The position numbers and the translations under genes were made by a program. The notes under the pieces are model-generated. The model searched no databases. It was not told where the DNA came from and saw nothing but the letters and a program-made list of their open reading frames with translations. A stretch of 64,000 nucleotides of DNA, from NCBI GenBank assembly GCA_900316305.1, contig ONCM01000005.1, positions 65,295 to 129,294 on the forward strand, given 5' to 3'. Below are positions 1 to 64,000 of the stretch, one piece after another; the first letter of the stretch is position 1; the number at the start of each line of letters is the position of its first letter. The DNA comes from an uncultured Bacteroidales bacterium (lineage in GTDB: Bacteria; Bacteroidota; Bacteroidia; Bacteroidales; WCHB1-69).

Positions 1-6
1 AATTTT

Positions 7-1173
7 TCATTTGCCAATGAATTCTTCTACTTTCTCAATCACCCAATCCTGTTCTTCCTCCGTCAATGTCGGGTACATTGGCAAAGCCAAACAGTGCTGA
101 TAATACTCTTCCGCCACAGGCATGTCGCCCTTTTTCCAGCCAAACTGACGGTAGTAGGGCATAGTGTGAGCAGGAATATAGAGCACTTGGGCGAAAATCT
201 TGTTGGCGCGCAAAAAATCATACAGTCCTTTGCGTTTGTCTGCATCTACCTGAATAATATACAGATGGAATGCATGGGTGATGTTCTCCGCCCTATAGGG
301 CGTTTTTATCGGGCTTTCGTTGAAAGCCTCATCATACTTGCGAGCAATCTCGTTCCGGCGTTGGATGCTCCAATCCAGACGTTTGAGTTGGGAAATGCCC
401 AACGCGGCTTGGAAATCGGTAATACGGTAGTTGTAGCCCAAATCTTGCATTTCGTAGTACCATCCACCATCGTTCTTTGTGAGCAGATCGGGGTTCTTGG
501 TAATGCCATGCGTGCGGTACAGCATCACCTTCTCATACAGATCTTTCCTGTTGGTGGTGACAGCACCGCCTTCTCCTGTAGCGATATGTTTTACTGGATG
601 GAAGGAGAAACAAGTCAGGTCGGCATAATGGCAATTTCCGACCATTTGTTTAATGCCCTTGCTGTCCATATAACTTCCTCCAGGTGCGTGGCAGGCATCC
701 ACCACAATGGCGAATCCATATTCATCAGCCAAGTGTCTCAATCTTTCTTCGTCCACAGGATATCCGGCGAAATCCACAGGAACCACGGCCTTGTACGTGC
801 CTTTAGGTGAGGATCTCAAAATTTGCTCCAGTTTGTCCAAATCCAGACAGTAGGTCTTTGCATCAATATCGCAGAAGACAATCTCGGCGCCCAAATAACG
901 GAATCCATTCGCGGAGGCCACGAAAGTGATGGGCGTAGTAATTACTTTGTCACCAGGTTTGATACCCAATGCCATCGCACAAAGATGGAGAGATGCAGTG
1001 CCATTGCTCACCATACAGGCGTACTTGCAACCCAGATATTCGGAAAAATTTTTCTCAAATTCACCGATTTTCGGTCCTTGAGTCAGATAGTCCGATTTCA
1101 GCGTTTCAACGACAGCTTGGATGTCCTCCTCGCTGATATACTGGTGTCCGTATGAAATGTTGTGGTCAATCAT
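7..1173 (-). CDS. pseC: DegT/DnrJ/EryC1-type PLP sugar aminotransferase, PseC-like
   Basis: 388-aa ORF with family motifs, including the 'SFHPVKHIATGEGG' PLP-lysine region. It abuts the PseB-like gene (1173/1175), so the two are probably an operon. Confidence 0.8.
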   Translation of the reverse strand: MIDHNISYGHQYISEEDIQAVVETLKSDYLTQGPKIGEFEKNFSEYLGCKYACMVSNGTASLHLCAMALGIKPGDKVITTPITFVASANGFRYLGAEIVFCDIDAKTYCLDLDKLEQILRSSPKGTYKAVVPVDFAGYPVDEERLRHLADEYGFAIVVDACHAPGGSYMDSKGIKQMVGNCHYADLTCFSFHPVKHIATGEGGAVTTNRKDLYEKVMLYRTHGITKNPDLLTKNDGGWYYEMQDLGYNYRITDFQAALGISQLKRLDWSIQRRNEIARKYDEAFNESPIKTPYRAENITHAFHLYIIQVDADKRKGLYDFLRANKIFAQVLYIPAHTMPYYRQFGWKKGDMPVAEEYYQHCLALPMYPTLTEEEQDWVIEKVEEFIGK

Positions 1174-1174
1174 C

Positions 1175-2197
1175 TTATTTCACGATAAAGTTAGGGTCAA
1201 CAAATTGGCAGATTTTCTCACGCATAGTATCCACCGTTTCCCATTCGGTGTTGTTATCAGAACTATAGTGGAAACCGTCAGGAACTAAAACGGCATTGTG
1301 GTGCTTTATGTATTCTTCTCGTGTATGATTAAACGATACCGAAGGCATAATCACATAGTATTTGCCTAAATCTATTGTGTCTAACGCGTCTGTTACCGTG
1401 ATCATCTCTTCGTGAAGTTTTTCTCCCGGCCGAATGCCCACCTCCACTTGTGGGATGTTTGGGGCAATGGCGGTAGCCACATCCTTGATATGGTAGGAGG
1501 GGATTTTGGGAATAAAAATCTCTCCACCAAGATGATGTCCGATGGCATACATCACCATGGCAACCCCTTCTTCCAGGGAGATATTGAAACGGGTCATGCG
1601 CATGTCCGTAATCGGTATCTGTGAAGCCCCCTGGTCACGAAGACGGATAAAGAAAGGGATAACGCTTCCACGACTGCCCATCACATTTCCGTAACGGACC
1701 ACCGAGAAACGAATGTCTTTGGAACCTTTGATATTATTCGCAGCCGTAAACAATTTGTCAGAAGTCAGTTTGGTTGCGCCATACAAGTTAATAGGTGCAC
1801 AAGCTTTGTCGGTGGAAAGTGCAACAACATCGTGAACGCCACAAGCAAGGGCAGCTTTAATTACGTTTTGTGCCCCATGCACATTAGTCTTAATGCATTC
1901 TTCCGGATTATATTCCGCGGTGTCCACCTGTTTGATGGCAGCCGCGTGAATAATCACATCCACCCCCTCGCAGGCACGGGTAAGGCGTTCCAAGTCACGC
2001 ACATCACCTATGAAAAAACGCATCATCGGATACTTGTTTTCGGGATACTTGAGTTTCAACTCATACTGTTTCAGCTCATCACGCGAGTAAATAATTATTT
2101 TTTTCACATTGGGATAATCCCTTAAAATCACCTCAACGAATTTTTTTCCAAATGAGCCGGTACCACCAGTAATAAGAACTGTTTTATTATTTAACAT
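1175..2197 (-). CDS. pseB: UDP-GlcNAc 4,6-dehydratase (inverting), PseB/FlaA1-like
   Basis: The ORF track extends to 2371, but the conserved N-terminus 'MLNNKTVLITGGTGSFGKK' (Rossmann GxxGxxG) starts at ATG 2197. The 'YGATK' catalytic motif is present. Confidence 0.8.
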   Translation of the reverse strand: MLNNKTVLITGGTGSFGKKFVEVILRDYPNVKKIIIYSRDELKQYELKLKYPENKYPMMRFFIGDVRDLERLTRACEGVDVIIHAAAIKQVDTAEYNPEECIKTNVHGAQNVIKAALACGVHDVVALSTDKACAPINLYGATKLTSDKLFTAANNIKGSKDIRFSVVRYGNVMGSRGSVIPFFIRLRDQGASQIPITDMRMTRFNISLEEGVAMVMYAIGHHLGGEIFIPKIPSYHIKDVATAIAPNIPQVEVGIRPGEKLHEEMITVTDALDTIDLGKYYVIMPSVSFNHTREEYIKHHNAVLVPDGFHYSSDNNTEWETVDTMREKICQFVDPNFIVK

Positions 2198-2238
2198 ATA
2201 CTGTATTTTTTTATCTGCAAATCTTAGATTTAAAGCTG

Positions 2239-2246
2239 CAAAAATA
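2239..2246 (-). promoter_or_regulatory. Bacteroidota -7 promoter box (TATTTTTG) for pseB
   Basis: Plus strand reads caaaaata, which matches TAnnTTTG on the minus strand. It lies 42 nt upstream of ATG 2197. Confidence 0.45.
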
Positions 2247-2259
2247 CACATTTTTCCAA

Positions 2260-2375
2260 TTACCACACCACCGTTAAACTCGTTTTTAACAGCAGACACT
2301 TCTTGCTGTTGTAAACATCCTCCTTTTGTAGCGCAGCAGAACTCGATTGCGCAGAAATATTCGGCCTGCAATCCT
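2260..2375 (-). pseudogene. Relic of the 3' end of a T9SS type-B CTD gene (same family as 7363..9612)
   Basis: It translates to 'YFCAIEFCCATKGGCLQQQEV..', compared with 'YFCAIEFRCATSSKKRQQLNTSVTVVR*' at the end of the 7363..9612 gene. The DNA aligns with a 15-nt insertion and a 1-nt frameshift, and TAA at 2260..2262 sits at the homologous stop position. Confidence 0.55.
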
Positions 2376-2395
2376 TCATATTGGGCGGTGCAAAA

Positions 2396-4081
2396 TTAGA
2401 TTTTATACAAATATATCTTCCAAAATGACTCTTTATTGGTAAAGTATCTCTCAAACGTCCATCCTAATTGTTCATAATTAAGAATAGGAACTGTAGAAAA
2501 AACATATTCACATCCCATTTTACGAAGTTGGTCTGTATCAACATTGAGACTATTGATGCTCGTGTTAATGTTTTTACCGAAAACATAGTGTTCGCCAAGT
2601 TCCGAAGAGAAAATATAGCATCGGCTACCCCAATTGTCGAAATAGTTCGATAATTCCTCGCTTTTAGTCAACTCATTTGCTATGATTTTTCTAAACTCAT
2701 GTTTGTAGGCCAAAGGATACACATTCCAATAACCATCAATACAATAGAAGCCGCTATATTGTGCTATAGCAGGATACATACCTATACTAGCAATTTTATA
2801 ATTCTTTTTAGGTCTGTTGATATACGTCCCTACTTCTTCAAAAAGAGACACATCAAAGAATTGTTTGAAAGTAGGTTCTTCCTGTTTGTGAAAAACATAT
2901 TTTTTAATATAAAAAGTGTATTGTTTTGTTTGGGAAAATGTTCCAATTAAAACCAACAAAACGAGTGTACCACACACCCATTTGCCAAACCTGTTTTTTA
3001 TAATATCCTGCAATAAATAAGCAAACAGTATTATCCATAATGTTGGAAGTAAAAAATATATCCTGTCAAACTGAAACTGTAAAAAGAGGTTTCCCCTGTC
3101 AAGGTAAGAGCATATGATACGATATATGAAGCAAAACACCACTATTGATATAATGGCGATAGAAATAAGCATGGGTTTGCTCCCTATTGTTTTATTTTTA
3201 CCCCATATATATAAGGCGGCAATAATAATAGGGATAGTAATTAATGCACCAGAATGATATTGAGTACGAAGGAATAATGAAATATGGTTTTTTATGATGG
3301 AAGTAATAGATACATTATATAAAAACTCTGTACGATGAGGTTGAATGTTAGATAGAGTAAAATAATCCATAAACAAGTGAAAATTTGTGACTATATAACA
3401 CATGCCCATTAATACCAAGCCTCCCAGAAAGAATTTGGGGATTGTTTTTTCTTTTTTCCATTTCAAAGCAAACAAAACAACAAGTACAAAACCAACAAAA
3501 ACACCTGAAAGTATCATATATGAAAAGAGACAGAAGAGTACTATTAAGCTATACGAAAAAATAATTCTTTTCTCTTCATTTAAGTTATAAAAAGCATAAA
3601 ATACAAGAGGGATACCCGCAGAAGAAATTCCAAGAATGGAGTAAAAGGGTATGCTGGCGAAACAAATAGCCGAGCAGAAACAGAGTACATTCTTATGTTT
3701 GGATTCAGAGTTTATCAATTTCTCGAGTAACAGAAACATTCCAACAAATGCTACAAAATGAACCAAAAAATCATTAATTACAATTGCCGAAAACAAAGGC
3801 AAATTGAATAACAGGGAATTAGTAATCCAATTAGACAAATCAAAACATGAGCGAGAAAGCCCTCCCATCACAGGTATATTGACAGAGTAATCAAAGAATG
3901 CATTCGCATTTGACAGCATTTTAAAATGGGATATATATGAATCTAAATAATCATGAATAAGAATGTAGCTGTCAGATCCTATAATTAAATACGGAATATA
4001 GCATATGAGAATAACTATACCCCCTAAAAGCATGTATTTTTTCTTGTTTGTCATTATTTTAATTTTCGATATTAACTTCAT
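2396..4081 (-). CDS. Multi-pass membrane protein with a C-terminal soluble domain (DUF6044-like; putative GT-C-type glycan transferase)
   Basis: 561-aa ORF with many hydrophobic segments. The N-terminal 'GSDSYILIHDYLDS' resembles my recollection of the DUF6044 family. The region is very AT-rich and lies downstream of a GtrB-like GT2. Confidence 0.55.
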   Translation of the reverse strand: MKLISKIKIMTNKKKYMLLGGIVILICYIPYLIIGSDSYILIHDYLDSYISHFKMLSNANAFFDYSVNIPVMGGLSRSCFDLSNWITNSLLFNLPLFSAIVINDFLVHFVAFVGMFLLLEKLINSESKHKNVLCFCSAICFASIPFYSILGISSAGIPLVFYAFYNLNEEKRIIFSYSLIVLFCLFSYMILSGVFVGFVLVVLFALKWKKEKTIPKFFLGGLVLMGMCYIVTNFHLFMDYFTLSNIQPHRTEFLYNVSITSIIKNHISLFLRTQYHSGALITIPIIIAALYIWGKNKTIGSKPMLISIAIISIVVFCFIYRIICSYLDRGNLFLQFQFDRIYFLLPTLWIILFAYLLQDIIKNRFGKWVCGTLVLLVLIGTFSQTKQYTFYIKKYVFHKQEEPTFKQFFDVSLFEEVGTYINRPKKNYKIASIGMYPAIAQYSGFYCIDGYWNVYPLAYKHEFRKIIANELTKSEELSNYFDNWGSRCYIFSSELGEHYVFGKNINTSINSLNVDTDQLRKMGCEYVFSTVPILNYEQLGWTFERYFTNKESFWKIYLYKI

Positions 4082-4112
4082 CCATTACAACATACAAAGG
4101 TTTCCCTTTTAC

Positions 4113-4211
4113 TTAATCAAAGACCCTGCCAATATAAATGCCCAAAATTTCCATTTGCATCATCAACAGGCCTCCGATGAACCAAATAAAGTTCTCGTTC
4201 AGTATGTGCTC
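4113..4211 (-). pseudogene. Relic of the C-terminus of a second GtrB/ArnC-like GT2
   Basis: The minus frame reads 'EHILNENFIWFIGGLLMMQMEILGIYIGRVFD*'. This parallels 'FLGGVQLLTVGILGEYIGELFDE' of the intact GT2 at 4254..5183. Confidence 0.45.
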
Positions 4212-4253
4212 ATATCATAAATGACACTTCTTAATTATTAAAACTATTCCAAC

Positions 4254-5183
4254 TTAAAGATTGACTTTTTCACTGATAATATATTCTGGACGATTTTTGG
4301 CCTCATCAAACAACTCTCCAATATATTCTCCCAAAATACCAACGGTAAGGAGTTGGACACCTCCAAGAAAAATGACAATGAAAAATATTGAGGACCAACC
4401 TGCCACAAAAGATCCAGATTTGATTATTACAAGGACGAGTGCAATAATAGCATACAACAAACTGATTAACAAAAATATACAACCTATCCAAATAGGCAGC
4501 ATTAATGGTTTATTAGAGAACGACAACAAACCAGTCTTTGCAAGTTTCATCATTTTTTTAAGTGGATACTTGGTCTCTCCAGCAAAACGCTCTTTGCGCT
4601 CATAATAACAAGGCATTTGCTTATATCCCATCCAACTAATTAACCCCCGAATGTATTTATTCTTTTCGTGCAAATTATTGAATTCATCTATTATGTTTCG
4701 GTCAATTAAACGAAAATCTCCTGTGTCAATGGGAAACTGCACCTCCGATACTTTATTGAGAAATCTGTAAAAATACTTGGCTGTTAAAAGTTTAAATCGG
4801 CTTTCTCCCTCTCTTTTCTTTCGGACCCCATAAACAACATTGGCTTTTTCCCGCTGTTGAATCTCCAACATGTCCAAAATAATTTCAGGTGGATCTTGTA
4901 AATCCGCATCAATAATAGCCGCCAAATTCCCATTACAATTATTTATTCCCGCTGTGACTGCACATTGATGACCAAAGTTTCGAGAAAAGCTAATGATTTT
5001 TACGAATTGATCCTTTTGAGATAATTGGAGAAGAATTGAGAAAGTTCGATCACGACTACCATCATTGACGAAAATCAATTCGTAGTCCATTTCGGTTTTT
5101 TTCATGACTTCCGACAATCGATTGTAGGTTTCTTGGATTACTAGTTCTTCGTTATAACAAGGGATTATTACGGATAATAACAT
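4254..5183 (-). CDS. Family-2 glycosyltransferase, GtrB/ArnC-like polyprenyl-phosphate sugar synthase
   Basis: 309 aa. It has 'VIIPCYNEE', 'DADLQDPPE' and two C-terminal TM helices ending in 'GILGEYIGELFDEAKNRP'. Confidence 0.8.
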   Translation of the reverse strand: MLLSVIIPCYNEELVIQETYNRLSEVMKKTEMDYELIFVNDGSRDRTFSILLQLSQKDQFVKIISFSRNFGHQCAVTAGINNCNGNLAAIIDADLQDPPEIILDMLEIQQREKANVVYGVRKKREGESRFKLLTAKYFYRFLNKVSEVQFPIDTGDFRLIDRNIIDEFNNLHEKNKYIRGLISWMGYKQMPCYYERKERFAGETKYPLKKMMKLAKTGLLSFSNKPLMLPIWIGCIFLLISLLYAIIALVLVIIKSGSFVAGWSSIFFIVIFLGGVQLLTVGILGEYIGELFDEAKNRPEYIISEKVNL

Positions 5184-5252
5184 ACAATAATTATTAAAAA
5201 AATATTAACATGTCAAAAATTACAGTTCTTCTAAATATACTTCATGGATTAT

Positions 5253-5726
5253 TTATCGAACACGAGTGATTGAAAGCAATCTCTCAACAAATTCGTGAAA
5301 CACGCCCCCCGCTTTTCTAGTGTCACCTTAGCTAATTCATGTATATATTCGGGTGCATAAAAAGGAGCACCTATCCAACAAACCTTTTGTAACAATCGAT
5401 ATCATTAATGTCATCGCCTACATTTGCAACCTAGTTTAAGCTAATATTCATATTATCGCATAATTCACTAGCGGTTTTAATTTGTCTTTTACGCCAACAT
5501 ACACGAAATCAATATTGATTATTTTGACACAACCTTGCACTATTGCTGTGTGCTCCCCAGTAATAATTCCCACAGGAATTCCTTCATGATGAGCAAAAAG
5601 GACACCGGTACTGTCATAAGTATTGAACTTTTTTAGTTCCACATTCGCTTCATCGTAACACATTCCACCGTCAGTCCACACCCCGTCAATGTCTGTCAGT
5701 ATCGATTTTAGAATTTTGTTCATCAT
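5253..5726 (-). pseudogene. KdsC-like HAD phosphatase, degraded
   Basis: The N-terminal 92 aa ('DIDGVWTDGG..KKFNTYD') are intact. The remainder ('VANVGDDINDI', 'IGAPFYAPEYIHELAKV', 'GGVFHEFVERLL') is spread over other frames, with in-frame TAGs and a G6 run. Confidence 0.65.
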
Positions 5727-5741
5727 TCAAGAATTTCGCGG

Positions 5742-5749
5742 CAAAGATA
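5742..5749 (-). promoter_or_regulatory. -7 promoter box (TATCTTTG)
   Basis: Plus strand reads caaagata, 16 nt upstream of ATG 5726. Confidence 0.45.
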
Positions 5750-5800
5750 AAATTTTTGTCATAAAATGATAATCCTAAAATGACAAAAAAACGGTAACAA

Positions 5801-7273
5801 TCATCCGAACCTCAATTTGGCTTCGTCAGGCTCCTCAAAGGCGTTGCAATAATTCAAATAATCCAACAGTTCCTGAAAGTTTTTTCCATATAGGGTGCTG
5901 CTGAAATGGTGGAGGTGAGTCATCACATTTATGTAGGGTTGCACAATTCTCTGACGGCTGCATTTCCTCAAAGCCAAAAGGTAATCCTCCCGGTAAACCG
6001 TCGGAACGATAATCTCTGACTCTTTAGCACGAAACAACTCCGAATTCATCATGATTCTGGCCAGACGTCCGTTGCCATCCTGGAAAGGATGCACTTCACT
6101 GATAAGGAACATCATCTATATGGCCTTAGCGATAGGGGAAGTGAGGGCACAATAATAGTTGAATCCGGCATCCAAAGTCCCTTGTACACGGTTCACATCC
6201 ACAAATTCAGTGTTTCCCGCACGATTGTTCTTGGTCTTGAAGTGCCCGGGATTCAATTCGGGACGGCCTTCCAACAAAACGGCGTGTCTACGACTGAGAA
6301 TCTCAAAAAACTCTTGGGATGAAGCGGGAAAAGCCTGCATTTCCATCCGGTTGGAGACCACATGGAATGTTCCCAATATGTCATGAGAATCCTCCGTCCT
6401 TTTGGGAATTGTGATTCCAGTCTCCACAATCTGGCGGGCTTCATCAACTGCAAATTCCGTACCTTCGATATAGTTGGAAAAATAGCTCTCAAAGAAAGCG
6501 ATATCAAGGTATTCGTTTTCCGTTTGTTCGGATATGGGTCTGGACAAAAAATGCTGACTCTGTAGCGCATCAAACAACTTCTCGAACAGTTCAACCCGTT
6601 TTTCATCGTAAGGAGTGCCAGCCGCTGCAGCCTTCACAACAGGGTCTGTGAGCACTTGCGAAGAATGTGTGTTCAGCAATGCCGAAATCAAAATGTTGAT
6701 TTTGGCAAATTCATTCGTCATACCCAGACGTTCAGCGGTTTCACGCAATGTATCCCTATACTGGATCAACTGTTCCTCACCTCCAGCGACCAAAACACTT
6801 TCCAACTTTTTCTCAATCAATGATATAGGAAGAACTTTTGAATCGTCACCTTGTTTGCGACTGGATTGCATATTTTCTAATACCCACCGGTACTCGCTGG
6901 CAATGAACATACGTCCATACGCCATATCTTGGATGTCAGCAGCAGGTCCGTTCATCAGATAAATCGTTATCCCTGGCAAGTCAGTTACTTTTCGATTATA
7001 TGTTCCTGTCAGATAGAATGTTCCTTTGGAAGTGACACGCATTTCGCATGCACTCCTATGGCTGATGACCGTATTAGGAAAACGCCAATTTAAGATGCTG
7101 AGAATGTTTCTTCTGACGATGATTTCCGGGCTATCTATCATATTAGGGGTATAGATTCGCGGAGCGATTTTGCGCAAACGGCTCAACCCCACCAGACGTG
7201 AAATTTGGTGAGAAACATCTGAATCGGATGATGCAAAAATTATTTCTTTATTTAAGTCCAATAATGGTTTCAT
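5801..7273 (-). pseudogene. Fic-domain (AMPylase-type) gene with an AbiEi-like N-terminal region, interrupted by an in-frame TAG at 6116..6118
   Basis: ORFs 6116..7273 and 5801..6115 are in the same frame, separated only by TAG. The inhibitory motif 'SNYIEG' (S/TxxxE[G/N]) lies upstream of the stop. The active site 'HPFQDGNGRLAR' lies downstream of it. Confidence 0.7.
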
Positions 7274-7350
7274 TCAAATTTTTCAGAATAGAGGTTGCAA
7301 AATTACAAATTTTTCGGAATAAAAATCCTAATATTTCAAATTTTTCAGAA
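7273..7350 (-). repeat. Three direct repeats TTCYGAAAAATTTGWA spaced about 31 bp apart in the Fic promoter/leader
   Basis: Plus-strand copies are at 7273..7288, 7303..7319 and 7335..7350. The first overlaps the start codon. Confidence 0.6.
7298..7305 (-). promoter_or_regulatory. -7 promoter box (TAATTTTG) for the Fic gene
   Basis: Plus strand reads caaaatta, 25 nt upstream of ATG 7273. Confidence 0.45.
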
Positions 7351-7362
7351 CAGCTTCCCTTC

Positions 7363-9612
7363 TCACCGCACCACCGTCACGCTTGTGTTCAACTGCTGTC
7401 GCTTCTTGCTGCTGGTGGCGCAGCGGAATTCAATGGCGCAGAAATAGACTCCGTCGGAAACATTGGCGGCATCCCAACTCAAGGATTCTTTGCTCTCCTG
7501 TCGGTAAACGCGCTTCCCCCAGCGGTCGAAGATTTCCATCTCCATGCTGAGGAAGTCGCCCTCCAGCTGCGGCTCAAACACGTCGTTGAACCCGTCGCCG
7601 TTGGGAGTGACTACGTTTGGTAGGTTCATCGTGCACGGCCTTCCATCGAAATGGGCATAGTTGTCCGTAGTGTCACATTCGGGTTGCAGACCGCCATACT
7701 GGGCAGCACCTTCCCCATTGTCGTTGACAACGATTTGCAATGGATAAGGGTTGTCAAACTGCTTCAGCTTAGTTTGGCTGATGAAGAGGATGATCGTAGC
7801 GCATTCGCCCGGCAGCAACCCTTGGGCGATTTCTTCCGCTTGTACCAGTTCGCCGGAAATCGTATATACGGAGACGTACATTGGCGGCGAGAATGCCATT
7901 TCCCCAGTGTTGCAAACCTCCATCTCCAAAGAAATCACATCACTTTCAAACTCCACAGACGGATCCCCTGTAATGGAGAGATTCGCGAGCAATGCAAACG
8001 GTCTTCCGTACTGGTCCAACTTGGTAGCCTGCTGCAGGAAGTTGTTGAAAGGCCGCCGCACCACGCCCTGTGGATCGGTAAAAGCAGTAGCGTTATCAAA
8101 CAACGGTTTCGACACCGTCAAGTCCTTATTGATATTCGTTACATTATACATATACTGGTTCCAGACGGATCGTGCGGGCGCCCAAGGGTGGATACCGCCG
8201 ATGACCCACAACTCTCCACCAACCCAGCCCAAACCACTATTCACCTTTCCGCAGGTCACGATTTCCGCCGCTCCATCGCCATTCACATCCGCCACCACGG
8301 GATACTCTTTCCATGTGCCGGCAGACATACTTTTGGCATATAGGTTGTAGAAGGATATCGTGTCGTCCCCGGTCAAATGGCTTTTGCCACTGCCGTTTAT
8401 GATGCGCAATTTGTCTTGGTCGCGATAGACGATTTCCATGATGCCGTCCTGGTTGAAGTCAAACAGGGTCATGGAGGTTTGTCCCGACTCGTCGGAATGC
8501 GTGGCCTGCCACTTGGTCTGCAAACCGATTTGCGGATTATACTTCATCGCCGTAATTCTGGAACTGCTCACGGGAGTTTTATAATCAAGATAAACAAACT
8601 CTAAGAAACCGTCTCCGTCAATATCGCCCACTAAGGGGTAACCGATGGTTTTGGCATAATGGCCGTGAACGAACAGAATGTTTTCATTTACAGGGTCGTA
8701 GGCATAAATGTACGCAGAATCTGTAATCTCAGATTGTGTGCCATCAATGACAACCATCACATCCAGTTGCCCATCAAGGTTGAAATCAGCAACGGCCACA
8801 TTACCGTCTTGGGGAATGCGGTCTGGGATGGTGATGGTCTTTATTTCCGTCACACTATTGAGGTTGACATCGGTACGACTGACAATGTTCACGTTATAGA
8901 TGGTATTACCACAAATGAGTTCGGGAAGGGAGTCTCCTAACACATTTGCAGCGAACGACATGGCGCAACGTCCTTTTTCATTGATAGAGCATCGCCAACT
9001 TCGCCCCATATTGCCACTTGCAGAGCCTGCACACAACCGCTTGAGCGTTGCCGCATCATAGATTGCGTTGCCTACATAAATCTCGGGCCAGCCGTCGTAG
9101 TTGAAGTCCGTTACCGAAATCATTCCTTCGCACGGCGTGTTCACATCTGAGGTGGCCAGTTGGTTGCCGAAGACGTCGTAGGAACGCAGCTTGTTGTCGT
9201 AACAATGGAGAACTATAGCACCTTGCATCCCACCATTGCCATCAGGATAACGAACCAACGCTATAGGGCCACCAAAACCTGCATAAATTCTTTGCGGAAG
9301 GTTGATGGTGCCAACCTGTTGCAGGTCAGTGCCCCGATAGATACCCACTTGTGTGGTGTAATGGTCGTTGGTAACGGTTTTCCCAGCTACAATCTCGGTG
9401 ATACCGTCCCCATCAATATCTCCTACTAGAGGCACATAGTAGCAGTGGATATTACTAGCCGAATGCAATACTTGAGCATCCCAAGGTTGCTGCAACACGT
9501 CTGTCGAGCAGTTCGCCTCCACCATGTTGTCGGGCAGCACAGTCTGCGCCTCCATTTTGATACAGAGACCTAATATGCAAATGAGAATCCCCAGTTTGAC
9601 AATGATTTTCAT
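7363..9612 (-). CDS. P1: secreted FG-GAP/VCBS-repeat beta-propeller protein with a T9SS type-B C-terminal sorting domain
   Basis: Signal peptide 'MKIIVKLGILICILGLCIKMEAQ'. Repeated Ca-loop-like motifs: VGDIDGDGITEIV, DFNYDGWPEIY, ADFNLDGQLDVMV, VGDIDGDGFLEFV, FDFNQDGIMEIV, ADVNGDGAAEIV. The C-terminus 'TPNGDGFNDVF..IFDRWGKRVY..VTVVR' is of the CHU_C/type-B CTD kind. Confidence 0.8.
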   Translation of the reverse strand: MKIIVKLGILICILGLCIKMEAQTVLPDNMVEANCSTDVLQQPWDAQVLHSASNIHCYYVPLVGDIDGDGITEIVAGKTVTNDHYTTQVGIYRGTDLQQVGTINLPQRIYAGFGGPIALVRYPDGNGGMQGAIVLHCYDNKLRSYDVFGNQLATSDVNTPCEGMISVTDFNYDGWPEIYVGNAIYDAATLKRLCAGSASGNMGRSWRCSINEKGRCAMSFAANVLGDSLPELICGNTIYNVNIVSRTDVNLNSVTEIKTITIPDRIPQDGNVAVADFNLDGQLDVMVVIDGTQSEITDSAYIYAYDPVNENILFVHGHYAKTIGYPLVGDIDGDGFLEFVYLDYKTPVSSSRITAMKYNPQIGLQTKWQATHSDESGQTSMTLFDFNQDGIMEIVYRDQDKLRIINGSGKSHLTGDDTISFYNLYAKSMSAGTWKEYPVVADVNGDGAAEIVTCGKVNSGLGWVGGELWVIGGIHPWAPARSVWNQYMYNVTNINKDLTVSKPLFDNATAFTDPQGVVRRPFNNFLQQATKLDQYGRPFALLANLSITGDPSVEFESDVISLEMEVCNTGEMAFSPPMYVSVYTISGELVQAEEIAQGLLPGECATIILFISQTKLKQFDNPYPLQIVVNDNGEGAAQYGGLQPECDTTDNYAHFDGRPCTMNLPNVVTPNGDGFNDVFEPQLEGDFLSMEMEIFDRWGKRVYRQESKESLSWDAANVSDGVYFCAIEFRCATSSKKRQQLNTSVTVVR
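7385..7427 (-). repeat. 43-nt block shared with 12245..12287
   Basis: 42 of 43 nt are identical. Here the block encodes 'RCATSSKKRQQLNT' inside the P1 CTD. Confidence 0.8.
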
Positions 9613-9624
9613 GTTGTGTGCGAT

Positions 9625-12252
9625 TTAGAGCACGGTAACAATGCCTTTCGTTGTAAAATATTTTCCAAATGAATTCGAATAATGAATCACATACTGATAA
9701 ACATTGTCGTAGAACGTTTTCCCTTTGACTTCCCCATGCCAACAGAAATTCTTGTCGGTGGAATAAAACACCATCTCCCCCCAGCGGTTGAAAATCACTA
9801 TCTCGAAATCATTGATCTGATTCTGAATTCTTTCAGGAAGGAAAAAACCGTCGTTCAACCCATCGGATTTTGACGGAGTGATGGCATTAGGAAGGTACAA
9901 GGTGATTTCTGTTGCAGAAACCATGATTGTGACATGTATGACACTGTCACAACCATATTCGGTTTGGAAAGCAATGGAGGTGTCTATGCGACTTCCGCTT
10001 TCCAACAAACTCTCACTTAGGAATATTCCATGACGGTCGTAGGCTGTTCCTTCTGGAATAGTTTCTGTATAATGCTGATCATATTCCGGATGTACTCGCA
10101 ACTTCAAGACAATCACACTGTCACACGCACCAACTTCATATATCCTTTCATAAAAGAACGTACCAGCCGACTGCGTTTCATCAGCTACAATATTGAAATT
10201 GTCATCAGAATAAGTTTCACGCACACATATATCGGCAATTACAGTATCTCTAGGAATGTTACAGGGGTTCGCAGGAAAACAGAAAAAGTTGTCAGTGGTA
10301 TCGCATTCCTCCTGCTGTCCGCCGTTTTGTGCCACCCCAGTTCCATTATCATTAATCGCTATCACAATTGTCTCCAGTCCTGGGAAAGCAAGTATCTCTT
10401 CGTCTGTGAACTGGGTCGTAATTGTCAGGCAATTATCCACCGTCAGCGAGGCATAAATTTCTTCCGTTCGAATAATTGGCCCATGAAACGAATCCGCGTA
10501 ATACGTGATACTGAAAGGATCGTTTAAAGTCTTTCCACCTGTGTTGCAGAATTTGAAAACGTATGTAAACATCCCATTTTCGTATGTCATACTAGTATCC
10601 AATGTGGCGGTAACATTCATGAGTCGGGAAAAAGGCCGACCGTACTGGTCGAGCGTAGTAGCCTGTTGTAGAAAGTTGTTGAACGGCCGACGCACCACAC
10701 CCTGCGGATCGGTGAAAGCTGTAGAGTTGTCGAACAAAGGTGTCGGTATCGTCAAATCCTTGTTGATATTCGTTACATTATACATGTACTGGTTCCAGAC
10801 AGAACGCGCAGGCGCCCATGGATGTACACCACCAATGACCCACAATTGTCCTCCAACCCAACCCAAACCGCTGCTCACCTTTCCACAGACCACGATTTCC
10901 GCCGCACCATCACCATTCACATCCGCAACTACGGGATATTCCTTCCAAGTGCCGGCGGACATGCTTTTCGTGTATAAGTTGTAAAACGGTATGGTGTCGT
11001 TACCCGTCTTGTGACTTTTACCACTGCCATTGATTATGCGCAGATTGCTCTCATCTCGATAGACAATCTCCATGATGCCGTCCTGGTTGAAGTCGAACAA
11101 AGTCATGGAAGTTTGACCAGATTGATCTGTATGCGAAGCCTGCCATTGGTTTTGGATCCCAGAAGCAGGATTGAATTTCATAGCCGTGATTCTGGCGGAA
11201 CTCACCGGTTGTTGGTAATCAATGTATATGAATTCCAAAAAGCCGTCGCCATCAATGTCTCCGACCATCGGATATCCAATAGTTTTTGCATATTTGCCAT
11301 GAGTGAACAGAATGTCTTCCGTCACAGGGTCGTATGCGTAAATGTAGGCAGAGTCTGTGATTTCGGACTGTGTGCCGTCAATGACGACCATCACGTCTAA
11401 TTGTCCATCGAGATTGAAATCCGCGACGGCCACATTTCCATCTTGAGGTATACGAGAAGGTATGGCAATCGTTTTGAGTTCAGCAATGCTGTTAAGAGAG
11501 ACATCTGTGCGACTGACAATGTTCACGTTATAGATAGTGTTTCCACAGATAAGTTCGGGAATGGAGTCTCCCAGCACGTTTGCGGCAAAAGACATAGCGC
11601 AACGACCGTGTTCATTAATGGAGCATCGCCAGCTTCGCCCCATGTTGCCACCTACAGGACCCGCACACAGACGTTTGAGCGTTGCCGCATCATATATTGC
11701 GTTACCGATATAGATTTCCGGCCAACCATCATAGTTGAAATCCGTCACCGATATCATTCCTTCACATGGAGTATTCACATCGGAGGTCGCCAAAAGATTG
11801 CCATTAATGTCGTATGAACGCAGTTTGCTGTCGTAGCAATGCAATACAATGGTTCCTTGCATTCCACCATTTTCAGTCGGATAGCGTACCAAAGCCATAG
11901 GTCCACCATAACCTGCATATATTTTTTGCGGAATATTGATAGTGCCGATTTGTTGCAGGTTTGTTCCGCGGTAAATTCCTACTTGGGTGGTGTAATGGTC
12001 ATTGGATGTTGACTTTCCTGCCACTATCTCGACAACACCATCCCCATCAATATCACCTACTAAAGGTACATAATAGTTATGAATGTCGTTGGCAGAATAC
12101 AACACATGGGCATCCCACGGCTGCCCTTCCGCCTCCGTCGAACAGTCCGCCTCCACCATGTTGTCGGGCAGACTACTTTGCCCCGAGACCTGCATAAGGA
12201 ACGACATGCATATCAGCAATATGATTATGCATGACTCCTTTCTCGTGTTCAA
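9625..12252 (-). CDS. P2: FG-GAP beta-propeller protein with two GxCDSVI modules and a T9SS type-B CTD
   Basis: 875-aa ORF with a TTG start in the track (start uncertain). The propeller is about 85% identical to P1 by eye. The C-terminus 'LPNAITPSKSDGLNDGFF..IFNRWGEMVF..GIVTVL' is a type-B CTD. Confidence 0.8.
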   Translation of the reverse strand: MNTRKESCIIILLICMSFLMQVSGQSSLPDNMVEADCSTEAEGQPWDAHVLYSANDIHNYYVPLVGDIDGDGVVEIVAGKSTSNDHYTTQVGIYRGTNLQQIGTINIPQKIYAGYGGPMALVRYPTENGGMQGTIVLHCYDSKLRSYDINGNLLATSDVNTPCEGMISVTDFNYDGWPEIYIGNAIYDAATLKRLCAGPVGGNMGRSWRCSINEHGRCAMSFAANVLGDSIPELICGNTIYNVNIVSRTDVSLNSIAELKTIAIPSRIPQDGNVAVADFNLDGQLDVMVVIDGTQSEITDSAYIYAYDPVTEDILFTHGKYAKTIGYPMVGDIDGDGFLEFIYIDYQQPVSSARITAMKFNPASGIQNQWQASHTDQSGQTSMTLFDFNQDGIMEIVYRDESNLRIINGSGKSHKTGNDTIPFYNLYTKSMSAGTWKEYPVVADVNGDGAAEIVVCGKVSSGLGWVGGQLWVIGGVHPWAPARSVWNQYMYNVTNINKDLTIPTPLFDNSTAFTDPQGVVRRPFNNFLQQATTLDQYGRPFSRLMNVTATLDTSMTYENGMFTYVFKFCNTGGKTLNDPFSITYYADSFHGPIIRTEEIYASLTVDNCLTITTQFTDEEILAFPGLETIVIAINDNGTGVAQNGGQQEECDTTDNFFCFPANPCNIPRDTVIADICVRETYSDDNFNIVADETQSAGTFFYERIYEVGACDSVIVLKLRVHPEYDQHYTETIPEGTAYDRHGIFLSESLLESGSRIDTSIAFQTEYGCDSVIHVTIMVSATEITLYLPNAITPSKSDGLNDGFFLPERIQNQINDFEIVIFNRWGEMVFYSTDKNFCWHGEVKGKTFYDNVYQYVIHYSNSFGKYFTTKGIVTVL
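12132..12241 (-). repeat. 110-nt 5' module (leader plus signal peptide) shared with 14822..14931
   Basis: 109 of 110 nt are identical by direct comparison. The block encodes 'KESCIIILLICMSFLMQVSGQSSLPDNMVEADCSTE'. Confidence 0.85.
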
Positions 12253-12287
12253 TTGCTGTCGCTTCTTGCTGCTGGTGGCGCAGCGGA
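12245..12287 (-). repeat. CTD-derived 43-nt block in the P3-P2 spacer
   Basis: Same sequence as 7385..7427. It fills the 38-nt gap between the P3 stop (12291) and the P2 TTG (12252), and is in frame with P2. Confidence 0.8.
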
Positions 12288-12290
12288 GCG

Positions 12291-14963
12291 CTAGAGCACG
12301 GTGATAGTGCCTTTTTTGATGAACGTCTTGCCAAACGGATTCGAGTAATGAATAACGTACTGATACACATTGTTATAGAATATCTTTCCCTTGACTTCCC
12401 CGTGCCAGCAGAAGTTTTTGTCATTGGAATAGAAGACCATCTCACCCCAACGGTTAAAAATCACTATCTCAAAATCATTGATTTGATTCTGAATACTTTC
12501 AGGAAGAAAAAAGCCATCGTTCAGACCGTCTGATTTTGAAGGGGTAATGGCATTGGGGAGGTACAGAGTGATTTCCGTTGCAGAAACCATGATTGAAACA
12601 TGTATGACACTGTCACAACCATATACGCTTTGCAAAGCAATGGAGGTGTCAATGCGACTTCCGCTTTCCAATAAGCTCTCACTCAGGAATATTCCATGAC
12701 AGTCGTATGCTGTTCCTTCTGGAATAGTTTCTGTATAATGCTGGTCATACTCCGGATGTACTCGCAACTTCAAGACAATCACACTGTCACACGCACCCAC
12801 TTGAAAAATCCTGCTAAAATAATAAGTACCAGCGACTTCTGTTTCTGTGGCGGGTATATTAAAGTTCTCATCCAAATATGATTCATGTACGCAAACGTCC
12901 GCTGTGACGGTGTCTTTGGGGATGTTGCAGGGATTGACACTGAAGATGAAAAAGTTGTCGGTAGTGTCGCACTCTTCCTGCTGTCCGCCATTTTGGGCCA
13001 CACCGGTCCCGTGGTCGTTCAGCGCCACCACGATATTTTCGAGCTCGGGAATTCCCATCAGATCCTCTTCAGCAAATTGCACCTGCTGTGTAATGCAATT
13101 GCCAGGCAGCAGCGGGGCGGAAACCAGCTCGGTGTTCACCACGGTTCCTCCGTAGTTGTTGGCATAATAGGTGATATAGAACGGGGCGGTAAGTACTTGG
13201 CTACCAGTATTGCAGAATTGGAAGGTGTAAGTGAAAACTCCGTTTTCGTAGGAAAAGGAGGTGTCTGTAGAGGCGGAAATGTTCGCCAGCGGCATGAACG
13301 GTCGCCCGTACAAATCAAGTGTAGTGGCTTGCTGGAGGCAATTGTTGAACGGACGGCGTACCACGCCCTGCGGATCGGTGAAGGCAGTGGCGTTGTTAAA
13401 CGATGTAGTGGGCACGGTGAGGTCCTTGTTGATGTTCGTCACGTTGTACATGTACTGGTTCCACACGGGCCGCGCGGGTGCCCAAGGCTGTCCCGAGGAC
13501 TTGAAGATGTTCAGCTTCGAGCTGCCCACGGAGACGATTTCCGCCGCCCCGTCGGCATCCACGTCAGCAATGACTGGATACTGCATGATGGTGGTCTCGC
13601 TGTAGGGGAATGTGCTCAGCACATACATCGCCACCGTGTCGTTGTGGGTGATGTGGCTTTTGCCGCTGCCGTTCACGATCTTCAGTGTGGACTGGTCGCA
13701 GATAATCAGTTCCAAAATGCCATCTTGATTAAAGTCGAATGCGGTGAAACTGTTGGAAAACGAATCTTCGTCGGGGTGCATGCCCCAAATCATCGAAAAA
13801 GCCCCAGTAGTTGCATTGTATGTGTATGCCTGTATCCTGTTGTTTGTGTTGGTAGATCCGTTCTGTATCACTATCTCCATCGAACCGTCGTTGTTAATGT
13901 CGGCTATCAAGGGGATGCTTTTGCCGGAATTCGTGGTGCTGATATTGAGAGCAGGACTGACTGTTTCGTTGTGTACATCCCACACGTAACAATACACGTT
14001 CCCATAATGGCTGTCCGTGTTTCTGACGCTGATGAACACGTCCAGATGCCCATCCTGATTGAAATCCGCCACTTGAGTGTGTCCATCTGCAGGCACGGAA
14101 GCGGGTGGGGCGGTCTGCTTCCACAAAGTGGTGGAATTCCCCGATGTGCCATTGGTGTTGGTGATGGAAACTTGATAGATTTCGTTGCCGAGTATCAGTT
14201 CCGGATGCCCGTCTTCCGTCAGGTCGGCGGCAAATGGGGATGACAGTTTCCGATGCGTGAACTGGCTGTAGTGCGCATACGACAAACCTGCGTTCGAGGT
14301 GGCAGCCTCTGCCAACAGCTTGCCTGTCTCTGCGTTGTAGATTTTATTACGCACATATACTTCCGGGTGTCCGTCACCGTTAAAGTCCACGAAACTCACA
14401 TTCACGGCGTAGTTGTTAGAGCCAGAAGCATAGGTCTCGTCCGATACCCAGAAGGGCGTATTGGGTGTCGCCGAAGTGATGTCGTAGGCCCGCAACCGGT
14501 TATCGTAGCTCGCCACCACAATCAGTCCTTTGCCGCTGGAGGTGCGTACCAGCCCGTAAGCGGCAGCGTCATACTCCGACACCGGCGAATCCATTGTCAC
14601 CGTCGTCTTCAGTTGGTGCGTCACCCCGTCGTACACCAACAGTTCAAATCCCACATTCCCGATATACCCATCGTTCACATAATGCGACTGACCGGCGAGA
14701 GAAAAGCAGACAATCTCTGGATGCCCGTCACCGTCAAGGTCGCCCACCAAAGGAATGTTCAAGTTAGATACGATTGCCGATGATGACCAGGCATTCTCCA
14801 CACCCCAAGTCATCGATTCCACCTCCGTCGAGCAGTCCGCCTCCACCATGTTGTCGGGCAGACTACTTTGCCCCGAGACCTGCATAAGGAACGACATGCA
14901 TATCAGCAATATGATTATGCATGACTCCTTTACTTTTCCCCTTTCACCGCACACGCTATCCAC
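12291..14963 (-). CDS. P3: divergent FG-GAP beta-propeller protein with two GxCDSVI modules and a T9SS type-B CTD
   Basis: 890-aa ORF with a GTG start in the track (uncertain). Motifs include VGDLDGDGHPEIV, FVDFNGDGHPEVY, ADFNQDGHLDVF, IADINNDGSMEIV, FDFNQDGILELI, ADVDADGAAEIV. The last ~200 aa are more than 90% identical to P2. Confidence 0.8.
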   Translation of the reverse strand: MDSVCGERGKVKESCIIILLICMSFLMQVSGQSSLPDNMVEADCSTEVESMTWGVENAWSSSAIVSNLNIPLVGDLDGDGHPEIVCFSLAGQSHYVNDGYIGNVGFELLVYDGVTHQLKTTVTMDSPVSEYDAAAYGLVRTSSGKGLIVVASYDNRLRAYDITSATPNTPFWVSDETYASGSNNYAVNVSFVDFNGDGHPEVYVRNKIYNAETGKLLAEAATSNAGLSYAHYSQFTHRKLSSPFAADLTEDGHPELILGNEIYQVSITNTNGTSGNSTTLWKQTAPPASVPADGHTQVADFNQDGHLDVFISVRNTDSHYGNVYCYVWDVHNETVSPALNISTTNSGKSIPLIADINNDGSMEIVIQNGSTNTNNRIQAYTYNATTGAFSMIWGMHPDEDSFSNSFTAFDFNQDGILELIICDQSTLKIVNGSGKSHITHNDTVAMYVLSTFPYSETTIMQYPVIADVDADGAAEIVSVGSSKLNIFKSSGQPWAPARPVWNQYMYNVTNINKDLTVPTTSFNNATAFTDPQGVVRRPFNNCLQQATTLDLYGRPFMPLANISASTDTSFSYENGVFTYTFQFCNTGSQVLTAPFYITYYANNYGGTVVNTELVSAPLLPGNCITQQVQFAEEDLMGIPELENIVVALNDHGTGVAQNGGQQEECDTTDNFFIFSVNPCNIPKDTVTADVCVHESYLDENFNIPATETEVAGTYYFSRIFQVGACDSVIVLKLRVHPEYDQHYTETIPEGTAYDCHGIFLSESLLESGSRIDTSIALQSVYGCDSVIHVSIMVSATEITLYLPNAITPSKSDGLNDGFFLPESIQNQINDFEIVIFNRWGEMVFYSNDKNFCWHGEVKGKIFYNNVYQYVIHYSNPFGKTFIKKGTITVL
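14822..14931 (-). repeat. 110-nt 5' module shared with 12132..12241
   Basis: See 12132..12241. Confidence 0.85.
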
Positions 14964-14993
14964 ACGCTATCCGTACGATAGCCACACGCTATC
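14950..14993. repeat. 11-nt-register direct repeats CACACGCTATC (x3) plus a partly inverted unit
   Basis: Copies are at 14950, 14961 and 14983. The unit at 14972..14982 (cgtacgatagc) forms a GCTATC/GATAGC hairpin with its neighbour. The array overlaps the GTG start given in the track for P3. Confidence 0.7.
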
Positions 14994-15225
14994 CGAACGC
15001 ATTGGAAATGTGGCGCAACTTTTGTCATAAAACGACAAAAAAACAACCCCTGAATTTTTCACAACGAATCAACGAAATTTGATCTGATCCGCCGACTTTC
15101 TTCGAAATCATCAATTATTTTTTTACAATTATTTGTTAATATATTTTCACATAAATTCTCAATATGCTGATTTTCAACGAGAAAATTTTTCTTCAAAAAG
15201 TCTTGACAAGAGCGAAATCTTATTG

Positions 15226-15233
15226 TATCTTTG
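15226..15233 (+). promoter_or_regulatory. -7 promoter box (TATCTTTG)
   Basis: 22 nt upstream of ATG 15255. Confidence 0.45.
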
Positions 15234-15254
15234 CACCGTAAAAAAACTATTATT

Positions 15255-16081
15255 ATGTTCGAACCATGTAAATATTATAGCCCCGTGACAGACGTCACCT
15301 TCCGGAAAGTTTTCGGAGAAAACATCGACCTGGCCACCAGCCTGCTCAACGCCTTCCTCCCGCTGGAAGAGGGAAGGACCATCACCGACCTCCGCTATCT
15401 GCCTCCCGAACTGATGCCGGAGACGCCTGCCCGAAAACACAGCATCGTCGATGTGCACTGCACCGACTCCGCCGGCGCATCCTTCCTCGTCGAGATGCAG
15501 CTCAACTGGGACACCGACTTCTTCCAGCGCGTCTTCTTCAACGCCTCCAAGGCATACGTCCGACAACTCAAGGATGGGGAGCAATAGACCTGCACAAGGG
15601 ACTCGACGAATGGTACCACCCCTACAAATTCGTCCATATCTACCACACCGACCGTGTGTTCGAAGGACTCCAGATCGTCTTCGCCGAAATGGAGAAATAC
15701 GAGAAGCTGGCGGTAAAAGGGAACACCAAGATGGACCTGTGGATGCGCTACTTCACCGAGATGCGAGAGAAAACACGCGTGCCTGCACCTGAATTGCTCG
15801 CCGACCCCGATATAGCCAAGGCCATCAACCTGCTGGAGGTCATCAACTACAACGAGGCGGAACAGTACCTCTACGACAAATACTGGGACGCGGTCAGCAT
15901 CGAAGCCACCTGGAAGGGCATCGGACGGCGCGAAGGGGAGAAAGAAGGGATGGAGAAAGGACGCGAACTAGAAAAACGTTTCCTCGCACGCAATATGCTC
16001 GCTGACGGCCTCGAACCGACAGTGGTAGCAAAGTACACAAAGCTGTCCGAGGAAGAACTCCAGAAAATGATGCGGGAATAA
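15255..16081 (+). pseudogene. Rpn-family recombination-promoting nuclease / PD-(D/E)XK putative transposase, broken
   Basis: The N-terminal part is 'YSPVTDVTFRKVFG..IVDVHC..FLVEMQLNW', ending at TAG 15587. The continuation 'EWYHPYKFVHIYHTDRVFEGLQIVFAEMEKY' is in another frame (ORF 15656..16081). The gene carries an internal deletion plus a frameshift. Confidence 0.65.
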
Positions 16082-16096
16082 TTCCATCATCAACAA

Positions 16097-16141
16097 AAAT
16101 CCACCGCGCCATAACCCTTTCAGGATCGGCACGGTGGATTT
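16097..16141. terminator. Bidirectional hairpin between convergent genes
   Basis: AAATCCACCG...CGGTGGATTT forms a 10-bp stem, flanked by A and T runs. Confidence 0.5.
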
Positions 16142-16165
16142 CTTAATATCTTAATACAAAATCGC

Positions 16166-17563
16166 TTACTTGCCGATAATCGCGGCCAGCTCGTCCACGC
16201 CCTTCGGCAAATGCGGACCTAACACGCGGTGACCGGTCTCGGTGATCAGCAGGTCGTCCTCGATGCGGATGCCGCCGAAGTCGCGATACTTCTCCACCAC
16301 ATCGTAGTTGATGAAGTCGGCGAACTTGTTCTCCTTTTTCCAAATATCGATGAGGTGCGGGATGAAGTAGATACCCGGCTCGATGGAGACCACAAAGCCC
16401 GGCTTCAGCTCGCGGGCCATACGCAAAGAAGCCCAGCCGAAGATGTTGCTCGGACGCACAGTATCGTCATAGCCGACGTAAATCTGGCCCAAACCTTCCA
16501 TATCGTGGACATCCAAACCGATTTGGTGACCCAGACCGTGAACCATGAACAAAGCATGAGCACCCAGCTCCACTGCCTCTTTCACGTCACCCTTCATCAA
16601 TCCCAAATCCTTGAGACCCTGGGCGATAACCTCGCAAGAGAGACGGTGCAGTTCCTTGTTGTACATGCCCGGATGCGCCGCATCAATGGCGTCCATGTTG
16701 GCTTTCAGCACGATTTCGTAAATCTCCTGCTGCTTCTGCGTAAACTTACCGTTGACAGGCAGCGTACGGGTGTAGTCGGAGCAGTAGTTCATCAGTCCTT
16801 CCGCACCGGCGTCCATCAGCAGCATATTGCCGGCCTTCAAGATGCCATTGTGCAGGTGGTTGTGCAGCGTTTCGCCATGTTGAGACAGAATCACCGGGAA
16901 AGAGATGCCGTTGCCGTACGACAGGGCAATGCCCTCGGCCAAGCCGGCCAACTCGCGCTCGGATTCGCCTTCCACAGCACGGCGCATCACAGCGGTGTGC
17001 ATCTTCACACCAATCTCGCAAGCCTTGTCCATCTCGTCGATTTCGCACTGCTCCTTCGCGGAACGCAGGTTCACGATGCCCATAATCAACTCTACAGAGG
17101 CAGCCTCGCGAATGTGGTTAACGTCAATGCCGGTGAGGTTAGCCATCAAAATCTGGTTATCACCGCGATATTGCGGGGTAAAATGCACCTTACGACCTTG
17201 TGCCTGGGCTTGCTGGATATACTCGACTAACTGCGCGAACGGACGGGTCTCCGTCACGCCCACCTTCTCGGCCAAAGAGGCAATCGTCGGCTGGTCACCC
17301 ATCCAGATGATATCGTCGATGGTGAAGTCGTTGCCGAAAATGATGGACTGGTGCGCGTCAAAGTCGATAACGGCGGCGATGTCGGCGATGGAAAGTCCGA
17401 AGAAATAGAGGAAGTCGCTGTCCTGACGGAAGTTGTAGGTGTTATCAGGATAGTTCATCGGGGCCTCATGGTTGCCCAAAAACACGGCGATGCCGCTCTT
17501 GACGGCCGCCGTCAGTTTCTCTCTTCTGTTTTGATAAACTTGGGGTTCGAATAAGGGGTTCAT
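16166..17563 (-). CDS. Xaa-Pro aminopeptidase (M24B, PepP-like)
   Basis: 465 aa. The N-terminal creatinase-like domain and the 'HGLGHQIGLDVHD' metal-site region are typical of aminopeptidase P. Confidence 0.8.
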   Translation of the reverse strand: MNPLFEPQVYQNRREKLTAAVKSGIAVFLGNHEAPMNYPDNTYNFRQDSDFLYFFGLSIADIAAVIDFDAHQSIIFGNDFTIDDIIWMGDQPTIASLAEKVGVTETRPFAQLVEYIQQAQAQGRKVHFTPQYRGDNQILMANLTGIDVNHIREAASVELIMGIVNLRSAKEQCEIDEMDKACEIGVKMHTAVMRRAVEGESERELAGLAEGIALSYGNGISFPVILSQHGETLHNHLHNGILKAGNMLLMDAGAEGLMNYCSDYTRTLPVNGKFTQKQQEIYEIVLKANMDAIDAAHPGMYNKELHRLSCEVIAQGLKDLGLMKGDVKEAVELGAHALFMVHGLGHQIGLDVHDMEGLGQIYVGYDDTVRPSNIFGWASLRMARELKPGFVVSIEPGIYFIPHLIDIWKKENKFADFINYDVVEKYRDFGGIRIEDDLLITETGHRVLGPHLPKGVDELAAIIGK

Positions 17564-17592
17564 AATTATTTACGTATTTAATTTTGAAAAGG

Positions 17593-17600
17593 CAAAAGTA
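17593..17600 (-). promoter_or_regulatory. -7 promoter box (TACTTTTG)
   Basis: Plus strand reads caaaagta, 30 nt upstream of ATG 17563. Confidence 0.45.
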
Positions 17601-17620
17601 CACTTTTTTTGAATTGAACT

Positions 17621-18919
17621 TTAGCTGTTGGCTATTGGCTGTTGGCTAAAAGCTAATGTGTTAATGCCAGTAATGTATTGGATCGCGGCATCCAATTGCG
17701 GTTTGAAATCACCATTGTAGTTCTTGCGTAGGACAATCTCGTCGGGGGTGTGGCCGATGCCTTCCCAAACTTTGCCACTGATTTGCGCCTCGAAAGAGGA
17801 GGTATAGACGTAATGGCCGGTGTTAATGTCCCCAAAGGGACCACCGTAGTTAAGGTCGATGCAGTTGGCAGGCTGCAACGGACCCGTGCCTCCGTGCGTG
17901 CGTTCGCCAATCGTATGGCTGGTGGGCAACACCGCCTTGATGGTCATCGGCTCTATCTCGCCCATACTCACCGAGTTGATGTCGCAAATGACCACATACG
18001 GAATGTTCTCCGCCGTGATATCGCGGTGGTATCTCTTATTGGGGTCAATATAGTAGGGCGTCCACACGGAATGCTCCAACCGCCCCGGACCCTCTTTGTA
18101 GCGAGTCTTCATAATCTCCGTGCGCTCGTTGAGGTAGTTGCCGATGAGGTAGTCCAAGTCGTCCTGATAGCCGCCACGGTTGCAACGATTATCGAGGATA
18201 ATACCGGCCAGCTGGTGGCGCGGGGTCTCCGTGATGGCGCGGAAATAGTGGTCGAGCAGCTGCGCGGCTTCGCCATTCTGGAGCATTATCGGTGTGATAC
18301 CAGCGGAAGATTGCCACAAGTACGGAATCTTCCGCCCATCGGGAAGCTTAAAAAGAATATAATGGTATATGACATACATTCCCAATTCCGGAGCGTATCC
18401 CACACCTGTTTCGTGTGTTTCCACCGTATATTGCGATTCGATATTTTGCAAAAATGCCTGAATACCAGCATTTTCATCCGAAGCCGACTCAAAATAGTAA
18501 TCGCGGGTAGGAATTTCCAAATCGTAAGGACGGACGCTCACATAGCTGGTCAAGTCATCGGGAGCCGGATGCAAGTTCCTGACATTGAACGACATGTGGT
18601 GGTCAACCATGCCGCCCACCAAACCAGTGTAGAGCGCTTGTAACTCATTCGTCGAAACATATCCAACCTCCTCGTATTTCTTGTCAAGTTCCTGGAATTT
18701 AGGATAATACCGACTGTACGCAGCCTCCCAATCCGTGGTATCGACGTCCCAGAAGACATAGCCCGTACTGAGGACTTTCCAGAGATAATCGAACTGTTCG
18801 GTGTAAGTGCTGTATGCCAGCTTGCCGTTTTCGCCGATGTAGGGCATGTAGTCGGCCTGTTTGCGACAGGAGATGCCTATCAGGACTAATATTGCTGCTA
18901 TTGTGATGATTTTCTTCAT
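17621..18919 (-). CDS. S41-family peptidase, lipoprotein
   Basis: The likely start is 'MKKIITIAAILVLIGISC' (lipobox) at 18919. Family motifs are 'ILDNRCNRGGY' (DxRxNxGG) and 'NSVSMGE'. Confidence 0.7.
   Translation of the reverse strand: MKKIITIAAILVLIGISCRKQADYMPYIGENGKLAYSTYTEQFDYLWKVLSTGYVFWDVDTTDWEAAYSRYYPKFQELDKKYEEVGYVSTNELQALYTGLVGGMVDHHMSFNVRNLHPAPDDLTSYVSVRPYDLEIPTRDYYFESASDENAGIQAFLQNIESQYTVETHETGVGYAPELGMYVIYHYILFKLPDGRKIPYLWQSSAGITPIMLQNGEAAQLLDHYFRAITETPRHQLAGIILDNRCNRGGYQDDLDYLIGNYLNERTEIMKTRYKEGPGRLEHSVWTPYYIDPNKRYHRDITAENIPYVVICDINSVSMGEIEPMTIKAVLPTSHTIGERTHGGTGPLQPANCIDLNYGGPFGDINTGHYVYTSSFEAQISGKVWEGIGHTPDEIVLRKNYNGDFKPQLDAAIQYITGINTLAFSQQPIANS
17623..17657. repeat. Heptamer array (RGCTRTT family)
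   Basis: Sequence: agctgtt ggctatt ggctgtt ggctaaa agctaat. It overlaps the 3' end of the S41 ORF. Confidence 0.7.
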
Positions 18920-19018
18920 GACTTTGGTTTTTGATGGCCCCACACTGCGCTTCGCTTGTGTGGGGTTAATTGCACTCCGTGCGTTTTGCCTCTCCGAGGC
19001 TGCTCAAAGAAAATAATT

Positions 19019-19705
19019 TTAAAAAATGTATGATGCGCCGAAGGTGATGGACAACGTACTGAGATAGCGGGGATCGCGCATGTGTTCAGAACTGCGATGG
19101 TAAGAGGTGAGGTCGTAGTAATAAAGTGCGTCAAGGTTGATGTCCCAGTGGTTGTCTAGCTTGTAGCTTATGCCTAAACCGCCGATGAGGCCTGCACAGA
19201 AGCGGTTATCCTCACTCGTGAACGGACGCACTTCGTTGAAATCGTCATAATAAACGTAATAATCTGTCATCCAATAAGTTTTGCCAACCCTGCGCTCGCG
19301 AAGCCAGTAGCCCACATAGCCGCCGGCATACGCATGACCACGCAGATCTTTTCCCCCAAAGGAAAAGTCGGCCAGCACGGGCAACATCAGATAATAGTTG
19401 TGATGGTTCGTAAAGACGGGATCCAAGTAGTTGAGATTTCGGTCCATACGGTGAGACCGCCGCATGAAGCTGAGATCGGCACGCAAAGCGAACCATTCGG
19501 TGAAACCGTAGCGAGCCTGGACGCCCGCATCAAAGCCGCTGAACCCGGAATAGGATTCGTCGATGCGCCCCGCGTCAGAGCGCGTGATGGTGGTGTAGTC
19601 CCACCCGCCCTTCACGCCCACGGACCATTGGGCGGAGACGGTTAATGCCGTCATGCACAGCAACATCACAATGCACAACGACTTTAATACCATTGTTTGT
19701 TTCAT
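19019..19705 (-). CDS. Outer-membrane beta-barrel (porin-family) protein
   Basis: Signal peptide ending 'TVSAQ'. The sequence shows an alternating aromatic/small-residue pattern and ends in 'GASYIF'. Confidence 0.6.
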   Translation of the reverse strand: MKQTMVLKSLCIVMLLCMTALTVSAQWSVGVKGGWDYTTITRSDAGRIDESYSGFSGFDAGVQARYGFTEWFALRADLSFMRRSHRMDRNLNYLDPVFTNHHNYYLMLPVLADFSFGGKDLRGHAYAGGYVGYWLRERRVGKTYWMTDYYVYYDDFNEVRPFTSEDNRFCAGLIGGLGISYKLDNHWDINLDALYYYDLTSYHRSSEHMRDPRYLSTLSITFGASYIF

Positions 19706-19744
19706 TGTTTTATTATTTCGTTAATCTTATCGTCAATTTTGCGG

Positions 19745-19752
19745 CAAAAATA
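19745..19752 (-). promoter_or_regulatory. -7 promoter box (TATTTTTG)
   Basis: Plus strand reads caaaaata, 40 nt upstream of ATG 19705. Confidence 0.45.
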
Positions 19753-19797
19753 ACAATTCCTTCTACACCACGTATCTTTATTTGACCATTGACATTG

Positions 19798-19860
19798 ACC
19801 CAGGGCTCCGATTCGCTTCACCCTAGGCTGACATATTTCGGGCTTACAGCCCTTTGGGAA
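19798..19860. repeat. ~63-nt intergenic element, copy E1 (core CACCCTAGGCTRACATAT)
   Basis: It aligns with 32061..32124. Both have AGGGCTC..TCGCT..CACCCTAGGCT[G/A]ACATAT followed by a short GC hairpin. Confidence 0.6.
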
Positions 19861-19866
19861 GAAATT

Positions 19867-19889
19867 CCTGAAACTTGAAACCTGAAACC
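19867..19889. repeat. Heptamer array (CYTGAAA x3)
   Basis: Sequence: cctgaaa cttgaaa cctgaaa. This is the reverse complement of the GTTTCAR family at 32784. Confidence 0.65.
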
Positions 19890-19921
19890 AAAAAGAGACC
19901 CATCTTCCGACAGGTCTCTCT
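19888..19921 (-). terminator. Intrinsic terminator after the POT transporter gene
   Basis: On the minus strand, an AGAGACC...GGTCTCT hairpin is followed by TTTTTGG. Confidence 0.6.
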
Positions 19922-19946
19922 TTATATATAATATGGTAAATACCGA

Positions 19947-21593
19947 CTATTGCGTCACGCGCTCCAGCCATTTCACCATGCCAAGCATGACGGCCATGGA
20001 GACGAAGCAGACCACTGCGAAGACGGCCCAGCAGTATTTGATAGGCCATGCGTTGTACATCACAGGTCCGAGCCAGATCATCAGGTTACCGATGGCGGTA
20101 GCACCGAGCCACAAGCCTTGGCACAAACCCACCATGTGGCGCGGAGCCACCTTGGAGACGAATGACAGACCCAGCGGGGAGATGAACAACTCAGCGACGG
20201 TCAGCAGGAAGTAGGTGACGAGCAGCACCCAAGGAGCAGCTTTGGAAAGACCAGCAGCAGCCATCTGGGCAGCATCCAACAAACGGAATTCCTCACCAGA
20301 AGGATAATTCTTGATGATAGAGAAGATCATCAGGAAGAGATATGCACTACCGGCAATGGCCATACCCAAAGCGATCTTACGCGGGGTGGACATCGTGACA
20401 CGTTTGTTGAAGAGGATCATAATGGGAGTAAGCACAATCACAAAGAAGGGGTTCAAAGCCTGCCAAATTTCAGGAGCGATAGCATCCGTTTTAACGAAGT
20501 CACGGGCGAACACAGACAACGACTGGCCGTTCTGGTGGAAAGAGAACCAGAAGAAGATGGCGATACCCAGCACTGCGAAAAGGGCATACAGACGTTGTTT
20601 GATTTCCGTAGCCATAGCTTGTTTCTCTTCAGCGGTATATTCCACCACCTGAGCAACTTCTTTCTTGGCCGGTTGCGGGAATTTATACTTGTTAACCAAG
20701 AAGATAATCAAAGAAATAGCCATTGCAATCACAGAGGCGATGAAGGAGAAATGGACACCCTGATTGAAAACGGTGATGTAGTCGGAGCAGAATGCAGCCG
20801 TGTCAGTGAAGACGTAACCGTCTTGCAGCACAGCAGCCATGGTCTCCGTGAACTTCTGGGTCTCCTGACCGTTTGCCAAGAATTGGTGACAAAGACCAGA
20901 CATATCAGCGTTATATACAAGGTGATGCGCCTTCAACCACCATTCGCGGAGGAACGGGGCGATGAACGGAGCAAAGAAACCACCAATGTTGATGAAGACG
21001 TAGAAAATCTGGAAACCGGAGTCACGACGCTTTTTAGCTTCTGCGAGTGCTTCGGGACCCTTCTTGGCGGCCTCTTCCTCGAACTCGTCGTACAGTTTGC
21101 CGACGATAGCCTGCAAGTTGCCCTTGAACAGACCGTTACCGAAAGCAATGAACAACAGAGCCATACAGGTGATAGTCAGGATGGTAGCCCAACCGGCACC
21201 GCTATCCAGAATAGCACCGTCAGCGGTCTTGCTGAACAACGGAATAGCCATCACCACATAACCAATAGCCATGATGATGAGACCCCATTGGATGGTCTTG
21301 TTGTAGTTTTGCGTTCTGTCGGCGATGATACCGCCCACGAGACTCAAGACGTAAATTCCGAAATAGAACACGGAATAGATGACGCCAGCCGTCCCATCGG
21401 GAAGACCGAACTTTGACACCAGGAAGAGAAGCAACACAGCGTTCATGATGTAGTAGCCAAAACGCTCACCCATGTTACTCAACGCCGCAGCGATAAGGCC
21501 TTTCGGGTGGTTTTTCGCTTCCTTCACATAGTAAATAATGAACGGCACAATAACTAGTGCGCCGACAAGACAAATAATACCAGCTATACTCAT
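19947..21593 (-). CDS. POT-family proton-dependent di/tripeptide transporter
   Basis: 548 aa and multi-TM, with the 'GERFGYYIMNAVLLLFL' signature (ExxERFxYY-like). Confidence 0.8.
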   Translation of the reverse strand: MSIAGIICLVGALVIVPFIIYYVKEAKNHPKGLIAAALSNMGERFGYYIMNAVLLLFLVSKFGLPDGTAGVIYSVFYFGIYVLSLVGGIIADRTQNYNKTIQWGLIIMAIGYVVMAIPLFSKTADGAILDSGAGWATILTITCMALLFIAFGNGLFKGNLQAIVGKLYDEFEEEAAKKGPEALAEAKKRRDSGFQIFYVFINIGGFFAPFIAPFLREWWLKAHHLVYNADMSGLCHQFLANGQETQKFTETMAAVLQDGYVFTDTAAFCSDYITVFNQGVHFSFIASVIAMAISLIIFLVNKYKFPQPAKKEVAQVVEYTAEEKQAMATEIKQRLYALFAVLGIAIFFWFSFHQNGQSLSVFARDFVKTDAIAPEIWQALNPFFVIVLTPIMILFNKRVTMSTPRKIALGMAIAGSAYLFLMIFSIIKNYPSGEEFRLLDAAQMAAAGLSKAAPWVLLVTYFLLTVAELFISPLGLSFVSKVAPRHMVGLCQGLWLGATAIGNLMIWLGPVMYNAWPIKYCWAVFAVVCFVSMAVMLGMVKWLERVTQ

Positions 21594-21614
21594 ATTTTAT
21601 TGAATTTTAATTGT

Positions 21615-21929
21615 TTACAGATGTTGGTTGATTTTCGCCACCAGTTCGTCTTTCTTGATGACACCGACGTGACGATCGACGAGCTCACCGTTCTTGATGA
21701 AAACGAGGGTGGGGATGTTCATGATGCCGAACTGCATGGCGATGTCGCCGTTCTCATCGGTATCACACTTGCCGACCACGGCTTTGCCCTCAAATTCGGC
21801 GGCGACCTCCTCCACGATGGGAGCGATGCTTCTGCACGGGCCGCACCACGTTGCCCAGAAATCAATGACGACCAGCTTGTCGCCCTTAATCAGGCTTTCA
21901 AAATTCTCTTTGTTAATTGCTAATGCCAT
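21615..21929 (-). CDS. trxA: Thioredoxin
   Basis: 104 aa with the 'WATWCGPCR' active site. Confidence 0.9.
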   Translation of the reverse strand: MALAINKENFESLIKGDKLVVIDFWATWCGPCRSIAPIVEEVAAEFEGKAVVGKCDTDENGDIAMQFGIMNIPTLVFIKNGELVDRHVGVIKKDELVAKINQHL

Positions 21930-21957
21930 AATATTTGGATTTTAAATTATTAAGCCG

Positions 21958-21965
21958 CAAAGATA
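21958..21965 (-). promoter_or_regulatory. -7 promoter box (TATCTTTG) for trxA
   Basis: Plus strand reads caaagata, 29 nt upstream of ATG 21929. Confidence 0.5.
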
Positions 21966-21993
21966 CAATTTTTTTAGACGTCCAAAAATTTTG

Positions 21994-22001
21994 TATATTT
22001 G
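21994..22001 (+). promoter_or_regulatory. -7 promoter box (TATATTTG)
   Basis: 23 nt upstream of ATG 22024. It is divergent from the trxA promoter. Confidence 0.5.
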
Positions 22002-22023
22002 CCACCGTGAAATTTATTAGAAG

Positions 22024-22431
22024 ATGAAACAGTTGAAAAGATTAATGACACTCTGTTTTTGTGCGGCAATCCTGCTGGCCGGATGCACCAAATACGGTAC
22101 TGCAGTCTCCACCATCACCGATTATTCTTACGCCAACAAACAACTGACTGTCAATGCCGTGGTAACCGACGACGGCGGCTGCAACTACTACATGGAACAA
22201 GGTTTCTGCTACAGCCTGTTCTGTCCGCCGAACCTCACCGACATCTACACCACACTGGTGAAAGTCAACAACTATTCCGAAATCGATACCTTCTCGGCCA
22301 CCTTCACCTTGCCGCTGGCCGACACCGCGTATTACGTTTGCGCGTATGTGAAGAACAGTGCGGGCCTCTCCTACAGCGATGCCGTGAAGGTCTCCACCAA
22401 CCCCGCCGATTATCCAGCCCCCCAAGAATAA
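22024..22431 (+). CDS. Hypothetical lipoprotein
   Basis: Lipobox 'LLAGC'. No family recognised. Confidence 0.5.
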   Translation: MKQLKRLMTLCFCAAILLAGCTKYGTAVSTITDYSYANKQLTVNAVVTDDGGCNYYMEQGFCYSLFCPPNLTDIYTTLVKVNNYSEIDTFSATFTLPLADTAYYVCAYVKNSAGLSYSDAVKVSTNPADYPAPQE

Positions 22432-22453
22432 TTTTAACCAATTTAATATAATA

Positions 22454-23524
22454 ATGAAGAAAATTCTTGCCATCAATCCCGGAGCCACCTCCACCAAAGT
22501 TGCTATTTTCGACGGCAACGAACAAATATTCCTGAAGAACATCAAGCATTCCACGGAAGAACTGTCCCAGTTTGCCACGATTGCCGACCAATACGAGTTC
22601 CGCAAGAACATCATCACCTCCACTTTGGAGGCGGAAGGCATTGACCTGCACGACATCTCCATCGTGATGGGCCGCGGCGGTCTTGTAAAACCCCTCAAAT
22701 CTGGTGTTTACAGAGTCAATGATTTGATGCTGGAGCATCTGAAGATGGGCTACAGCGGTCAACACGCCTGCAACCTCGGCGGTCTCATCGCCGACAGCAT
22801 TGCCAAATACATCGGTTTGGAATGTGCCTATATCGCTGATCCTGTGATGGTTGACGAGATGCACGACATCGCCCGCATCTCCGGTCACCCAATGTTTGAG
22901 CGTCAGTCTATTTTCCACGCCCTCAACCACAAAGCCATCGGCCGCATGTACGCCAAGGATTGCGGAAAGAAGTATGAGGACCTCAACCTCATCATCACCC
23001 ACATGGGTGGCGGTGTGAGCGTCGGCGCACACGAAAAGGGCAAGGTCATCGATGTGAACCAAGCTCTCGACGGCGAAGGTCCGTTCTCTCCCGAACGTTC
23101 CGGTTCCCTGCCGATGAACCAATTCTTAAAAGCTTGTTTCAGTGGCAAATACACCCAACAAGACATGCAGAAGATGCTCGTTGGCAAGGGCGGTTATGTC
23201 GGCTATTTCGGCAGCAATGACGCCTATGCAGTCGAGAAGGCAGCCATCGCCGGCGACCCCAAAGCTGATCTCCTCGAAGAGGCTTTCGCTTACCAAGTAG
23301 CCAAGCAGATTGGTGAGAACGCCTGCGTGCTGAAAGGCAAGGTCGATGCCATCATCCTCACCGGCGGTATTGCTTACGGCAAACCGGTCGTTGCCCGCAT
23401 CAAGAAATATGTGGAGTGGATCGCCCCTGTGGCCGTCTATCCCGGCGAAGACGAAATGGCCGCTATGGCCTTGAATGCCAACATGATCCTGAACAAGGAA
23501 ATCGAAATCCAAGAGTACGTATAA
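22454..23524 (+). CDS. buk: Butyrate kinase
   Basis: 356 aa. The N-terminus is 'MKKILAINPGATSTKVAIFDG', and the overall pattern is ASKHA/butyrate kinase. Confidence 0.85.
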   Translation: MKKILAINPGATSTKVAIFDGNEQIFLKNIKHSTEELSQFATIADQYEFRKNIITSTLEAEGIDLHDISIVMGRGGLVKPLKSGVYRVNDLMLEHLKMGYSGQHACNLGGLIADSIAKYIGLECAYIADPVMVDEMHDIARISGHPMFERQSIFHALNHKAIGRMYAKDCGKKYEDLNLIITHMGGGVSVGAHEKGKVIDVNQALDGEGPFSPERSGSLPMNQFLKACFSGKYTQQDMQKMLVGKGGYVGYFGSNDAYAVEKAAIAGDPKADLLEEAFAYQVAKQIGENACVLKGKVDAIILTGGIAYGKPVVARIKKYVEWIAPVAVYPGEDEMAAMALNANMILNKEIEIQEYV

Positions 23525-24390
23525 TGCTCACTTTCGCGCTCTACAGCCGTTCCGGTAGCGGTCCCCAACCGCTCATCGATTCGGTCGTCCGTTATATACA
23601 AACCCACGACGGCAAGGTGTGTCTGCATCAGAACGCACCTTGCCAGTGTGTTGATTTAGAACGGTTTGCGACATACGAAGACCTTCAACGAATTGGGAAT
23701 GTGGACTTTATGATTTCCGTAGGCGGTGACGGCTCCTTCATTGACGCCGCCAACCTCATCGGGGATCTGAATATTCCGCTGGTCGGCATCAACACCGGGC
23801 GCATCGGCTTTCTGTCAGCCATTAAAAAAGACAACTTCGAAGCTTCCATCCGGATGCTTTTCGACAAACAATACACGTTGGAATCGCGCTCGCTGCTTCA
23901 CATCGAGGGCAGCGAGCCGTTACCGCTGGACACGCGTTTCGTGGTGAACGACGTGACCATCCGCGCCACCGACAACGACTCCATCAACGCCATTTCGGTG
24001 GAGGCCGGTGGCAAGCACATCAACACCTACTGGGCCGACGGACTGATTGTGGCCACCCCGACGGGCTCCACGGCCTATTCCATGAGTTGCGGCGGTCCCA
24101 TCCTGCACCCCCAAACCGACGTGGTGGTGCTCACCCCCATCGCCTCCCACTCCCTCAGCGTGCGGCCGCTGGTTATCCCCGCCGCCCAAACCCTGGAAAT
24201 CTCCGTCAACGGACGTGGCGGAAAATATTCGCTTTGCGTTGACACTCAACGGATTATTCTCAACGACAAGGTCAAACTCAGCATCTCCAAGGAAAACTTC
24301 ACTATTAAAACCGTCCTTTTCGACAACGCCGATTTCTATTCCACCATACGCGAAAAATTGCTGTGGGGACTGGACAAACGGAACGACTAA
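23524..24390 (+). CDS. nadK: NAD kinase
   Basis: The start ATG overlaps the buk stop (TAATG). The 'GGDGSF' and 'NTGRIGFL' motifs are present. Confidence 0.85.
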   Translation: MLTFALYSRSGSGPQPLIDSVVRYIQTHDGKVCLHQNAPCQCVDLERFATYEDLQRIGNVDFMISVGGDGSFIDAANLIGDLNIPLVGINTGRIGFLSAIKKDNFEASIRMLFDKQYTLESRSLLHIEGSEPLPLDTRFVVNDVTIRATDNDSINAISVEAGGKHINTYWADGLIVATPTGSTAYSMSCGGPILHPQTDVVVLTPIASHSLSVRPLVIPAAQTLEISVNGRGGKYSLCVDTQRIILNDKVKLSISKENFTIKTVLFDNADFYSTIREKLLWGLDKRND

Positions 24391-24395
24391 TACAC

Positions 24396-24461
24396 GGCTA
24401 TTGGCTATTAGCTTTTGGCTATTAGCCGTTAGCTAAAAGCTAAAAGCCAACGGCTGAAAAC
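24396..24461. repeat. Heptamer array (GGCTATT family, ~9 units)
   Basis: Sequence: ggctatt ggctatt agctttt ggctatt agccgtt agctaaa agctaaa agccaac ggctgaa. It begins 5 nt after the nadK stop and contains a GCCGTT/AACGGC hairpin. Confidence 0.75.
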
Positions 24462-24543
24462 TACTCAATTGGACGACTGATATTTCAACATTATAGTGTT
24501 TATTTTTTTATCTGAATGCAGGTTTTAAAATCTGTAATAATAT

Positions 24544-24551
24544 TAATTTTG
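24544..24551 (+). promoter_or_regulatory. -7 promoter box (TAATTTTG) for ftsQ
   Basis: 30 nt upstream of ATG 24581. Confidence 0.45.
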
Positions 24552-24580
24552 TCAGATTAAAAGTAATTGTGCAAAATTGT

Positions 24581-25333
24581 ATGAAATACGCTAAGCCGAT
24601 AGTCCGTATCTTGCTGAGTATCACTTTGGTAGTGGTATTCATCTTGGCTGCTGTCAACATGCCGAGACAGCGGTGTGAGCGTATCTCTGCGGTGGCGCAC
24701 ACGCAGAACGAAAGCGTCACGCTCGGACAGGCGGACGTGGAGGCGATGCTGGCGGCGGCCAACATCGAGGTGGTGGGCAAAGCCATGAAGGAAATCGACC
24801 TCGGCGAAATCACCGCGTTGCTGAAGTCCAACCCCTACATCGCAAACGTGAATTTCGTCCACTTCGCGGGCAAGAAACTGGTGATCGACTACGACCTCCG
24901 GAACATCATGCTCCACGTGTTCACCCCCAACGGCGGGCACTATCTGGTGGACAATGAAGGGATTGTGGTCCCCTTCACCGCCAAGATGAAAGACTACCTG
25001 ATGATTGTCAACGGCAACGTGTCCGACAACTACAAGAGCGGCAAGAAGGCACCCGGCAAGGTGCAGGATGCGCTGGCGCTCACCAAGGAAATCCAAAAAG
25101 ACGACTTTTCCCAAGCCCAATACCGGCAGATATACCTCAACAACCGCAACGAACTCGAACTGACCACCGCCATCGGCGGACAGAACATCCTCTTTGGATC
25201 GGCCGACAATGCCGCGGAAAAGCTCAAAAACCTCAAAACGGTTTACGAAAACGGACTGTCCCACAAGGGGTACAACACCTACTCCCAGCTGGACGCCCGC
25301 TACAAGAACAGAATTATTGCAACAAGAAAATAA
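24581..25333 (+). CDS. ftsQ: Cell division protein FtsQ
   Basis: Single N-terminal TM helix followed by a POTRA-like region. The gene sits immediately upstream of ftsA-ftsZ. ATG 24581 is preferred over the track's GTG at 24569. Confidence 0.7.
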   Translation: MKYAKPIVRILLSITLVVVFILAAVNMPRQRCERISAVAHTQNESVTLGQADVEAMLAAANIEVVGKAMKEIDLGEITALLKSNPYIANVNFVHFAGKKLVIDYDLRNIMLHVFTPNGGHYLVDNEGIVVPFTAKMKDYLMIVNGNVSDNYKSGKKAPGKVQDALALTKEIQKDDFSQAQYRQIYLNNRNELELTTAIGGQNILFGSADNAAEKLKNLKTVYENGLSHKGYNTYSQLDARYKNRIIATRK

Positions 25334-25343
25334 CCCTGAGCGT

Positions 25344-26735
25344 ATGGAGAAAAATTACTCACCGAATTTCGGACCTGTCAACAACATGGCGAGCGACATC
25401 GTGGTCGGTCTCGACATCGGCACCACCAAGGTGGCCACCATTATCGGTTATCTGAACAACAGAGGCAAAATTGAGATCCTCGGCCACGGAAAATCCACCT
25501 CCAAAGGTGTGGAATTCGGTCTCATCCAAAACCTCCTGAAAGCCCAGGAGAGCATCAAGACCTCCGTACAAATCGCATCCAACCATGCCCGCGTGGATGA
25601 AATCAACAGAGTGTATGCCGGCATCGCCGCCCGCCATATCCGCACCGCCAACTGCAAACACTACATTTTCCGCACTAACCATAACGCCCTCATCACGCAG
25701 GACGAACTCGACGCCATGAAACACGATGTCGAGAACATCGCCCTGCCACCGGACCAGAAAATCATCGCCATCATCCCGCAGAAATACGTCATCGAAGACT
25801 CTGCGGACGGCGCCAGCCACGAATCCATGGACCCCGTCGGCGAACTGGGTTCCAAAATCACAGGATTTTACCAGATTATCACTGGAAATTATCACGAAAT
25901 CAAAAAGATACACACCTGTATCTCCAATGTGAATATCAATGCGGAAGAGCTGATTCTCGAACCCATCGCCTCCGGACTCTCTTGTTTGTCCGAAGAGGAA
26001 AAACAGCGCGGCGTCGCCCTGATTGACATCGGCGGCGGCACCACCGACATGGTCATCTTCCAGAATGGCCACCCGAAATTTTGCAAGGTCATCCCCTTCG
26101 CCGGCTCCGTGATCACCAAAGACATCGCCAATGTCTGCAATATCCCGGAAGACACCGCCGAAGAACTGAAGGTCAACCACGGCAGCTGTATTCCCGCGAA
26201 GAGCAACCCCAACCGCGTGAGCACCATCCTCCGTCCGCATCAACAAACCCCGTTGCGCATCACCGATGAGCAACTGGCTCGCATCATCTACAGCCGCGTC
26301 CACAACGACATCCTCGGATTCGTCAAGAAGGAACTCGAAAATTCCGGATGCATGAAGATGCTCCAGAACGGCGCAGGTCTTGTTCTCACTGGCGGCGGCG
26401 CAAAACTCCGCCATCTCGTCGAGCTCTGCCAGTTCGACCTCGGGCTCAACACCCGCATCGGCATCCCGGGCATCGGTTTCGCCGATTCCCTCTCCAACGA
26501 GCTCAAACAACCCCTCTACTCCACCGCTCTCGGCCTGCTCAAATATGGTATCGAAGAAGAGACCAAAGGCATCCATCTGACCGAAAACACCACCGACGAA
26601 TTTGTCAGCAACACCAACGATGACAACTACACCTACCAACCTGCAGAACCGTATGGCGAACGGGATGCAAAAGGTGGCAAATTGCTGGATACGCTGAAAA
26701 AGACGTTCACGAAGTTCTTCGAACAGATTTCCTAA
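25344..26735 (+). CDS. ftsA: Cell division protein FtsA
   Basis: 'VVGLDIGTTKVATIIG' and 'ALIDIGGGTTD' are actin-like ATPase motifs. The start is ATG 25344, not the track's 25194. Confidence 0.85.
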   Translation: MEKNYSPNFGPVNNMASDIVVGLDIGTTKVATIIGYLNNRGKIEILGHGKSTSKGVEFGLIQNLLKAQESIKTSVQIASNHARVDEINRVYAGIAARHIRTANCKHYIFRTNHNALITQDELDAMKHDVENIALPPDQKIIAIIPQKYVIEDSADGASHESMDPVGELGSKITGFYQIITGNYHEIKKIHTCISNVNINAEELILEPIASGLSCLSEEEKQRGVALIDIGGGTTDMVIFQNGHPKFCKVIPFAGSVITKDIANVCNIPEDTAEELKVNHGSCIPAKSNPNRVSTILRPHQQTPLRITDEQLARIIYSRVHNDILGFVKKELENSGCMKMLQNGAGLVLTGGGAKLRHLVELCQFDLGLNTRIGIPGIGFADSLSNELKQPLYSTALGLLKYGIEEETKGIHLTENTTDEFVSNTNDDNYTYQPAEPYGERDAKGGKLLDTLKKTFTKFFEQIS

Positions 26736-26772
26736 ACCAAACCCATTAACCGAAAGTAATAACAATAGAAAT

Positions 26773-28170
26773 ATGACAGAATCAATCAATTTTACACCTG
26801 ATTTTGGCGCTAAAGAGAACTCCTCCTCCATCAAAGTGATTGGTGTGGGCGGAGGCGGAAGCAACGCCGTTCAACACATGTATTCCGAAGGAATCGAAGG
26901 TGTTGACTATCTGGTCTGTAACACAGACAAATGCCATCTGGAAGCCTGTAAGATACAGGATAAGCTGTTGTTAGGCAACGGCCTTGGTGCCGGTGCGAAT
27001 CCCGAAGTGGCTCAGAAATTTGCCTCTGAGAGCGAAAAGGAGATCAGAGAGTTCATCGGTGAAAACACCAAGATGCTCTTTATCGCCGCTGGTATGGGTA
27101 AAGGTACCGGTACGGGCGCTTCTCCCGTCGTGGCTAAAGTGGCCAAGGACATGGGCATCCTTACCGTCGGTGTCGTGACCGAACCTTTCAAATTCGAAGG
27201 TAAACGCATCATGAACGCTGCCAAAAGCGGTATCGAGGAGATGAGCAAATATGTCGATTCCCTGATTATCGTCAATAACCAGAACCTGATGAAATACTAC
27301 AACTCACTGCCTATCAACGAGGCTTACGCCCAAGTGGATGACATCCTCAAGAACGCAGTGAAGTGTATCGCGGAAATCGTCACCGTGACCTACGGTCAGA
27401 ACGTCGATTTCAACGATGTGAAATCCATCATGGAACACAGCGGCAAAGCCCTCTTGGGCATCGCCACCGCCAACGGCGAGGACCGCGTGCGTACGGTACT
27501 GGAAGACGTGCTCAACTGCCCGCTGCTGGAGAACTCCGACATCAGCGACGCCAAGAACTTCCTCTTCTTCGTCACCTACGGTCCCGACAAACAGATCACC
27601 ATGGGCGAACTGGAAATGCTCGAAGACCGCTTCGACGAGATGCAATCCGACAACGTGCACGTCATCTGGGGTCACGGTCTCGACGAAACACTGGGCGACA
27701 GCATCAAGCTTTCCCTCGTGGTCACCAATTTCGACTCCTCACACAAGGAAGAGTCGGAAATCATCATCGATACCACTGGAAAGACGATTGTCGATTCTAT
27801 CGAAGAGGCCCCTGTCACCACCATTCCGGAAATCTCCACCGAACAAGCTCCTCAAGCACAAGAGGAACCTGCTACAGCTCCTGTGATGGAAAGCCAAGAG
27901 TTCACAATGCCCGAGGCTTCCACACCCGAGTTCACCGACCCGCTCTTCAGAAACGTGGAAACACCCGAGCCTACCTACCCCTCTTTCAACTATAACGATG
28001 ACGATATCTTCAACAAGATGGTTAACGAGCCGTCCATCAACCGCAACAACGAAGTGATGACTTCCGCACAGGTCAAAGCCCCTGTCACGTTGGAGGAAGA
28101 GCCCAACAACGCCGTCTATTATGAGCTGAAGGACGATGTCTTTGACGTCTTCCACGGGCTGGCCGACTAA
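26773..28170 (+). CDS. ftsZ: Cell division protein FtsZ
   Basis: 'VIGVGGGGSNAV' and 'GMGKGTGTGASPVVA' are the tubulin signature. Confidence 0.95.
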   Translation: MTESINFTPDFGAKENSSSIKVIGVGGGGSNAVQHMYSEGIEGVDYLVCNTDKCHLEACKIQDKLLLGNGLGAGANPEVAQKFASESEKEIREFIGENTKMLFIAAGMGKGTGTGASPVVAKVAKDMGILTVGVVTEPFKFEGKRIMNAAKSGIEEMSKYVDSLIIVNNQNLMKYYNSLPINEAYAQVDDILKNAVKCIAEIVTVTYGQNVDFNDVKSIMEHSGKALLGIATANGEDRVRTVLEDVLNCPLLENSDISDAKNFLFFVTYGPDKQITMGELEMLEDRFDEMQSDNVHVIWGHGLDETLGDSIKLSLVVTNFDSSHKEESEIIIDTTGKTIVDSIEEAPVTTIPEISTEQAPQAQEEPATAPVMESQEFTMPEASTPEFTDPLFRNVETPEPTYPSFNYNDDDIFNKMVNEPSINRNNEVMTSAQVKAPVTLEEEPNNAVYYELKDDVFDVFHGLAD

Positions 28171-28193
28171 GCTATTCATTATAATTATATATA

Positions 28194-28231
28194 GGTGGTG
28201 GTATCATTCAGATGCCACCACTTTTTGTTTT
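28194..28231 (+). terminator. Intrinsic terminator after ftsZ
   Basis: An 11-bp stem, GGTGGTGGTATC / GATGCCACCAC, is followed by TTTTTGTTTT. Confidence 0.75.
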
Positions 28232-28288
28232 AAATGAGACCTAAATGAGAAATATTTTTCATTTTTGAGTATCAACTAAAAAAAATAC

Positions 28289-28296
28289 TATTTTTG
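28289..28296 (+). promoter_or_regulatory. -7 promoter box (TATTTTTG) for pyrB
   Basis: 92 nt upstream of ATG 28388, which implies a long leader. Confidence 0.4.
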
Positions 28297-28387
28297 CATT
28301 GGTATTAGTTTTGGTAAATTAAGGGGAGGAAAAAGCCGTTTTGAAGTGTGGAAGTAGTTTATAATTAAAAATATAGGAGGTTTCATT

Positions 28388-29311
28388 ATGTTAAAAAACA
28401 GAAGTTTGATTGATCCGAACGATTTCACGCGCGAGGAATTCCGCGAAATTTTCGATTTGGGTCACCAGATTATCGCCGATCCGGCGAAGTACAGCAAGAG
28501 TTGTGAAGGCAAAATCCTGGCAACTCTTTTTTATGAACCGAGTACGCGTACGCGCTTGAGCTTCGAGACGGCCATGTTACGTCTGGGCGGTCAGGTGATC
28601 GGTTTCTCCGAAGCCGCTTCCTCTTCCACCGCGAAGGGTGAGAGCATCGCCGACACGCTGCGTACCGTGGAATGCTACGCCGACATCGCGGCCATGCGCC
28701 ATCCCAAGGAGGGTGCCCCGCGCCTGGCCAGCCACTACATCCACATGCCGCTGATCAACGCCGGCGACGGCGGTCACCAGCACCCCACGCAAACCCTCAC
28801 CGACATCCTCACCATCGAACGTTTACGTGGTAACGTGGAGAATAAGACTTACGGTTTCTGCGGAGACCTCAAGTTCGGCCGCACCGTGCACTCCCTCGTC
28901 AAGTTCCTCAGCAACTACGAAGGCGTGAAGTTCATCTTCATCTCTCCCGAGGAACTGCGCGTTCCGGAATACATCCGCGAAGAGGTGGTCCGCAAGAAAG
29001 GCATCCCCTTCCAGGAGGTTGACCAGATGGAGCCCTACATGAACCAACTTGACTTCCTCTATATGACCCGCGTACAGCGCGAGCGCTTCTTCAACGAAGA
29101 GGACTATATCCGCCTGAAAGACAGATTCATCCTCGACAAAGAAAAGATGTCCTACGCCCGTCCCGACACCTACATCCTTCACCCGCTGCCGCGCGTCAAC
29201 GAAATCAGCACCGAAGTCGATGACGACCCGAGAGCACAATATTTCCAGCAAGCCAAGAACGGCATGTATGTCCGTATGGCGTTGATACTCAAATTACTGG
29301 GTATATACTAG
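28388..29311 (+). CDS. pyrB: Aspartate carbamoyltransferase catalytic subunit
   Basis: The 'STRTR', 'HPTQ' and 'HPLPR' motifs are present. Confidence 0.9.
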
Positions 29312-29320
29312 GAGTTTTTA

Positions 29321-29369
29321 AGGCAATAGGCAAAAGCCAATAGCTAACAGCCAATAGCCAAAGTTAAAG
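29321..29369. repeat. Heptamer array (AGCCAAT family, the reverse orientation of GGCTATT)
   Basis: Sequence: aggcaat aggcaaa agccaat agctaac agccaat agccaaa gttaaag. It begins 10 nt after the pyrB stop. Confidence 0.7.
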
Positions 29370-29395
29370 ATACATCATCATCAATTAGAAACATC

Positions 29396-29830
29396 ATGTT
29401 AGAAATCACCAGTATAGAAAAAGGTATTGTCATCGACCACATTACCGCCGGCTACGGAATCCAGGTGTTCAACTATTTGAACCTTGACAAGGCCGATTAT
29501 AATGTCGCGCTCATCTGCAACGCTTACAGCCAAAAGATGGGTAAAAAAGACATCATCAAGATCAACAATGTCATCGACATCAACTACGACTTCCTCGGGC
29601 TGATCGACCCGAACGCCACGGTGAACATCATCGAGGAGGGGAAGACCATCAAAAAGGTGAAGTTAGAAGTGCCTGACAGAGTGGAGAATATCATCCGCTG
29701 CAAGAACCCGCGCTGCGTCACCTCCGTGGAGCACTACTTCCCGCACGTCTTCCACCTTGTCGATAAGGATAAACGTTCCTACCGCTGCGAGTACTGCGAC
29801 GACATCGTGGTGCCGTACCCAGTGAAATAA
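29396..29830 (+). CDS. pyrI: Aspartate carbamoyltransferase regulatory subunit
   Basis: 144 aa with a C-terminal zinc motif 'CKNPRC...CEYCD'. It follows pyrB. Confidence 0.85.
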   Translation: MLEITSIEKGIVIDHITAGYGIQVFNYLNLDKADYNVALICNAYSQKMGKKDIIKINNVIDINYDFLGLIDPNATVNIIEEGKTIKKVKLEVPDRVENIIRCKNPRCVTSVEHYFPHVFHLVDKDKRSYRCEYCDDIVVPYPVK

Positions 29831-29869
29831 TTTATTTTCTCAAACCGTTTTGCGTATCAAAAAAAAGTG

Positions 29870-29877
29870 TATTTTTG
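29870..29877 (+). promoter_or_regulatory. -7 promoter box (TATTTTTG) for tRNA-Cys
   Basis: 17 nt upstream of the tRNA 5' end. Confidence 0.5.
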
Positions 29878-29893
29878 CCGCGCAAAACGAGAA

Positions 29894-29964
29894 GGTCTCG
29901 TGGCCGAGTGGTTAGGTACCGGTCTGCAAAACCGTTGACTCCAGTTCGAATCTGGACGAGACCT
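29894..29964 (+). tRNA. tRNA-Cys (GCA)
   Basis: Folded by hand. Acceptor stem GGTCTCG/CGAGACC. Anticodon loop CT-GCA-AA. T arm TCCAG-TTCGAAT-CTGGA. Discriminator U73, which is typical for Cys. No CCA is encoded. Confidence 0.85.
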
Positions 29965-29971
29965 CAAAAAT

Positions 29972-30007
29972 GTAGAGACGCGATTCATCGCGTCTCTATT
30001 GTTTTTT
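29972..30007 (+). terminator. GTAGAGACG-family palindrome plus T-run (terminator after tRNA-Cys)
   Basis: Sequence gtagagacgcgattcatcgcgtctcta followed by ttgtttttt. Confidence 0.7.
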
Positions 30008-30010
30008 ATG

Positions 30011-30018
30011 TACTTTTG
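30011..30018 (+). promoter_or_regulatory. -7 promoter box (TACTTTTG)
   Basis: Only 9 nt upstream of ATG 30027, so the transcript would be nearly leaderless. Confidence 0.4.
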
Positions 30019-30026
30019 CCGTTGAT

Positions 30027-31679
30027 ATGAAGCCGCAGAAACTATTCTATATCTTACTGGCTATTTGGGTTTTAGCCGACCTACTGCAGGCCATCTTCAC
30101 GCCCGTGCACGCGGACGAGGCCTACTATGCGCTATATGGGAGGTTTCTGGACTGGGGCTACTACGACCACCCGCCGATGGTGGCACTGCTCACCGCGCTC
30201 AGCGGCGCACTTTTCAAGGGAAATCTTTCCATCCGCTTTGCCACCGTGCTGCTTCACGGCGGAACCGTCTGGTTGGTTTGGATAACTTTACCCCACAAAA
30301 CGTTGACCAACAAGGATGTATGGACCTTTTTCGCAATAGCATCTTCCTTAGTGATGTTCTCGGCATATGGTTTTATCACCACCCCTGACGCACCGCTGCT
30401 CTTCTTCACCGCACTCTTCTTCTACCTCTACAAGCACTACCTCAATACCCCTACATGGCCGCTCGCATTCGCGCTCGGAGTAACACTTGCCGCTATGCTC
30501 TATAGCAAATACATGGCCGTACTTGTCGCCGGGTTTGTCCTCCTTTCGAACCTCAAACTGCTGAAAGATCCAAAAGTCTGGATAGCGGTGCTGTTGTCTG
30601 CACTCCTTTTCGTGCCACACATTTTATGGCAAATCAACCACCATTTCCCCAGCTTCCAATACCACTTGCTGGGTCGCAACACGGGTTTCCGAATGCAATA
30701 TCTGCTGGAATACTTTCCGAATCAATTGCTGGTCTTCAATCCTGTATGTCTCTGTCTTGCCCTTTACTTCTGCTGGAAGAGACGCAAAACCGACGACCTC
30801 TTCGAGAGAGCCGGTATCTTCACCATCGCGGGTTTTATCCTCTTTTTCTGGATAATGACCGTGAAAGGACACGCAGAGCCCCACTGGACCGTGGCGGCCT
30901 CCATCCCCATGATTCTCCTGCTGTGGCAAGAACTCCGTAACGAACAGTGGCACAAATGGTTGATGCGAGGTATCGTACCCATTGTCGGCGTGCTGCTGAT
31001 CTTTCGAATCATTGCCCCAATCCTGCTGAGCAACCATTCCCTCAATGCCTTTGGCAACCCGCACAAATACGATGTCATTCACGAATATTGCGGAAAAACA
31101 CCCGCCATATTCGTGGGTTCTTTCCAAGAACCCTCCTTATATCATTTCTACACTGAAGAGGATGCCTTGCTCATCAGTTCAGTTTATAACCGACAAACGC
31201 AATTCGACCTATGGCAGCTTGACAAGACGATTCAGGGAAAGCCTGCCTATATCATCAACACAAATGTGTATGATCGTGGACCAAAAGCAGGTTTCGACCT
31301 CATTGAAAAGGATGAGATCGCCTTTTATCTCCACAAGACAGAATCGTTCCAAGGCACCAACCGGATTCAGGTAGCCATTGACCAATATCGCGTTGCAAAC
31401 GACTCTCTTTATCTCGATCTCACGCTATCCAATCCTTACGAAACGGATTTTGTGTTCAACAATCCCGAATTTCCGATTACGCTACACGTTGTCTATCTGC
31501 GGAATAGCGACTGTTATCCTATTACCTGTCCGATAGGCTTTGACATGGTCATTCCTGCTGGCGGAAGCCTTAGTTGCAAAACCGTGGTCAAGTATATCCC
31601 AGATGCCCCAATTGTCATCTGCTTGGACAATATTGTCAATCGTTCCGTGAATAGTAAACCCTTAAAGCTAAAGCAATGA
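30027..31679 (+). CDS. ArnT/PMT-like (GT39/GT83) polytopic glycosyltransferase
   Basis: 550 aa and multi-TM, with 'DEAYYALYG..GYYDHPPM' in the first periplasmic loop. Confidence 0.75.
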   Translation: MKPQKLFYILLAIWVLADLLQAIFTPVHADEAYYALYGRFLDWGYYDHPPMVALLTALSGALFKGNLSIRFATVLLHGGTVWLVWITLPHKTLTNKDVWTFFAIASSLVMFSAYGFITTPDAPLLFFTALFFYLYKHYLNTPTWPLAFALGVTLAAMLYSKYMAVLVAGFVLLSNLKLLKDPKVWIAVLLSALLFVPHILWQINHHFPSFQYHLLGRNTGFRMQYLLEYFPNQLLVFNPVCLCLALYFCWKRRKTDDLFERAGIFTIAGFILFFWIMTVKGHAEPHWTVAASIPMILLLWQELRNEQWHKWLMRGIVPIVGVLLIFRIIAPILLSNHSLNAFGNPHKYDVIHEYCGKTPAIFVGSFQEPSLYHFYTEEDALLISSVYNRQTQFDLWQLDKTIQGKPAYIINTNVYDRGPKAGFDLIEKDEIAFYLHKTESFQGTNRIQVAIDQYRVANDSLYLDLTLSNPYETDFVFNNPEFPITLHVVYLRNSDCYPITCPIGFDMVIPAGGSLSCKTVVKYIPDAPIVICLDNIVNRSVNSKPLKLKQ

Positions 31680-32059
31680 TTGACAGCACATTGATAGTAA
31701 AATTCTTGAAATTCTGCTTGGTCGGCTTTTCGGGCATGGTGGTCGATTTCGGCACCACATGGCTTTGCAAGGAGAAGTTCGAGTGGAACAAGTACCTTTC
31801 CAACTCCCTTGGCTTCGTACTGGCCGCCACCAACAACTACATTTGGAACCGCCTCTGGACCTTCCAAAGCACCTGCACGGAAATCCCCGTTGAATATGGC
31901 AAATTCCTCATTATCGCCGCGATAGGTTTGGCTATCAACAATTTTGTGGTTTATCTTCTCCATGGCAAACTGAAACTGAATTTCTACCTCGCCAAAATCA
32001 TCGCCGTCGCGGTGGTCACCATTTGGAATTTCGCGATGAATTATTTGTTTACATTTTAA
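31676..32059 (+). CDS. GtrA-family membrane protein
   Basis: 127 aa with 4 TM helices and 'LKFCLVGFSGMVVDFG'. The start overlaps the upstream stop (ATGA). Confidence 0.75.
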   Translation: MIDSTLIVKFLKFCLVGFSGMVVDFGTTWLCKEKFEWNKYLSNSLGFVLAATNNYIWNRLWTFQSTCTEIPVEYGKFLIIAAIGLAINNFVVYLLHGKLKLNFYLAKIIAVAVVTIWNFAMNYLFTF

Positions 32060-32060
32060 T

Positions 32061-32124
32061 ACCTAGGGCTCGCTATCGCTCACCCTAGGCTAACATATGA
32101 CGCCCCTTCAGGGCTTTCAAGGAA
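32061..32124. repeat. ~63-nt intergenic element, copy E2
   Basis: See 19798..19860. It contains a CCTAGGG...CCCTAGG stem. Confidence 0.6.
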
Positions 32125-32134
32125 TATATTAAAT

Positions 32135-32155
32135 AGCTATTGCCTATTGCCTAAA
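32135..32155. repeat. Heptamer array (short)
   Basis: Sequence: agctatt gcctatt gcctaaa. Confidence 0.5.
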
Positions 32156-32160
32156 AATAC

Positions 32161-32168
32161 TATCTTTG
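32161..32168 (+). promoter_or_regulatory. -7 promoter box (TATCTTTG)
   Basis: 20 nt upstream of ATG 32188. Confidence 0.5.
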
Positions 32169-32187
32169 CCGCCTTAAACTTGTAAAT

Positions 32188-32823
32188 ATGCTCTTATTAA
32201 ACGACTTTTTCTACAGTCACTGGTTCGATTGGGACAAAAACCTGTTCCAATTCATCAATGGCCATAATTCGCCCTTTTGGGACAAGGTGATGTGGGTGAT
32301 CACCAGTGCGCACCTCGGGGTGCTCTTTTTCCTGATTCTGTCCGCGATGGTCGTATGGTATTATCGCAAACAGTCGTGGAGGATCCTGCTTTTCATCGCC
32401 ATTGTCACCTTGTTAGGGGACACAATTGGAGCCCGTGTACTGAAACCTTCCATAAAGCGCTTGCGTCCCTCACATGATCCTGAATACCATGGGGACTATC
32501 ATGTGCATTTATTGCAAAAGAAAGATGGAACTTACTATTATGGAGGCAAATACAGCTGTCCATCGAACCACGCCCTCAACTATATGACCACTTCCATACT
32601 CTTTTTCTATTTTTTGGGGAAGAAGGTCAGAAGACGCTGGCTATTAGCGATTTTCGTCTTTGGATGCACCTTACTGAGCTGTTACAGCCGCATGTACGTG
32701 GGCGTGCACTATCCATTCGACATTCTGTGTGGTTTGCTTATCGCGACGATGCTCGCAGGATTGGCGATTTGGCTGGACAGAAAGTTTCAAGTTTCAGGTT
32801 TCAGGTTTCAAGATTCAGAATGA
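32188..32823 (+). CDS. PAP2-family lipid phosphatase
   Basis: All three PAP2 motifs are present: 'KPSIKRLRP', 'PSNH' and 'SRMYVGVHYPFD'. Confidence 0.8.
   Translation: MLLLNDFFYSHWFDWDKNLFQFINGHNSPFWDKVMWVITSAHLGVLFFLILSAMVVWYYRKQSWRILLFIAIVTLLGDTIGARVLKPSIKRLRPSHDPEYHGDYHVHLLQKKDGTYYYGGKYSCPSNHALNYMTTSILFFYFLGKKVRRRWLLAIFVFGCTLLSCYSRMYVGVHYPFDILCGLLIATMLAGLAIWLDRKFQVSGFRFQDSE
32784..32818. repeat. Heptamer array (GTTTCAR x5)
   Basis: Sequence: gtttcaa gtttcag gtttcag gtttcaa gattcag. It forms the last codons of the PAP2 ORF. Confidence 0.7.
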
Positions 32824-32836
32824 ACTACTACCATTG

Positions 32837-34420
32837 TTACTGATTGGTAATCACAATCTTACGGTCTTTTGCTGCTTTCAAGCCGAAGACTGTTTCGCGC
32901 ACTTCGTCGGTCTCAAAAGCGTGATTCACAGCCCCTTCAGGGAAAATTTGTAGATAAAGACCTGATTTTTCACCCGTTATATATGGAGATAACCGAGCGT
33001 CATCCGCCTTGCGAAGATAGTTCAGCAAACTGACAATTCTTCGTGAGGATAAATGCTTGTTATAGTCGCTGTTATGCAACGGACTGGCAAATCCGCTGAT
33101 GACCAGATTCACCGTATCACCGTTCAACATCGCTTCGGTAAGATACTGCTGCAGAAGCTGTAAGCGTGCGTAACCCGTCTGCACAGAGTCGCGCATAAAG
33201 CCTGCCACCGCGTACATTGCCTTGCGCTGTTCTTCTCCAGTCAGTCCTTCTCCAGATTTGTTAACATATCCTTGGATATCACCGATATACGCATTGTATA
33301 GTTCCAAATAATCCTTATCGGTAGTGTCAGAAACAGACTTCGGGTCGGGACAGTCATTTTGGAAGTACAACGTTATCGGCAACACAGAGGCTATTTTTTC
33401 ATGAATGTCCGGCTTGTGTGGCAACACAACCGTATCTTTCTGAGGCTTAGACCATTCCACATAGAAGATGTCGTTGCAGCAGGTATCTTCATCCACCATA
33501 TCGCGGTGAGGTCTGTTGGAGGAGAGAAAACCGCTCTTACTACATTGATTTACAACAAAATAGAAGTCGTTATACACCGAATTAAAGGGTCGAGGAAGGT
33601 GTTTTACCGGTTGCCAACGACCCAAAGCACCCTCGCTACAAAAAATGTCGAAATCGCCTATAGGGTGATGCTCGTCCGAGCTGAAATAGAGCATGTTAGA
33701 ATGTTTATCATAGAAAGGGGTAACCTCATCCCCATCGGTGTTGATGGCCGGTCCGAGGTTGACGGGCGACTGGAAATGCCCATTCTTGCGGATGGCATAC
33801 CAAATATCCGATTTTCCATACCCACCGGGACGATTGGAGGAGAAGTAAAGTACCTCGTAATCAGCATATTCCACCAAACAAGGCTGCATGGAAGAGTAGT
33901 CGCCCGGATTGATAACCGAGGATAATTTTTTAGGTTTCGTCCAGTTGCCACCACGCCGTTCCGATTCCCACAAATGGCAATGGAGATCCCCCTCCCCTGT
34001 TCGCTCACAACGGGTCAACATCATTCGCTGACCGTCCTCGCTCAAGCAGAAATTGCTGTTGAAATAGTTGGGGTGGTTAATGTTCCGAGGTAATGGTTTC
34101 GCAGTTGCAAACCGTTCTTCCGACAACATTCGGGATTCGTAAATATAGCAGTACCAATTCGTTTCAAAGAAATGTTCCGCATCCTCCGCCGCATCATTGC
34201 GCATAGCGGTAAAAAGAAAGGTGGAATCCGGCAGCAACTTTCCAGCATATTCCGAAAAGGAGCTGTTGATTGACGACGGTAAAGGATCTATTGTCACGAT
34301 GATAGAATCCGTTATGGGCAATACTGTTACAACATTGCTCTGCGCCCTCGCAGAAACCCACAAGAACAGCGTCACAATGAAAACACATAAAGCCTTTATT
34401 ATAAACGATTTATCATTCAT
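32837..34420 (-). CDS. PorE-like protein: TolB/PD40-type beta-propeller repeats plus an OmpA_C-like domain
   Basis: Signal peptide present. PD40-like motifs are 'YFSSNRPGGYGKSDIWY' and 'LYFSSDEHHPIGDFDIF'. The C-terminal OmpA-like region is 'ISGFASPLHNSDYNKHLSSRR'. It lies directly downstream of the PorP/SprF-like ORF. Confidence 0.6.
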   Translation of the reverse strand: MNDKSFIIKALCVFIVTLFLWVSARAQSNVVTVLPITDSIIVTIDPLPSSINSSFSEYAGKLLPDSTFLFTAMRNDAAEDAEHFFETNWYCYIYESRMLSEERFATAKPLPRNINHPNYFNSNFCLSEDGQRMMLTRCERTGEGDLHCHLWESERRGGNWTKPKKLSSVINPGDYSSMQPCLVEYADYEVLYFSSNRPGGYGKSDIWYAIRKNGHFQSPVNLGPAINTDGDEVTPFYDKHSNMLYFSSDEHHPIGDFDIFCSEGALGRWQPVKHLPRPFNSVYNDFYFVVNQCSKSGFLSSNRPHRDMVDEDTCCNDIFYVEWSKPQKDTVVLPHKPDIHEKIASVLPITLYFQNDCPDPKSVSDTTDKDYLELYNAYIGDIQGYVNKSGEGLTGEEQRKAMYAVAGFMRDSVQTGYARLQLLQQYLTEAMLNGDTVNLVISGFASPLHNSDYNKHLSSRRIVSLLNYLRKADDARLSPYITGEKSGLYLQIFPEGAVNHAFETDEVRETVFGLKAAKDRKIVITNQ

Positions 34421-34439
34421 TCTTACCCTATCATTACCT

Positions 34440-34522
34440 TAAACTCTAAACCCTAAACTCTAAACCCTAAACTCTAAACTCTAAACTCTAAACTTCAATA
34501 ACCAATAACCAATAACCATTAC
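34440..34522. repeat. Heptamer arrays filling the porP-like/porE-like spacer: (TAAACYC)x8 then CTTCAATAACC..CCATTAC
   Basis: Sequence: taaactc taaaccc taaactc taaaccc taaactc taaactc taaactc taaactt caataac caataac caataac catta. Confidence 0.85.
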
Positions 34523-35529
34523 ATAATGTCATACGGGCACGGTTCCTTCCCCGCTCGAGTAATCGTTCGTTTCTTGAAAATATAGGAGATAGCGAGTTCC
34601 ATGCCGCCGCGACCGTGCGTGGCCACCACGAAAGGAGATACGTTCACGTCGTAGGCGAGGGAAAAACGGAGGTTCTGCCAACTGACGAACCCGTTGATAA
34701 TCAAGGCATCATTCCAACGATAGAAAAGTCCGCCACCAAGAGTGAACAGAGTAGTATAGCTGTTTTTCTTCTTGAAATATTCCACATTACAGCCGAGCAA
34801 ATACTCACTAAAGGTACGCTGCCAAGAGGCGTAGAGCATTGGCGACAAGGATAATTCGCGGTTGAGGGCGATTTGGGAGTAGAAATGAGCCGTGTATTTG
34901 ATAGGCAAACGGGCATTGCTCTCATCGAAACCATAAAAGGGCATATTGATGTGGGACGCACTCACTGCCAACCTGAAAAGGGTGGTCTTGGAGGGCAAGA
35001 ATCCCCAAAACGCACCTACCCCAAAATCGGGATAGAGCCGTTGAAAAATTTCAAAATTCTCACCAGCAGGCAGATAGGAATAGAACATTCCATCTAAAAA
35101 CTGGTTGTCCCAAGTGCCCTCATCGAAATCGAAGTGGTTGTTGATGATGCCGCCATAGAGTCCCAGACCGATTTTGTGGCGACTGTGCCGACCAAGATTT
35201 TTGATGTACGACAACGAGAGTATTGCCTGCACGGAGCTGTATCGCACATCACCAGATCTGTCCCCGTTGAAGGTGAGTCCGATACCCAATAGTTCCTGCC
35301 GCCGATGATTCTTATAGATCGCACCATCGACTTCCGCACCCATAGTCATGAACGGCTTTGTCACCGAAAGCCACTGCTCCCGCATAATGACGCCGCCACG
35401 CACCACACCATCGAACGCCGCTGTCAACGCAGGGTTCACCCCGGTCGGATTGGCATAAAACTGGGAGAAATGATAATCTTGGGCAAAAGTTATCTTAAAA
35501 AAAAAAGTCAGTGCCGTCAGCAACAGCAT
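34519..35529 (-). CDS. PorP/SprF-family T9SS outer-membrane protein (no separate upstream stop; in frame with rarA)
   Basis: Internal ATG at 35529 gives the signal peptide 'MLLLTALTFFFKITFAQ'. This is followed by 'DYHFSQFYANPTGVNPALTA', the family N-terminal signature. Confidence 0.65.
   Translation of the reverse strand: MLLLTALTFFFKITFAQDYHFSQFYANPTGVNPALTAAFDGVVRGGVIMREQWLSVTKPFMTMGAEVDGAIYKNHRRQELLGIGLTFNGDRSGDVRYSSVQAILSLSYIKNLGRHSRHKIGLGLYGGIINNHFDFDEGTWDNQFLDGMFYSYLPAGENFEIFQRLYPDFGVGAFWGFLPSKTTLFRLAVSASHINMPFYGFDESNARLPIKYTAHFYSQIALNRELSLSPMLYASWQRTFSEYLLGCNVEYFKKKNSYTTLFTLGGGLFYRWNDALIINGFVSWQNLRFSLAYDVNVSPFVVATHGRGGMELAISYIFKKRTITRAGKEPCPYDIM
35497..35506. repeat. A10/T10 homopolymer inside the PorP-like signal peptide
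   Basis: The coding strand reads ACT TTT TTT TTT AAG. This is the only homopolymer of 9 nt or longer that I found in the window. Confidence 0.9.
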
Positions 35530-36801
35530 CACATATCTGTACTTCTCGTTCCAACAGTTCCTAAGATAGCGTCGCAACTCGTTTTCACGCGGATTGTTCT
35601 GAGGCTCATAGAGTTTCGTGCCCGCAATCTGTTCGGGTAGGAACTCCTGCTGCACGAAATTGTGCTCGAAATCGTGGGCGTATTGGTAACCTTTGTGATA
35701 GCCCAACTCCTTCATCAGTTTGGTCGGGGCGTTGCGGATGTGCAGCGGCACAGGCAGGTCGCCGGTCTGCTTGACAAGTCCGTAGGCGTTCTCGATAGCC
35801 ATATAAGAGGCGTTGCTCTTGGGCGAAGAAGCCAGATACACAGCCGTTTGCGAGAGTACGATACGCGCTTCCGGCATCCCAATGACGTTGACTGCCTGGA
35901 AACAGTTGTTGGCCAGCAGCAACGCGTTAGGGTTGGCGTTGCCGATGTCCTCGGAGGCCAAAATCACCATACGGCGGGCGATGAAAAGCGGGTCTTCACC
36001 AGCAACCAGCATCCGGGCCATCCAATAGACCGCTGCGTTGGGGTCGCTGCCGCGCAACGACTTGATGAAAGCGGAGATGATATCATAATGCTGTTCGCCC
36101 TTCTTGTCGTAAAGTGCCAAATTCTGCTGGATGACGTGAATGATCTGCTCGCGGGTGAGGGTGATGACACCGTCCACCGGCGGGGTCATCCACGACACCA
36201 ACTCGATGGCATTCAGCAATTTGCGGGCATCACCGCCAGAGATGCGCAATAAAGCTTCCGTATTCTCCAACTTGATTTTGCAGTTCATCTGCCCTTCGAG
36301 GTAGGCGATAGCCGTCTGTAACAGTTGCTCAAGATTCTCCTTGGAAAGTCCCTTCAGGACATAAACCTGACAACGAGAAAGTAGTGGGGAAATAACCTCG
36401 AAAGAGGGATTCTCCGTGGTGGCGCCGATGAGCGTGACCACGCCCTGTTCCACCGCGCCGAGCAGCGAATCCTGCTGGGATTTGGAGAACCGGTGAATTT
36501 CGTCGATGAAGAGAATGCAGCGCCGTTCGGATTTTTTGGCTTTGTCGATAACCTCGCGGATATCCTTCACGCCGCTGCTGATAGCGCTGAGGGTGAAGAA
36601 CTCCGCATCGATGGCGTTGGCGATGAGCAGCGCGAGGGTGGTCTTGCCCACGCCCGGCGGTCCCCAAAAGATCATCGACTGGATGTTGCCGCTCTCGATG
36701 GCCGTACGCAACACCGCCCCTTCACCCATCAGGTGCTCCTGACCGATGTATCCCTCAATGGAATGTGGGCGAAGAATCTCTGCTAACGGCTGCTTCTGCA
36801 T
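35530..36801 (-). CDS. rarA: Replication-associated recombination protein A (RarA/MgsA AAA+ ATPase), lacking a stop codon
   Basis: Walker A 'GPPGVGKTT' and 'ILFIDEIHRF' are present. The conserved body ends near '..RNCWNEKYRY', then the frame continues into the PorP-like ORF. The start is ATG 36801; the track's TTG at 36822 lies inside the promoter box. Confidence 0.8.
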
Positions 36802-36819
36802 TACATTATTTTTGGAGCG

Positions 36820-36827
36820 CAAAGATA
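36820..36827 (-). promoter_or_regulatory. -7 promoter box (TATCTTTG) for rarA
   Basis: Plus strand reads caaagata, 19 nt upstream of ATG 36801. Confidence 0.5.
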
Positions 36828-36877
36828 CATTTTTTTGGCTTACAAGCTTAGAAGTTTACACGCTTAGGGGGGGACGT

Positions 36878-37636
36878 TTACAATTTGGAGGTTAAGTACT
36901 CGAAATCCTTCAACGACAATTGCTCGGCGCGTTTCGTGAATAATGGTTCGGTTTCCACAAACGCCTTGTCGAACGGCAACGATTGCAGTGCGTTGCGAAG
37001 GGTTTTGCGGCGGTAGTTGAAGGCGGTTTTCACCACCGTGCGGAAGGTCTTCTCGTCGCAGTGCAACTTTTTGTCGAAATTACGGGTGAGGCGGATGACG
37101 GCGGACTTCACTTGCGGCGGCGGGGTGAACTCATGCTCCCCGACGGTGAAGAGGTACTCGGTGTCATAAAAGGCCTGCAGCAACACGCTGAGGATGCCGT
37201 ACTGCTTGTTGCCGGGCTGGGCACACACCCGCTCGGCCACCTCTTTTTGGAACATACCCACCATCTCCACCACGGTCTCCTTCTCATCCAAAACCTTGAA
37301 GAGGATCTGCGAGGAGATGTTGTAGGGGAAATTGCCCACAATCACCTTCGGACCGTCATAGAAATCCGACAGCGGATACTGCAGAAAGTCACCATGAATC
37401 AGGTTGTTACCTAGCTCTGGAAAATGCTTCTGCAGGTATTCTACCGACTCCTCATCCAGCTCAATGACCGCAAACTGCGGAAACTCGCGCTGCAGTAAGT
37501 ACTGCGTGAGCACGCCCATACCTGGTCCGATCTCCAGCACGTGCGCGTCGGGCGTGAGCACCGCCTCCGCGATGTCCTGCGCAATCGCCTGGTTGTTCAG
37601 AAAATGTTGTCCTAACCGTTTTTTTGCTCGTACCAT
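36878..37636 (-). CDS. rsmA: 16S rRNA (adenine1518/1519-N6)-dimethyltransferase
   Basis: Contains 'KKRLGQHFL' and the SAM-binding 'VLEIGPGMG'. Confidence 0.9.
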   Translation of the reverse strand: MVRAKKRLGQHFLNNQAIAQDIAEAVLTPDAHVLEIGPGMGVLTQYLLQREFPQFAVIELDEESVEYLQKHFPELGNNLIHGDFLQYPLSDFYDGPKVIVGNFPYNISSQILFKVLDEKETVVEMVGMFQKEVAERVCAQPGNKQYGILSVLLQAFYDTEYLFTVGEHEFTPPPQVKSAVIRLTRNFDKKLHCDEKTFRTVVKTAFNYRRKTLRNALQSLPFDKAFVETEPLFTKRAEQLSLKDFEYLTSKL

Positions 37637-37723
37637 TTCATCGTTTATTCATCGTTCATTCATCGTTCATTCATCGCTTCTTTCATCGTTCATTCATCGC
37701 TTCTTTCATCGCCTCATCGTCAT
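37637..37723. repeat. ~11-nt tandem repeat (TTCATCGTTCA-like, 8 TCATCG cores) filling the rsmA leader
   Basis: It lies directly between ATG 37636 and the -7 box at 37732. On the mRNA strand it reads (CGATGAAnGAA)n, with 8 upstream ATGs each overlapping a TGA. Confidence 0.8.
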
Positions 37724-37731
37724 ACAACTGG

Positions 37732-37739
37732 CAAAAATA
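37732..37739 (-). promoter_or_regulatory. -7 promoter box (TATTTTTG) for rsmA
   Basis: Plus strand reads caaaaata. Confidence 0.4.
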
Positions 37740-37769
37740 ACATATTTATCAAACGGTTTGAAGATTTTG

Positions 37770-37777
37770 TATATTTG
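37770..37777 (+). promoter_or_regulatory. -7 promoter box (TATATTTG)
   Basis: 57 nt upstream of ATG 37834. Confidence 0.45.
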
Positions 37778-37833
37778 CAGATTAAAATATATAATATATC
37801 TAACTGAGTATCAATTTAATAACATAAAAAATT

Positions 37834-39033
37834 ATGCCGAAAATTTCCCAAAAAGGTGCAAGCATGCAGTCTTCCCCTATCCGGAAGCTCGTCCCCTTCT
37901 CTGATGCTGCCAAGAACCGTGGCATCCATGTCTATCATTTGAACATCGGTCAACCCGATATCGAGACCCCGAAAGGTGCCCGTGACGCCGTGCGCAACGC
38001 CGACATCCCGGTGATCGCCTACAGCCACTCCGCCGGTAACCTCAGCTACCGCAAGAAACTGGTTGAATACTACCACAGTGTGGGCATCGAAGTCACCACT
38101 GACGAAATCATCGTCACTACCGGCGGCAGCGAAGGCCTTCTTTTCGCCTTCAACAGCTGCATGGACCCGGGCGACGAAATCATCATCCCCGAACCTTTCT
38201 ATGCTAACTATAACGCTTTCGCCACCATGTGCGGCGTAGTGGTGAAACCCATCATCTCCACCATTGAAGATGGTTTTGCGCTGCCCTCCATCGAGGATTT
38301 CGAGAAGGTCATCACCCCGAAGACGAAAGCCATCATGATCTGTAACCCCAACAACCCCACCGGCTACCTCTACTCCAAAGAGGAAATCCTGAAGTTAGGT
38401 GAGATTGCCAAAAAGCACGACCTCTTCCTCTTCGCCGATGAGGTGTATCGCGAATTCTGCTACGACGGCGTGAAACATTTCTCCGTCATGGAGCTGACCG
38501 ACATTGCCGACAATGTGGTGCTTTTGGACTCTGTGTCAAAGCGTTACAGCGCCTGCGGTGTACGTGTGGGTGCCTTCATCACGCATAACAAGGAAGTTTA
38601 TGCCACCGCGATGAAGATGGCCCAGGCCCGTCTGAGCCCGCCGTCCTACGGCCAGATTCTCGGTGAGGCCGCCGTCGACACCCCGAAAGTCTATTTCGAC
38701 AGCGTAAACAAGGAATATGTGGCCCGCCGCAACACTATCGTGAACGGCGTGAACGCCATCCCCGGCTGCTTCGTCCCGATGCCGAAGGGCGCCTTCTACT
38801 GCGTCGCCCGTCTGCCCATCGACGACTCCGACAAATTCTGCCGTTGGCTGCTCGAAGACTTCAGCTACAAGGGTGCCACGGTGATGTTCGCCCCCGCCAC
38901 GGGATTCTACTCCAAGAAGGGACAAGGCGTGAACGAGGTCCGTATCAGCTACTGCCTGAACGTGAGTGACCTCGAAAAATCCGTCGAGTGCCTCCGCGAG
39001 GCCCTCAAGGTTTATCCCGGCCGCACGAACTAA
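37834..39033 (+). CDS. Class I/II PLP-dependent aminotransferase (aspartate aminotransferase-like)
   Basis: 399 aa with 'SPIRKL', 'NIGQPD', 'NPNNPTG' and 'SVSKRYSACGVRVG' (PLP lysine). Confidence 0.8.
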   Translation: MPKISQKGASMQSSPIRKLVPFSDAAKNRGIHVYHLNIGQPDIETPKGARDAVRNADIPVIAYSHSAGNLSYRKKLVEYYHSVGIEVTTDEIIVTTGGSEGLLFAFNSCMDPGDEIIIPEPFYANYNAFATMCGVVVKPIISTIEDGFALPSIEDFEKVITPKTKAIMICNPNNPTGYLYSKEEILKLGEIAKKHDLFLFADEVYREFCYDGVKHFSVMELTDIADNVVLLDSVSKRYSACGVRVGAFITHNKEVYATAMKMAQARLSPPSYGQILGEAAVDTPKVYFDSVNKEYVARRNTIVNGVNAIPGCFVPMPKGAFYCVARLPIDDSDKFCRWLLEDFSYKGATVMFAPATGFYSKKGQGVNEVRISYCLNVSDLEKSVECLREALKVYPGRTN

Positions 39034-39037
39034 TGCT

Positions 39038-39100
39038 GGCTATTGGCTATTAGCTATTAGCCATTGGCCAAAAGCTAATGGCCAAAAGCTAAAAGCCATA
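39038..39100. repeat. Heptamer array (GGCTATT family, 9 units)
   Basis: Sequence: ggctatt ggctatt agctatt agccatt ggccaaa agctaat ggccaaa agctaaa agccata. It begins 4 nt after the stop codon. Confidence 0.75.
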
Positions 39101-39138
39101 CTCGGCAGATGTCAAGTATGAATTATTCAGGCTAAATT

Positions 39139-39993
39139 ATGATTAACTTTAAACATACCGAAAAAGATGTGGCAGGTCACCGCCTGTTACATCTTTTTCT
39201 CTTTTTTGTGGCGATTCTGGCTTTTGTTTTTCCACAAAATGCTAAGGCTCAGGGTTCACGGCCGATCTATCAGACTGACTTTACCGACAAAAACTACGTC
39301 GATACTACCGCTCCGATGATCTGGCTGGATGCTCACTTGTCTTATATGTTTCCGTTTGGAGACCTGGGCAACATGTTTAAGAACAATTTCGGGGTGGGAC
39401 CGGGTTTCACGTTCAAATCAAAGACAAACTGGACTATCGGGTTCCATTTCGACTACATGTTCGGCGCAAACATGCGAGATCCGAACTTCTTTAACGGCAC
39501 ATTGGCCAACGACGACGGCATCGTCATCGACGGCAATGGACTGGTGTCGCCGGGCGGCATCACCGCAGAAGGACGCTACTGGTCCCTCATGGCCGACTTC
39601 GGCAAGATTATCCCTGTTGACCGATGGAAGAACTCCGGAATTTGGCTCCGAATCGGCGCCGGATACTTCAATCACCGGCTGCGTCTCAACGACTTTGGCA
39701 ATCAGTACCCGCAACTCGACGGGGACTACGCCAAAGGTTACGACCGCCAATCGGGAGGTTTCGCCCTCAACCAGTTCATCGGTTATCAGTTTATCCGCAA
39801 AAACCGTATGCTGAACTTCTTCATCGGTCTCGAATTCCACGAGATGTGGACCAAGCCCAACCGCAATTATGTCTTCTTCGAAGGCCCCACCGATGAGATG
39901 AAAGCCAAATTCAGCGGTCTGGTTGGTGTCAAAGCCGGATGGAATATTCCGTTGTATGAGAAAAAGACAACAACGACGTTCTATTATAGATGA
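39139..39993 (+). CDS. Hypothetical secreted / outer-membrane protein
   Basis: Signal peptide ending 'AKAQ'. The sequence is rich in Gly and aromatic residues and has an aromatic C-terminus. No family recognised. Confidence 0.45.
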   Translation: MINFKHTEKDVAGHRLLHLFLFFVAILAFVFPQNAKAQGSRPIYQTDFTDKNYVDTTAPMIWLDAHLSYMFPFGDLGNMFKNNFGVGPGFTFKSKTNWTIGFHFDYMFGANMRDPNFFNGTLANDDGIVIDGNGLVSPGGITAEGRYWSLMADFGKIIPVDRWKNSGIWLRIGAGYFNHRLRLNDFGNQYPQLDGDYAKGYDRQSGGFALNQFIGYQFIRKNRMLNFFIGLEFHEMWTKPNRNYVFFEGPTDEMKAKFSGLVGVKAGWNIPLYEKKTTTTFYYR

Positions 39994-40024
39994 TGAGAGG
40001 ATAAGATGATCAGATGATAAGAGA

Positions 40025-41269
40025 ATGAGAGGATTGTACACGATAGGGATTTGGTTTTATGGGCTAGGCATCCGGATTGCTTCGCTATTCAATGAAAAAG
40101 CGAAACAATGGGTGCGCGGACGGAAAGGCATTTTCGCCGAATTGGAAAAGACATTTGACGGAAAAACCTATCCTATTTGGGTGCACTGTGCCTCGTTAGG
40201 CGAGTATGAGCAAGCCAAACCGCTAATTGAAAAGATTAAGAAAGAGCAACCTGAAATCAAAATCCTGACCACCTTTTTTTCGCCATCAGGCTATGTACAG
40301 GCCGTCAAGAAACCTCTTGCCGACTACAATTTCTATCTGCCGTTGGATTTGCCTTGCAATGTCCGTAAGTTTATCGACATTGTGCAGCCCAAGGCGGCCA
40401 TCTTTGTGAAATACGAATTCTGGTTCAATTACATGCGTCAATTGTCCCAGAAAACCATACCCTTCTATTACATCAGTGCGATTTTCAGAGAGAATCAGCA
40501 CTTCTTCAAGTCTTCTGGACGTTGGTTTGCCAAACAGTTACGGCAAGCCACACATTTTTTCGTGCAAACGGAAAAATCAAAACAATTATTGGAAAGCATT
40601 GGCATCAAGCAAGTTATCGTTTGTGGTGACACCCGTTTCGACCGCGTGAAAGCCATTGCCGAGAAGGTTGAACCGTTTCCTTTCATGGAAACTTTCTGCC
40701 AAAACAAGAAAATCATCATTGCCGGAAGCTCATGGGGACCCGACGAGCATTTACTGGCACAATTATTGCAGCATTTCCCTGATTATAAATTGGTTGTCGC
40801 ACCCCACGAAATCAGTCGCACGCCCGAAGTGAAAGAGACCTTTGCTGCATCTAAAACCGCTTTATACACCTCCATGAACGAGGAGGAACTCGCTGACACG
40901 CAAGTTCTTATCATAGACACAATCGGCATTTTGAGCCGTCTCTACCAATACAGCACCGTCTCCTATATCGGCGGCGCCTTCAAAACCGGACTGCACAACA
41001 TTCTGGAAGCCGCCGTCTATGGCAAACCGCTCTTCTTCGGTCCGCACTACGACCATTTTAACGAAGCGGTGAACTTGGTGGCATTGAAAGGGGCGTTTTC
41101 CGTGAATTCCACCGCAGAAATGCAGGCTATCATGGAAAAATTTGAGCAGAATCCGGACTACTACGCCCAAACCTGCGAGATCTGCCAACAATTTGTGGCG
41201 GATAATTCGGGTGCGGCGGACACCATATACAAACAAATCGAAGAATCCATCTGTAGAGACGTTTCATGA
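40025..41269 (+). CDS. waaA: 3-deoxy-D-manno-octulosonic acid (Kdo) transferase
   Basis: 414 aa. The N-terminus is 'LYTIGIWFYGLGIR' and 'WVHCASLGEYEQAKPLI' is present. Confidence 0.8.
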   Translation: MRGLYTIGIWFYGLGIRIASLFNEKAKQWVRGRKGIFAELEKTFDGKTYPIWVHCASLGEYEQAKPLIEKIKKEQPEIKILTTFFSPSGYVQAVKKPLADYNFYLPLDLPCNVRKFIDIVQPKAAIFVKYEFWFNYMRQLSQKTIPFYYISAIFRENQHFFKSSGRWFAKQLRQATHFFVQTEKSKQLLESIGIKQVIVCGDTRFDRVKAIAEKVEPFPFMETFCQNKKIIIAGSSWGPDEHLLAQLLQHFPDYKLVVAPHEISRTPEVKETFAASKTALYTSMNEEELADTQVLIIDTIGILSRLYQYSTVSYIGGAFKTGLHNILEAAVYGKPLFFGPHYDHFNEAVNLVALKGAFSVNSTAEMQAIMEKFEQNPDYYAQTCEICQQFVADNSGAADTIYKQIEESICRDVS

Positions 41270-41280
41270 AACGTCTCTAC
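41253..41280. repeat. GTAGAGACG-family palindrome
   Basis: Sequence gtagagacgtttcatgaaacgtctctac, identical to 49258..49285. It contains the waaA stop codon. Confidence 0.8.
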
Positions 41281-41322
41281 AACAACCCAATATCGACAAT
41301 TAAAACCTAAAAATTCAATAAA

Positions 41323-41922
41323 ATGAGTAAAACATTAAAAACCGTTCTGATTATTGTTGGCATCGTCATCGTTTTGGCGGCCATGTTTGTGAAACCTTAT
41401 AACAAGATGGTCCAAAAGGATGAGGAGTGTTCCAAAGCTTGGGCCAACGTGGAGAATGCCTATCAACGCCGTTTGGACCTGATTCCCAACTTGGTGAAAA
41501 CCGTGCAAGGAGCTGCCGATTATGAAAAAGGCACCTTGACGGAGGTGATTGAGGCCCGCGCTAAAGCCACGTCTGTGCAAGTGGATCCGAGCAATTTGAC
41601 TGAAGAATCCATCGCCAAATTCCAAGCTGCTCAAGACCAATTGAGTTCCGCATTGAGCCGTTTGATGGTGGTCGTGGAACGCTATCCCGAACTGAAGGCT
41701 AACGAGAACTTCTTGGAATTGCAAGCTCAGTTGGAGGGTACGGAAAATCGTATCGCTGTGGAGCGCGGCAAGTTCAACGAAACGGTGAACGATTATAACA
41801 GCTACATCCGCCGTTTCCCGAACAACATCATCGCCGGCATGTTCAACTTCGACAAGAAGGGTTACTTCAAAGCTACAGAAGGGGCTGACAAAGCTCCCGA
41901 TGTGGAGTTTAATTTCAACTAA
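41323..41922 (+). CDS. LemA-family protein
   Basis: N-terminal TM helix plus 'AWANVENAYQRRLDLIPNLV'. Confidence 0.85.
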   Translation: MSKTLKTVLIIVGIVIVLAAMFVKPYNKMVQKDEECSKAWANVENAYQRRLDLIPNLVKTVQGAADYEKGTLTEVIEARAKATSVQVDPSNLTEESIAKFQAAQDQLSSALSRLMVVVERYPELKANENFLELQAQLEGTENRIAVERGKFNETVNDYNSYIRRFPNNIIAGMFNFDKKGYFKATEGADKAPDVEFNFN

Positions 41923-41940
41923 TCTGATTAGAATTTGGCA

Positions 41941-42765
41941 GTGAAACGCCTGTTAATCATATTATTGGCATTTATCGCCGTCGGATCAAGCGCGGCGAGG
42001 GATAAGGATGTTATTCCGCCTGCTCCCAATCCGCCGCGCTTGGTCAACGACTTAGCCGGACTCCTGACCCCTGAGCAGATTCAGGAGAAGGAGGACTTGC
42101 TCGTGGCTTTCAACGACTCCACCACCAATGTCATTTGCGTGGTGACCGTCAATGACTTAGGCGATTATTCCGCTGCGGAATTCGCCTACGAAATCGGCGA
42201 CCGATGGGGCGTACGTTCCACCGACGACAAGCGCAACGGTGTGGTACTCCTGTTGAAACCACGTAACGAAACTTCCGGCGAAGTCTATATCGCTGTGGGA
42301 TATGATCTTGAGGGCGCTATTCCGGACGCTATCGCCAAGCGCATCATTGAATTGAAGATGATGCCCGCCTTGCGCGAGGGCGATTACAACGCGGCCATTG
42401 ACTCTGCGTTGGCGTACATCCTACCGCTTGCTGCAGGCGAAATCTCGGATATCCGTGATGATAATAACGACGATGATGTGGGAGCGCTTATAGCTTTGCT
42501 GTTCTTCATCATTGCGGTCGTGGTCGTTTGCGTTGTCCTCCACAAACTGGGCAAAGGCGGCAACGGCGGTCACTATTACGGCGGTTCGTTCTTCCCACCC
42601 AGTCACTCCGGCGGCAACTGGTCCGACTATAGTGGCGGCTATAAAGGCGGTTACGGAGGAGGAGGCTTTGGCGGCTTCGGTGGCGGTGGCTTTGGCGGAG
42701 GCGGTTTCGGCGGTTTCGGCGGAGGCGGTGGCTTCGGTGGAGGCGGCGCCGGCGGACGATTCTAA
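41941..42765 (+). CDS. TPM-domain (YgcG-like) protein with a TM helix and a Gly-rich tail
   Basis: The start is GTG 41941 or TTG 41935 (uncertain). The sequence has 'LVNDLAGLLTPEQ', then a TM helix, then a 'GGFGGFGGGG' tail. It follows LemA, which is the usual pairing. Confidence 0.7.
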   Translation: MKRLLIILLAFIAVGSSAARDKDVIPPAPNPPRLVNDLAGLLTPEQIQEKEDLLVAFNDSTTNVICVVTVNDLGDYSAAEFAYEIGDRWGVRSTDDKRNGVVLLLKPRNETSGEVYIAVGYDLEGAIPDAIAKRIIELKMMPALREGDYNAAIDSALAYILPLAAGEISDIRDDNNDDDVGALIALLFFIIAVVVVCVVLHKLGKGGNGGHYYGGSFFPPSHSGGNWSDYSGGYKGGYGGGGFGGFGGGGFGGGGFGGFGGGGGFGGGGAGGRF

Positions 42766-42792
42766 ATGTAGAATTCTGAATGTAGACTAAAG
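42765..42792. repeat. Heptamer array (AATGTAG family)
   Basis: Sequence: aatgtag aattctg aatgtag actaaag. About 22 of 25 nt match 52320..52344. Confidence 0.6.
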
Positions 42793-42848
42793 TTGGTGTA
42801 AAGACGCAATGTGTCACGTTTTTACGAATCATCCATAACCGTGTAACC

Positions 42849-42885
42849 GCTTCAATAACCCATAACCTATAACCAATACCATTAC
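42849..42885. repeat. CTTCAATAACC..CCATTAC element
   Basis: Sequence gcttcaataacccataacctataaccaataccattac. Related copies are at 34493 and 50498. Confidence 0.7.
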
Positions 42886-42887
42886 TA

Positions 42888-44270
42888 ATGAATTATTACA
42901 TCAAAAACGCTACGATAGTAAATGAAGGTGAGACATTTAACGCTCACCTTTTTATTAAAGACGACATCATCGCCAAAATTGTGCGCGAAGGCGATCGTTT
43001 TGAGCCGGAAAATGCGCAGATTATTGATGCTCGGGGCAAATACCTCATCCCTGGGGTCATTGACGAGCACGTGCACTTTCGGGAGCCGGGAATGACTGCC
43101 AAGGCCGACATCTACAGCGAAAGTCGGGCGGCGGTGGCGGGCGGCGTCACCACCTACATGGAGATGCCCAACACCATTCCACAGACCACCACGCAAGCTC
43201 TTTTGCAGGAGAAATTCGACCTTGCGGCCGAGAAATCATTGGCCAACTATTCGTTCTACATCGGGGCCACCAATGACAATCTGGACGAGATTGTGAAGAC
43301 GGATCCCGAAAAGGTTTGCGGTGTAAAGCTGTTTATGGGTTCCAGCACCGGCAACATGCTGGTGGATCAAGATTCCGTTTTGGAAACACTCTTCAAGGAA
43401 TCGCCTTGCCTGATTGCCGCACACTGTGAAGACGAAGAAATCATCAAACGGAATACGCTACGATATAAGGAGTTAGCAGAAAGGCACGAAATCATTCCGG
43501 ACGCCGTCATTCACCCGCTCGTGCGCACGGAGGAGGCCTGCTATCGCTCCACCGAAAAGGCCGTGAAGCTGGCCCAGAAAACGGGAGCACGACTGCATGT
43601 CATGCACATCTCCACGCGTGCGGAACTGTTGCTTTTTGATCCTACCATCCCTTTGAAATCCAAAAAGATAACTGCAGAGACCTGTCCTCATTATCTGCTG
43701 TTCGACGACCGCGACTACGCGCATTTCGGCTTCGCTATCAAGTGCAATCCTGCTATCAAATCAGCGCACGACAAACTGGCACTGTGGAGAGGCGTGAAAG
43801 ACGGCTATATCGACACCATTGGTTCCGACCACGCCCCACACCTGCGCGAGGAGAAATTCACGGACAGCTATTTCACCGCCAAATCGGGCTTTCCGTCAAT
43901 CCAATACAATCTGCCATTGATGGCGGACAATTTCAAACGTAATCAATTAAAAATGACGGAGTTGGTGCAACTTATGTGCCACAACCCCGCCATCTTGTAT
44001 CAGATTGACCGCCGCGGTTTCATCCGCGAGGGCTATTTTGCGGATTTAGCCATCGTTGACACAAATGCCAACAGGCTGATTAGTAATGAGGAAGCTCTTT
44101 ACAAATGCAAATGGACACCATACGACGGCACTGCAGTCCGGACGGTGGTCACCCACACGTTTGTTAATGGCAATTTAGTCTATGAAAACGGATCTTTCCA
44201 CGAAGAAAGCCGTGGTCAACGACTGACGTTTACACGAACTCCTTGCCAAAATCCACCTGTATGTCCGTAA
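42888..44270 (+). CDS. pyrC: Dihydroorotase (amidohydrolase superfamily)
   Basis: 460 aa with the 'IDEHVHFREPG' metal-binding motif. The 3' end overlaps the convergent gene by 41 nt. Confidence 0.8.
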   Translation: MNYYIKNATIVNEGETFNAHLFIKDDIIAKIVREGDRFEPENAQIIDARGKYLIPGVIDEHVHFREPGMTAKADIYSESRAAVAGGVTTYMEMPNTIPQTTTQALLQEKFDLAAEKSLANYSFYIGATNDNLDEIVKTDPEKVCGVKLFMGSSTGNMLVDQDSVLETLFKESPCLIAAHCEDEEIIKRNTLRYKELAERHEIIPDAVIHPLVRTEEACYRSTEKAVKLAQKTGARLHVMHISTRAELLLFDPTIPLKSKKITAETCPHYLLFDDRDYAHFGFAIKCNPAIKSAHDKLALWRGVKDGYIDTIGSDHAPHLREEKFTDSYFTAKSGFPSIQYNLPLMADNFKRNQLKMTELVQLMCHNPAILYQIDRRGFIREGYFADLAIVDTNANRLISNEEALYKCKWTPYDGTAVRTVVTHTFVNGNLVYENGSFHEESRGQRLTFTRTPCQNPPVCP

Positions 44271-45324
44271 CATACTGACGGATCTGCTGTTCCTCAGACT
44301 TCTTGCAAATCAATAACATATCGTTATTTTCCACCACAATGTAGTCTTCCAGACCTTGGATGACCACCACTTTGTTACGCGGCATGTTGACGATGCACTT
44401 TTCAGAATCGTACATCTTCACATGATTACCGACCACCGAGTTGAGTTTGTCGTCCTTTTTGCGAAGATCATACAAGGAACTCCACGTGCCAAGGTCTGAC
44501 CAACCGAAATTGGCGGCATAGACTTTCACATTATCGGCTTTCTCCATCACGCCGTAGTCGATAGATATCTTTCTGCAAACCTGATAGATACGGTCAATAA
44601 ATTCTTCCTCTTTCGGTGTATTGTACAAACCCTCGCCCTGCTTGAAGAGGTCGTTGATATCGGGCAGATACATTTCAAAAGCCTTTTCAATGGTCGATAA
44701 CGACCACATGAAAATGCCCGCATTCCACAGGAAATCACCGCTTTCCAGGAAACTCTTGGCCATCTCCAACTCCGGTTTTTCAGTGAAAGTTTTCACTGCA
44801 TACACCGAAGGATTGCCCATAAATCCCTCATCTTCATTGTATTGGATATAACCGTACCCCGTGTTCGGGAACGTCGGGCGGATGCCGATAGTAAGCAAGC
44901 ACGGATTAGCCTCCGTTATAGCTAAACCATTTTTGATGATATCCACAAAGATGTTCTCTTTCAAGATGTAATGGTCGGAAGGAGCTACCACGATCACCGC
45001 ATTCGGATTCTTGGCCTTGATTTTGTAGTTGGCATACGCAATACACGGGGCGGTATTCCGGCGATAAGGTTCCAGAATAATCTGTTCTTCCGAAATATCA
45101 GGAAGTTGCTCATGCGTGATTTGCTGATAAGCCTTGTTGGTGACAATGTAGATGTTCTCCTTCGGACAGATTTTCGCAAAACGCGCGAACGTTTTTTGGA
45201 TCAAAGTCTGACCGTCGCCCAACACATCGATGAACTGCTTGGGCGTGGTGCTGTTGCTCATCGGCCAAAAACGTGCACCCACGCCACCGGCCATGATGAC
45301 ACAGTAATAGTTATTGTTCAGCAT
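44230..45324 (-). CDS. Mannose-1-phosphate guanylyltransferase-like nucleotidyltransferase
   Basis: Contains 'VIMAGGVGARFWPMS..PKQF'. Confidence 0.75.
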   Translation of the reverse strand: MLNNNYYCVIMAGGVGARFWPMSNSTTPKQFIDVLGDGQTLIQKTFARFAKICPKENIYIVTNKAYQQITHEQLPDISEEQIILEPYRRNTAPCIAYANYKIKAKNPNAVIVVAPSDHYILKENIFVDIIKNGLAITEANPCLLTIGIRPTFPNTGYGYIQYNEDEGFMGNPSVYAVKTFTEKPELEMAKSFLESGDFLWNAGIFMWSLSTIEKAFEMYLPDINDLFKQGEGLYNTPKEEEFIDRIYQVCRKISIDYGVMEKADNVKVYAANFGWSDLGTWSSLYDLRKKDDKLNSVVGNHVKMYDSEKCIVNMPRNKVVVIQGLEDYIVVENNDMLLICKKSEEQQIRQYVTDIQVDFGKEFV

Positions 45325-45362
45325 GTTGTTCTTTTTGTTGATAAATTGTATTCACCCGTTAC

Positions 45363-45390
45363 GTAGAGACGCGGTGCACCGCGTCTCTAC
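45363..45390. repeat. GTAGAGACG-family palindrome
   Basis: Sequence gtagagacgcggtgcaccgcgtctctac. The flanking ccgtt/aacgg sequences extend the stem. Confidence 0.8.
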
Positions 45391-45403
45391 AACGGATTAA
45401 CGG

Positions 45404-46597
45404 TTAATTCTCATTCAAGGCTTTTACACCCGGAAGTTCCTTACCTTCCAAGTATTCCAACATCGCGCCGCCGCCGGTGCTGATGTAGGAGATGTAGTTG
45501 CCGAGATCGTATTTATTGACAGCTGCAATAGAATCGCCACCGCCCACAATGGAATAAGCGCCAGCCAAGGTGGTGGCTGCCACGCTCAACGCCACGGCGC
45601 GGGTACCTTCGCTGAATTTCTCCAGCTCGAACACGCCCACAGGACCGTTCCACAAAATGGTCTTGGAATCCTTAATGACCTTCGCGATGTTCACGCGGCT
45701 CTTCGGACCGATGTCGAGGGCTTCCCAGTTGTCGGGGATGTTGTTGTCTTCTGTCACTAAAACGTTAGCATCGTTGCTGAATTTGTCGGCGCAGACGCTA
45801 TCGACACGGCAGACGAAGTTCACGCCAGAGGCTTTCACTTGGTCGAGAATCTCTTGAGCAACAGGAAGCATGTCGGGTTCGTACAGTGAGTTACCGATAG
45901 TAAAGCCCATAGCCTTCAGGAAGGTGTAGCTCAAACCGCCGCCCACGACGAGGTTGTCAACCTTGGGGATGAGGTTCTTGAGGATGTTGATCTTCGTGGA
46001 AACCTTGGAGCCGCCGATGATAGCGGTGAAAGGACGCTCTTGACCGTTGAGGGTCTTTTCGAGGTTCATCACCTCGTTGTAGAGCAAATAGCCGGCGAAA
46101 GCCTTGCCCGGGAAGCAACGAGCCACGGTCGCGGTGGAAGCGTGCTCGCGGTGTGCGGTACCGAACGCATCGTTCACGTACACATCGCCAAGACGTGCGA
46201 TAGCCTTAGCGAAATCAACATCACCCTTCTCCTCTTCCTTGTGGAAGCGCAGATTCTCCATCAGCACAACGCTACCGGGTTTCAGATTCTTGCAGAGAGT
46301 TTCGGCCTCAGCAGTCAGTACATCACCACCGAAAACAACCTCGGTACCAAGGATTTCCGATGTTTTCTTCACGATGTGGCGCAAGGACATATCGTCTTTC
46401 ACCTCACCTTTCGGACGACCGAGGTGGGAAAGCAGAATGGCGGAACCGCCATCGTTCAGAATCTTGCCGATGGTATCTTTCGTGCGCACGATGCGGGTAA
46501 CATCGGTCACATTGAAGTTTTCATCCAACGGCACGTTGTAGTCAACGCGAATCAGGGCTCTTTCGCCACTGAAGTTATGTTCTTGGATTGATTTCAT
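45404..46597 (-). CDS. pgk: Phosphoglycerate kinase
   Basis: 397 aa with 'RVDYNVP', 'HLGRPKG' and 'STGGGA'. Confidence 0.95.
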   Translation of the reverse strand: MKSIQEHNFSGERALIRVDYNVPLDENFNVTDVTRIVRTKDTIGKILNDGGSAILLSHLGRPKGEVKDDMSLRHIVKKTSEILGTEVVFGGDVLTAEAETLCKNLKPGSVVLMENLRFHKEEEKGDVDFAKAIARLGDVYVNDAFGTAHREHASTATVARCFPGKAFAGYLLYNEVMNLEKTLNGQERPFTAIIGGSKVSTKINILKNLIPKVDNLVVGGGLSYTFLKAMGFTIGNSLYEPDMLPVAQEILDQVKASGVNFVCRVDSVCADKFSNDANVLVTEDNNIPDNWEALDIGPKSRVNIAKVIKDSKTILWNGPVGVFELEKFSEGTRAVALSVAATTLAGAYSIVGGGDSIAAVNKYDLGNYISYISTGGGAMLEYLEGKELPGVKALNEN

Positions 46598-46631
46598 AAT
46601 AGTTTGGTATTTTGGTGAATAAATATTTTCG

Positions 46632-47426
46632 TTATACCGCTACTTCCGCCTTGATGTGAGGATGCGGGTCGTAATTCTCTAACGTAAAGTCCTCGTATTG
46701 GAAGTCAAAAATGCTCTTGACCTCGGGATTGATGTGCATCTGCGGGAGGGCACGCGGCTCACGGGAGAGCTGTAACTTAGCCTGCTCCACGTGGTTGGAG
46801 TAAATGTGTGCGTCGCCAAAAGTGTGTACGAAATCCTTGGGTTGAAGGCCGCAGACCTGTGCCACCATCATCGTCAGCAAGGCATAAGAGGCTATGTTGA
46901 AGGGCACTCCGAGGAAGACGTCCGCACTACGCTGGTATAGTTGGCAGGAGAGTTGACCATCATTGGCGTAAAACTGGAACATCGTGTGACAGGGCGGCAG
47001 TGCCATTTGATCCACATCGGCGGGATTCCACGCACTCACGATGAGACGACGGGAATCGGGATTGCGCTTAAGCTGCTCTATCAGGCTGGTAATCTGATCA
47101 ATAATACGACCGTCAGGAGCCACCCACGAGCGCCATTGCTTGCCATAGACCGGTCCAAGGTCTCCATTTTCGTCAGCCCACTCGTCCCAAATAGTGACGT
47201 TATGGTCGTGCAGATACTGGATGTTCGTATCACCACGCAAAAACCACAGCAACTCATAGATAATGGAACGCAAATGTAACTTCTTAGTAGTCAACAAAGG
47301 AAAACCCTTCTGCAGGTCGAAGCGCATCTGATAGCCGAAAATGCTGTATGTGCCCGTGCCCGTGCGGTCAGATTTGTAGTGACCCTCGTCGAGGATCGTG
47401 CGCATCAAGTCAAGGTATTGTTTCAT
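46632..47426 (-). CDS. thyA: Thymidylate synthase
   Basis: 264 aa with 'DRTGTGT' and 'LPPCH'. Confidence 0.95.
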
Positions 47427-48247
47427 TATGCTTCCAAACTTTCGAGCATGTCAATGACATTGTCGAGGTAGTGGTTATCAACCTTCTCAATTTCGCCCTT
47501 ATCACACAAAGTGGCCATTTCGGGATCGATAGGCAGTCTATCCAACAATTTAATATTGAACTCCTTAGCCACCTCTTCAGCATTGCTCTTGCCAAACACG
47601 GAGATCCTCTCACCGCAGTGCGGACATTTGATATAGCTGTAGTTTTCAATCAAACCGAGTACTGGAATGTTCATCATGCTGGCCATGTTCACAGCCTTGC
47701 TTACGATGAGGGAAACCAGCTCCTGCGGGGAAGTGATCATCAGAATACCGTCGAGGGTGATACTTTGGAAAACGGTCAACGGCACATCACCTGTTCCGGG
47801 AGGCATGTCAATCAACAGAAAATCAATGTTTTCCCAGATCACTTCGGTCCAGAACTGTTTCACCATGCCGGCAATCATCGGACCGCGCCAAAGGACGGGC
47901 GACTTCTCATCGGCAATCAGCAAATTACTGGAAATCACCTCGATACCCGTTTCAGTAACAGCAGGATAGACCCCCTGCTCGCTGCCGCGCACCATCTCGT
48001 GGAGGTTGAACATTTTCGGAATGGAAGGACCGGTGACATCGGCATCCAAAACACCTACACGATAACCCTTTTTGCGCAGGGCCACGGCCAACATCGCGGT
48101 GACGGAGCTCTTGCCCACGCCGCCCTTGCCGCTCACCACGCCAATGACCTTCTTTATATTGCTTAATGCATTCGGTTTTTCGTGCAAATCTCTGCTTCCG
48201 CAGTCTTTCTGACTGCATTCCTGACAATTGTGATTACATTCGCTCAT
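47426..48247 (-). CDS. Mrp/NBP35-family Fe-S cluster carrier ATPase
   Basis: Contains '[10 protein letters not shown]'. Both the N-terminus and the 'CPHCG' region are Cys-rich. Confidence 0.85.
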
Positions 48248-48282
48248 AATCTCTTCTATGTTTTTTTTAAGAATCTGAGCGG

Positions 48283-48290
48283 CAAAGATA
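48283..48290 (-). promoter_or_regulatory. -7 promoter box (TATCTTTG)
   Basis: Plus strand reads caaagata, 36 nt upstream of ATG 48247. Confidence 0.5.
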
Positions 48291-48304
48291 CAAATTTTTC
48301 AGAC

Positions 48305-48332
48305 GTAGAGACGTGGTGCACCGCGTCTCTAC
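48305..48332. repeat. GTAGAGACG-family palindrome
   Basis: Sequence gtagagacgtggtgcaccgcgtctctac, which differs from 45363..45390 by 1 nt. It contains the stop codon of the transporter ORF. Confidence 0.8.
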
Positions 48333-49222
48333 CTCTTGCGGTCATGCCACCATAACTGCAGGCTGTTGAAGAGGTTTTGCCAGATGATGTAAAAGGCGAG
48401 GAACACAGAAGAGAGCGGCTGGAGGTAGGTATTGGACATCCAAATGCCCATGGCGGTGTTCTTTTGGCCGAGCAGCTGACCGCCCGCCACGGTGTCACCG
48501 TAACGGTGCCCCAGCCATTTGCCGAAGCCGAACTGTATCGCACACATCACCGCAGAGAAAATCGCACCTATGAGGATGACGTGTCCATTCCCACGACCTT
48601 GGAGGAAAATATAGTCGATGGTGCGACCCAACGTAATAAAAAGTGCGAATGCCCACAGGTAGAATGAAACACTTTTATAGCGACAGAGCCAGTCGTTGGC
48701 CTTGGGCGCCCACGTCTGCAACGCCAACACCGTGAAAAACGGCAGAGCCAGCGTGGGGGTGATGCGCCGCAGAATCATCAAAAACGAGTTCCAGAAGGTG
48801 AGTTCCGGATGCACACCGATAAGGGTGAAGTAGAGCGGCGCCGCCACCGACATCACCAAATTGCAGAGCATGGTGTAGGCGGTAGTTGTCATGCGGTCGG
48901 CGCCAAGCATGGAGGAGATGACCACCACCGAAGCGGCTACGGGACACAGGGCGCACATCATGAAACCTTGCGCCATCGTTTCGTTGCCCGACACGGCTCG
49001 TACCAGCAAATAGAGTCCTGCACTGACCGTCAGCTGGAAGACCAACAGCCAGAAATGCAGCATCGAGAAACGCAGATGCCGCAAATCGACGGTCACGAAA
49101 TTCAGGAGCAGGATGGTGAAAATGAGCCACGGTACCAACGCAGAAAGTTGCACGCTGACCCCGTGGAACAGCAGTCCCAATAGGATGGCGACAGGGAGCA
49201 CATAACTGCGATATTTCTGCAT
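48329..49222 (-). CDS. Multi-pass transporter, bile acid:Na+ symporter (BASS)-like
   Basis: 297 aa with about 9-10 TM segments. The family assignment is tentative. Confidence 0.5.
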   Translation of the reverse strand: MQKYRSYVLPVAILLGLLFHGVSVQLSALVPWLIFTILLLNFVTVDLRHLRFSMLHFWLLVFQLTVSAGLYLLVRAVSGNETMAQGFMMCALCPVAASVVVISSMLGADRMTTTAYTMLCNLVMSVAAPLYFTLIGVHPELTFWNSFLMILRRITPTLALPFFTVLALQTWAPKANDWLCRYKSVSFYLWAFALFITLGRTIDYIFLQGRGNGHVILIGAIFSAVMCAIQFGFGKWLGHRYGDTVAGGQLLGQKNTAMGIWMSNTYLQPLSSVFLAFYIIWQNLFNSLQLWWHDRKR

Positions 49223-49228
49223 ATAGAA

Positions 49229-49258
49229 GGTTTAGAGTTTAGGGTTTAAGGTTTAGGG
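49229..49258. repeat. Heptamer array (GGTTTAG family, the reverse complement of TAAACYC)
   Basis: Sequence: ggtttag agtttag ggtttaa ggtttag. Confidence 0.7.
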
Positions 49259-50452
49259 TAGAGACGTTTCATGAAACGTCTCTACAAATGGTGCGACAGC
49301 TCGGTCAAAAATGCCATTCACGTAGGCGAGCACCATGCCATAGTTGCTGACGGGGATTCCCGCCTCGATAGCCGGACGCAGGCGTTCGTGCAGTTGCTTG
49401 CGCGTGACCATGCAGCCGCCACATTGGACAACCATTGCATATTGCTGGATATCAGGGATTTGGTTGAGACCCGACACAAAGTCGAATTGCAGTGTTTTGC
49501 CCGTAAACTTTTGGATAAGCCTTGGCAACTTCACCCGCCCGATGTCCTCGCAGGAGGTAAGATGCGTACACGATTCCAACATCAGGATGCGATTGCCGTC
49601 TTGAAGTTCGCGTAATTTGGGAGTACCTTCGAGATAGGCTTCGAACTCGCCCTTGTGGTGCGCCAAAACCACGCTGAAGCCCGTCAGGGGAATGTTTTCC
49701 GGCACATCTTTCTCTACCTTGTGGAAGGCTTGACTGTCGGTGATGACTAATTTCGGGGCACGGTGGTTTTGCAAATAAGCGGCCACTTTGTCCTCTTTCA
49801 ATACAATGACAATAGCCTCGTTATCAAGTACATCGCGAATCATTTGCACCTGCGGGAGAATCATCCGTCCTTCGGGGGCTTCAGAATCAATAGGCGTAAC
49901 TAACAGCACCTCATCGCCCTCATTGATAAGGTCGCCGAGCAGCGAGCGAGTGCGGTACGCCGACTCTGGCATTATCCGCACGACTTCCTGCAGCATCTCG
50001 TCAATGCCGTTGCGCGTTTTCGTACTGATATTCAAAACTGTGCAACCATCAACTTCCATCTCGCGCGAAGTGACAAGGTCGCATTTATTGTTAACGATGA
50101 GGTAGGGGATCTCATAGTGTCGGAACTGCTCCATCAACTGCCGTTCGGGAATGCCTACTTCGTAATCGGTAATCACAAGGATGGCCAAGTCAATGATTTT
50201 CAGCACTTCCAGCGACTTCTGAATGCGCTTCGCCCCGACGGCACCTTCGTCATCGATACCGGCAGTGTCGATGATGATGCACGGTCCGATGCCGAAAATC
50301 TCAATCGATTTGCGCACGGGGTCGGTGGTGGTGCCGGCCGTGGCGTCCACAATGGCGACCTCCTGTCCCGTGATGGCGTTGATCAGCGAGCTCTTGCCGT
50401 TGTTCCTTCTTCCAAAAATGCCGATATGCGGCTTGTCATTACGTCCTTTCAT
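49253..50452 (-). CDS. hydF: [FeFe]-hydrogenase maturation GTPase HydF
   Basis: G1 motif 'GRRNNGKSSL' and G3 motif 'DTAG'. C-terminal cluster ligands are 'CTHLTSC...QCGGC'. The last codons run into the palindrome at 49258. Confidence 0.8.
   Translation of the reverse strand: MKGRNDKPHIGIFGRRNNGKSSLINAITGQEVAIVDATAGTTTDPVRKSIEIFGIGPCIIIDTAGIDDEGAVGAKRIQKSLEVLKIIDLAILVITDYEVGIPERQLMEQFRHYEIPYLIVNNKCDLVTSREMEVDGCTVLNISTKTRNGIDEMLQEVVRIMPESAYRTRSLLGDLINEGDEVLLVTPIDSEAPEGRMILPQVQMIRDVLDNEAIVIVLKEDKVAAYLQNHRAPKLVITDSQAFHKVEKDVPENIPLTGFSVVLAHHKGEFEAYLEGTPKLRELQDGNRILMLESCTHLTSCEDIGRVKLPRLIQKFTGKTLQFDFVSGLNQIPDIQQYAMVVQCGGCMVTRKQLHERLRPAIEAGIPVSNYGMVLAYVNGIFDRAVAPFVETFHETSLP
49258..49285. repeat. 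GTAGAGACG-family palindrome
   Basis: Identical 28-mer to 41253..41280. Confidence 0.8.
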
Positions 50453-50457
50453 GGCGG

Positions 50458-50465
50458 CAAAAGTA
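50458..50465 (-). promoter_or_regulatory. -7 promoter box (TACTTTTG) for hydF
   Basis: Plus strand reads caaaagta, only 5 nt from ATG 50452. The transcript would be leaderless if the motif is used. Confidence 0.4.
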
Positions 50466-50497
50466 CTAATTTTTCAGATTATATTCCGATAATTCAA

Positions 50498-50535
50498 GCT
50501 TCAATAACCCATAACCAATAACCCATAACCATTAC
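50498..50535. repeat. CTTCAATAACC..CCATTAC element
   Basis: Sequence gcttcaataacccataaccaataacccataaccattac. It supplies the TAA stop of the ABC gene. Confidence 0.7.
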
Positions 50536-52316
50536 CCTATCGTTTTCGCAATCTTCTCGATGTTCAAACTCCGCGCCGAAGCGTCGATGATGTCTTTGTA
50601 GATGCCGCCTTTCTTGTAGATTTCGTCGGGGTCACCGGATTCCTCCACGCGGCCGTCCTTGAGGGCGTAAATGTAGTCCGCGTCGATGATCTGCGAGATG
50701 CTGTGGGAGATGATGATGACGGTGCGATCTTGCTTGATGGCGTCGATGCTGTTCTTGATCTGTTCCGTGGCAATGGCATCCAAGCTGGCGGTGGGCTCAT
50801 CCAAAAAGATGATGGGCGGATTCTTGAGGAACATACGGGCAATGGCCACGCGCTGCTGCTGCCCGCCGGAAAGATCGGTGGCACTATGCGAGAACTGTTT
50901 CGGCAACTCCATAATCTGGTCGTAAAGATGCGCCTTTTGGGCGGCCTCCACCACCTCCTCGTGCGTGGCCTCCGGGTTGCCGTAGAGGATGTTCTCCTCG
51001 ATGGTGCCATCGAAAATGTGGTTTTTCTGCAACACCAATCCGATGTTCTCGCGCAGATAATGCGTGTCGTAGTCGCGCAAATCGACCCCGTCGAGGGTGA
51101 TCGTGCCCACCTGCGGTTCGTAGAACTTGTCTAACAGGTTGACGATGGTACTCTTGCCAGCGCCCGAAAGTCCGACCAACGCCGTAATCTTGCCCGGCTC
51201 AATCTTCATGTTGACGTCGAACAATGCCTGCGTGCCGTTCGGGTAGGTGAAATCAACGTTCGTAAGCTCGAAGTTGCCGTGAATCTGCTCGGGTTTGTAG
51301 TCACCCGACGGTTCGACTTCCGCTTCGGAGTTGAGGATGCCGAAGAAGCCCTCTGCGTAGATCAGCGCATCGTTCACATCGTCAAAAATACGCTGCAATT
51401 GCGTAATGGGCGCGATGACGTTGCTGAAAAGCATCACGTGATACATGATTTTACCGATGGTCATGCCGGGATATTCGATGAGTACCAGATAGGCGGTGAG
51501 GATAATAACCAACACAGTACCAATCTGTTTCACGAAACTCTTCAAGCCGTTGTAGTAGAAAGCCACCTTGCGGGTCTTCATCTGGTTTTCCGTCACTTGG
51601 TTCTGGATGTCGAGCTGTTTCTGTCCCTCGATTTCTTCGCGGTTGAAGCTCTTGATGACGTTGATAGAGTCGATGATGTTCTTGATTCCCTGACTTTTAG
51701 ACTCCAAATGGCTCCGCATTTCGCGCCGCCAGCCTTTGAGTCTCCTCGCTTGTCGATAGGTGATCCAAAAGTAGATGGGCACGATGCCGAGGGCGACCAA
51801 ACCCACATAGACGTTGGCCGCAAACATCAGGATAAGGGCGAGCAAGGCGCTGGTGAACAGCGGCAGCAAGTCAATGAAAAAGTTCTGCACCGTTCGCGAC
51901 AACGAGCTGACACCCTGGTCGATACGGGCCTGCAACTTTCCTGTAGCATTGTCACCGGAGTTGAAAAACGCCATCTTGAAGGTGAGCACCTTCTCAATGA
52001 CGCTCTGCGCCAGATCGCGACTGACGTAAATCCGCATCCGCTCACCGAAATAGTTCTGTGCAAAGGTGACCAGCGCGGAGAGCAACTCCTTGCCCAACAG
52101 CACAACGCTGATAATAGTCATAATCCGCGCCGCCTGACTCCATTGGAAGTTCGTGCCAATCAGCGCGTTGATGGCATCCACCGTCCGGTCGAGTACAATG
52201 GCGTTAACCTGCGCCATCAAAGATCCGACCAAGGTGAGGATTAACGTAATGAGCACCAACCATTTGTAAGGTTTTACGAATGGGCGGAGGTTTTTGAAAA
52301 GTTGCAGGAGGTTCAT
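50532..52316 (-). CDS. ABC exporter, fused permease/ATPase (MsbA-like)
   Basis: Six-TM N-terminal domain. Walker A 'GLSGAGKST', signature 'LSGGQQQR' and Walker B 'IIFLDEPTASLD' are present. Confidence 0.85.
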   Translation of the reverse strand: MNLLQLFKNLRPFVKPYKWLVLITLILTLVGSLMAQVNAIVLDRTVDAINALIGTNFQWSQAARIMTIISVVLLGKELLSALVTFAQNYFGERMRIYVSRDLAQSVIEKVLTFKMAFFNSGDNATGKLQARIDQGVSSLSRTVQNFFIDLLPLFTSALLALILMFAANVYVGLVALGIVPIYFWITYRQARRLKGWRREMRSHLESKSQGIKNIIDSINVIKSFNREEIEGQKQLDIQNQVTENQMKTRKVAFYYNGLKSFVKQIGTVLVIILTAYLVLIEYPGMTIGKIMYHVMLFSNVIAPITQLQRIFDDVNDALIYAEGFFGILNSEAEVEPSGDYKPEQIHGNFELTNVDFTYPNGTQALFDVNMKIEPGKITALVGLSGAGKSTIVNLLDKFYEPQVGTITLDGVDLRDYDTHYLRENIGLVLQKNHIFDGTIEENILYGNPEATHEEVVEAAQKAHLYDQIMELPKQFSHSATDLSGGQQQRVAIARMFLKNPPIIFLDEPTASLDAIATEQIKNSIDAIKQDRTVIIISHSISQIIDADYIYALKDGRVEESGDPDEIYKKGGIYKDIIDASARSLNIEKIAKTIG

Positions 52317-52319
52317 TTT

Positions 52320-52354
52320 AATGTAGAATTATGAATGTAGAATGAAGAATAATT
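52320..52354. repeat. Heptamer array (AATGTAG family)
   Basis: Sequence: aatgtag aattatg aatgtag aatgaag aataatt. It abuts ATG 52316. Confidence 0.6.
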
Positions 52355-52408
52355 TCCTTGAGCAGCCCCGAAGGGGCAAGAGCTTGGTAGAGAATGATAT
52401 TTCGATTA

Positions 52409-53686
52409 TCAATCCATTACGTTTCCGAAAAGGTCATATTCTGCCGCATCCGTGATTTCCACGTTGTAGAATTCTCCGACTGTGAGTGATTGGGATTTGT
52501 CGATGAAGACGGTGTTATCGACATCGGGCGAGTCGAACTCGGTGCGGCCGATGTAGCAGTCGGGTTCCTCGCTGTCAATCAGCACCTTCATAGTGGTTCC
52601 GACGCGGGTCTGATTGATCTCGTAGGAGATTTTCTCCTGAAGTTTCATGATTTCGTTGACGCGCTTGTTCTTTTCGGAAGCCTTGATCGGGTCGCCGAGG
52701 TCGTAGGCGGGCGTGTCTTCCTCTTGGGAGTAAGCGAAAACCCCAAGCCGTTCGAAACGGTTGCGGCGTACGAACTCCACGAGTTCCTTGTGCTGCTCGC
52801 GGGTCTCGGTCGGGTAGCCTGAGATCAGCGTGGTGCGCAACGCGATACCAGGAATGGTCTCGCGGATGCGGGCGATAAGGTCGTAGATGTAGGCCGAGCT
52901 GCCGCCACGCCGCATACTTTGCAGGATGTCGTCGCTCACATGCTGGAACGGAATGTCCAAGTAGCGGCAATATTGCGGGTACTGCTTCATCACCTCCAAT
53001 ATCTCGTAAGGGAAGTTCAGCGGGTAGGCGTAGTGAAGTCGAATCCACTGGATCCCATTCACTTGCGCAAGTTTATCCATCAGGTCGGCGAGTTCGCGCT
53101 TGCCGCTGCGGTCGATGCCGTAGTAGGTGAGGTCTTGGGCAATCAGCATCAGTTCCTTAACTCCCTGGTCGGCAAGACGTTGTGCTTCCTCCACCAAAAG
53201 CGGAATCGGTTTGGAAATCTGCCGGTCGCGGATGAGCGGGATGGAGCAGTATGAGCACTGATGGTCACAGCCTTCGGAAATCTTGAGGTAGGCGTAGTGG
53301 CGCGGAGTCGAGAGCATCCGGTCGGGCGTGTTAAGCAGTTGGAAATCGGGAGATTCCAACAGTTTCGGCAGTTCCGCGAAGGTGAAGAAGCCATCCACCT
53401 CGGGCAACGCCTCTTGCAGTTCCGCCATATTGCGCTGGACAAGGCATCCCACCACGTACAACTTCTTGATTTGGCGGCGTTTCTTGCGCTCAATCTGTTG
53501 CAAAATCTCGTTCACGGACTCTTCCCGCGCGTCGTGGATGAAGCTGCAAGTATTGATGATCACAACATCGGACTTTTGCGCACTTTCGTAATAAAGTTCA
53601 TGTCCGTTGCGGTGCAGCTGCGCGGCCATAACCTCCGAATCCACAACATTCTTGGAACATCCTAGGGTAATAATATTGATAGTCAT
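52409..53686 (-). CDS. rimO: Ribosomal protein S12 methylthiotransferase RimO
   Basis: The start is 'MTINIITLGCSKN' at 53686. A radical-SAM 'CDHQCSYC' motif and a C-terminal TRAM domain are present. Confidence 0.8.
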   Translation of the reverse strand: MTINIITLGCSKNVVDSEVMAAQLHRNGHELYYESAQKSDVVIINTCSFIHDAREESVNEILQQIERKKRRQIKKLYVVGCLVQRNMAELQEALPEVDGFFTFAELPKLLESPDFQLLNTPDRMLSTPRHYAYLKISEGCDHQCSYCSIPLIRDRQISKPIPLLVEEAQRLADQGVKELMLIAQDLTYYGIDRSGKRELADLMDKLAQVNGIQWIRLHYAYPLNFPYEILEVMKQYPQYCRYLDIPFQHVSDDILQSMRRGGSSAYIYDLIARIRETIPGIALRTTLISGYPTETREQHKELVEFVRRNRFERLGVFAYSQEEDTPAYDLGDPIKASEKNKRVNEIMKLQEKISYEINQTRVGTTMKVLIDSEEPDCYIGRTEFDSPDVDNTVFIDKSQSLTVGEFYNVEITDAAEYDLFGNVMD

Positions 53687-53706
53687 ATTTTTCAAATTAC
53701 AGTCGG

Positions 53707-53714
53707 CAAAGATA
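53707..53714 (-). promoter_or_regulatory. -7 promoter box (TATCTTTG) for rimO
   Basis: Plus strand reads caaagata, 21 nt upstream of ATG 53686. Confidence 0.5.
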
Positions 53715-53715
53715 C

Positions 53716-53744
53716 AAAAAAAGCCGCGGTGCAATGCCGCGGCC
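53716..53744 (-). terminator. Intrinsic terminator after the small lipoprotein gene
   Basis: On the minus strand, GCCGCGG-cattgca-CCGCGGC is followed by TTTTTTT. Confidence 0.75.
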
Positions 53745-53766
53745 TTTCTCACTTTGTAAAAACAAA

Positions 53767-53991
53767 TTAGAACAATTTGGATTTGCATTCCAGACCGTTC
53801 TTTGTTCCGTTGATGTCAACAATGGTGTTAAGTTCGGAGCAACTTTTGTAGGTGTCTTTATCCAATTCTTGTTCAGAAGTGGTCGTAACAACACCAGCTA
53901 CATAAAGTTTGCATTCACATTTCTTGTTGCAAGAGGTTGCAACGCCTGCCAGCAATAATGCGGCACCAAAAATTGCCATTACTTTCTTCAT
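53767..53991 (-). CDS. Small Cys-rich lipoprotein, hypothetical
   Basis: 74 aa with lipobox 'ATSC' and four further cysteines. It has its own promoter and terminator. Confidence 0.55.
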   Translation of the reverse strand: MKKVMAIFGAALLLAGVATSCNKKCECKLYVAGVVTTTSEQELDKDTYKSCSELNTIVDINGTKNGLECKSKLF

Positions 53992-54011
53992 TTTCTTTCA
54001 ATTTTAAGGTG

Positions 54012-54027
54012 AATAAATCGATTTATT
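54012..54027. promoter_or_regulatory. Perfect 16-bp palindrome AATAAATCGATTTATT in the leader of the small lipoprotein gene
   Basis: It lies between the -7 box (54036..54043) and ATG 53991. Confidence 0.4.
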
Positions 54028-54035
54028 TTCGCCTG

Positions 54036-54043
54036 CAAAAATA
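54036..54043 (-). promoter_or_regulatory. -7 promoter box (TATTTTTG)
   Basis: Plus strand reads caaaaata. Confidence 0.45.
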
Positions 54044-54107
54044 TACATTTTTTCAAAACAGGATATTTTAACCTTTCTTTTTGCCAACAGTCTTTTGTTT
54101 ATGTTTT

Positions 54108-54156
54108 GATCAATGTCAACAGTCAACAGTCAATGGTCAACAGTCAAAGGTCAAGA
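54108..54156. repeat. Heptamer array (GTCAACA / CAACAGT, 6-7 units)
   Basis: Sequence: gatcaat gtcaaca gtcaaca gtcaatg gtcaaca gtcaaag gtcaaga. Confidence 0.8.
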
Positions 54157-54196
54157 TAAAGAAATTCGAAAAAATACAGACAAATAATATATTTTG

Positions 54197-54204
54197 TATT
54201 TTTG
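54197..54204 (+). promoter_or_regulatory. -7 promoter box (TATTTTTG)
   Basis: 37 nt upstream of ATG 54241. Confidence 0.45.
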
Positions 54205-54240
54205 CCGTCAGAATATTGTTCACCAAAAATTATAGTCAAT

Positions 54241-54708
54241 ATGAAAAAGATTATTCCAATTCTGCTGATCGCTGTGCTGGCCCTGACCGGCTGCACCAAC
54301 AAGAACCAGTATGCCGGCACCTATACCGGTACTTTCAAGTTCTTTAAATTCTCTACTTCTGAGATTATTCCGAATGCAAACCCCACCGACAACAAAAGTG
54401 GCAAAATGCAGTTCCTCACCAACCCGCTGACAAACGGATTGTTCCTCTACAGCGTGATTCCGCTCAACAATGTCACACCTGAACATTATGTTTCCAATAG
54501 CGGTTTGTTGGAATACCTCGATATGCTGCTGGAAAGCATCGGCTACCAAAACAGTATCTACAATGCTGCAACTGAACAAATTAAAAACGTGGCCGTAACA
54601 GCTGACTTCTCCGGAAACAGTGTCCACGCTGAATTGCAGTACGAAATTGAGATTTTGGGTACAATCAATACCCGTATCACAATTGTCACATTTGACGGTG
54701 TAAAATAA
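54241..54708 (+). CDS. Hypothetical lipoprotein
   Basis: The start is 'MKKIIPILLIAVLALTGC' (lipobox) at 54241. Confidence 0.55.
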   Translation: MKKIIPILLIAVLALTGCTNKNQYAGTYTGTFKFFKFSTSEIIPNANPTDNKSGKMQFLTNPLTNGLFLYSVIPLNNVTPEHYVSNSGLLEYLDMLLESIGYQNSIYNAATEQIKNVAVTADFSGNSVHAELQYEIEILGTINTRITIVTFDGVK

Positions 54709-54726
54709 TTTTTTCGCTGTACTGAA

Positions 54727-56232
54727 ATGAAAAAGTGGATTCTTGGGCTGTTCCTCCTTACAGGAGTGGTGTTCTGCCAAGCTCAGGACTCCACTTTTTT
54801 GTATCCTGATGATTACAAAATATTCTACTATCCCAACGGCGTGAAGTCGAGCGAAGGCCGCATCGTCAACGGCAAGCCCGATGGCTATTGGAAATCATAC
54901 AATGAAAAAGGCGTTCTGGTCTCTGAAGGGAACCGCAAAAATTTCCTCCTCGACAGCTTATGGACGTTCTACAACGACGATGCCTCCGTGCGCATGAAAG
55001 TGCATTACAAGGAAGACAAAAAAGACGGGGAACAGATTGTTTATCAGAAAGATGAATATACCGTGACACAGTGGCGGCAAGACTCAATTGTCGGCACGGT
55101 GAATACATACAATATAAATAATGTATTATCGAAAACGGTGCCATACGTAAATGGTCTGCCGCACGGACTGGCCAAGGAGTACAACGACACAGGGCTGGTG
55201 GTGGCGGTAACCAAGTACTACCGCGGGGTGCGCAGCCGTCGCGAGGCCATCAATCGCACCGACAAGTTCGGCCTCAAACAGGGCAGTTGGAAATATTTCT
55301 GGGAGAACGGCAATTTACGCTTGGAGGCCCAGTACCTCAACGACAAAAAGCACGGCTTTTTCAAATATTACGATGAAAATGGCGATTTCCTGTACGTGGA
55401 AAAGTACGAAAACGACCAGTTGGTGAAGGACGCCAAGGAGACCAAGGAGATGCAACGGCGGCAAACGTACCACCCGAACGGACAGGTGGCCATTTCAGCC
55501 ACCTACTACAACGGTCGTCCCGACGGGGTGCGCCGCGACTTCGACTCCACCGGCAAAATCACGAACGGCTATCTCTACGAAGACGGCTGGCTCCGCTACG
55601 AGGGTATCACCGATCTCAACGGACTGCGACAGGGTCTCTGGAAAGAGTACTACCCTACCGGCGAACTGCGTTCCAAGGGCAAATATAAAAACTCCAAACC
55701 CATCGGCGAATGGAACTTCTATTTCCCAGATAAAACGATCGAGATTACAGGCAGTTACAATAGTAAAGGGCAGAAAATCGGCGAATGGATCTGGTTTTAC
55801 CAAAGCGGCGACACGATGACCTTCGCCAACTATGAAGACGGCGAATTGGAAGGCCGATACGTGGAATATGACGAGGAAGGACATCCTGTGACCGAAGGAG
55901 ACTACACGGCCGGGTACGAAGAGGGCGTCTGGAAATTTGTCAATGGAACTTCCATAGAAACAGGAAAATACGAAGGCGGGTTGCGCGAAGGAATCTGGAA
56001 AACATGGTTTGAGAACGGTAAAATCGCCTCCGAAATCCATTATTCCGATGACTTGCTGGATGGGAAATACACTCTTTATTGGGAAAATGGCAATATTCGC
56101 CTGACTGGAAAATATGAGCACGGGCTTCAGGAAGGCATCTGGCAACTTTACAATGAGGATGGAATTTTAGAGATAACTACCTTATTTAGTGAAGGTAAGG
56201 AATTAAAATGGAATAACTATACAATAAAATAG
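54727..56232 (+). CDS. MORN-repeat-variant (YwqK-like) repeat protein, secreted
   Basis: Signal peptide present, followed by many repeats of the 'G.WK.YY.NG.L..EG.Y..GK..G.W' type. Confidence 0.75.
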   Translation: MKKWILGLFLLTGVVFCQAQDSTFLYPDDYKIFYYPNGVKSSEGRIVNGKPDGYWKSYNEKGVLVSEGNRKNFLLDSLWTFYNDDASVRMKVHYKEDKKDGEQIVYQKDEYTVTQWRQDSIVGTVNTYNINNVLSKTVPYVNGLPHGLAKEYNDTGLVVAVTKYYRGVRSRREAINRTDKFGLKQGSWKYFWENGNLRLEAQYLNDKKHGFFKYYDENGDFLYVEKYENDQLVKDAKETKEMQRRQTYHPNGQVAISATYYNGRPDGVRRDFDSTGKITNGYLYEDGWLRYEGITDLNGLRQGLWKEYYPTGELRSKGKYKNSKPIGEWNFYFPDKTIEITGSYNSKGQKIGEWIWFYQSGDTMTFANYEDGELEGRYVEYDEEGHPVTEGDYTAGYEEGVWKFVNGTSIETGKYEGGLREGIWKTWFENGKIASEIHYSDDLLDGKYTLYWENGNIRLTGKYEHGLQEGIWQLYNEDGILEITTLFSEGKELKWNNYTIK

Positions 56233-56256
56233 AAGGCCGCGCGTTTAAAAAAATCG

Positions 56257-56264
56257 TATTTTTG
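56257..56264 (+). promoter_or_regulatory. -7 promoter box (TATTTTTG)
   Basis: 109 nt upstream of ATG 56373. Confidence 0.35.
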
Positions 56265-56372
56265 TGGCCTCAAAAATCAATCTGTTTACTTATCTTGCAT
56301 TATAACGGATTGCTCTTTTTTGGCTCATGACTTATTAAAGTCTTGATTTTTATTGTTTTATAAATTTGAAAT

Positions 56373-57992
56373 ATGAAATGTAGAATAATAATATTGACGT
56401 TGATTTGTGGTTTTATATGGAATCTGCGCGCACAGGGTGACCTCACGCCGAAAGATTCCGCAGCCGCCAACGCCGCAGAAGAGAGTCTGGAAATTTTTAC
56501 CCGCAACGAAATCCGCTTGATGGATTCGTTGCTGAACGTCTGGTACGTAAAACGCGACCTGGCCTCCCAAAACTCCGTACTCTCCAAACTGACCGACGAC
56601 ACCACTAAATATGACAACAACGACTCATTGATCTATAAACGTCTCTGTCAGATACATACGCCTATCGTAGTGGCCTACAACGACCGTGTGAAACGTTTCA
56701 TTGAACTTTATTCCGTGCAACGCCAACGCAGCTCATCTGTCATTTTGGGGCTGGCGCAATACTATTACCCGTGGATGAAGGCCATCTTCGACAAATACGA
56801 TCTGCCGGAAGAGTTAGTCTATATCACCATTATCGAGTCTGCGTTGAATCCTACGGCTGTTTCGAAAGCGGGAGCCACCGGCATTTGGCAGTTCATGTAC
56901 GGTACCGGCAAACTTTACGGGCTGGAGGTGAACTCATACGTGGACGACCGCCGCGACCCCTACAAAGCCACCGACGCCGCTGCACGCCACTTCCGCGACC
57001 TCTATAACATCTTCGGTGATTGGGGTTTAGCCATCTCCGCATACAACTGCGGTGCGGGCAACGTGCGTAAGGCCATCCAGCGCTCTGGCGGCAAAACCGA
57101 CTTCTGGGGTGTCTATCCCTATCTGCCTCGTGAAACACAGAACTACTTCCCCGCCTTTATCGGGGCCATGTACATGATGACCTACCACAACCTCTATGGC
57201 ATCCAGCCGGCACAAATCTCCATCCCCTTTGATGTTGACACCGTCATGATCAACAAGGAAACCCACTTCCGTCAAATCGCTGAAGTGTTGAACGTTAGCT
57301 ACGACGAAATCAAATCACTGAACCCGCAATACAAGAAAGAAATTATTCCTGCCTTTACAGAAGCCATGCCGTTGCGACTCCGCTCCAACGACCTGCTCCT
57401 CTACATCGCCATGAGCGATTCCGTCTCCAATTACAACTACGATTTGTACTTTAACCCGACCAAGAATCTGAACACCGTTGTCGCCAACGAAACTGTCTCT
57501 GACGATGACATGATGATTGTACAACAGACCCCGAACAAGTATCACGTTGTCAAAAAAGGAGAAACTTTGGGTAAAATTGCCGCAAAATACCATACTACAG
57601 TTAACAGTATCAAATCCCTAAACCATCTGCGTAGCACAAGCTTGCGCATCGGACAACGTCTTCTGGTGAAAAAAGGGACAACCGTCAAAGTGCCGAATCC
57701 CAACGCGAAACCTGCCACTCAGGATTCCACGAAAATGATGGCTCAGAACAGTGCAACTGATTCAGTAACTGTTAAAGATTCCTCAAACGTGCAACCGGCC
57801 AAACCTCAACCGGTTATCAAACCAGTGCAACAACAGGTAAACTACACCTCATACACCATCCGTCAGGGTGACACACTCTCCTCTATCGCCAGACGTTACG
57901 GAACCACCGCTAACGACTTGGCAGAATACAACAACCTGACCAACAAGGATGCTCTCAGAATCGGACAAAAGCTGAAAATCCCCCAAAAATAA
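56373..57992 (+). CDS. Lytic transglycosylase (SLT domain) with two LysM domains, MltD-like
   Basis: SLT core 'IIESALNPTAVSKAGATGIWQFM'. LysM domains: 'YHVVKKGETLGKIAAKY' and 'YTIRQGDTLSSIARRY'. Confidence 0.8.
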   Translation: MKCRIIILTLICGFIWNLRAQGDLTPKDSAAANAAEESLEIFTRNEIRLMDSLLNVWYVKRDLASQNSVLSKLTDDTTKYDNNDSLIYKRLCQIHTPIVVAYNDRVKRFIELYSVQRQRSSSVILGLAQYYYPWMKAIFDKYDLPEELVYITIIESALNPTAVSKAGATGIWQFMYGTGKLYGLEVNSYVDDRRDPYKATDAAARHFRDLYNIFGDWGLAISAYNCGAGNVRKAIQRSGGKTDFWGVYPYLPRETQNYFPAFIGAMYMMTYHNLYGIQPAQISIPFDVDTVMINKETHFRQIAEVLNVSYDEIKSLNPQYKKEIIPAFTEAMPLRLRSNDLLLYIAMSDSVSNYNYDLYFNPTKNLNTVVANETVSDDDMMIVQQTPNKYHVVKKGETLGKIAAKYHTTVNSIKSLNHLRSTSLRIGQRLLVKKGTTVKVPNPNAKPATQDSTKMMAQNSATDSVTVKDSSNVQPAKPQPVIKPVQQQVNYTSYTIRQGDTLSSIARRYGTTANDLAEYNNLTNKDALRIGQKLKIPQK

Positions 57993-58016
57993 AACCAGTT
58001 TGACGTTTCACCGTCT

Positions 58017-58044
58017 GTAGAGACGTTTCTTGAAACGTCTCTGC
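58017..58044. repeat. GTAGAGACG-family palindrome (degenerate)
   Basis: Sequence gtagagacgtttcttgaaacgtctctgc. Confidence 0.7.
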
Positions 58045-58063
58045 CGGAAAACATAGAGCAATC

Positions 58064-59599
58064 ATGGGCATAGTCATCAAACAGAGCATCAGAGGCACTC
58101 TCGTCAACTACTTGGGAGTGGCCATCGGCTTTGTCACCACTTTTTTTATTGTCACCGCCTACCTGACACAAGAAGAGGTCGGACTGACACGTGTGTTGAT
58201 TGACGCCGCCATCCTCTTCTCCAGTTTCGCTCAGCTCGGCACCAGCTCATCCATCATCCGGTTTTTCCCCTTTTTCAAAGACGAAAAGGCCAAACATCAC
58301 GGATTCTTCTTTTGGACACTGATAGTTCCGTTTTTCGGTTTTTTAGTGTTTTTACTCGTTGCAAAATGTTTGCAAGGAACTATCATTCAAACATTTTCGA
58401 AAAATTCCGAACTGTTTGTCACCTACTACAGGTTCGTGTTTCCTCTATCGTTATTTATGCTGTATCAGGGCGTCTTCGAGGCCAACGCCAATGTGCTGAT
58501 GCGCATCGTCGTACCAAAATTCGTGCGAGAAGTCGGCGTTCGTATCGGTCTGCTCATCAGCTATTTACTGTACGGCTATTGGAATATTATTGATCTTAAT
58601 GGGCTGGTCATCGGTGTCTGCATCACCTATTTCCTCGCTGCCCTCGTCGATTTCTTTTACCTGCTCACATTAGGCAGAATTTCTTTTAAGCCTGATTTCA
58701 AGATATTTACCAAGCCTTTACTGAAAAACATTCTTTTTTACACACTTTTTCTGCTACTGAACGCCATTACTGTGAACGTGATGCCGCTACTCAACACATT
58801 CTTCCTCAGCGCCGGCATGGGGCTCTCTTTCACCGGTATTTATGCTATCGCCAACTATATCGCCACGGTGGTGGAAATACCCAACCGCTCACTTAACGCC
58901 ATCGTTCAGCCCGAAATCTCAGAAACAATCAAAAACAACGATTTCCAACACACTGAAAAGCTCTGCAAATCTGTATCTTTACACCTTATGCTTTCCAGTG
59001 CGCTCATCTTTTTCTTCATCTGGATTAACCTTGATGCGCTGTTCCTCCTGCTGCCCAATGGCGAACAATATGAGGCGGGCAAAAGCGTGGTCACCATCCT
59101 TGGCCTTGCAAAAATAATCGGTTCCACGCTGTTTGTCAGTTCCAGCGCCCTAAACTACTCCAAATATTACTACTGGTCGTTCGTTTTCACTGTAATGCTA
59201 ACCAGTATGGCTATAGCACTGAATGTGCTCCTGATTCCCCGAATGGGCATGGACGGTGCTGCACTCTCACAACTGATTTCCTATCTGGTTTTCTATCTGT
59301 GTCTTATAGTAGTGGTCAAAATAAAAATTAACATCGGCATTTTTTCCACAGCGCATCTCAAAGTTCTGGCACTGATGGCCGGTCTCGTGCTACTGAATTA
59401 CCTCTGCATCACCATTTTCCAACCCGTATTCTATAAACTGCCCTGCTCACACACTGCGGCCATATTCACCGAAACAATCGTGAGAAGCGCATTTATCCTG
59501 ACGGTATCCATCATCGTATGCTATAAAATGAGCATTTCAGAGGAAGTCAACCGCCTCATCCGAAAAGCATTCAGAATCCACCCAACCGTTAACCATTAA
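58064..59599 (+). CDS. MOP-superfamily (Wzx/MurJ-like) oligosaccharide flippase
   Basis: 511 aa with about 14 TM segments. No closer assignment. Confidence 0.6.
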   Translation: MGIVIKQSIRGTLVNYLGVAIGFVTTFFIVTAYLTQEEVGLTRVLIDAAILFSSFAQLGTSSSIIRFFPFFKDEKAKHHGFFFWTLIVPFFGFLVFLLVAKCLQGTIIQTFSKNSELFVTYYRFVFPLSLFMLYQGVFEANANVLMRIVVPKFVREVGVRIGLLISYLLYGYWNIIDLNGLVIGVCITYFLAALVDFFYLLTLGRISFKPDFKIFTKPLLKNILFYTLFLLLNAITVNVMPLLNTFFLSAGMGLSFTGIYAIANYIATVVEIPNRSLNAIVQPEISETIKNNDFQHTEKLCKSVSLHLMLSSALIFFFIWINLDALFLLLPNGEQYEAGKSVVTILGLAKIIGSTLFVSSSALNYSKYYYWSFVFTVMLTSMAIALNVLLIPRMGMDGAALSQLISYLVFYLCLIVVVKIKINIGIFSTAHLKVLALMAGLVLLNYLCITIFQPVFYKLPCSHTAAIFTETIVRSAFILTVSIIVCYKMSISEEVNRLIRKAFRIHPTVNH

Positions 59600-59613
59600 C
59601 CGTTAACCGTTTT
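59586..59613. repeat. Heptamer array (CCGTTAA x3-4)
   Basis: Sequence: ccgttaa ccattaa ccgttaa ccgtttt. It contains the flippase stop codon. Confidence 0.7.
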
Positions 59614-60440
59614 TATTGTCTTGCAAACTTTTTCTCCAACGCTACCTCATGGTAGATTTGGGTGATGACCTCTTTAGTGTATAACGGGAAATCGGCCTTC
59701 ATCATCCAATCGTAGTAGGCGGGTTCGGTTCTGAACACCTCGCTAACCGGACGGTTTTTGTGCTTTCCAAAGTTGAAAACCGGACGCTGTTGCGCATCCA
59801 TTACGATATGTCCAGCCAAATCAACCGTCTGACGCTCAGTCGTGAACGCACTCAACGCCTTCACGTCGTTCTGCACAGGCACATACGTACGCTTGCTATG
59901 ACGGTCGGTATATTCCACCCCGTCATATTTGTCCAATTGAGCCTTCAAGACCTCGTAAGTAGCTCGGGTATCGGCCGTTGCCTGATGAGCATCGGTCAGA
60001 TCGGCATTGCAATAGAACTTATAAGCAGCCACCAAGTTGCGGGGCTCCATCTTATGGAAAATATTCTGGACATCAATGAGATAACGGTTCCGCAAATCGA
60101 AACGGCGACCGCAACGCAGAAACTCCTCCACGAGCAACGGCACATCGAACTTGTTGGAGTTGAAGCCAGCCAAATCCGCATCCCCGATAAATGCGACCAA
60201 ATCGTCAGCAAGCTGCTCAAACGTGGGCTTGTCGCGCACATCTTCGTCCGTGATCCCATGAATGGCGGAACACTCCTCCGGAATCGGCACCTCAGGGTTG
60301 ATGAGCTCCGTACGACTGATTTCCTCCCCGTCGGGCATAATTTTCAACAGTGAAATTTCTACGATTTTATCTTTTCCGACATTCAAGCCGGTGGTTTCCA
60401 AATCAAAAAAGACCAAAGGTCTGGTTAAATTGAACTTCAT
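59613..60440 (-). CDS. DnaQ-like 3'-5' exonuclease
   Basis: The start is 'MKFNLTRPLVFFDLETTG' (ExoI motif) at 60440. 'HGITDEDV' is also present. Confidence 0.75.
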   Translation of the reverse strand: MKFNLTRPLVFFDLETTGLNVGKDKIVEISLLKIMPDGEEISRTELINPEVPIPEECSAIHGITDEDVRDKPTFEQLADDLVAFIGDADLAGFNSNKFDVPLLVEEFLRCGRRFDLRNRYLIDVQNIFHKMEPRNLVAAYKFYCNADLTDAHQATADTRATYEVLKAQLDKYDGVEYTDRHSKRTYVPVQNDVKALSAFTTERQTVDLAGHIVMDAQQRPVFNFGKHKNRPVSEVFRTEPAYYDWMMKADFPLYTKEVITQIYHEVALEKKFARQ

Positions 60441-60441
60441 A

Positions 60442-62565
60442 TTATTTTTTGATAATTTTTTTGGTGACAATATGTTGATTCTTAGAAGAAAGCTGTACAA
60501 AATAGATACCGGAAGGAAGCTTTTCCAACGATAACATATTGGATTGCAATATGCCAGTTTCGAGGCACTGTCCAAAAGCATTCGTTATAGTATAGCTCAT
60601 ATTTTCTTCATAATCAGAAGATTCAATATGCACTATTCCAGTTGTCGGATTAGGATAAAGAGTAACATCTGAACGATTATCGTGAGGTTTCACACCAGAA
60701 TGGTCAAAAGACTTACCGACCACAGGACGAATCATGGGCGCACCTTTGTAGTACGACTCCATCCACAAGGAAGCCGTGCGGTAGAAAAACTTACCACGCG
60801 CGTCATTGTTTTGGTCAAAACCGATATTCAGCTGAACATCATTGTACTGGCGAAAACCCACATAGAATGTTCCTGAGATGGCAAGAGGGGTTTCGAGGTA
60901 ATAAGGGACGAAATCGAGGTAATCCTCCGCAAAGGCCGGCAATTGTCCCGGCATCTCATACAAAACATTACCAGGAAGACCGTTGTCATCGTCCCAAACC
61001 ACCAACATAAATTCGGCCACATTCTCATCGTTCAACGTATGGTTGAACCACATCCGTACTGCCTGCAAGGTATCAGGCTCCGCCAAAGTGAACTTCATTG
61101 CAAAAGAGACATCAGGACTCGTCATGGCGGAGATCAGTCCATAACCAGCTTCCGCCGTGCCGTCATCGTAGGCATAATAGTTGTAGAACTTCTGTTCAAA
61201 ACGAGAAGTGTCGTTAGACCGGCAATCGTCATTACCACCCACCATACTGAACACATGTGTGATGGTGAACACCGCACTGTCCGCCCCATCATATTCGTAA
61301 GCCATCTCCAGATTCGGATTCGCATGGTTTTCGTATTGATGGAGCCCATTAGTAGAATACGGTAGCGCATTCTCATTATTCAGCGGGTAAACATAGATGG
61401 TCTGTTCGTGATTCTTGACAATATTATACGTATAATAAGTGTTGCGAACCGTATTCGACAGATTACTTAAATCGTTATGGAACTTCGTAATCATGTCTGT
61501 CGGGCGATATTGTCTCCAAGGCATAGCCTGATATTCCGTCAGTGAGGAGATGGACGGGCTGACATAGGTTACGTCAACAGGATAAATATCGTTAATCGTG
61601 CGGTTTAGATCCAACTTCACGTAATCGATATTCCATTGGTCACAGTTGCTGGACCAACCCACGATATTGGCAGCCGACCACGAGTCAAGATCCAAACTGC
61701 CGAAATTGCGGAAACGGAACTGGAAGTTATCACGAAGATACTGCTCATCCGTAATCGGGATCATCACCAACTTAAAATACTCATAAGGATTTTCAGCCAC
61801 CCAATCACTCACGTTGCAACCGTTGGACGACCAAACCTCATTCCAAACATATTCGTCCACGAAGATGGAATCTGCAGGTATGAGGATAATTTCGCCGGCG
61901 TAAACACTAGTCTCAAACACATAATAAGTGCCTGGCATAAAAGGATTTTCTATTGTATCGCCTGCAGAATAAGACGCTTCGACCACATATTCTCCCATTT
62001 CGTAGCCGGCAAAGGCCGTATCACCGGTAGCATAGCCGAACTCCAGCACCAACTTGTCGAAAGTTTCGGGCGCGTCACCCACCACTTCCCAACCGCCAGC
62101 AGGATACGTTTTGCTGGCACCAGCGGGTTGATAATAGAAACTCAGATAGAGGGAATCCGAAACCTGCATAGGACGATGCTGAACGAAATTACTATCCAAT
62201 CGTATCTTGTTGGATGTCAGCGTATCCGCAGGAAAAGGGGATGGGATGGCATGTTTATATACTTGACCATACTCGTCAAGGATGTCCAACGTCACCACAC
62301 CGATTGAGGGTGGATAAACCGAAAACCCAGTGTTGACATACCCTAGCCGGTCTTGCCACAATTTGGGATCAGGATAACCAGTGTAATTGGAAAAATCATC
62401 AAAAAAAGGCAATTTGACCGTCTCAGAAGAGCGCATGGGAATACCCTTCTTCGCCATCTTCACAATCGGCACATTCTGCGCCACCCCGGTCAAAACCTCC
62501 TGTGTCATTCCCCAAAAGGGAATCCATAATAGAAAAAAGATGCTAATCGTTCGTTTAATGTTCAT
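60442..62565 (-). CDS. Secreted protein with a T9SS type-A C-terminal sorting domain, function unknown
   Basis: Signal peptide present. The C-terminus 'LYPNPTTGIVHIE...LPSGIYFVQL...KKIIKK' matches the Por_Secre_tail pattern. Confidence 0.7.
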   Translation of the reverse strand: MNIKRTISIFFLLWIPFWGMTQEVLTGVAQNVPIVKMAKKGIPMRSSETVKLPFFDDFSNYTGYPDPKLWQDRLGYVNTGFSVYPPSIGVVTLDILDEYGQVYKHAIPSPFPADTLTSNKIRLDSNFVQHRPMQVSDSLYLSFYYQPAGASKTYPAGGWEVVGDAPETFDKLVLEFGYATGDTAFAGYEMGEYVVEASYSAGDTIENPFMPGTYYVFETSVYAGEIILIPADSIFVDEYVWNEVWSSNGCNVSDWVAENPYEYFKLVMIPITDEQYLRDNFQFRFRNFGSLDLDSWSAANIVGWSSNCDQWNIDYVKLDLNRTINDIYPVDVTYVSPSISSLTEYQAMPWRQYRPTDMITKFHNDLSNLSNTVRNTYYTYNIVKNHEQTIYVYPLNNENALPYSTNGLHQYENHANPNLEMAYEYDGADSAVFTITHVFSMVGGNDDCRSNDTSRFEQKFYNYYAYDDGTAEAGYGLISAMTSPDVSFAMKFTLAEPDTLQAVRMWFNHTLNDENVAEFMLVVWDDDNGLPGNVLYEMPGQLPAFAEDYLDFVPYYLETPLAISGTFYVGFRQYNDVQLNIGFDQNNDARGKFFYRTASLWMESYYKGAPMIRPVVGKSFDHSGVKPHDNRSDVTLYPNPTTGIVHIESSDYEENMSYTITNAFGQCLETGILQSNMLSLEKLPSGIYFVQLSSKNQHIVTKKIIKK

Positions 62566-62586
62566 AAATGCATTTGTTTAAGATGG

Positions 62587-63192
62587 TTATATTTGATTTT
62601 CTGGAGTTTCTGTTTGTGTGCTATCGGGCAAGTCGCCAATGTTCTTACCCACCACCAACGTGATTTTCTCCCCTTGCTTGATGGGTGTACCTTGCGCAAT
62701 GGAATGACCCTTGTAGAGCACTTCCAACACCACGTTCTCGTACGGACTCGGCTTTTCAATCACACGGTCCAACACCAACCCTTGAGATTCGATCATGATT
62801 TGCGCCTGACGAAGCGACAAATCCCTCAATTCCAACATTTTGATAGTGGGCGGCTCAGCGGCAGCCACGGTGAGATACACTTTTCGTCCGTGTTTGACCT
62901 TTTCACCGGGCAACGGGTTCTGCTTCAGCACCGTGCCTGGTTCCGCACCATTCTCGTACAACTCGTCACTGACTACGAAAACAAAACCTTCCGAACGTCC
63001 GTGCTGGGTAAGCTCTTCGGCTGACTGTCCCATGTACGAAGGCATCTCGATCTCACGTCCATGGCGCGTGAACAGTCTGAGAAACAGGATGGTAAGTATA
63101 AAAATAACTGCGGTGACCACTAAGGCCAACAGTATATGATATCCCACTTTGTCGGGGGTCAGTCTTCTTTTTTTAGTTGACGTTTTGTTCAT
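62587..63192 (-). CDS. PASTA-domain membrane protein
   Basis: N-terminal TM helix followed by two PASTA-like repeats ('GTVLKQNPLPGEKVKHGRKVYLTV'). Confidence 0.65.
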   Translation of the reverse strand: MNKTSTKKRRLTPDKVGYHILLALVVTAVIFILTILFLRLFTRHGREIEMPSYMGQSAEELTQHGRSEGFVFVVSDELYENGAEPGTVLKQNPLPGEKVKHGRKVYLTVAAAEPPTIKMLELRDLSLRQAQIMIESQGLVLDRVIEKPSPYENVVLEVLYKGHSIAQGTPIKQGEKITLVVGKNIGDLPDSTQTETPENQI

Positions 63193-63229
63193 GAGTACTA
63201 TTCTCTATAACGCTATATTTTTAAAGGTG

Positions 63230-63237
63230 CAAAGATA
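63230..63237 (-). promoter_or_regulatory. -7 promoter box (TATCTTTG)
   Basis: Plus strand reads caaagata, 38 nt upstream of ATG 63192. Confidence 0.5.
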
Positions 63238-63328
63238 CAATTTATATCCGAAACACAAACAAACGTGAAAAGTCAGAAATTAGTATCTGTAGAATGAATA
63301 AAAGTGTGGAATCGAAAAGTACTTTTTG

Positions 63329-63336
63329 TATTTTTG
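63329..63336 (+). promoter_or_regulatory. -7 promoter box (TATTTTTG)
   Basis: 40 nt upstream of ATG 63376. Confidence 0.5.
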
Positions 63337-63375
63337 CCCCGCGTATTATATTAGGGAAAAAATATACTGAAAGAT

Positions 63376-64000
63376 ATGAAAATAGGATTGATCAGGGAGA
63401 CCAAAAGTCCCGTTGACAACCGTGTTGCGCTGACTCCGGAACAGCTTTCCATCCTTCGGAAACGCTATCCTGATGATGCGTTTGTCGTGCAATCCAGCGA
63501 CACCCGCGTGTTTTCGGACAACGACTACCGCCAAGCCGGACTGACCGTTCAAGATCAGATCAACGACTGCGACATCCTACTGGGTATCAAGGAAGTAGAT
63601 ATCGAAAAACTTATCCCTAACAAGCACTATTTCTTCTTCGGACATTTCGCCAAACAACAGGTTTCAAACCGTCCGCTGCTACAAGCGCTTATCGAAAAAA
63701 AGATTACTTTTTCGGATTACGAGTACTTGGTAGACGACCATAACCATCGGCTCTGTGCCTTCGGATGGTGGGCGGGATTCGTAGGTGCATACTATACGCT
63801 GCGCGGTTATGGTTTGCGCTACGGCCGCTACGTTTTGCCGAAACCCGACCGGAATTTTTCCATGGACAAGCTGATCCACGCCCTGCGCTCGGTGGAACTG
63901 CCTTCCGTAAAACTGCTCGTGACCGGCAACGGCCGCGTGTCGAAAGGCGTGCAAGAACTGATGGAACAAATTGGGGCGGAACGGCTCTCCGAGGAAGAGT
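63376..64000 (+). CDS. Alanine/saccharopine dehydrogenase-like NAD(P) oxidoreductase (5' partial, runs off the window)
   Basis: It is absent from the ORF track because there is no stop codon before the window end. My own translation reads 'MKIGLIRETKSPVDNRVALTPEQ...LLGIKEV...'. Confidence 0.6.
   Translation, partial: MKIGLIRETKSPVDNRVALTPEQLSILRKRYPDDAFVVQSSDTRVFSDNDYRQAGLTVQDQINDCDILLGIKEVDIEKLIPNKHYFFFGHFAKQQVSNRPLLQALIEKKITFSDYEYLVDDHNHRLCAFGWWAGFVGAYYTLRGYGLRYGRYVLPKPDRNFSMDKLIHALRSVELPSVKLLVTGNGRVSKGVQELMEQIGAERLSEEE

Follow-up and report, generated by a model that had tools for sequence, protein, structure and literature searches.

Tandem paralogues encoding adhesin-like propeller proteins, T9SS type-B cargo that probably evolved by module recombination

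Gene layout and predicted protein architecture

The DNA analysed here (the window) is a stretch of 64,000 nucleotides of contig ONCM01000005.1 from an uncultured Bacteroidales bacterium. It carries three minus-strand open reading frames, A, B and C, which all run in the same direction (Table 1), as stated in a preliminary description of this DNA, where C, B and A are called P1, P2 and P3. The spacers of 12 nt (C/B) and 38 nt (B/A) given there were measured as such, but these lengths, like the GTG and TTG starts, are partly a product of promoter and ATG segments that the window version lacks. A and B are of a long type and both carry the two 'GxCDSVI' Cys modules; C carries neither of them.

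Table 1. Coordinates of the array, its modules and related features in the window
Feature	Position	Strand	Remarks
Gene A, long type	12291..14963	-	890-aa ORF
A leader	14790-14963	-	
A A-type FG-GAP propeller	13488-14789	-	
A conserved block	13323-13487	-	
A Ig-like mid domain	12927-13322	-	
A two Cys modules	12570-12926	-	
A type-B CTD	12294-12569	-	
Gene B, long type	9625..12252	-	875-aa ORF
B leader	12109-12252	-	
B BC-type propeller	10822-12108	-	
B conserved block	10657-10821	-	
B mid domain	10261-10656	-	
B Cys modules	9904-10260	-	
B type-B CTD	9628-9903	-	
Gene C, short type, no Cys modules	7363..9612	-	749-aa ORF
C leader	9475-9612	-	
C BC-type propeller	8188-9474	-	
C conserved block	8023-8187	-	
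C own mid domain	7633-8022	-	
C type-B CTD, second class	7366-7632	-	34% identical to long-type CTD
Shared leader/signal-peptide block, A copy	14820..14931	-	111/112 nt vs 12130-12241
Shared leader block, B copy	12130..12241	-	junction of A-less allele in L079
Breakpoint 1, closest pair A=B to B=C	14813..14817	-	B 12123-12127, C about 9490
Breakpoint 2, closest pair B=C to A=B	13252..13254	-	B 10586-10588, C 7952-7954
Putative youngest A/B conversion tract, second Cys module	12598..12797	-	B partner 9932-10131
56 nt absent upstream of A	14931..14932		present in L080 and all other strains
87 nt absent upstream of B	12241..12242		present in L078-L085, L090-L092
A-B spacer and nominal TTG start of B, short-type gene-end fossil	12242..12290	-	
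Second short-type CTD 3'-end fossil	2290..2370	-	directly upstream of polysaccharide-synthesis gene
Orphan PorP/SprF-family gene	34519..35547	-	PF11751 106 bits; TIGR03519 140 vs 90.55
PorE-like / CHU_0125-like PD40 protein	32837..34420	-	E 2e-42 to 2e-45

The Pfam models FG-GAP/FG-GAP_3 and CHU_C scored above their cut-offs for all three proteins, with 73-107 bits for PF13517, 52-70 bits for PF01839 and 55.7 (C), 48.1 (B) and 48.4 bits (A) for CHU_C PF13585 (cut-off 27). The NCBIfam type-B CTD model TIGR04131 (cut-off 35) was passed by C (38.7) and B (35.1), and A (34.7) fell 0.3 bits short. Pfam, TIGR04131 and Foldseek agree with the earlier assignment of an FG-GAP propeller and a type-B sorting domain to each gene. 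By inspection, C starts with the signal peptide MKIIVKLGILICILGLCIKMEA followed by QTV, and the intact alleles of A and B start with M(N M)MRHDIHPKESCIIILLICMSFLMQVSG followed by QSS. All of them place a Gln at position +1 after the Sec signal peptide, which corresponds to the Bacteroidetes Q-rule (PMC5837995).

The blades of the propeller, which the preliminary description proposed to count on a predicted structure, number ~8 in an AF2 model of B (pLDDT 75 overall). Residues 49-474 mostly have pLDDT values of 75-95 and form ~8 four-stranded sheets, a count taken from the DSSP strand list and not from coordinates; the conserved block (residues 478-546) has a pLDDT <50. In a Foldseek search with B, Bap1 ranked first (PDB 6MLT, E 3e-15, target TM-score 0.52) and integrin alpha chains came next. 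Designed 8-10-blade 'Cake' propellers were also found, and among the weaker matches were the sensor propeller BT4663 and an enzyme of family GH43. The sole match in a PDB sequence search was again Bap1 (6mlt_A, E 2.8e-14, query residues 353-501). A motif search found six Ca2+-type loops (D-x-[DN]-x-[DN]-G-x-x-[DE]) in each of A, B and C; their columns are invariant across 59 homologues, and metal binding is predicted from this motif. Pfam searches at E <= 10 with the isolated conserved block, both mid domains and the Cys modules assigned no family, the mid domain of C giving a non-significant CARDB hint (E 0.13). A literature search for FG-GAP plus T9SS found no paper describing the architecture.

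Each predicted protein starts with a Sec signal peptide (Gln at +1) and continues with the FG-GAP beta-propeller and its ~8 blades, a block of 55-70 amino acids with high conservation directly after the propeller, the Ig-like mid domain and, at the end, the type-B CTD. Long-type proteins alone have two small Cys-containing modules, presumably beta-sandwiches, ahead of the CTD. A, B and C are probably secreted, adhesin-like propeller proteins of the cell surface.

Predicted function, secretion partner and known systems

From the resemblance in fold and domains, we infer a role as a Ca2+-dependent adhesin or glycan-binding protein. On the surface, A, B and C would bind in the way of Bap1 and integrin alpha. 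Bap1 and RbmC of Vibrio cholerae are likewise secreted and carry an FG-GAP/VCBS propeller of about 8 blades with Ca-type loops. However, sequence identity between Bap1 and the window proteins is about 15%, the beta-prism lectin insertion of Bap1/RbmC is not present in the latter, and these have in addition the conserved block, the Ig-like domain, the Cys modules and the T9SS type-B CTD. The Vibrio proteins also belong to a different phylum and use a different secretion route, the T2SS. The integrin alpha ectodomain, as here, starts with an FG-GAP propeller with Ca2+ loops that is followed by Ig-like 'leg' domains. This is a likeness of fold only (Foldseek E around 1e-11, 9-10% identity): integrin alpha has seven blades and the window proteins probably eight, and the latter have no integrin-type beta-subunit partner, transmembrane segment or I-domain.

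A rather unlikely alternative is that the proteins are secreted enzymes or capture proteins for plant polysaccharides, with a catalytic or carbohydrate-binding propeller instead of an adhesin. The organism is a rumen inhabitant, some carbohydrate-active proteins contain FG-GAP/VCBS propellers, the strong purifying selection described below would suit a defined ligand or substrate, and the GH43 enzyme and BT4663 are among the weaker fold matches. On the other hand, no catalytic family was found in Pfam or NCBIfam, the best matches in sequence and fold are the adhesins Bap1 and integrin alpha, and no SusC/SusD genes of a polysaccharide utilization locus adjoin the array.

The type-B C-terminus (CHU_C/TIGR04131) is shared with SprB, Fjoh_3952 and Fjoh_1123/1720/4934 of F. 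johnsoniae and with PG1035 of P. gingivalis, and all these organisms, like the one studied here, are Bacteroidota with PorP/SprF-family genes. The passengers are unrelated, an FG-GAP propeller here and SprB repeats in SprB. Unlike the cargo of F. johnsoniae and P. gingivalis, adjacent genes in the window carry two CTD classes that are only 34% identical, and their secretion and anchoring are predictions. The window comes from an anaerobic rumen Bacteroidales for which there is no evidence of gliding.

No PorP-like gene lies immediately beside A, B or C, as previously noted; a Fic pseudogene sits downstream of C. The preliminary description called this lack unusual. Here it is the norm, since no related locus has a PorP gene within 10 kb: the PorP-like protein of the window gave no tblastn match in 79 related loci (flanks up to 10 kb). 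In F. johnsoniae, a cognate porP/sprF gene lies directly downstream for 9 of 12 type-B substrates, and the other three are orphans that share one shuttle, Fjoh_1677 (PMC12618676). The window genes resemble these orphans, Fjoh_1123/1720/4934, in having no adjacent porP/sprF (PMC12618676). A, B and C would leave the cell via the T9SS and be anchored on the surface by a PorP/SprF-type protein encoded elsewhere. An orphan PorP/SprF-family gene is found about 20 kb from the array, in the same open frame as an upstream RarA/MgsA gene. Directly downstream of it lies the gene of the PorE-like protein, whose match is partial and under full-length cut-offs. This pair at 32.8-35.5 kb is possibly a candidate shuttle and anchor for A, B and C. 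The window also contains a type-A CTD cargo gene (60442-62565); porK/L/M/N and sov were not found within it.

Mosaic similarity within the array and among related loci

The similarity between the three genes changes along their length. B and C share a propeller with 84.8% amino acid identity (about 78% at the nucleotide level), as the earlier estimate of ~85% had it, and their C-terminal halves differ, with 39% identity in the mid domain, 34% in the CTD and no Cys modules in C. A and B have highly diverged propellers (42%) and share the Cys modules (81.5%) and the CTD (89%). That A and B have a common tail was confirmed, but the identity of more than 90% over the final ~200 amino acids was too high: the measured values are 90% (last 150 amino acids), 85.5% (last 200) and 75.5% (last 330). 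The PWAPAR...LQQAT block and the LPDNMVEADC motif are present in all copies; the block, described as invariant, is 87-93% identical between copies and only about 77-83% at the nucleotide level.

The near-identity of the A and B leaders (109 of 110 nt had been counted) includes an exact run of 99 nt (14833-14931 and 12143-12241), against a permutation expectation of about 15 nt and a maximum of 32. In L080, an assembly that is otherwise identical to the window here, the same block is 187 nt long with 186 matches, 175 nt of them in an exact run, and contains the promoter box and the ATG. In the second Cys module, the A/B tract consists of identical runs of 47, 35, 20 and 27 nt, with a nucleotide identity of 92-96% compared to 68% in the flanks. 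A breakpoint analysis had been recommended. Two-breakpoint maximum-likelihood segmentation (1040 informative sites) placed clear breakpoints at alignment codons 49-51 and ~592, the latter immediately past the conserved block, and raised the log-likelihood from -1037.6 to -873.9; divergence is not uniform.

For the B-C propeller, dN is 0.094 and dS about 3.7 (saturated), giving a dN/dS of 0.025; other propeller comparisons gave 0.02-0.2. Because dS is saturated, the 85% identity reflects ancient conservation, and recent gene conversion between B and C as its source is ruled out. Judged from these rates, strong purifying selection acts on the B and C propellers, which are of ancient origin, so the idea that the propeller is being diversified was not borne out. 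Variation comes about as a small set of conserved propeller types, deeply diverged from one another, is reassorted and its members are gained or lost; the homogenised parts are the tails and the leader.

About 90 related loci, all from MAGs or metagenome contigs, were compared, with NJ trees computed from p-distances of sequences that are saturated. All four pairings of a propeller type (A or BC) with a tail type (long or short) are found (L005, L006, L018, L092). In the propeller tree, the long gene of L003 pairs with the short gene of L008 (99%), the short gene of L001 with the long gene of L005 (99%), and the long and short genes of L002 with each other (100%). In each of four genomes, the long tails form a group of their own (100% bootstrap), which indicates concerted evolution, and in L004 a 393-nt tract is 100% identical between its two paralogues. 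For C of the window, the propeller pairs with L005_4 and the tail with L005_2A. Synonymous divergence is uneven as well: dS between A of the window and A of L081 is 0.035, 0.49, 1.2, 0.66, 0.08 and 0.65 over the six modules, and between B and L078 it drops from 1.35 in the propeller to 0 in the CTD. The B leader is 96% to 100% identical to the invariant A leader depending on the strain. The same module logic is repeated in >15 species from separate studies.

Gene number also differs among close strains, as a cross-strain comparison suggested in the preliminary description has now revealed, and the architecture is not fixed. Strains whose B and C are >=97% identical have two-, three- or four-gene arrays: A1long-A2short-B-C in L091/L092, A-B-C in the window and L080-L083, and B-C in L079, a contig of only 4 kb in which the flank upstream of A is joined at the leader block.

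Gene ends have been left behind as well. The A-B spacer is a remnant of the 3' end of a short-type gene, its final ~68 nt (FRCATSSKKRQQLNTSVTVVR and stop), cut short in the window by the missing 87 nt. In L080, 79 of 96 aligned nt of this spacer match the 3' end of C, and the piece is also found ahead of B in L078 and L005. This fossil indicates that A is a chimera, in which an A2-lineage propeller received a long tail in place of a short one, with 68 nt of the latter remaining. Consistent with this, the tree places the propeller of A within the A2 clade (91-99% support), which has short tails in L005, L018 and L092, and the A tail groups with that of B. An intact A1-long gene that remained after simple deletion of A2-short was rejected on this placement, which comes from NJ p-distance trees only. 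The second fossil marks the ancestral junction of C and PolysacSyn2, later split by the low-GC segment 2396-7273; in L002 and L005, PolysacSyn2 directly follows the array.

Breakpoints, incongruent trees, genome-wise tails, uneven dS and the fossil support the earlier proposal that the mosaic arose by segmental exchange and gene conversion. The basic unit is a promoter-bearing long gene with a short gene 12 nt after it. Three stretches of homology anchor the recombination between paralogues: the tails, the conserved block and the promoter-leader cassette. Gene conversion homogenises tails and leaders inside each genome, and old conserved propeller types are reassorted, duplicated or deleted. 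Taken together, it seems likely that the locus is a tandem array of paralogous, adhesin-like T9SS type-B cargo genes that evolved by module recombination.

Missing promoter segments, alternative readings and significance

Over 20.5 kb, the window and L080 differ by zero substitutions and three indels, and two of these indels take away precisely the promoter boxes and ATG codons of A and B and share their right edge. Upstream of A, the missing 56 nt hold the promoter box TATCTTTGCCGC together with the ATG start codon; upstream of B, the missing 87 nt hold the promoter box, the ATG start codon and the terminal part of the short-type fossil. The deletion-junction allele had 0 matches in JGI metagenomes; the intact allele had 3 there and was present in every other ENA contig examined. 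The edge of the deletion upstream of A showed no microhomology. A sigma-70 promoter and terminator scan of 7000-15500, a method unsuited to Bacteroidota promoters, gave nothing above shuffled expectation. The generic pattern TAnnTTTG-N20-ATG was uninformative, and the extended box TAnnTTTGCCGC was informative.

These indels could point to programmed high-frequency phase or antigenic variation, with the 187-nt promoter-leader cassette and the conserved block as recombination sites and with on/off switching or propeller swaps within the population, possibly aided by an Rpn-family PD-(D/E)XK nuclease. Such a gene (PDDEXK_2/HTH_Rpn_C) adjoins A in the window, L080, L081 and L082, and close strains carry two-, three- and four-gene alleles. 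We nevertheless regard this as unlikely. The syntenic locus L002 has no Rpn-like gene, neither an invertase nor inverted repeats were seen, the deletion edge upstream of A has no microhomology, and the junction is missing from the metagenomes in which the intact allele was found three times. In addition, the paralogue propellers are saturated at synonymous sites, so exchanges are rare on the time-scale of generations, and the indels themselves may be assembly artefacts.

Similarly improbable is a related reading in which a long and a short gene form a functional unit that displays one propeller type via two type-B CTD classes, and therefore via two PorP-type shuttles or to two surface destinations. 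The 187-nt cassette would then be a portable module for expression and recombination, and its precise loss ahead of both A and B, which the window shows and L080 does not, would be an OFF switch in the population. If true, this would amount to recombination-driven phase or cassette variation of T9SS surface proteins in gut Bacteroidales.

That the mosaic and the strain differences reflect misassembly of metagenomes across repeats, with chimeric contigs, is very unlikely. All sequences come from MAGs or metagenome contigs, the MEGAHIT contig L085 ends exactly at the leader repeat, and misjoins at repeats could mimic some structural alleles, such as that of the short contig L079; the window itself lacks the segments described above. 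However, the A-B-C order recurs at 100% identity in the independent assembly L080/L084 and also in L081-L083, species from different studies follow equal module logic, and most breakpoints lie in regions that are far too diverged to mislead an assembler. Unequal constraint after a single duplication, with no recombination ever, has next to no chance of being the explanation: purifying selection may well keep the conserved block and LPDNMVEADC at high amino acid identity, and the B-C propeller likeness truly is conservation, but dS itself is mosaic (A-B leader 0.12, propeller saturated), exact runs reach 99 nt and 393 nt, all module combinations are found, tails but not propellers group by genome, and gene-end fossils exist.

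Evolution by module recombination resembles that of tandem adhesin and outer membrane protein families of bacteria, which also have co-directional paralogues with a variable cassette in the centre between conserved 5' and 3' ends, concerted evolution of these ends and strain copy-number polymorphism. The array differs in that its central cassettes are few in number, old, under strong purifying selection and not hypervariable. Neither a silent-cassette archive nor a dedicated recombinase was identified.

A homologue search gave 1194 matches at E <= 1e-5 among the scored candidates. Rumen and gut Bacteroidales have hundreds of members of this family, which are annotated merely as "gliding motility-associated C-terminal domain" or "VCBS repeat". 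The locus offers a well-sampled example of type-B surface proteins built from an exchangeable promoter-leader, propeller, conserved block, stalk and CTD class, in which gene number at one locus varies among near-identical strains. This can be used to annotate such genes and to explain why MAG assemblies break or err at such loci. Because two CTD classes occur on the same passenger domain, the locus also suggests constructs for studying type-B CTD and shuttle specificity. The current understanding of the T9SS and of gene conversion is unchanged by it; as an example of module exchange in an evolving family of surface proteins, the array is clear but rather ordinary.

Mosaic structure of the tandem genes

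Three co-directional genes, designated A, B and C in order of transcription (P3, P2 and P1 of the preliminary description), are separated by 38 nt (A-B) and 12 nt (B-C). In Pfam, all three products passed the cut-offs of FG-GAP/FG-GAP_3 and of CHU_C, the type-B sorting domain. With NCBIfam TIGR04131, C and B scored above the cut-off and A fell 0.3 bits short. The proteins were cut at common motifs into leader, propeller, conserved block (PWAPAR...LQQAT, just after the propeller), mid domain, Cys modules (A and B only) and C-terminal domain (CTD). We refer to genes with Cys modules and a long tail as long type and to those without as short type. B and C share 84.8% amino acid identity in the propeller and 93% in the conserved block, 39% in the mid domain and 34% in the CTD. 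For A and B, the corresponding values are 42%, 87%, 60% and 89%, with 81.5% in the Cys modules.

In the signal-peptide region, A and B have an exact run of 99 nt in common (111/112 nt overall), compared to a longest run of ~15 nt in the shuffled control. A two-breakpoint likelihood segmentation of 1040 informative nucleotide sites placed breakpoints at alignment codons 49-51 and ~592 and raised the log-likelihood from -1037.6 to -873.9. Together, the module identities, the exact run and the breakpoints show that the three-gene mosaic proposed in the preliminary description is real. The described likeness of the A and B tails was also found, at a lower level than the claimed >90% over the final ~200 aa: the two proteins are 90% identical in their final 150 aa and 85.5% identical in their final 200 aa.

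Features of the array and its surroundings (window positions, unless residues of B are stated)
Feature	Position	Strand	Description
A	12291..14963	-	890 aa
B	9625..12252	-	875 aa
C	7363..9612	-	749 aa
B propeller	residues 49-474		~eight four-stranded sheets (DSSP strand list)
B low-confidence segment	residues 478-546		pLDDT below 50; coincides with most conserved block
B Ig-like sandwich	residues 547-660		AlphaFold2 model
B Cys modules	residues 669-779		two small beta-sandwiches, AlphaFold2 model
B CTD	residues 813-874		AlphaFold2 model
Extra 87 nt in L080/L084	12241/12242		upstream of B
Extra 56 nt in L080/L084	14931/14932		upstream of A
Extra 43 nt in L080/L084	15587		inside PDDEXK_2/Rpn-like gene, keeps gene intact
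Short-type gene-end remnant	~2290-2370		in front of PolysacSyn2
Low-GC segment	2396..7273		GC 0.33-0.36 versus ~0.47-0.52 elsewhere; DUF6044, GT2 glycosyltransferase, frameshifted KdsC-like remnants, Fic pseudogene
Fic-domain gene	5801..7273	-	in-frame TAG at 6116-6118, just before HPFxDGNGR motif
Repeats	~14940..15000	-	GGATAGCGTGTG x3, two in direct tandem; related unit GGCTATCGT between copies one and two
Palindromic elements	~15040-15070 and ~5760-5800	-	TTTTGTC...TTTTATGACAAAA
Shortened PD-(D/E)XK gene	15281..16078	+	PDDEXK_2, Rpn-family recombination-promoting nuclease/transposase; divergent neighbour of A
PD40-repeat protein	32837..34420	-	directly downstream of porP-like gene
RarA/MgsA-PorP ORF	34519..36822	-	760 aa, unbroken; AAA+ ATPase (aa 1-425), PorP/SprF outer-membrane protein (aa 446-732)
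Type-A CTD protein	60442..62565	-	707 aa; Por_Secre_tail, 48 bits

Recombination between paralogues

Among the scored candidates, 1194 homologues were found at E <= 1e-5. With few exceptions they derive from MAGs of uncultured "Bacteroidales bacterium" from the rumen or gut of goat, sheep, yak, cattle, deer and horse, and their only source annotations are "gliding motility-associated C-terminal domain" or "VCBS repeat-containing protein". Propeller and conserved block form the family core, to which distant relatives add extensions up to ~4800 aa.

In the related loci (MAG or metagenome contigs, L numbers), all four pairings of propeller type with tail type occur (4/4). Locus L002 shows full synteny with the window (POT-OMP-S41-AmpP-A-B-C-PolysacSyn2-DegT). 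Four genes lie in tandem in L005 and L006 (A1-long, A2-short, B-long, C-short; A1 and A2 denote A-type propellers), and L018 has the pair A-long and A-short. Single ORFs with two propellers were observed in the related proteins P0004, P0038, P0070 and P0120 (1370-1500 aa) and at L010 5176-9351. Here a C-like short gene continues in frame into an A-like long gene, indicating that the array also comes in other gene orders and with read-through fusions.

A nucleotide NJ tree built on the second Cys module and CTD groups long-type tails by genome, irrespective of propeller type, with 100% bootstrap for the window, L002, L004 and L005. The final 393 nt are identical between the two long genes of L004, with flanks at 61-79%. 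Propeller trees are uncoupled from tail type: L003-long groups with L008-short (99%), L001-short with L005-long (99%) and L002-long with L002-short (100%). C of the window groups by its propeller with L005_4 (100%) and by its tail with L001_2 and L005_2A (100%). The propeller of A lies inside the A2 clade (91-99%), which is short-tailed in L005 and L018; A of the window is chimeric in origin. Along single gene pairs, dS is strongly uneven. For A of the window and L081_A it is 0.035 in the leader, 0.49 in the propeller, 1.2 in the block, 0.66 in the mid domain, 0.08 in the Cys modules and 0.65 in the CTD; for B of the window and L078 it drops from a propeller value of 1.35 to 0 in the CTD.

Gene content differs among strains with B and C at least 97% identical to those of the window. 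In L091/L092, B is preceded by A1-long and A2-short; a single chimeric A is found in the window and in L080-L083; and in L079 the upstream-of-A flank is fused directly to B at the common leader block, so that A is absent. The A-B "spacer" derives from a short-type gene, of which it retains the last ~68 nt, stop codon included. The second such remnant, in front of PolysacSyn2, marks the ancestral array end and predates insertion of the low-GC segment. This segment, between C and the fossil C-type 3' end, appears to have been inserted where C and PolysacSyn2 were ancestrally joined. The codon interrupted in its Fic gene is TAT (Tyr) in L005 and L006, and the TAG of the window is thus a nonsense mutation; in these two loci an intact Fic gene lies within the array, between A1-long and A2-short.

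The leader of A is invariant between strains, whereas that of B ranges from ~96% identity with A (L081, L082) to full identity (L080, window), a pattern expected from ongoing conversion. Module combinations, discordant trees, uneven dS, structural alleles and gene-end fossils thus bear out the proposed recombination between paralogues, a reading that we consider well supported. Tails and leader are under concerted evolution, and gene content is structurally polymorphic between strains.

Promoter-leader cassette and flanking elements

An independent assembly (L080/L084) overlaps window positions 3378-23852 (20.5 kb) with zero substitutions and three extra segments. The 56-nt and 87-nt segments have an identical right edge and hold the promoter box TATCTTTGCCGC as well as the ATG of the true N-terminus, MNMMRHDIHPKESC.... 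When they are put back, the common block of A and B is 175 nt exact (186/187 overall), a complete promoter-leader cassette. The sequence TAnnTTTGCCGC, a longer version of the Bacteroidota -7 promoter box, is strongly enriched upstream of window genes, with 17 matches versus 4.6 expected, and 17 was reached by no shuffle. Examples just before gene starts are at 5738, 19741, 29870, 32161, 48279 and 50454; within 7363-15500 of the window, no match was observed.

The intact allele is present in all other contigs examined (L078-L085, L090-L092), and JGI metagenomes yielded no match to the deletion junction. The indels may be due to population heterogeneity or to an assembly artefact. Whichever the cause, neither the GTG start of A nor the TTG start of B in the window is native. 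Long genes normally have a promoter each, and C, so close behind B, is presumably co-transcribed with it.

The GGATAGCGTGTG/GGCTATCGT repeats directly precede the A cassette, with slight differences between strains (L079, L081). Similar palindromic elements, which could be terminators or regulatory hairpins, stand before the promoter region upstream of A and before the one downstream of the Fic pseudogene. The PDDEXK_2 gene is intact in L080 and L082 (289 aa with HTH_Rpn_C) and absent at the syntenic locus L002.

Export, fold and selection

The absence of an adjacent PorP had been regarded as unusual. For this family it is not, as no PorP homologue was found in the flanks of any related locus examined. 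F. johnsoniae has 12 type-B substrates, of which 3 are orphans using one common shuttle (PMC12618676). From what is known of the T9SS (PMC9143113, PMC12618676), A, B and C, with the type-B CTD observed in each, would be exported by Sec and then by the T9SS, and a PorP/SprF-type protein encoded elsewhere would extract and anchor the cargo. The two CTD classes of the array (34% identical) possibly use different shuttles or destinations.

An orphan porP/porE-like pair is located ~20 kb from the triad. The RarA/MgsA-PorP ORF is called alike in two independent assemblies (L086, L087), and its PorP may use an internal start (MLLLTALTFFFKITFAQ). The PD40-repeat protein partially matches PorE and CHU_0125 OmpA-like models (E ~1e-42 to 1e-45). 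The type-A CTD protein indicates that both CTD classes, type A and type B, are used by the genome.

An AlphaFold2 model of B was built from 59 homologues (mean pLDDT 75). Its top Foldseek match in the PDB is the V. cholerae biofilm adhesin Bap1 (6MLT, E 3e-15), followed by many integrin alpha chains; in a profile search of PDB sequences, Bap1 was the sole match. The mid domain, Cys modules and conserved block matched no Pfam family. A, B and C each contain six D-x-[DN]-x-[DN]-G-x-x-[DE] loops, invariant among homologues. Based on this domain composition and fold resemblance, the propeller is predicted to bind a glycan or surface ligand in a Ca2+-dependent manner.

The suggestion that the family diversifies its ligand-binding propeller was not supported. 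For the B-C propeller pair, dN is 0.094 and dS ~3.7 (saturated), giving a dN/dS of 0.025, and the remaining propeller comparisons gave 0.02-0.2. The saturated dS also rules out that the B and C propellers are recent copies. Saturated dS and low dN/dS indicate a few old, conserved propeller types that are reassorted, gained and lost, and not a hypervariable surface for ligand binding; the homogenised modules are the leader and tails. The locus adds another example to a known kind of system, in which a family of T9SS type-B surface proteins evolves through exchange between paralogues.
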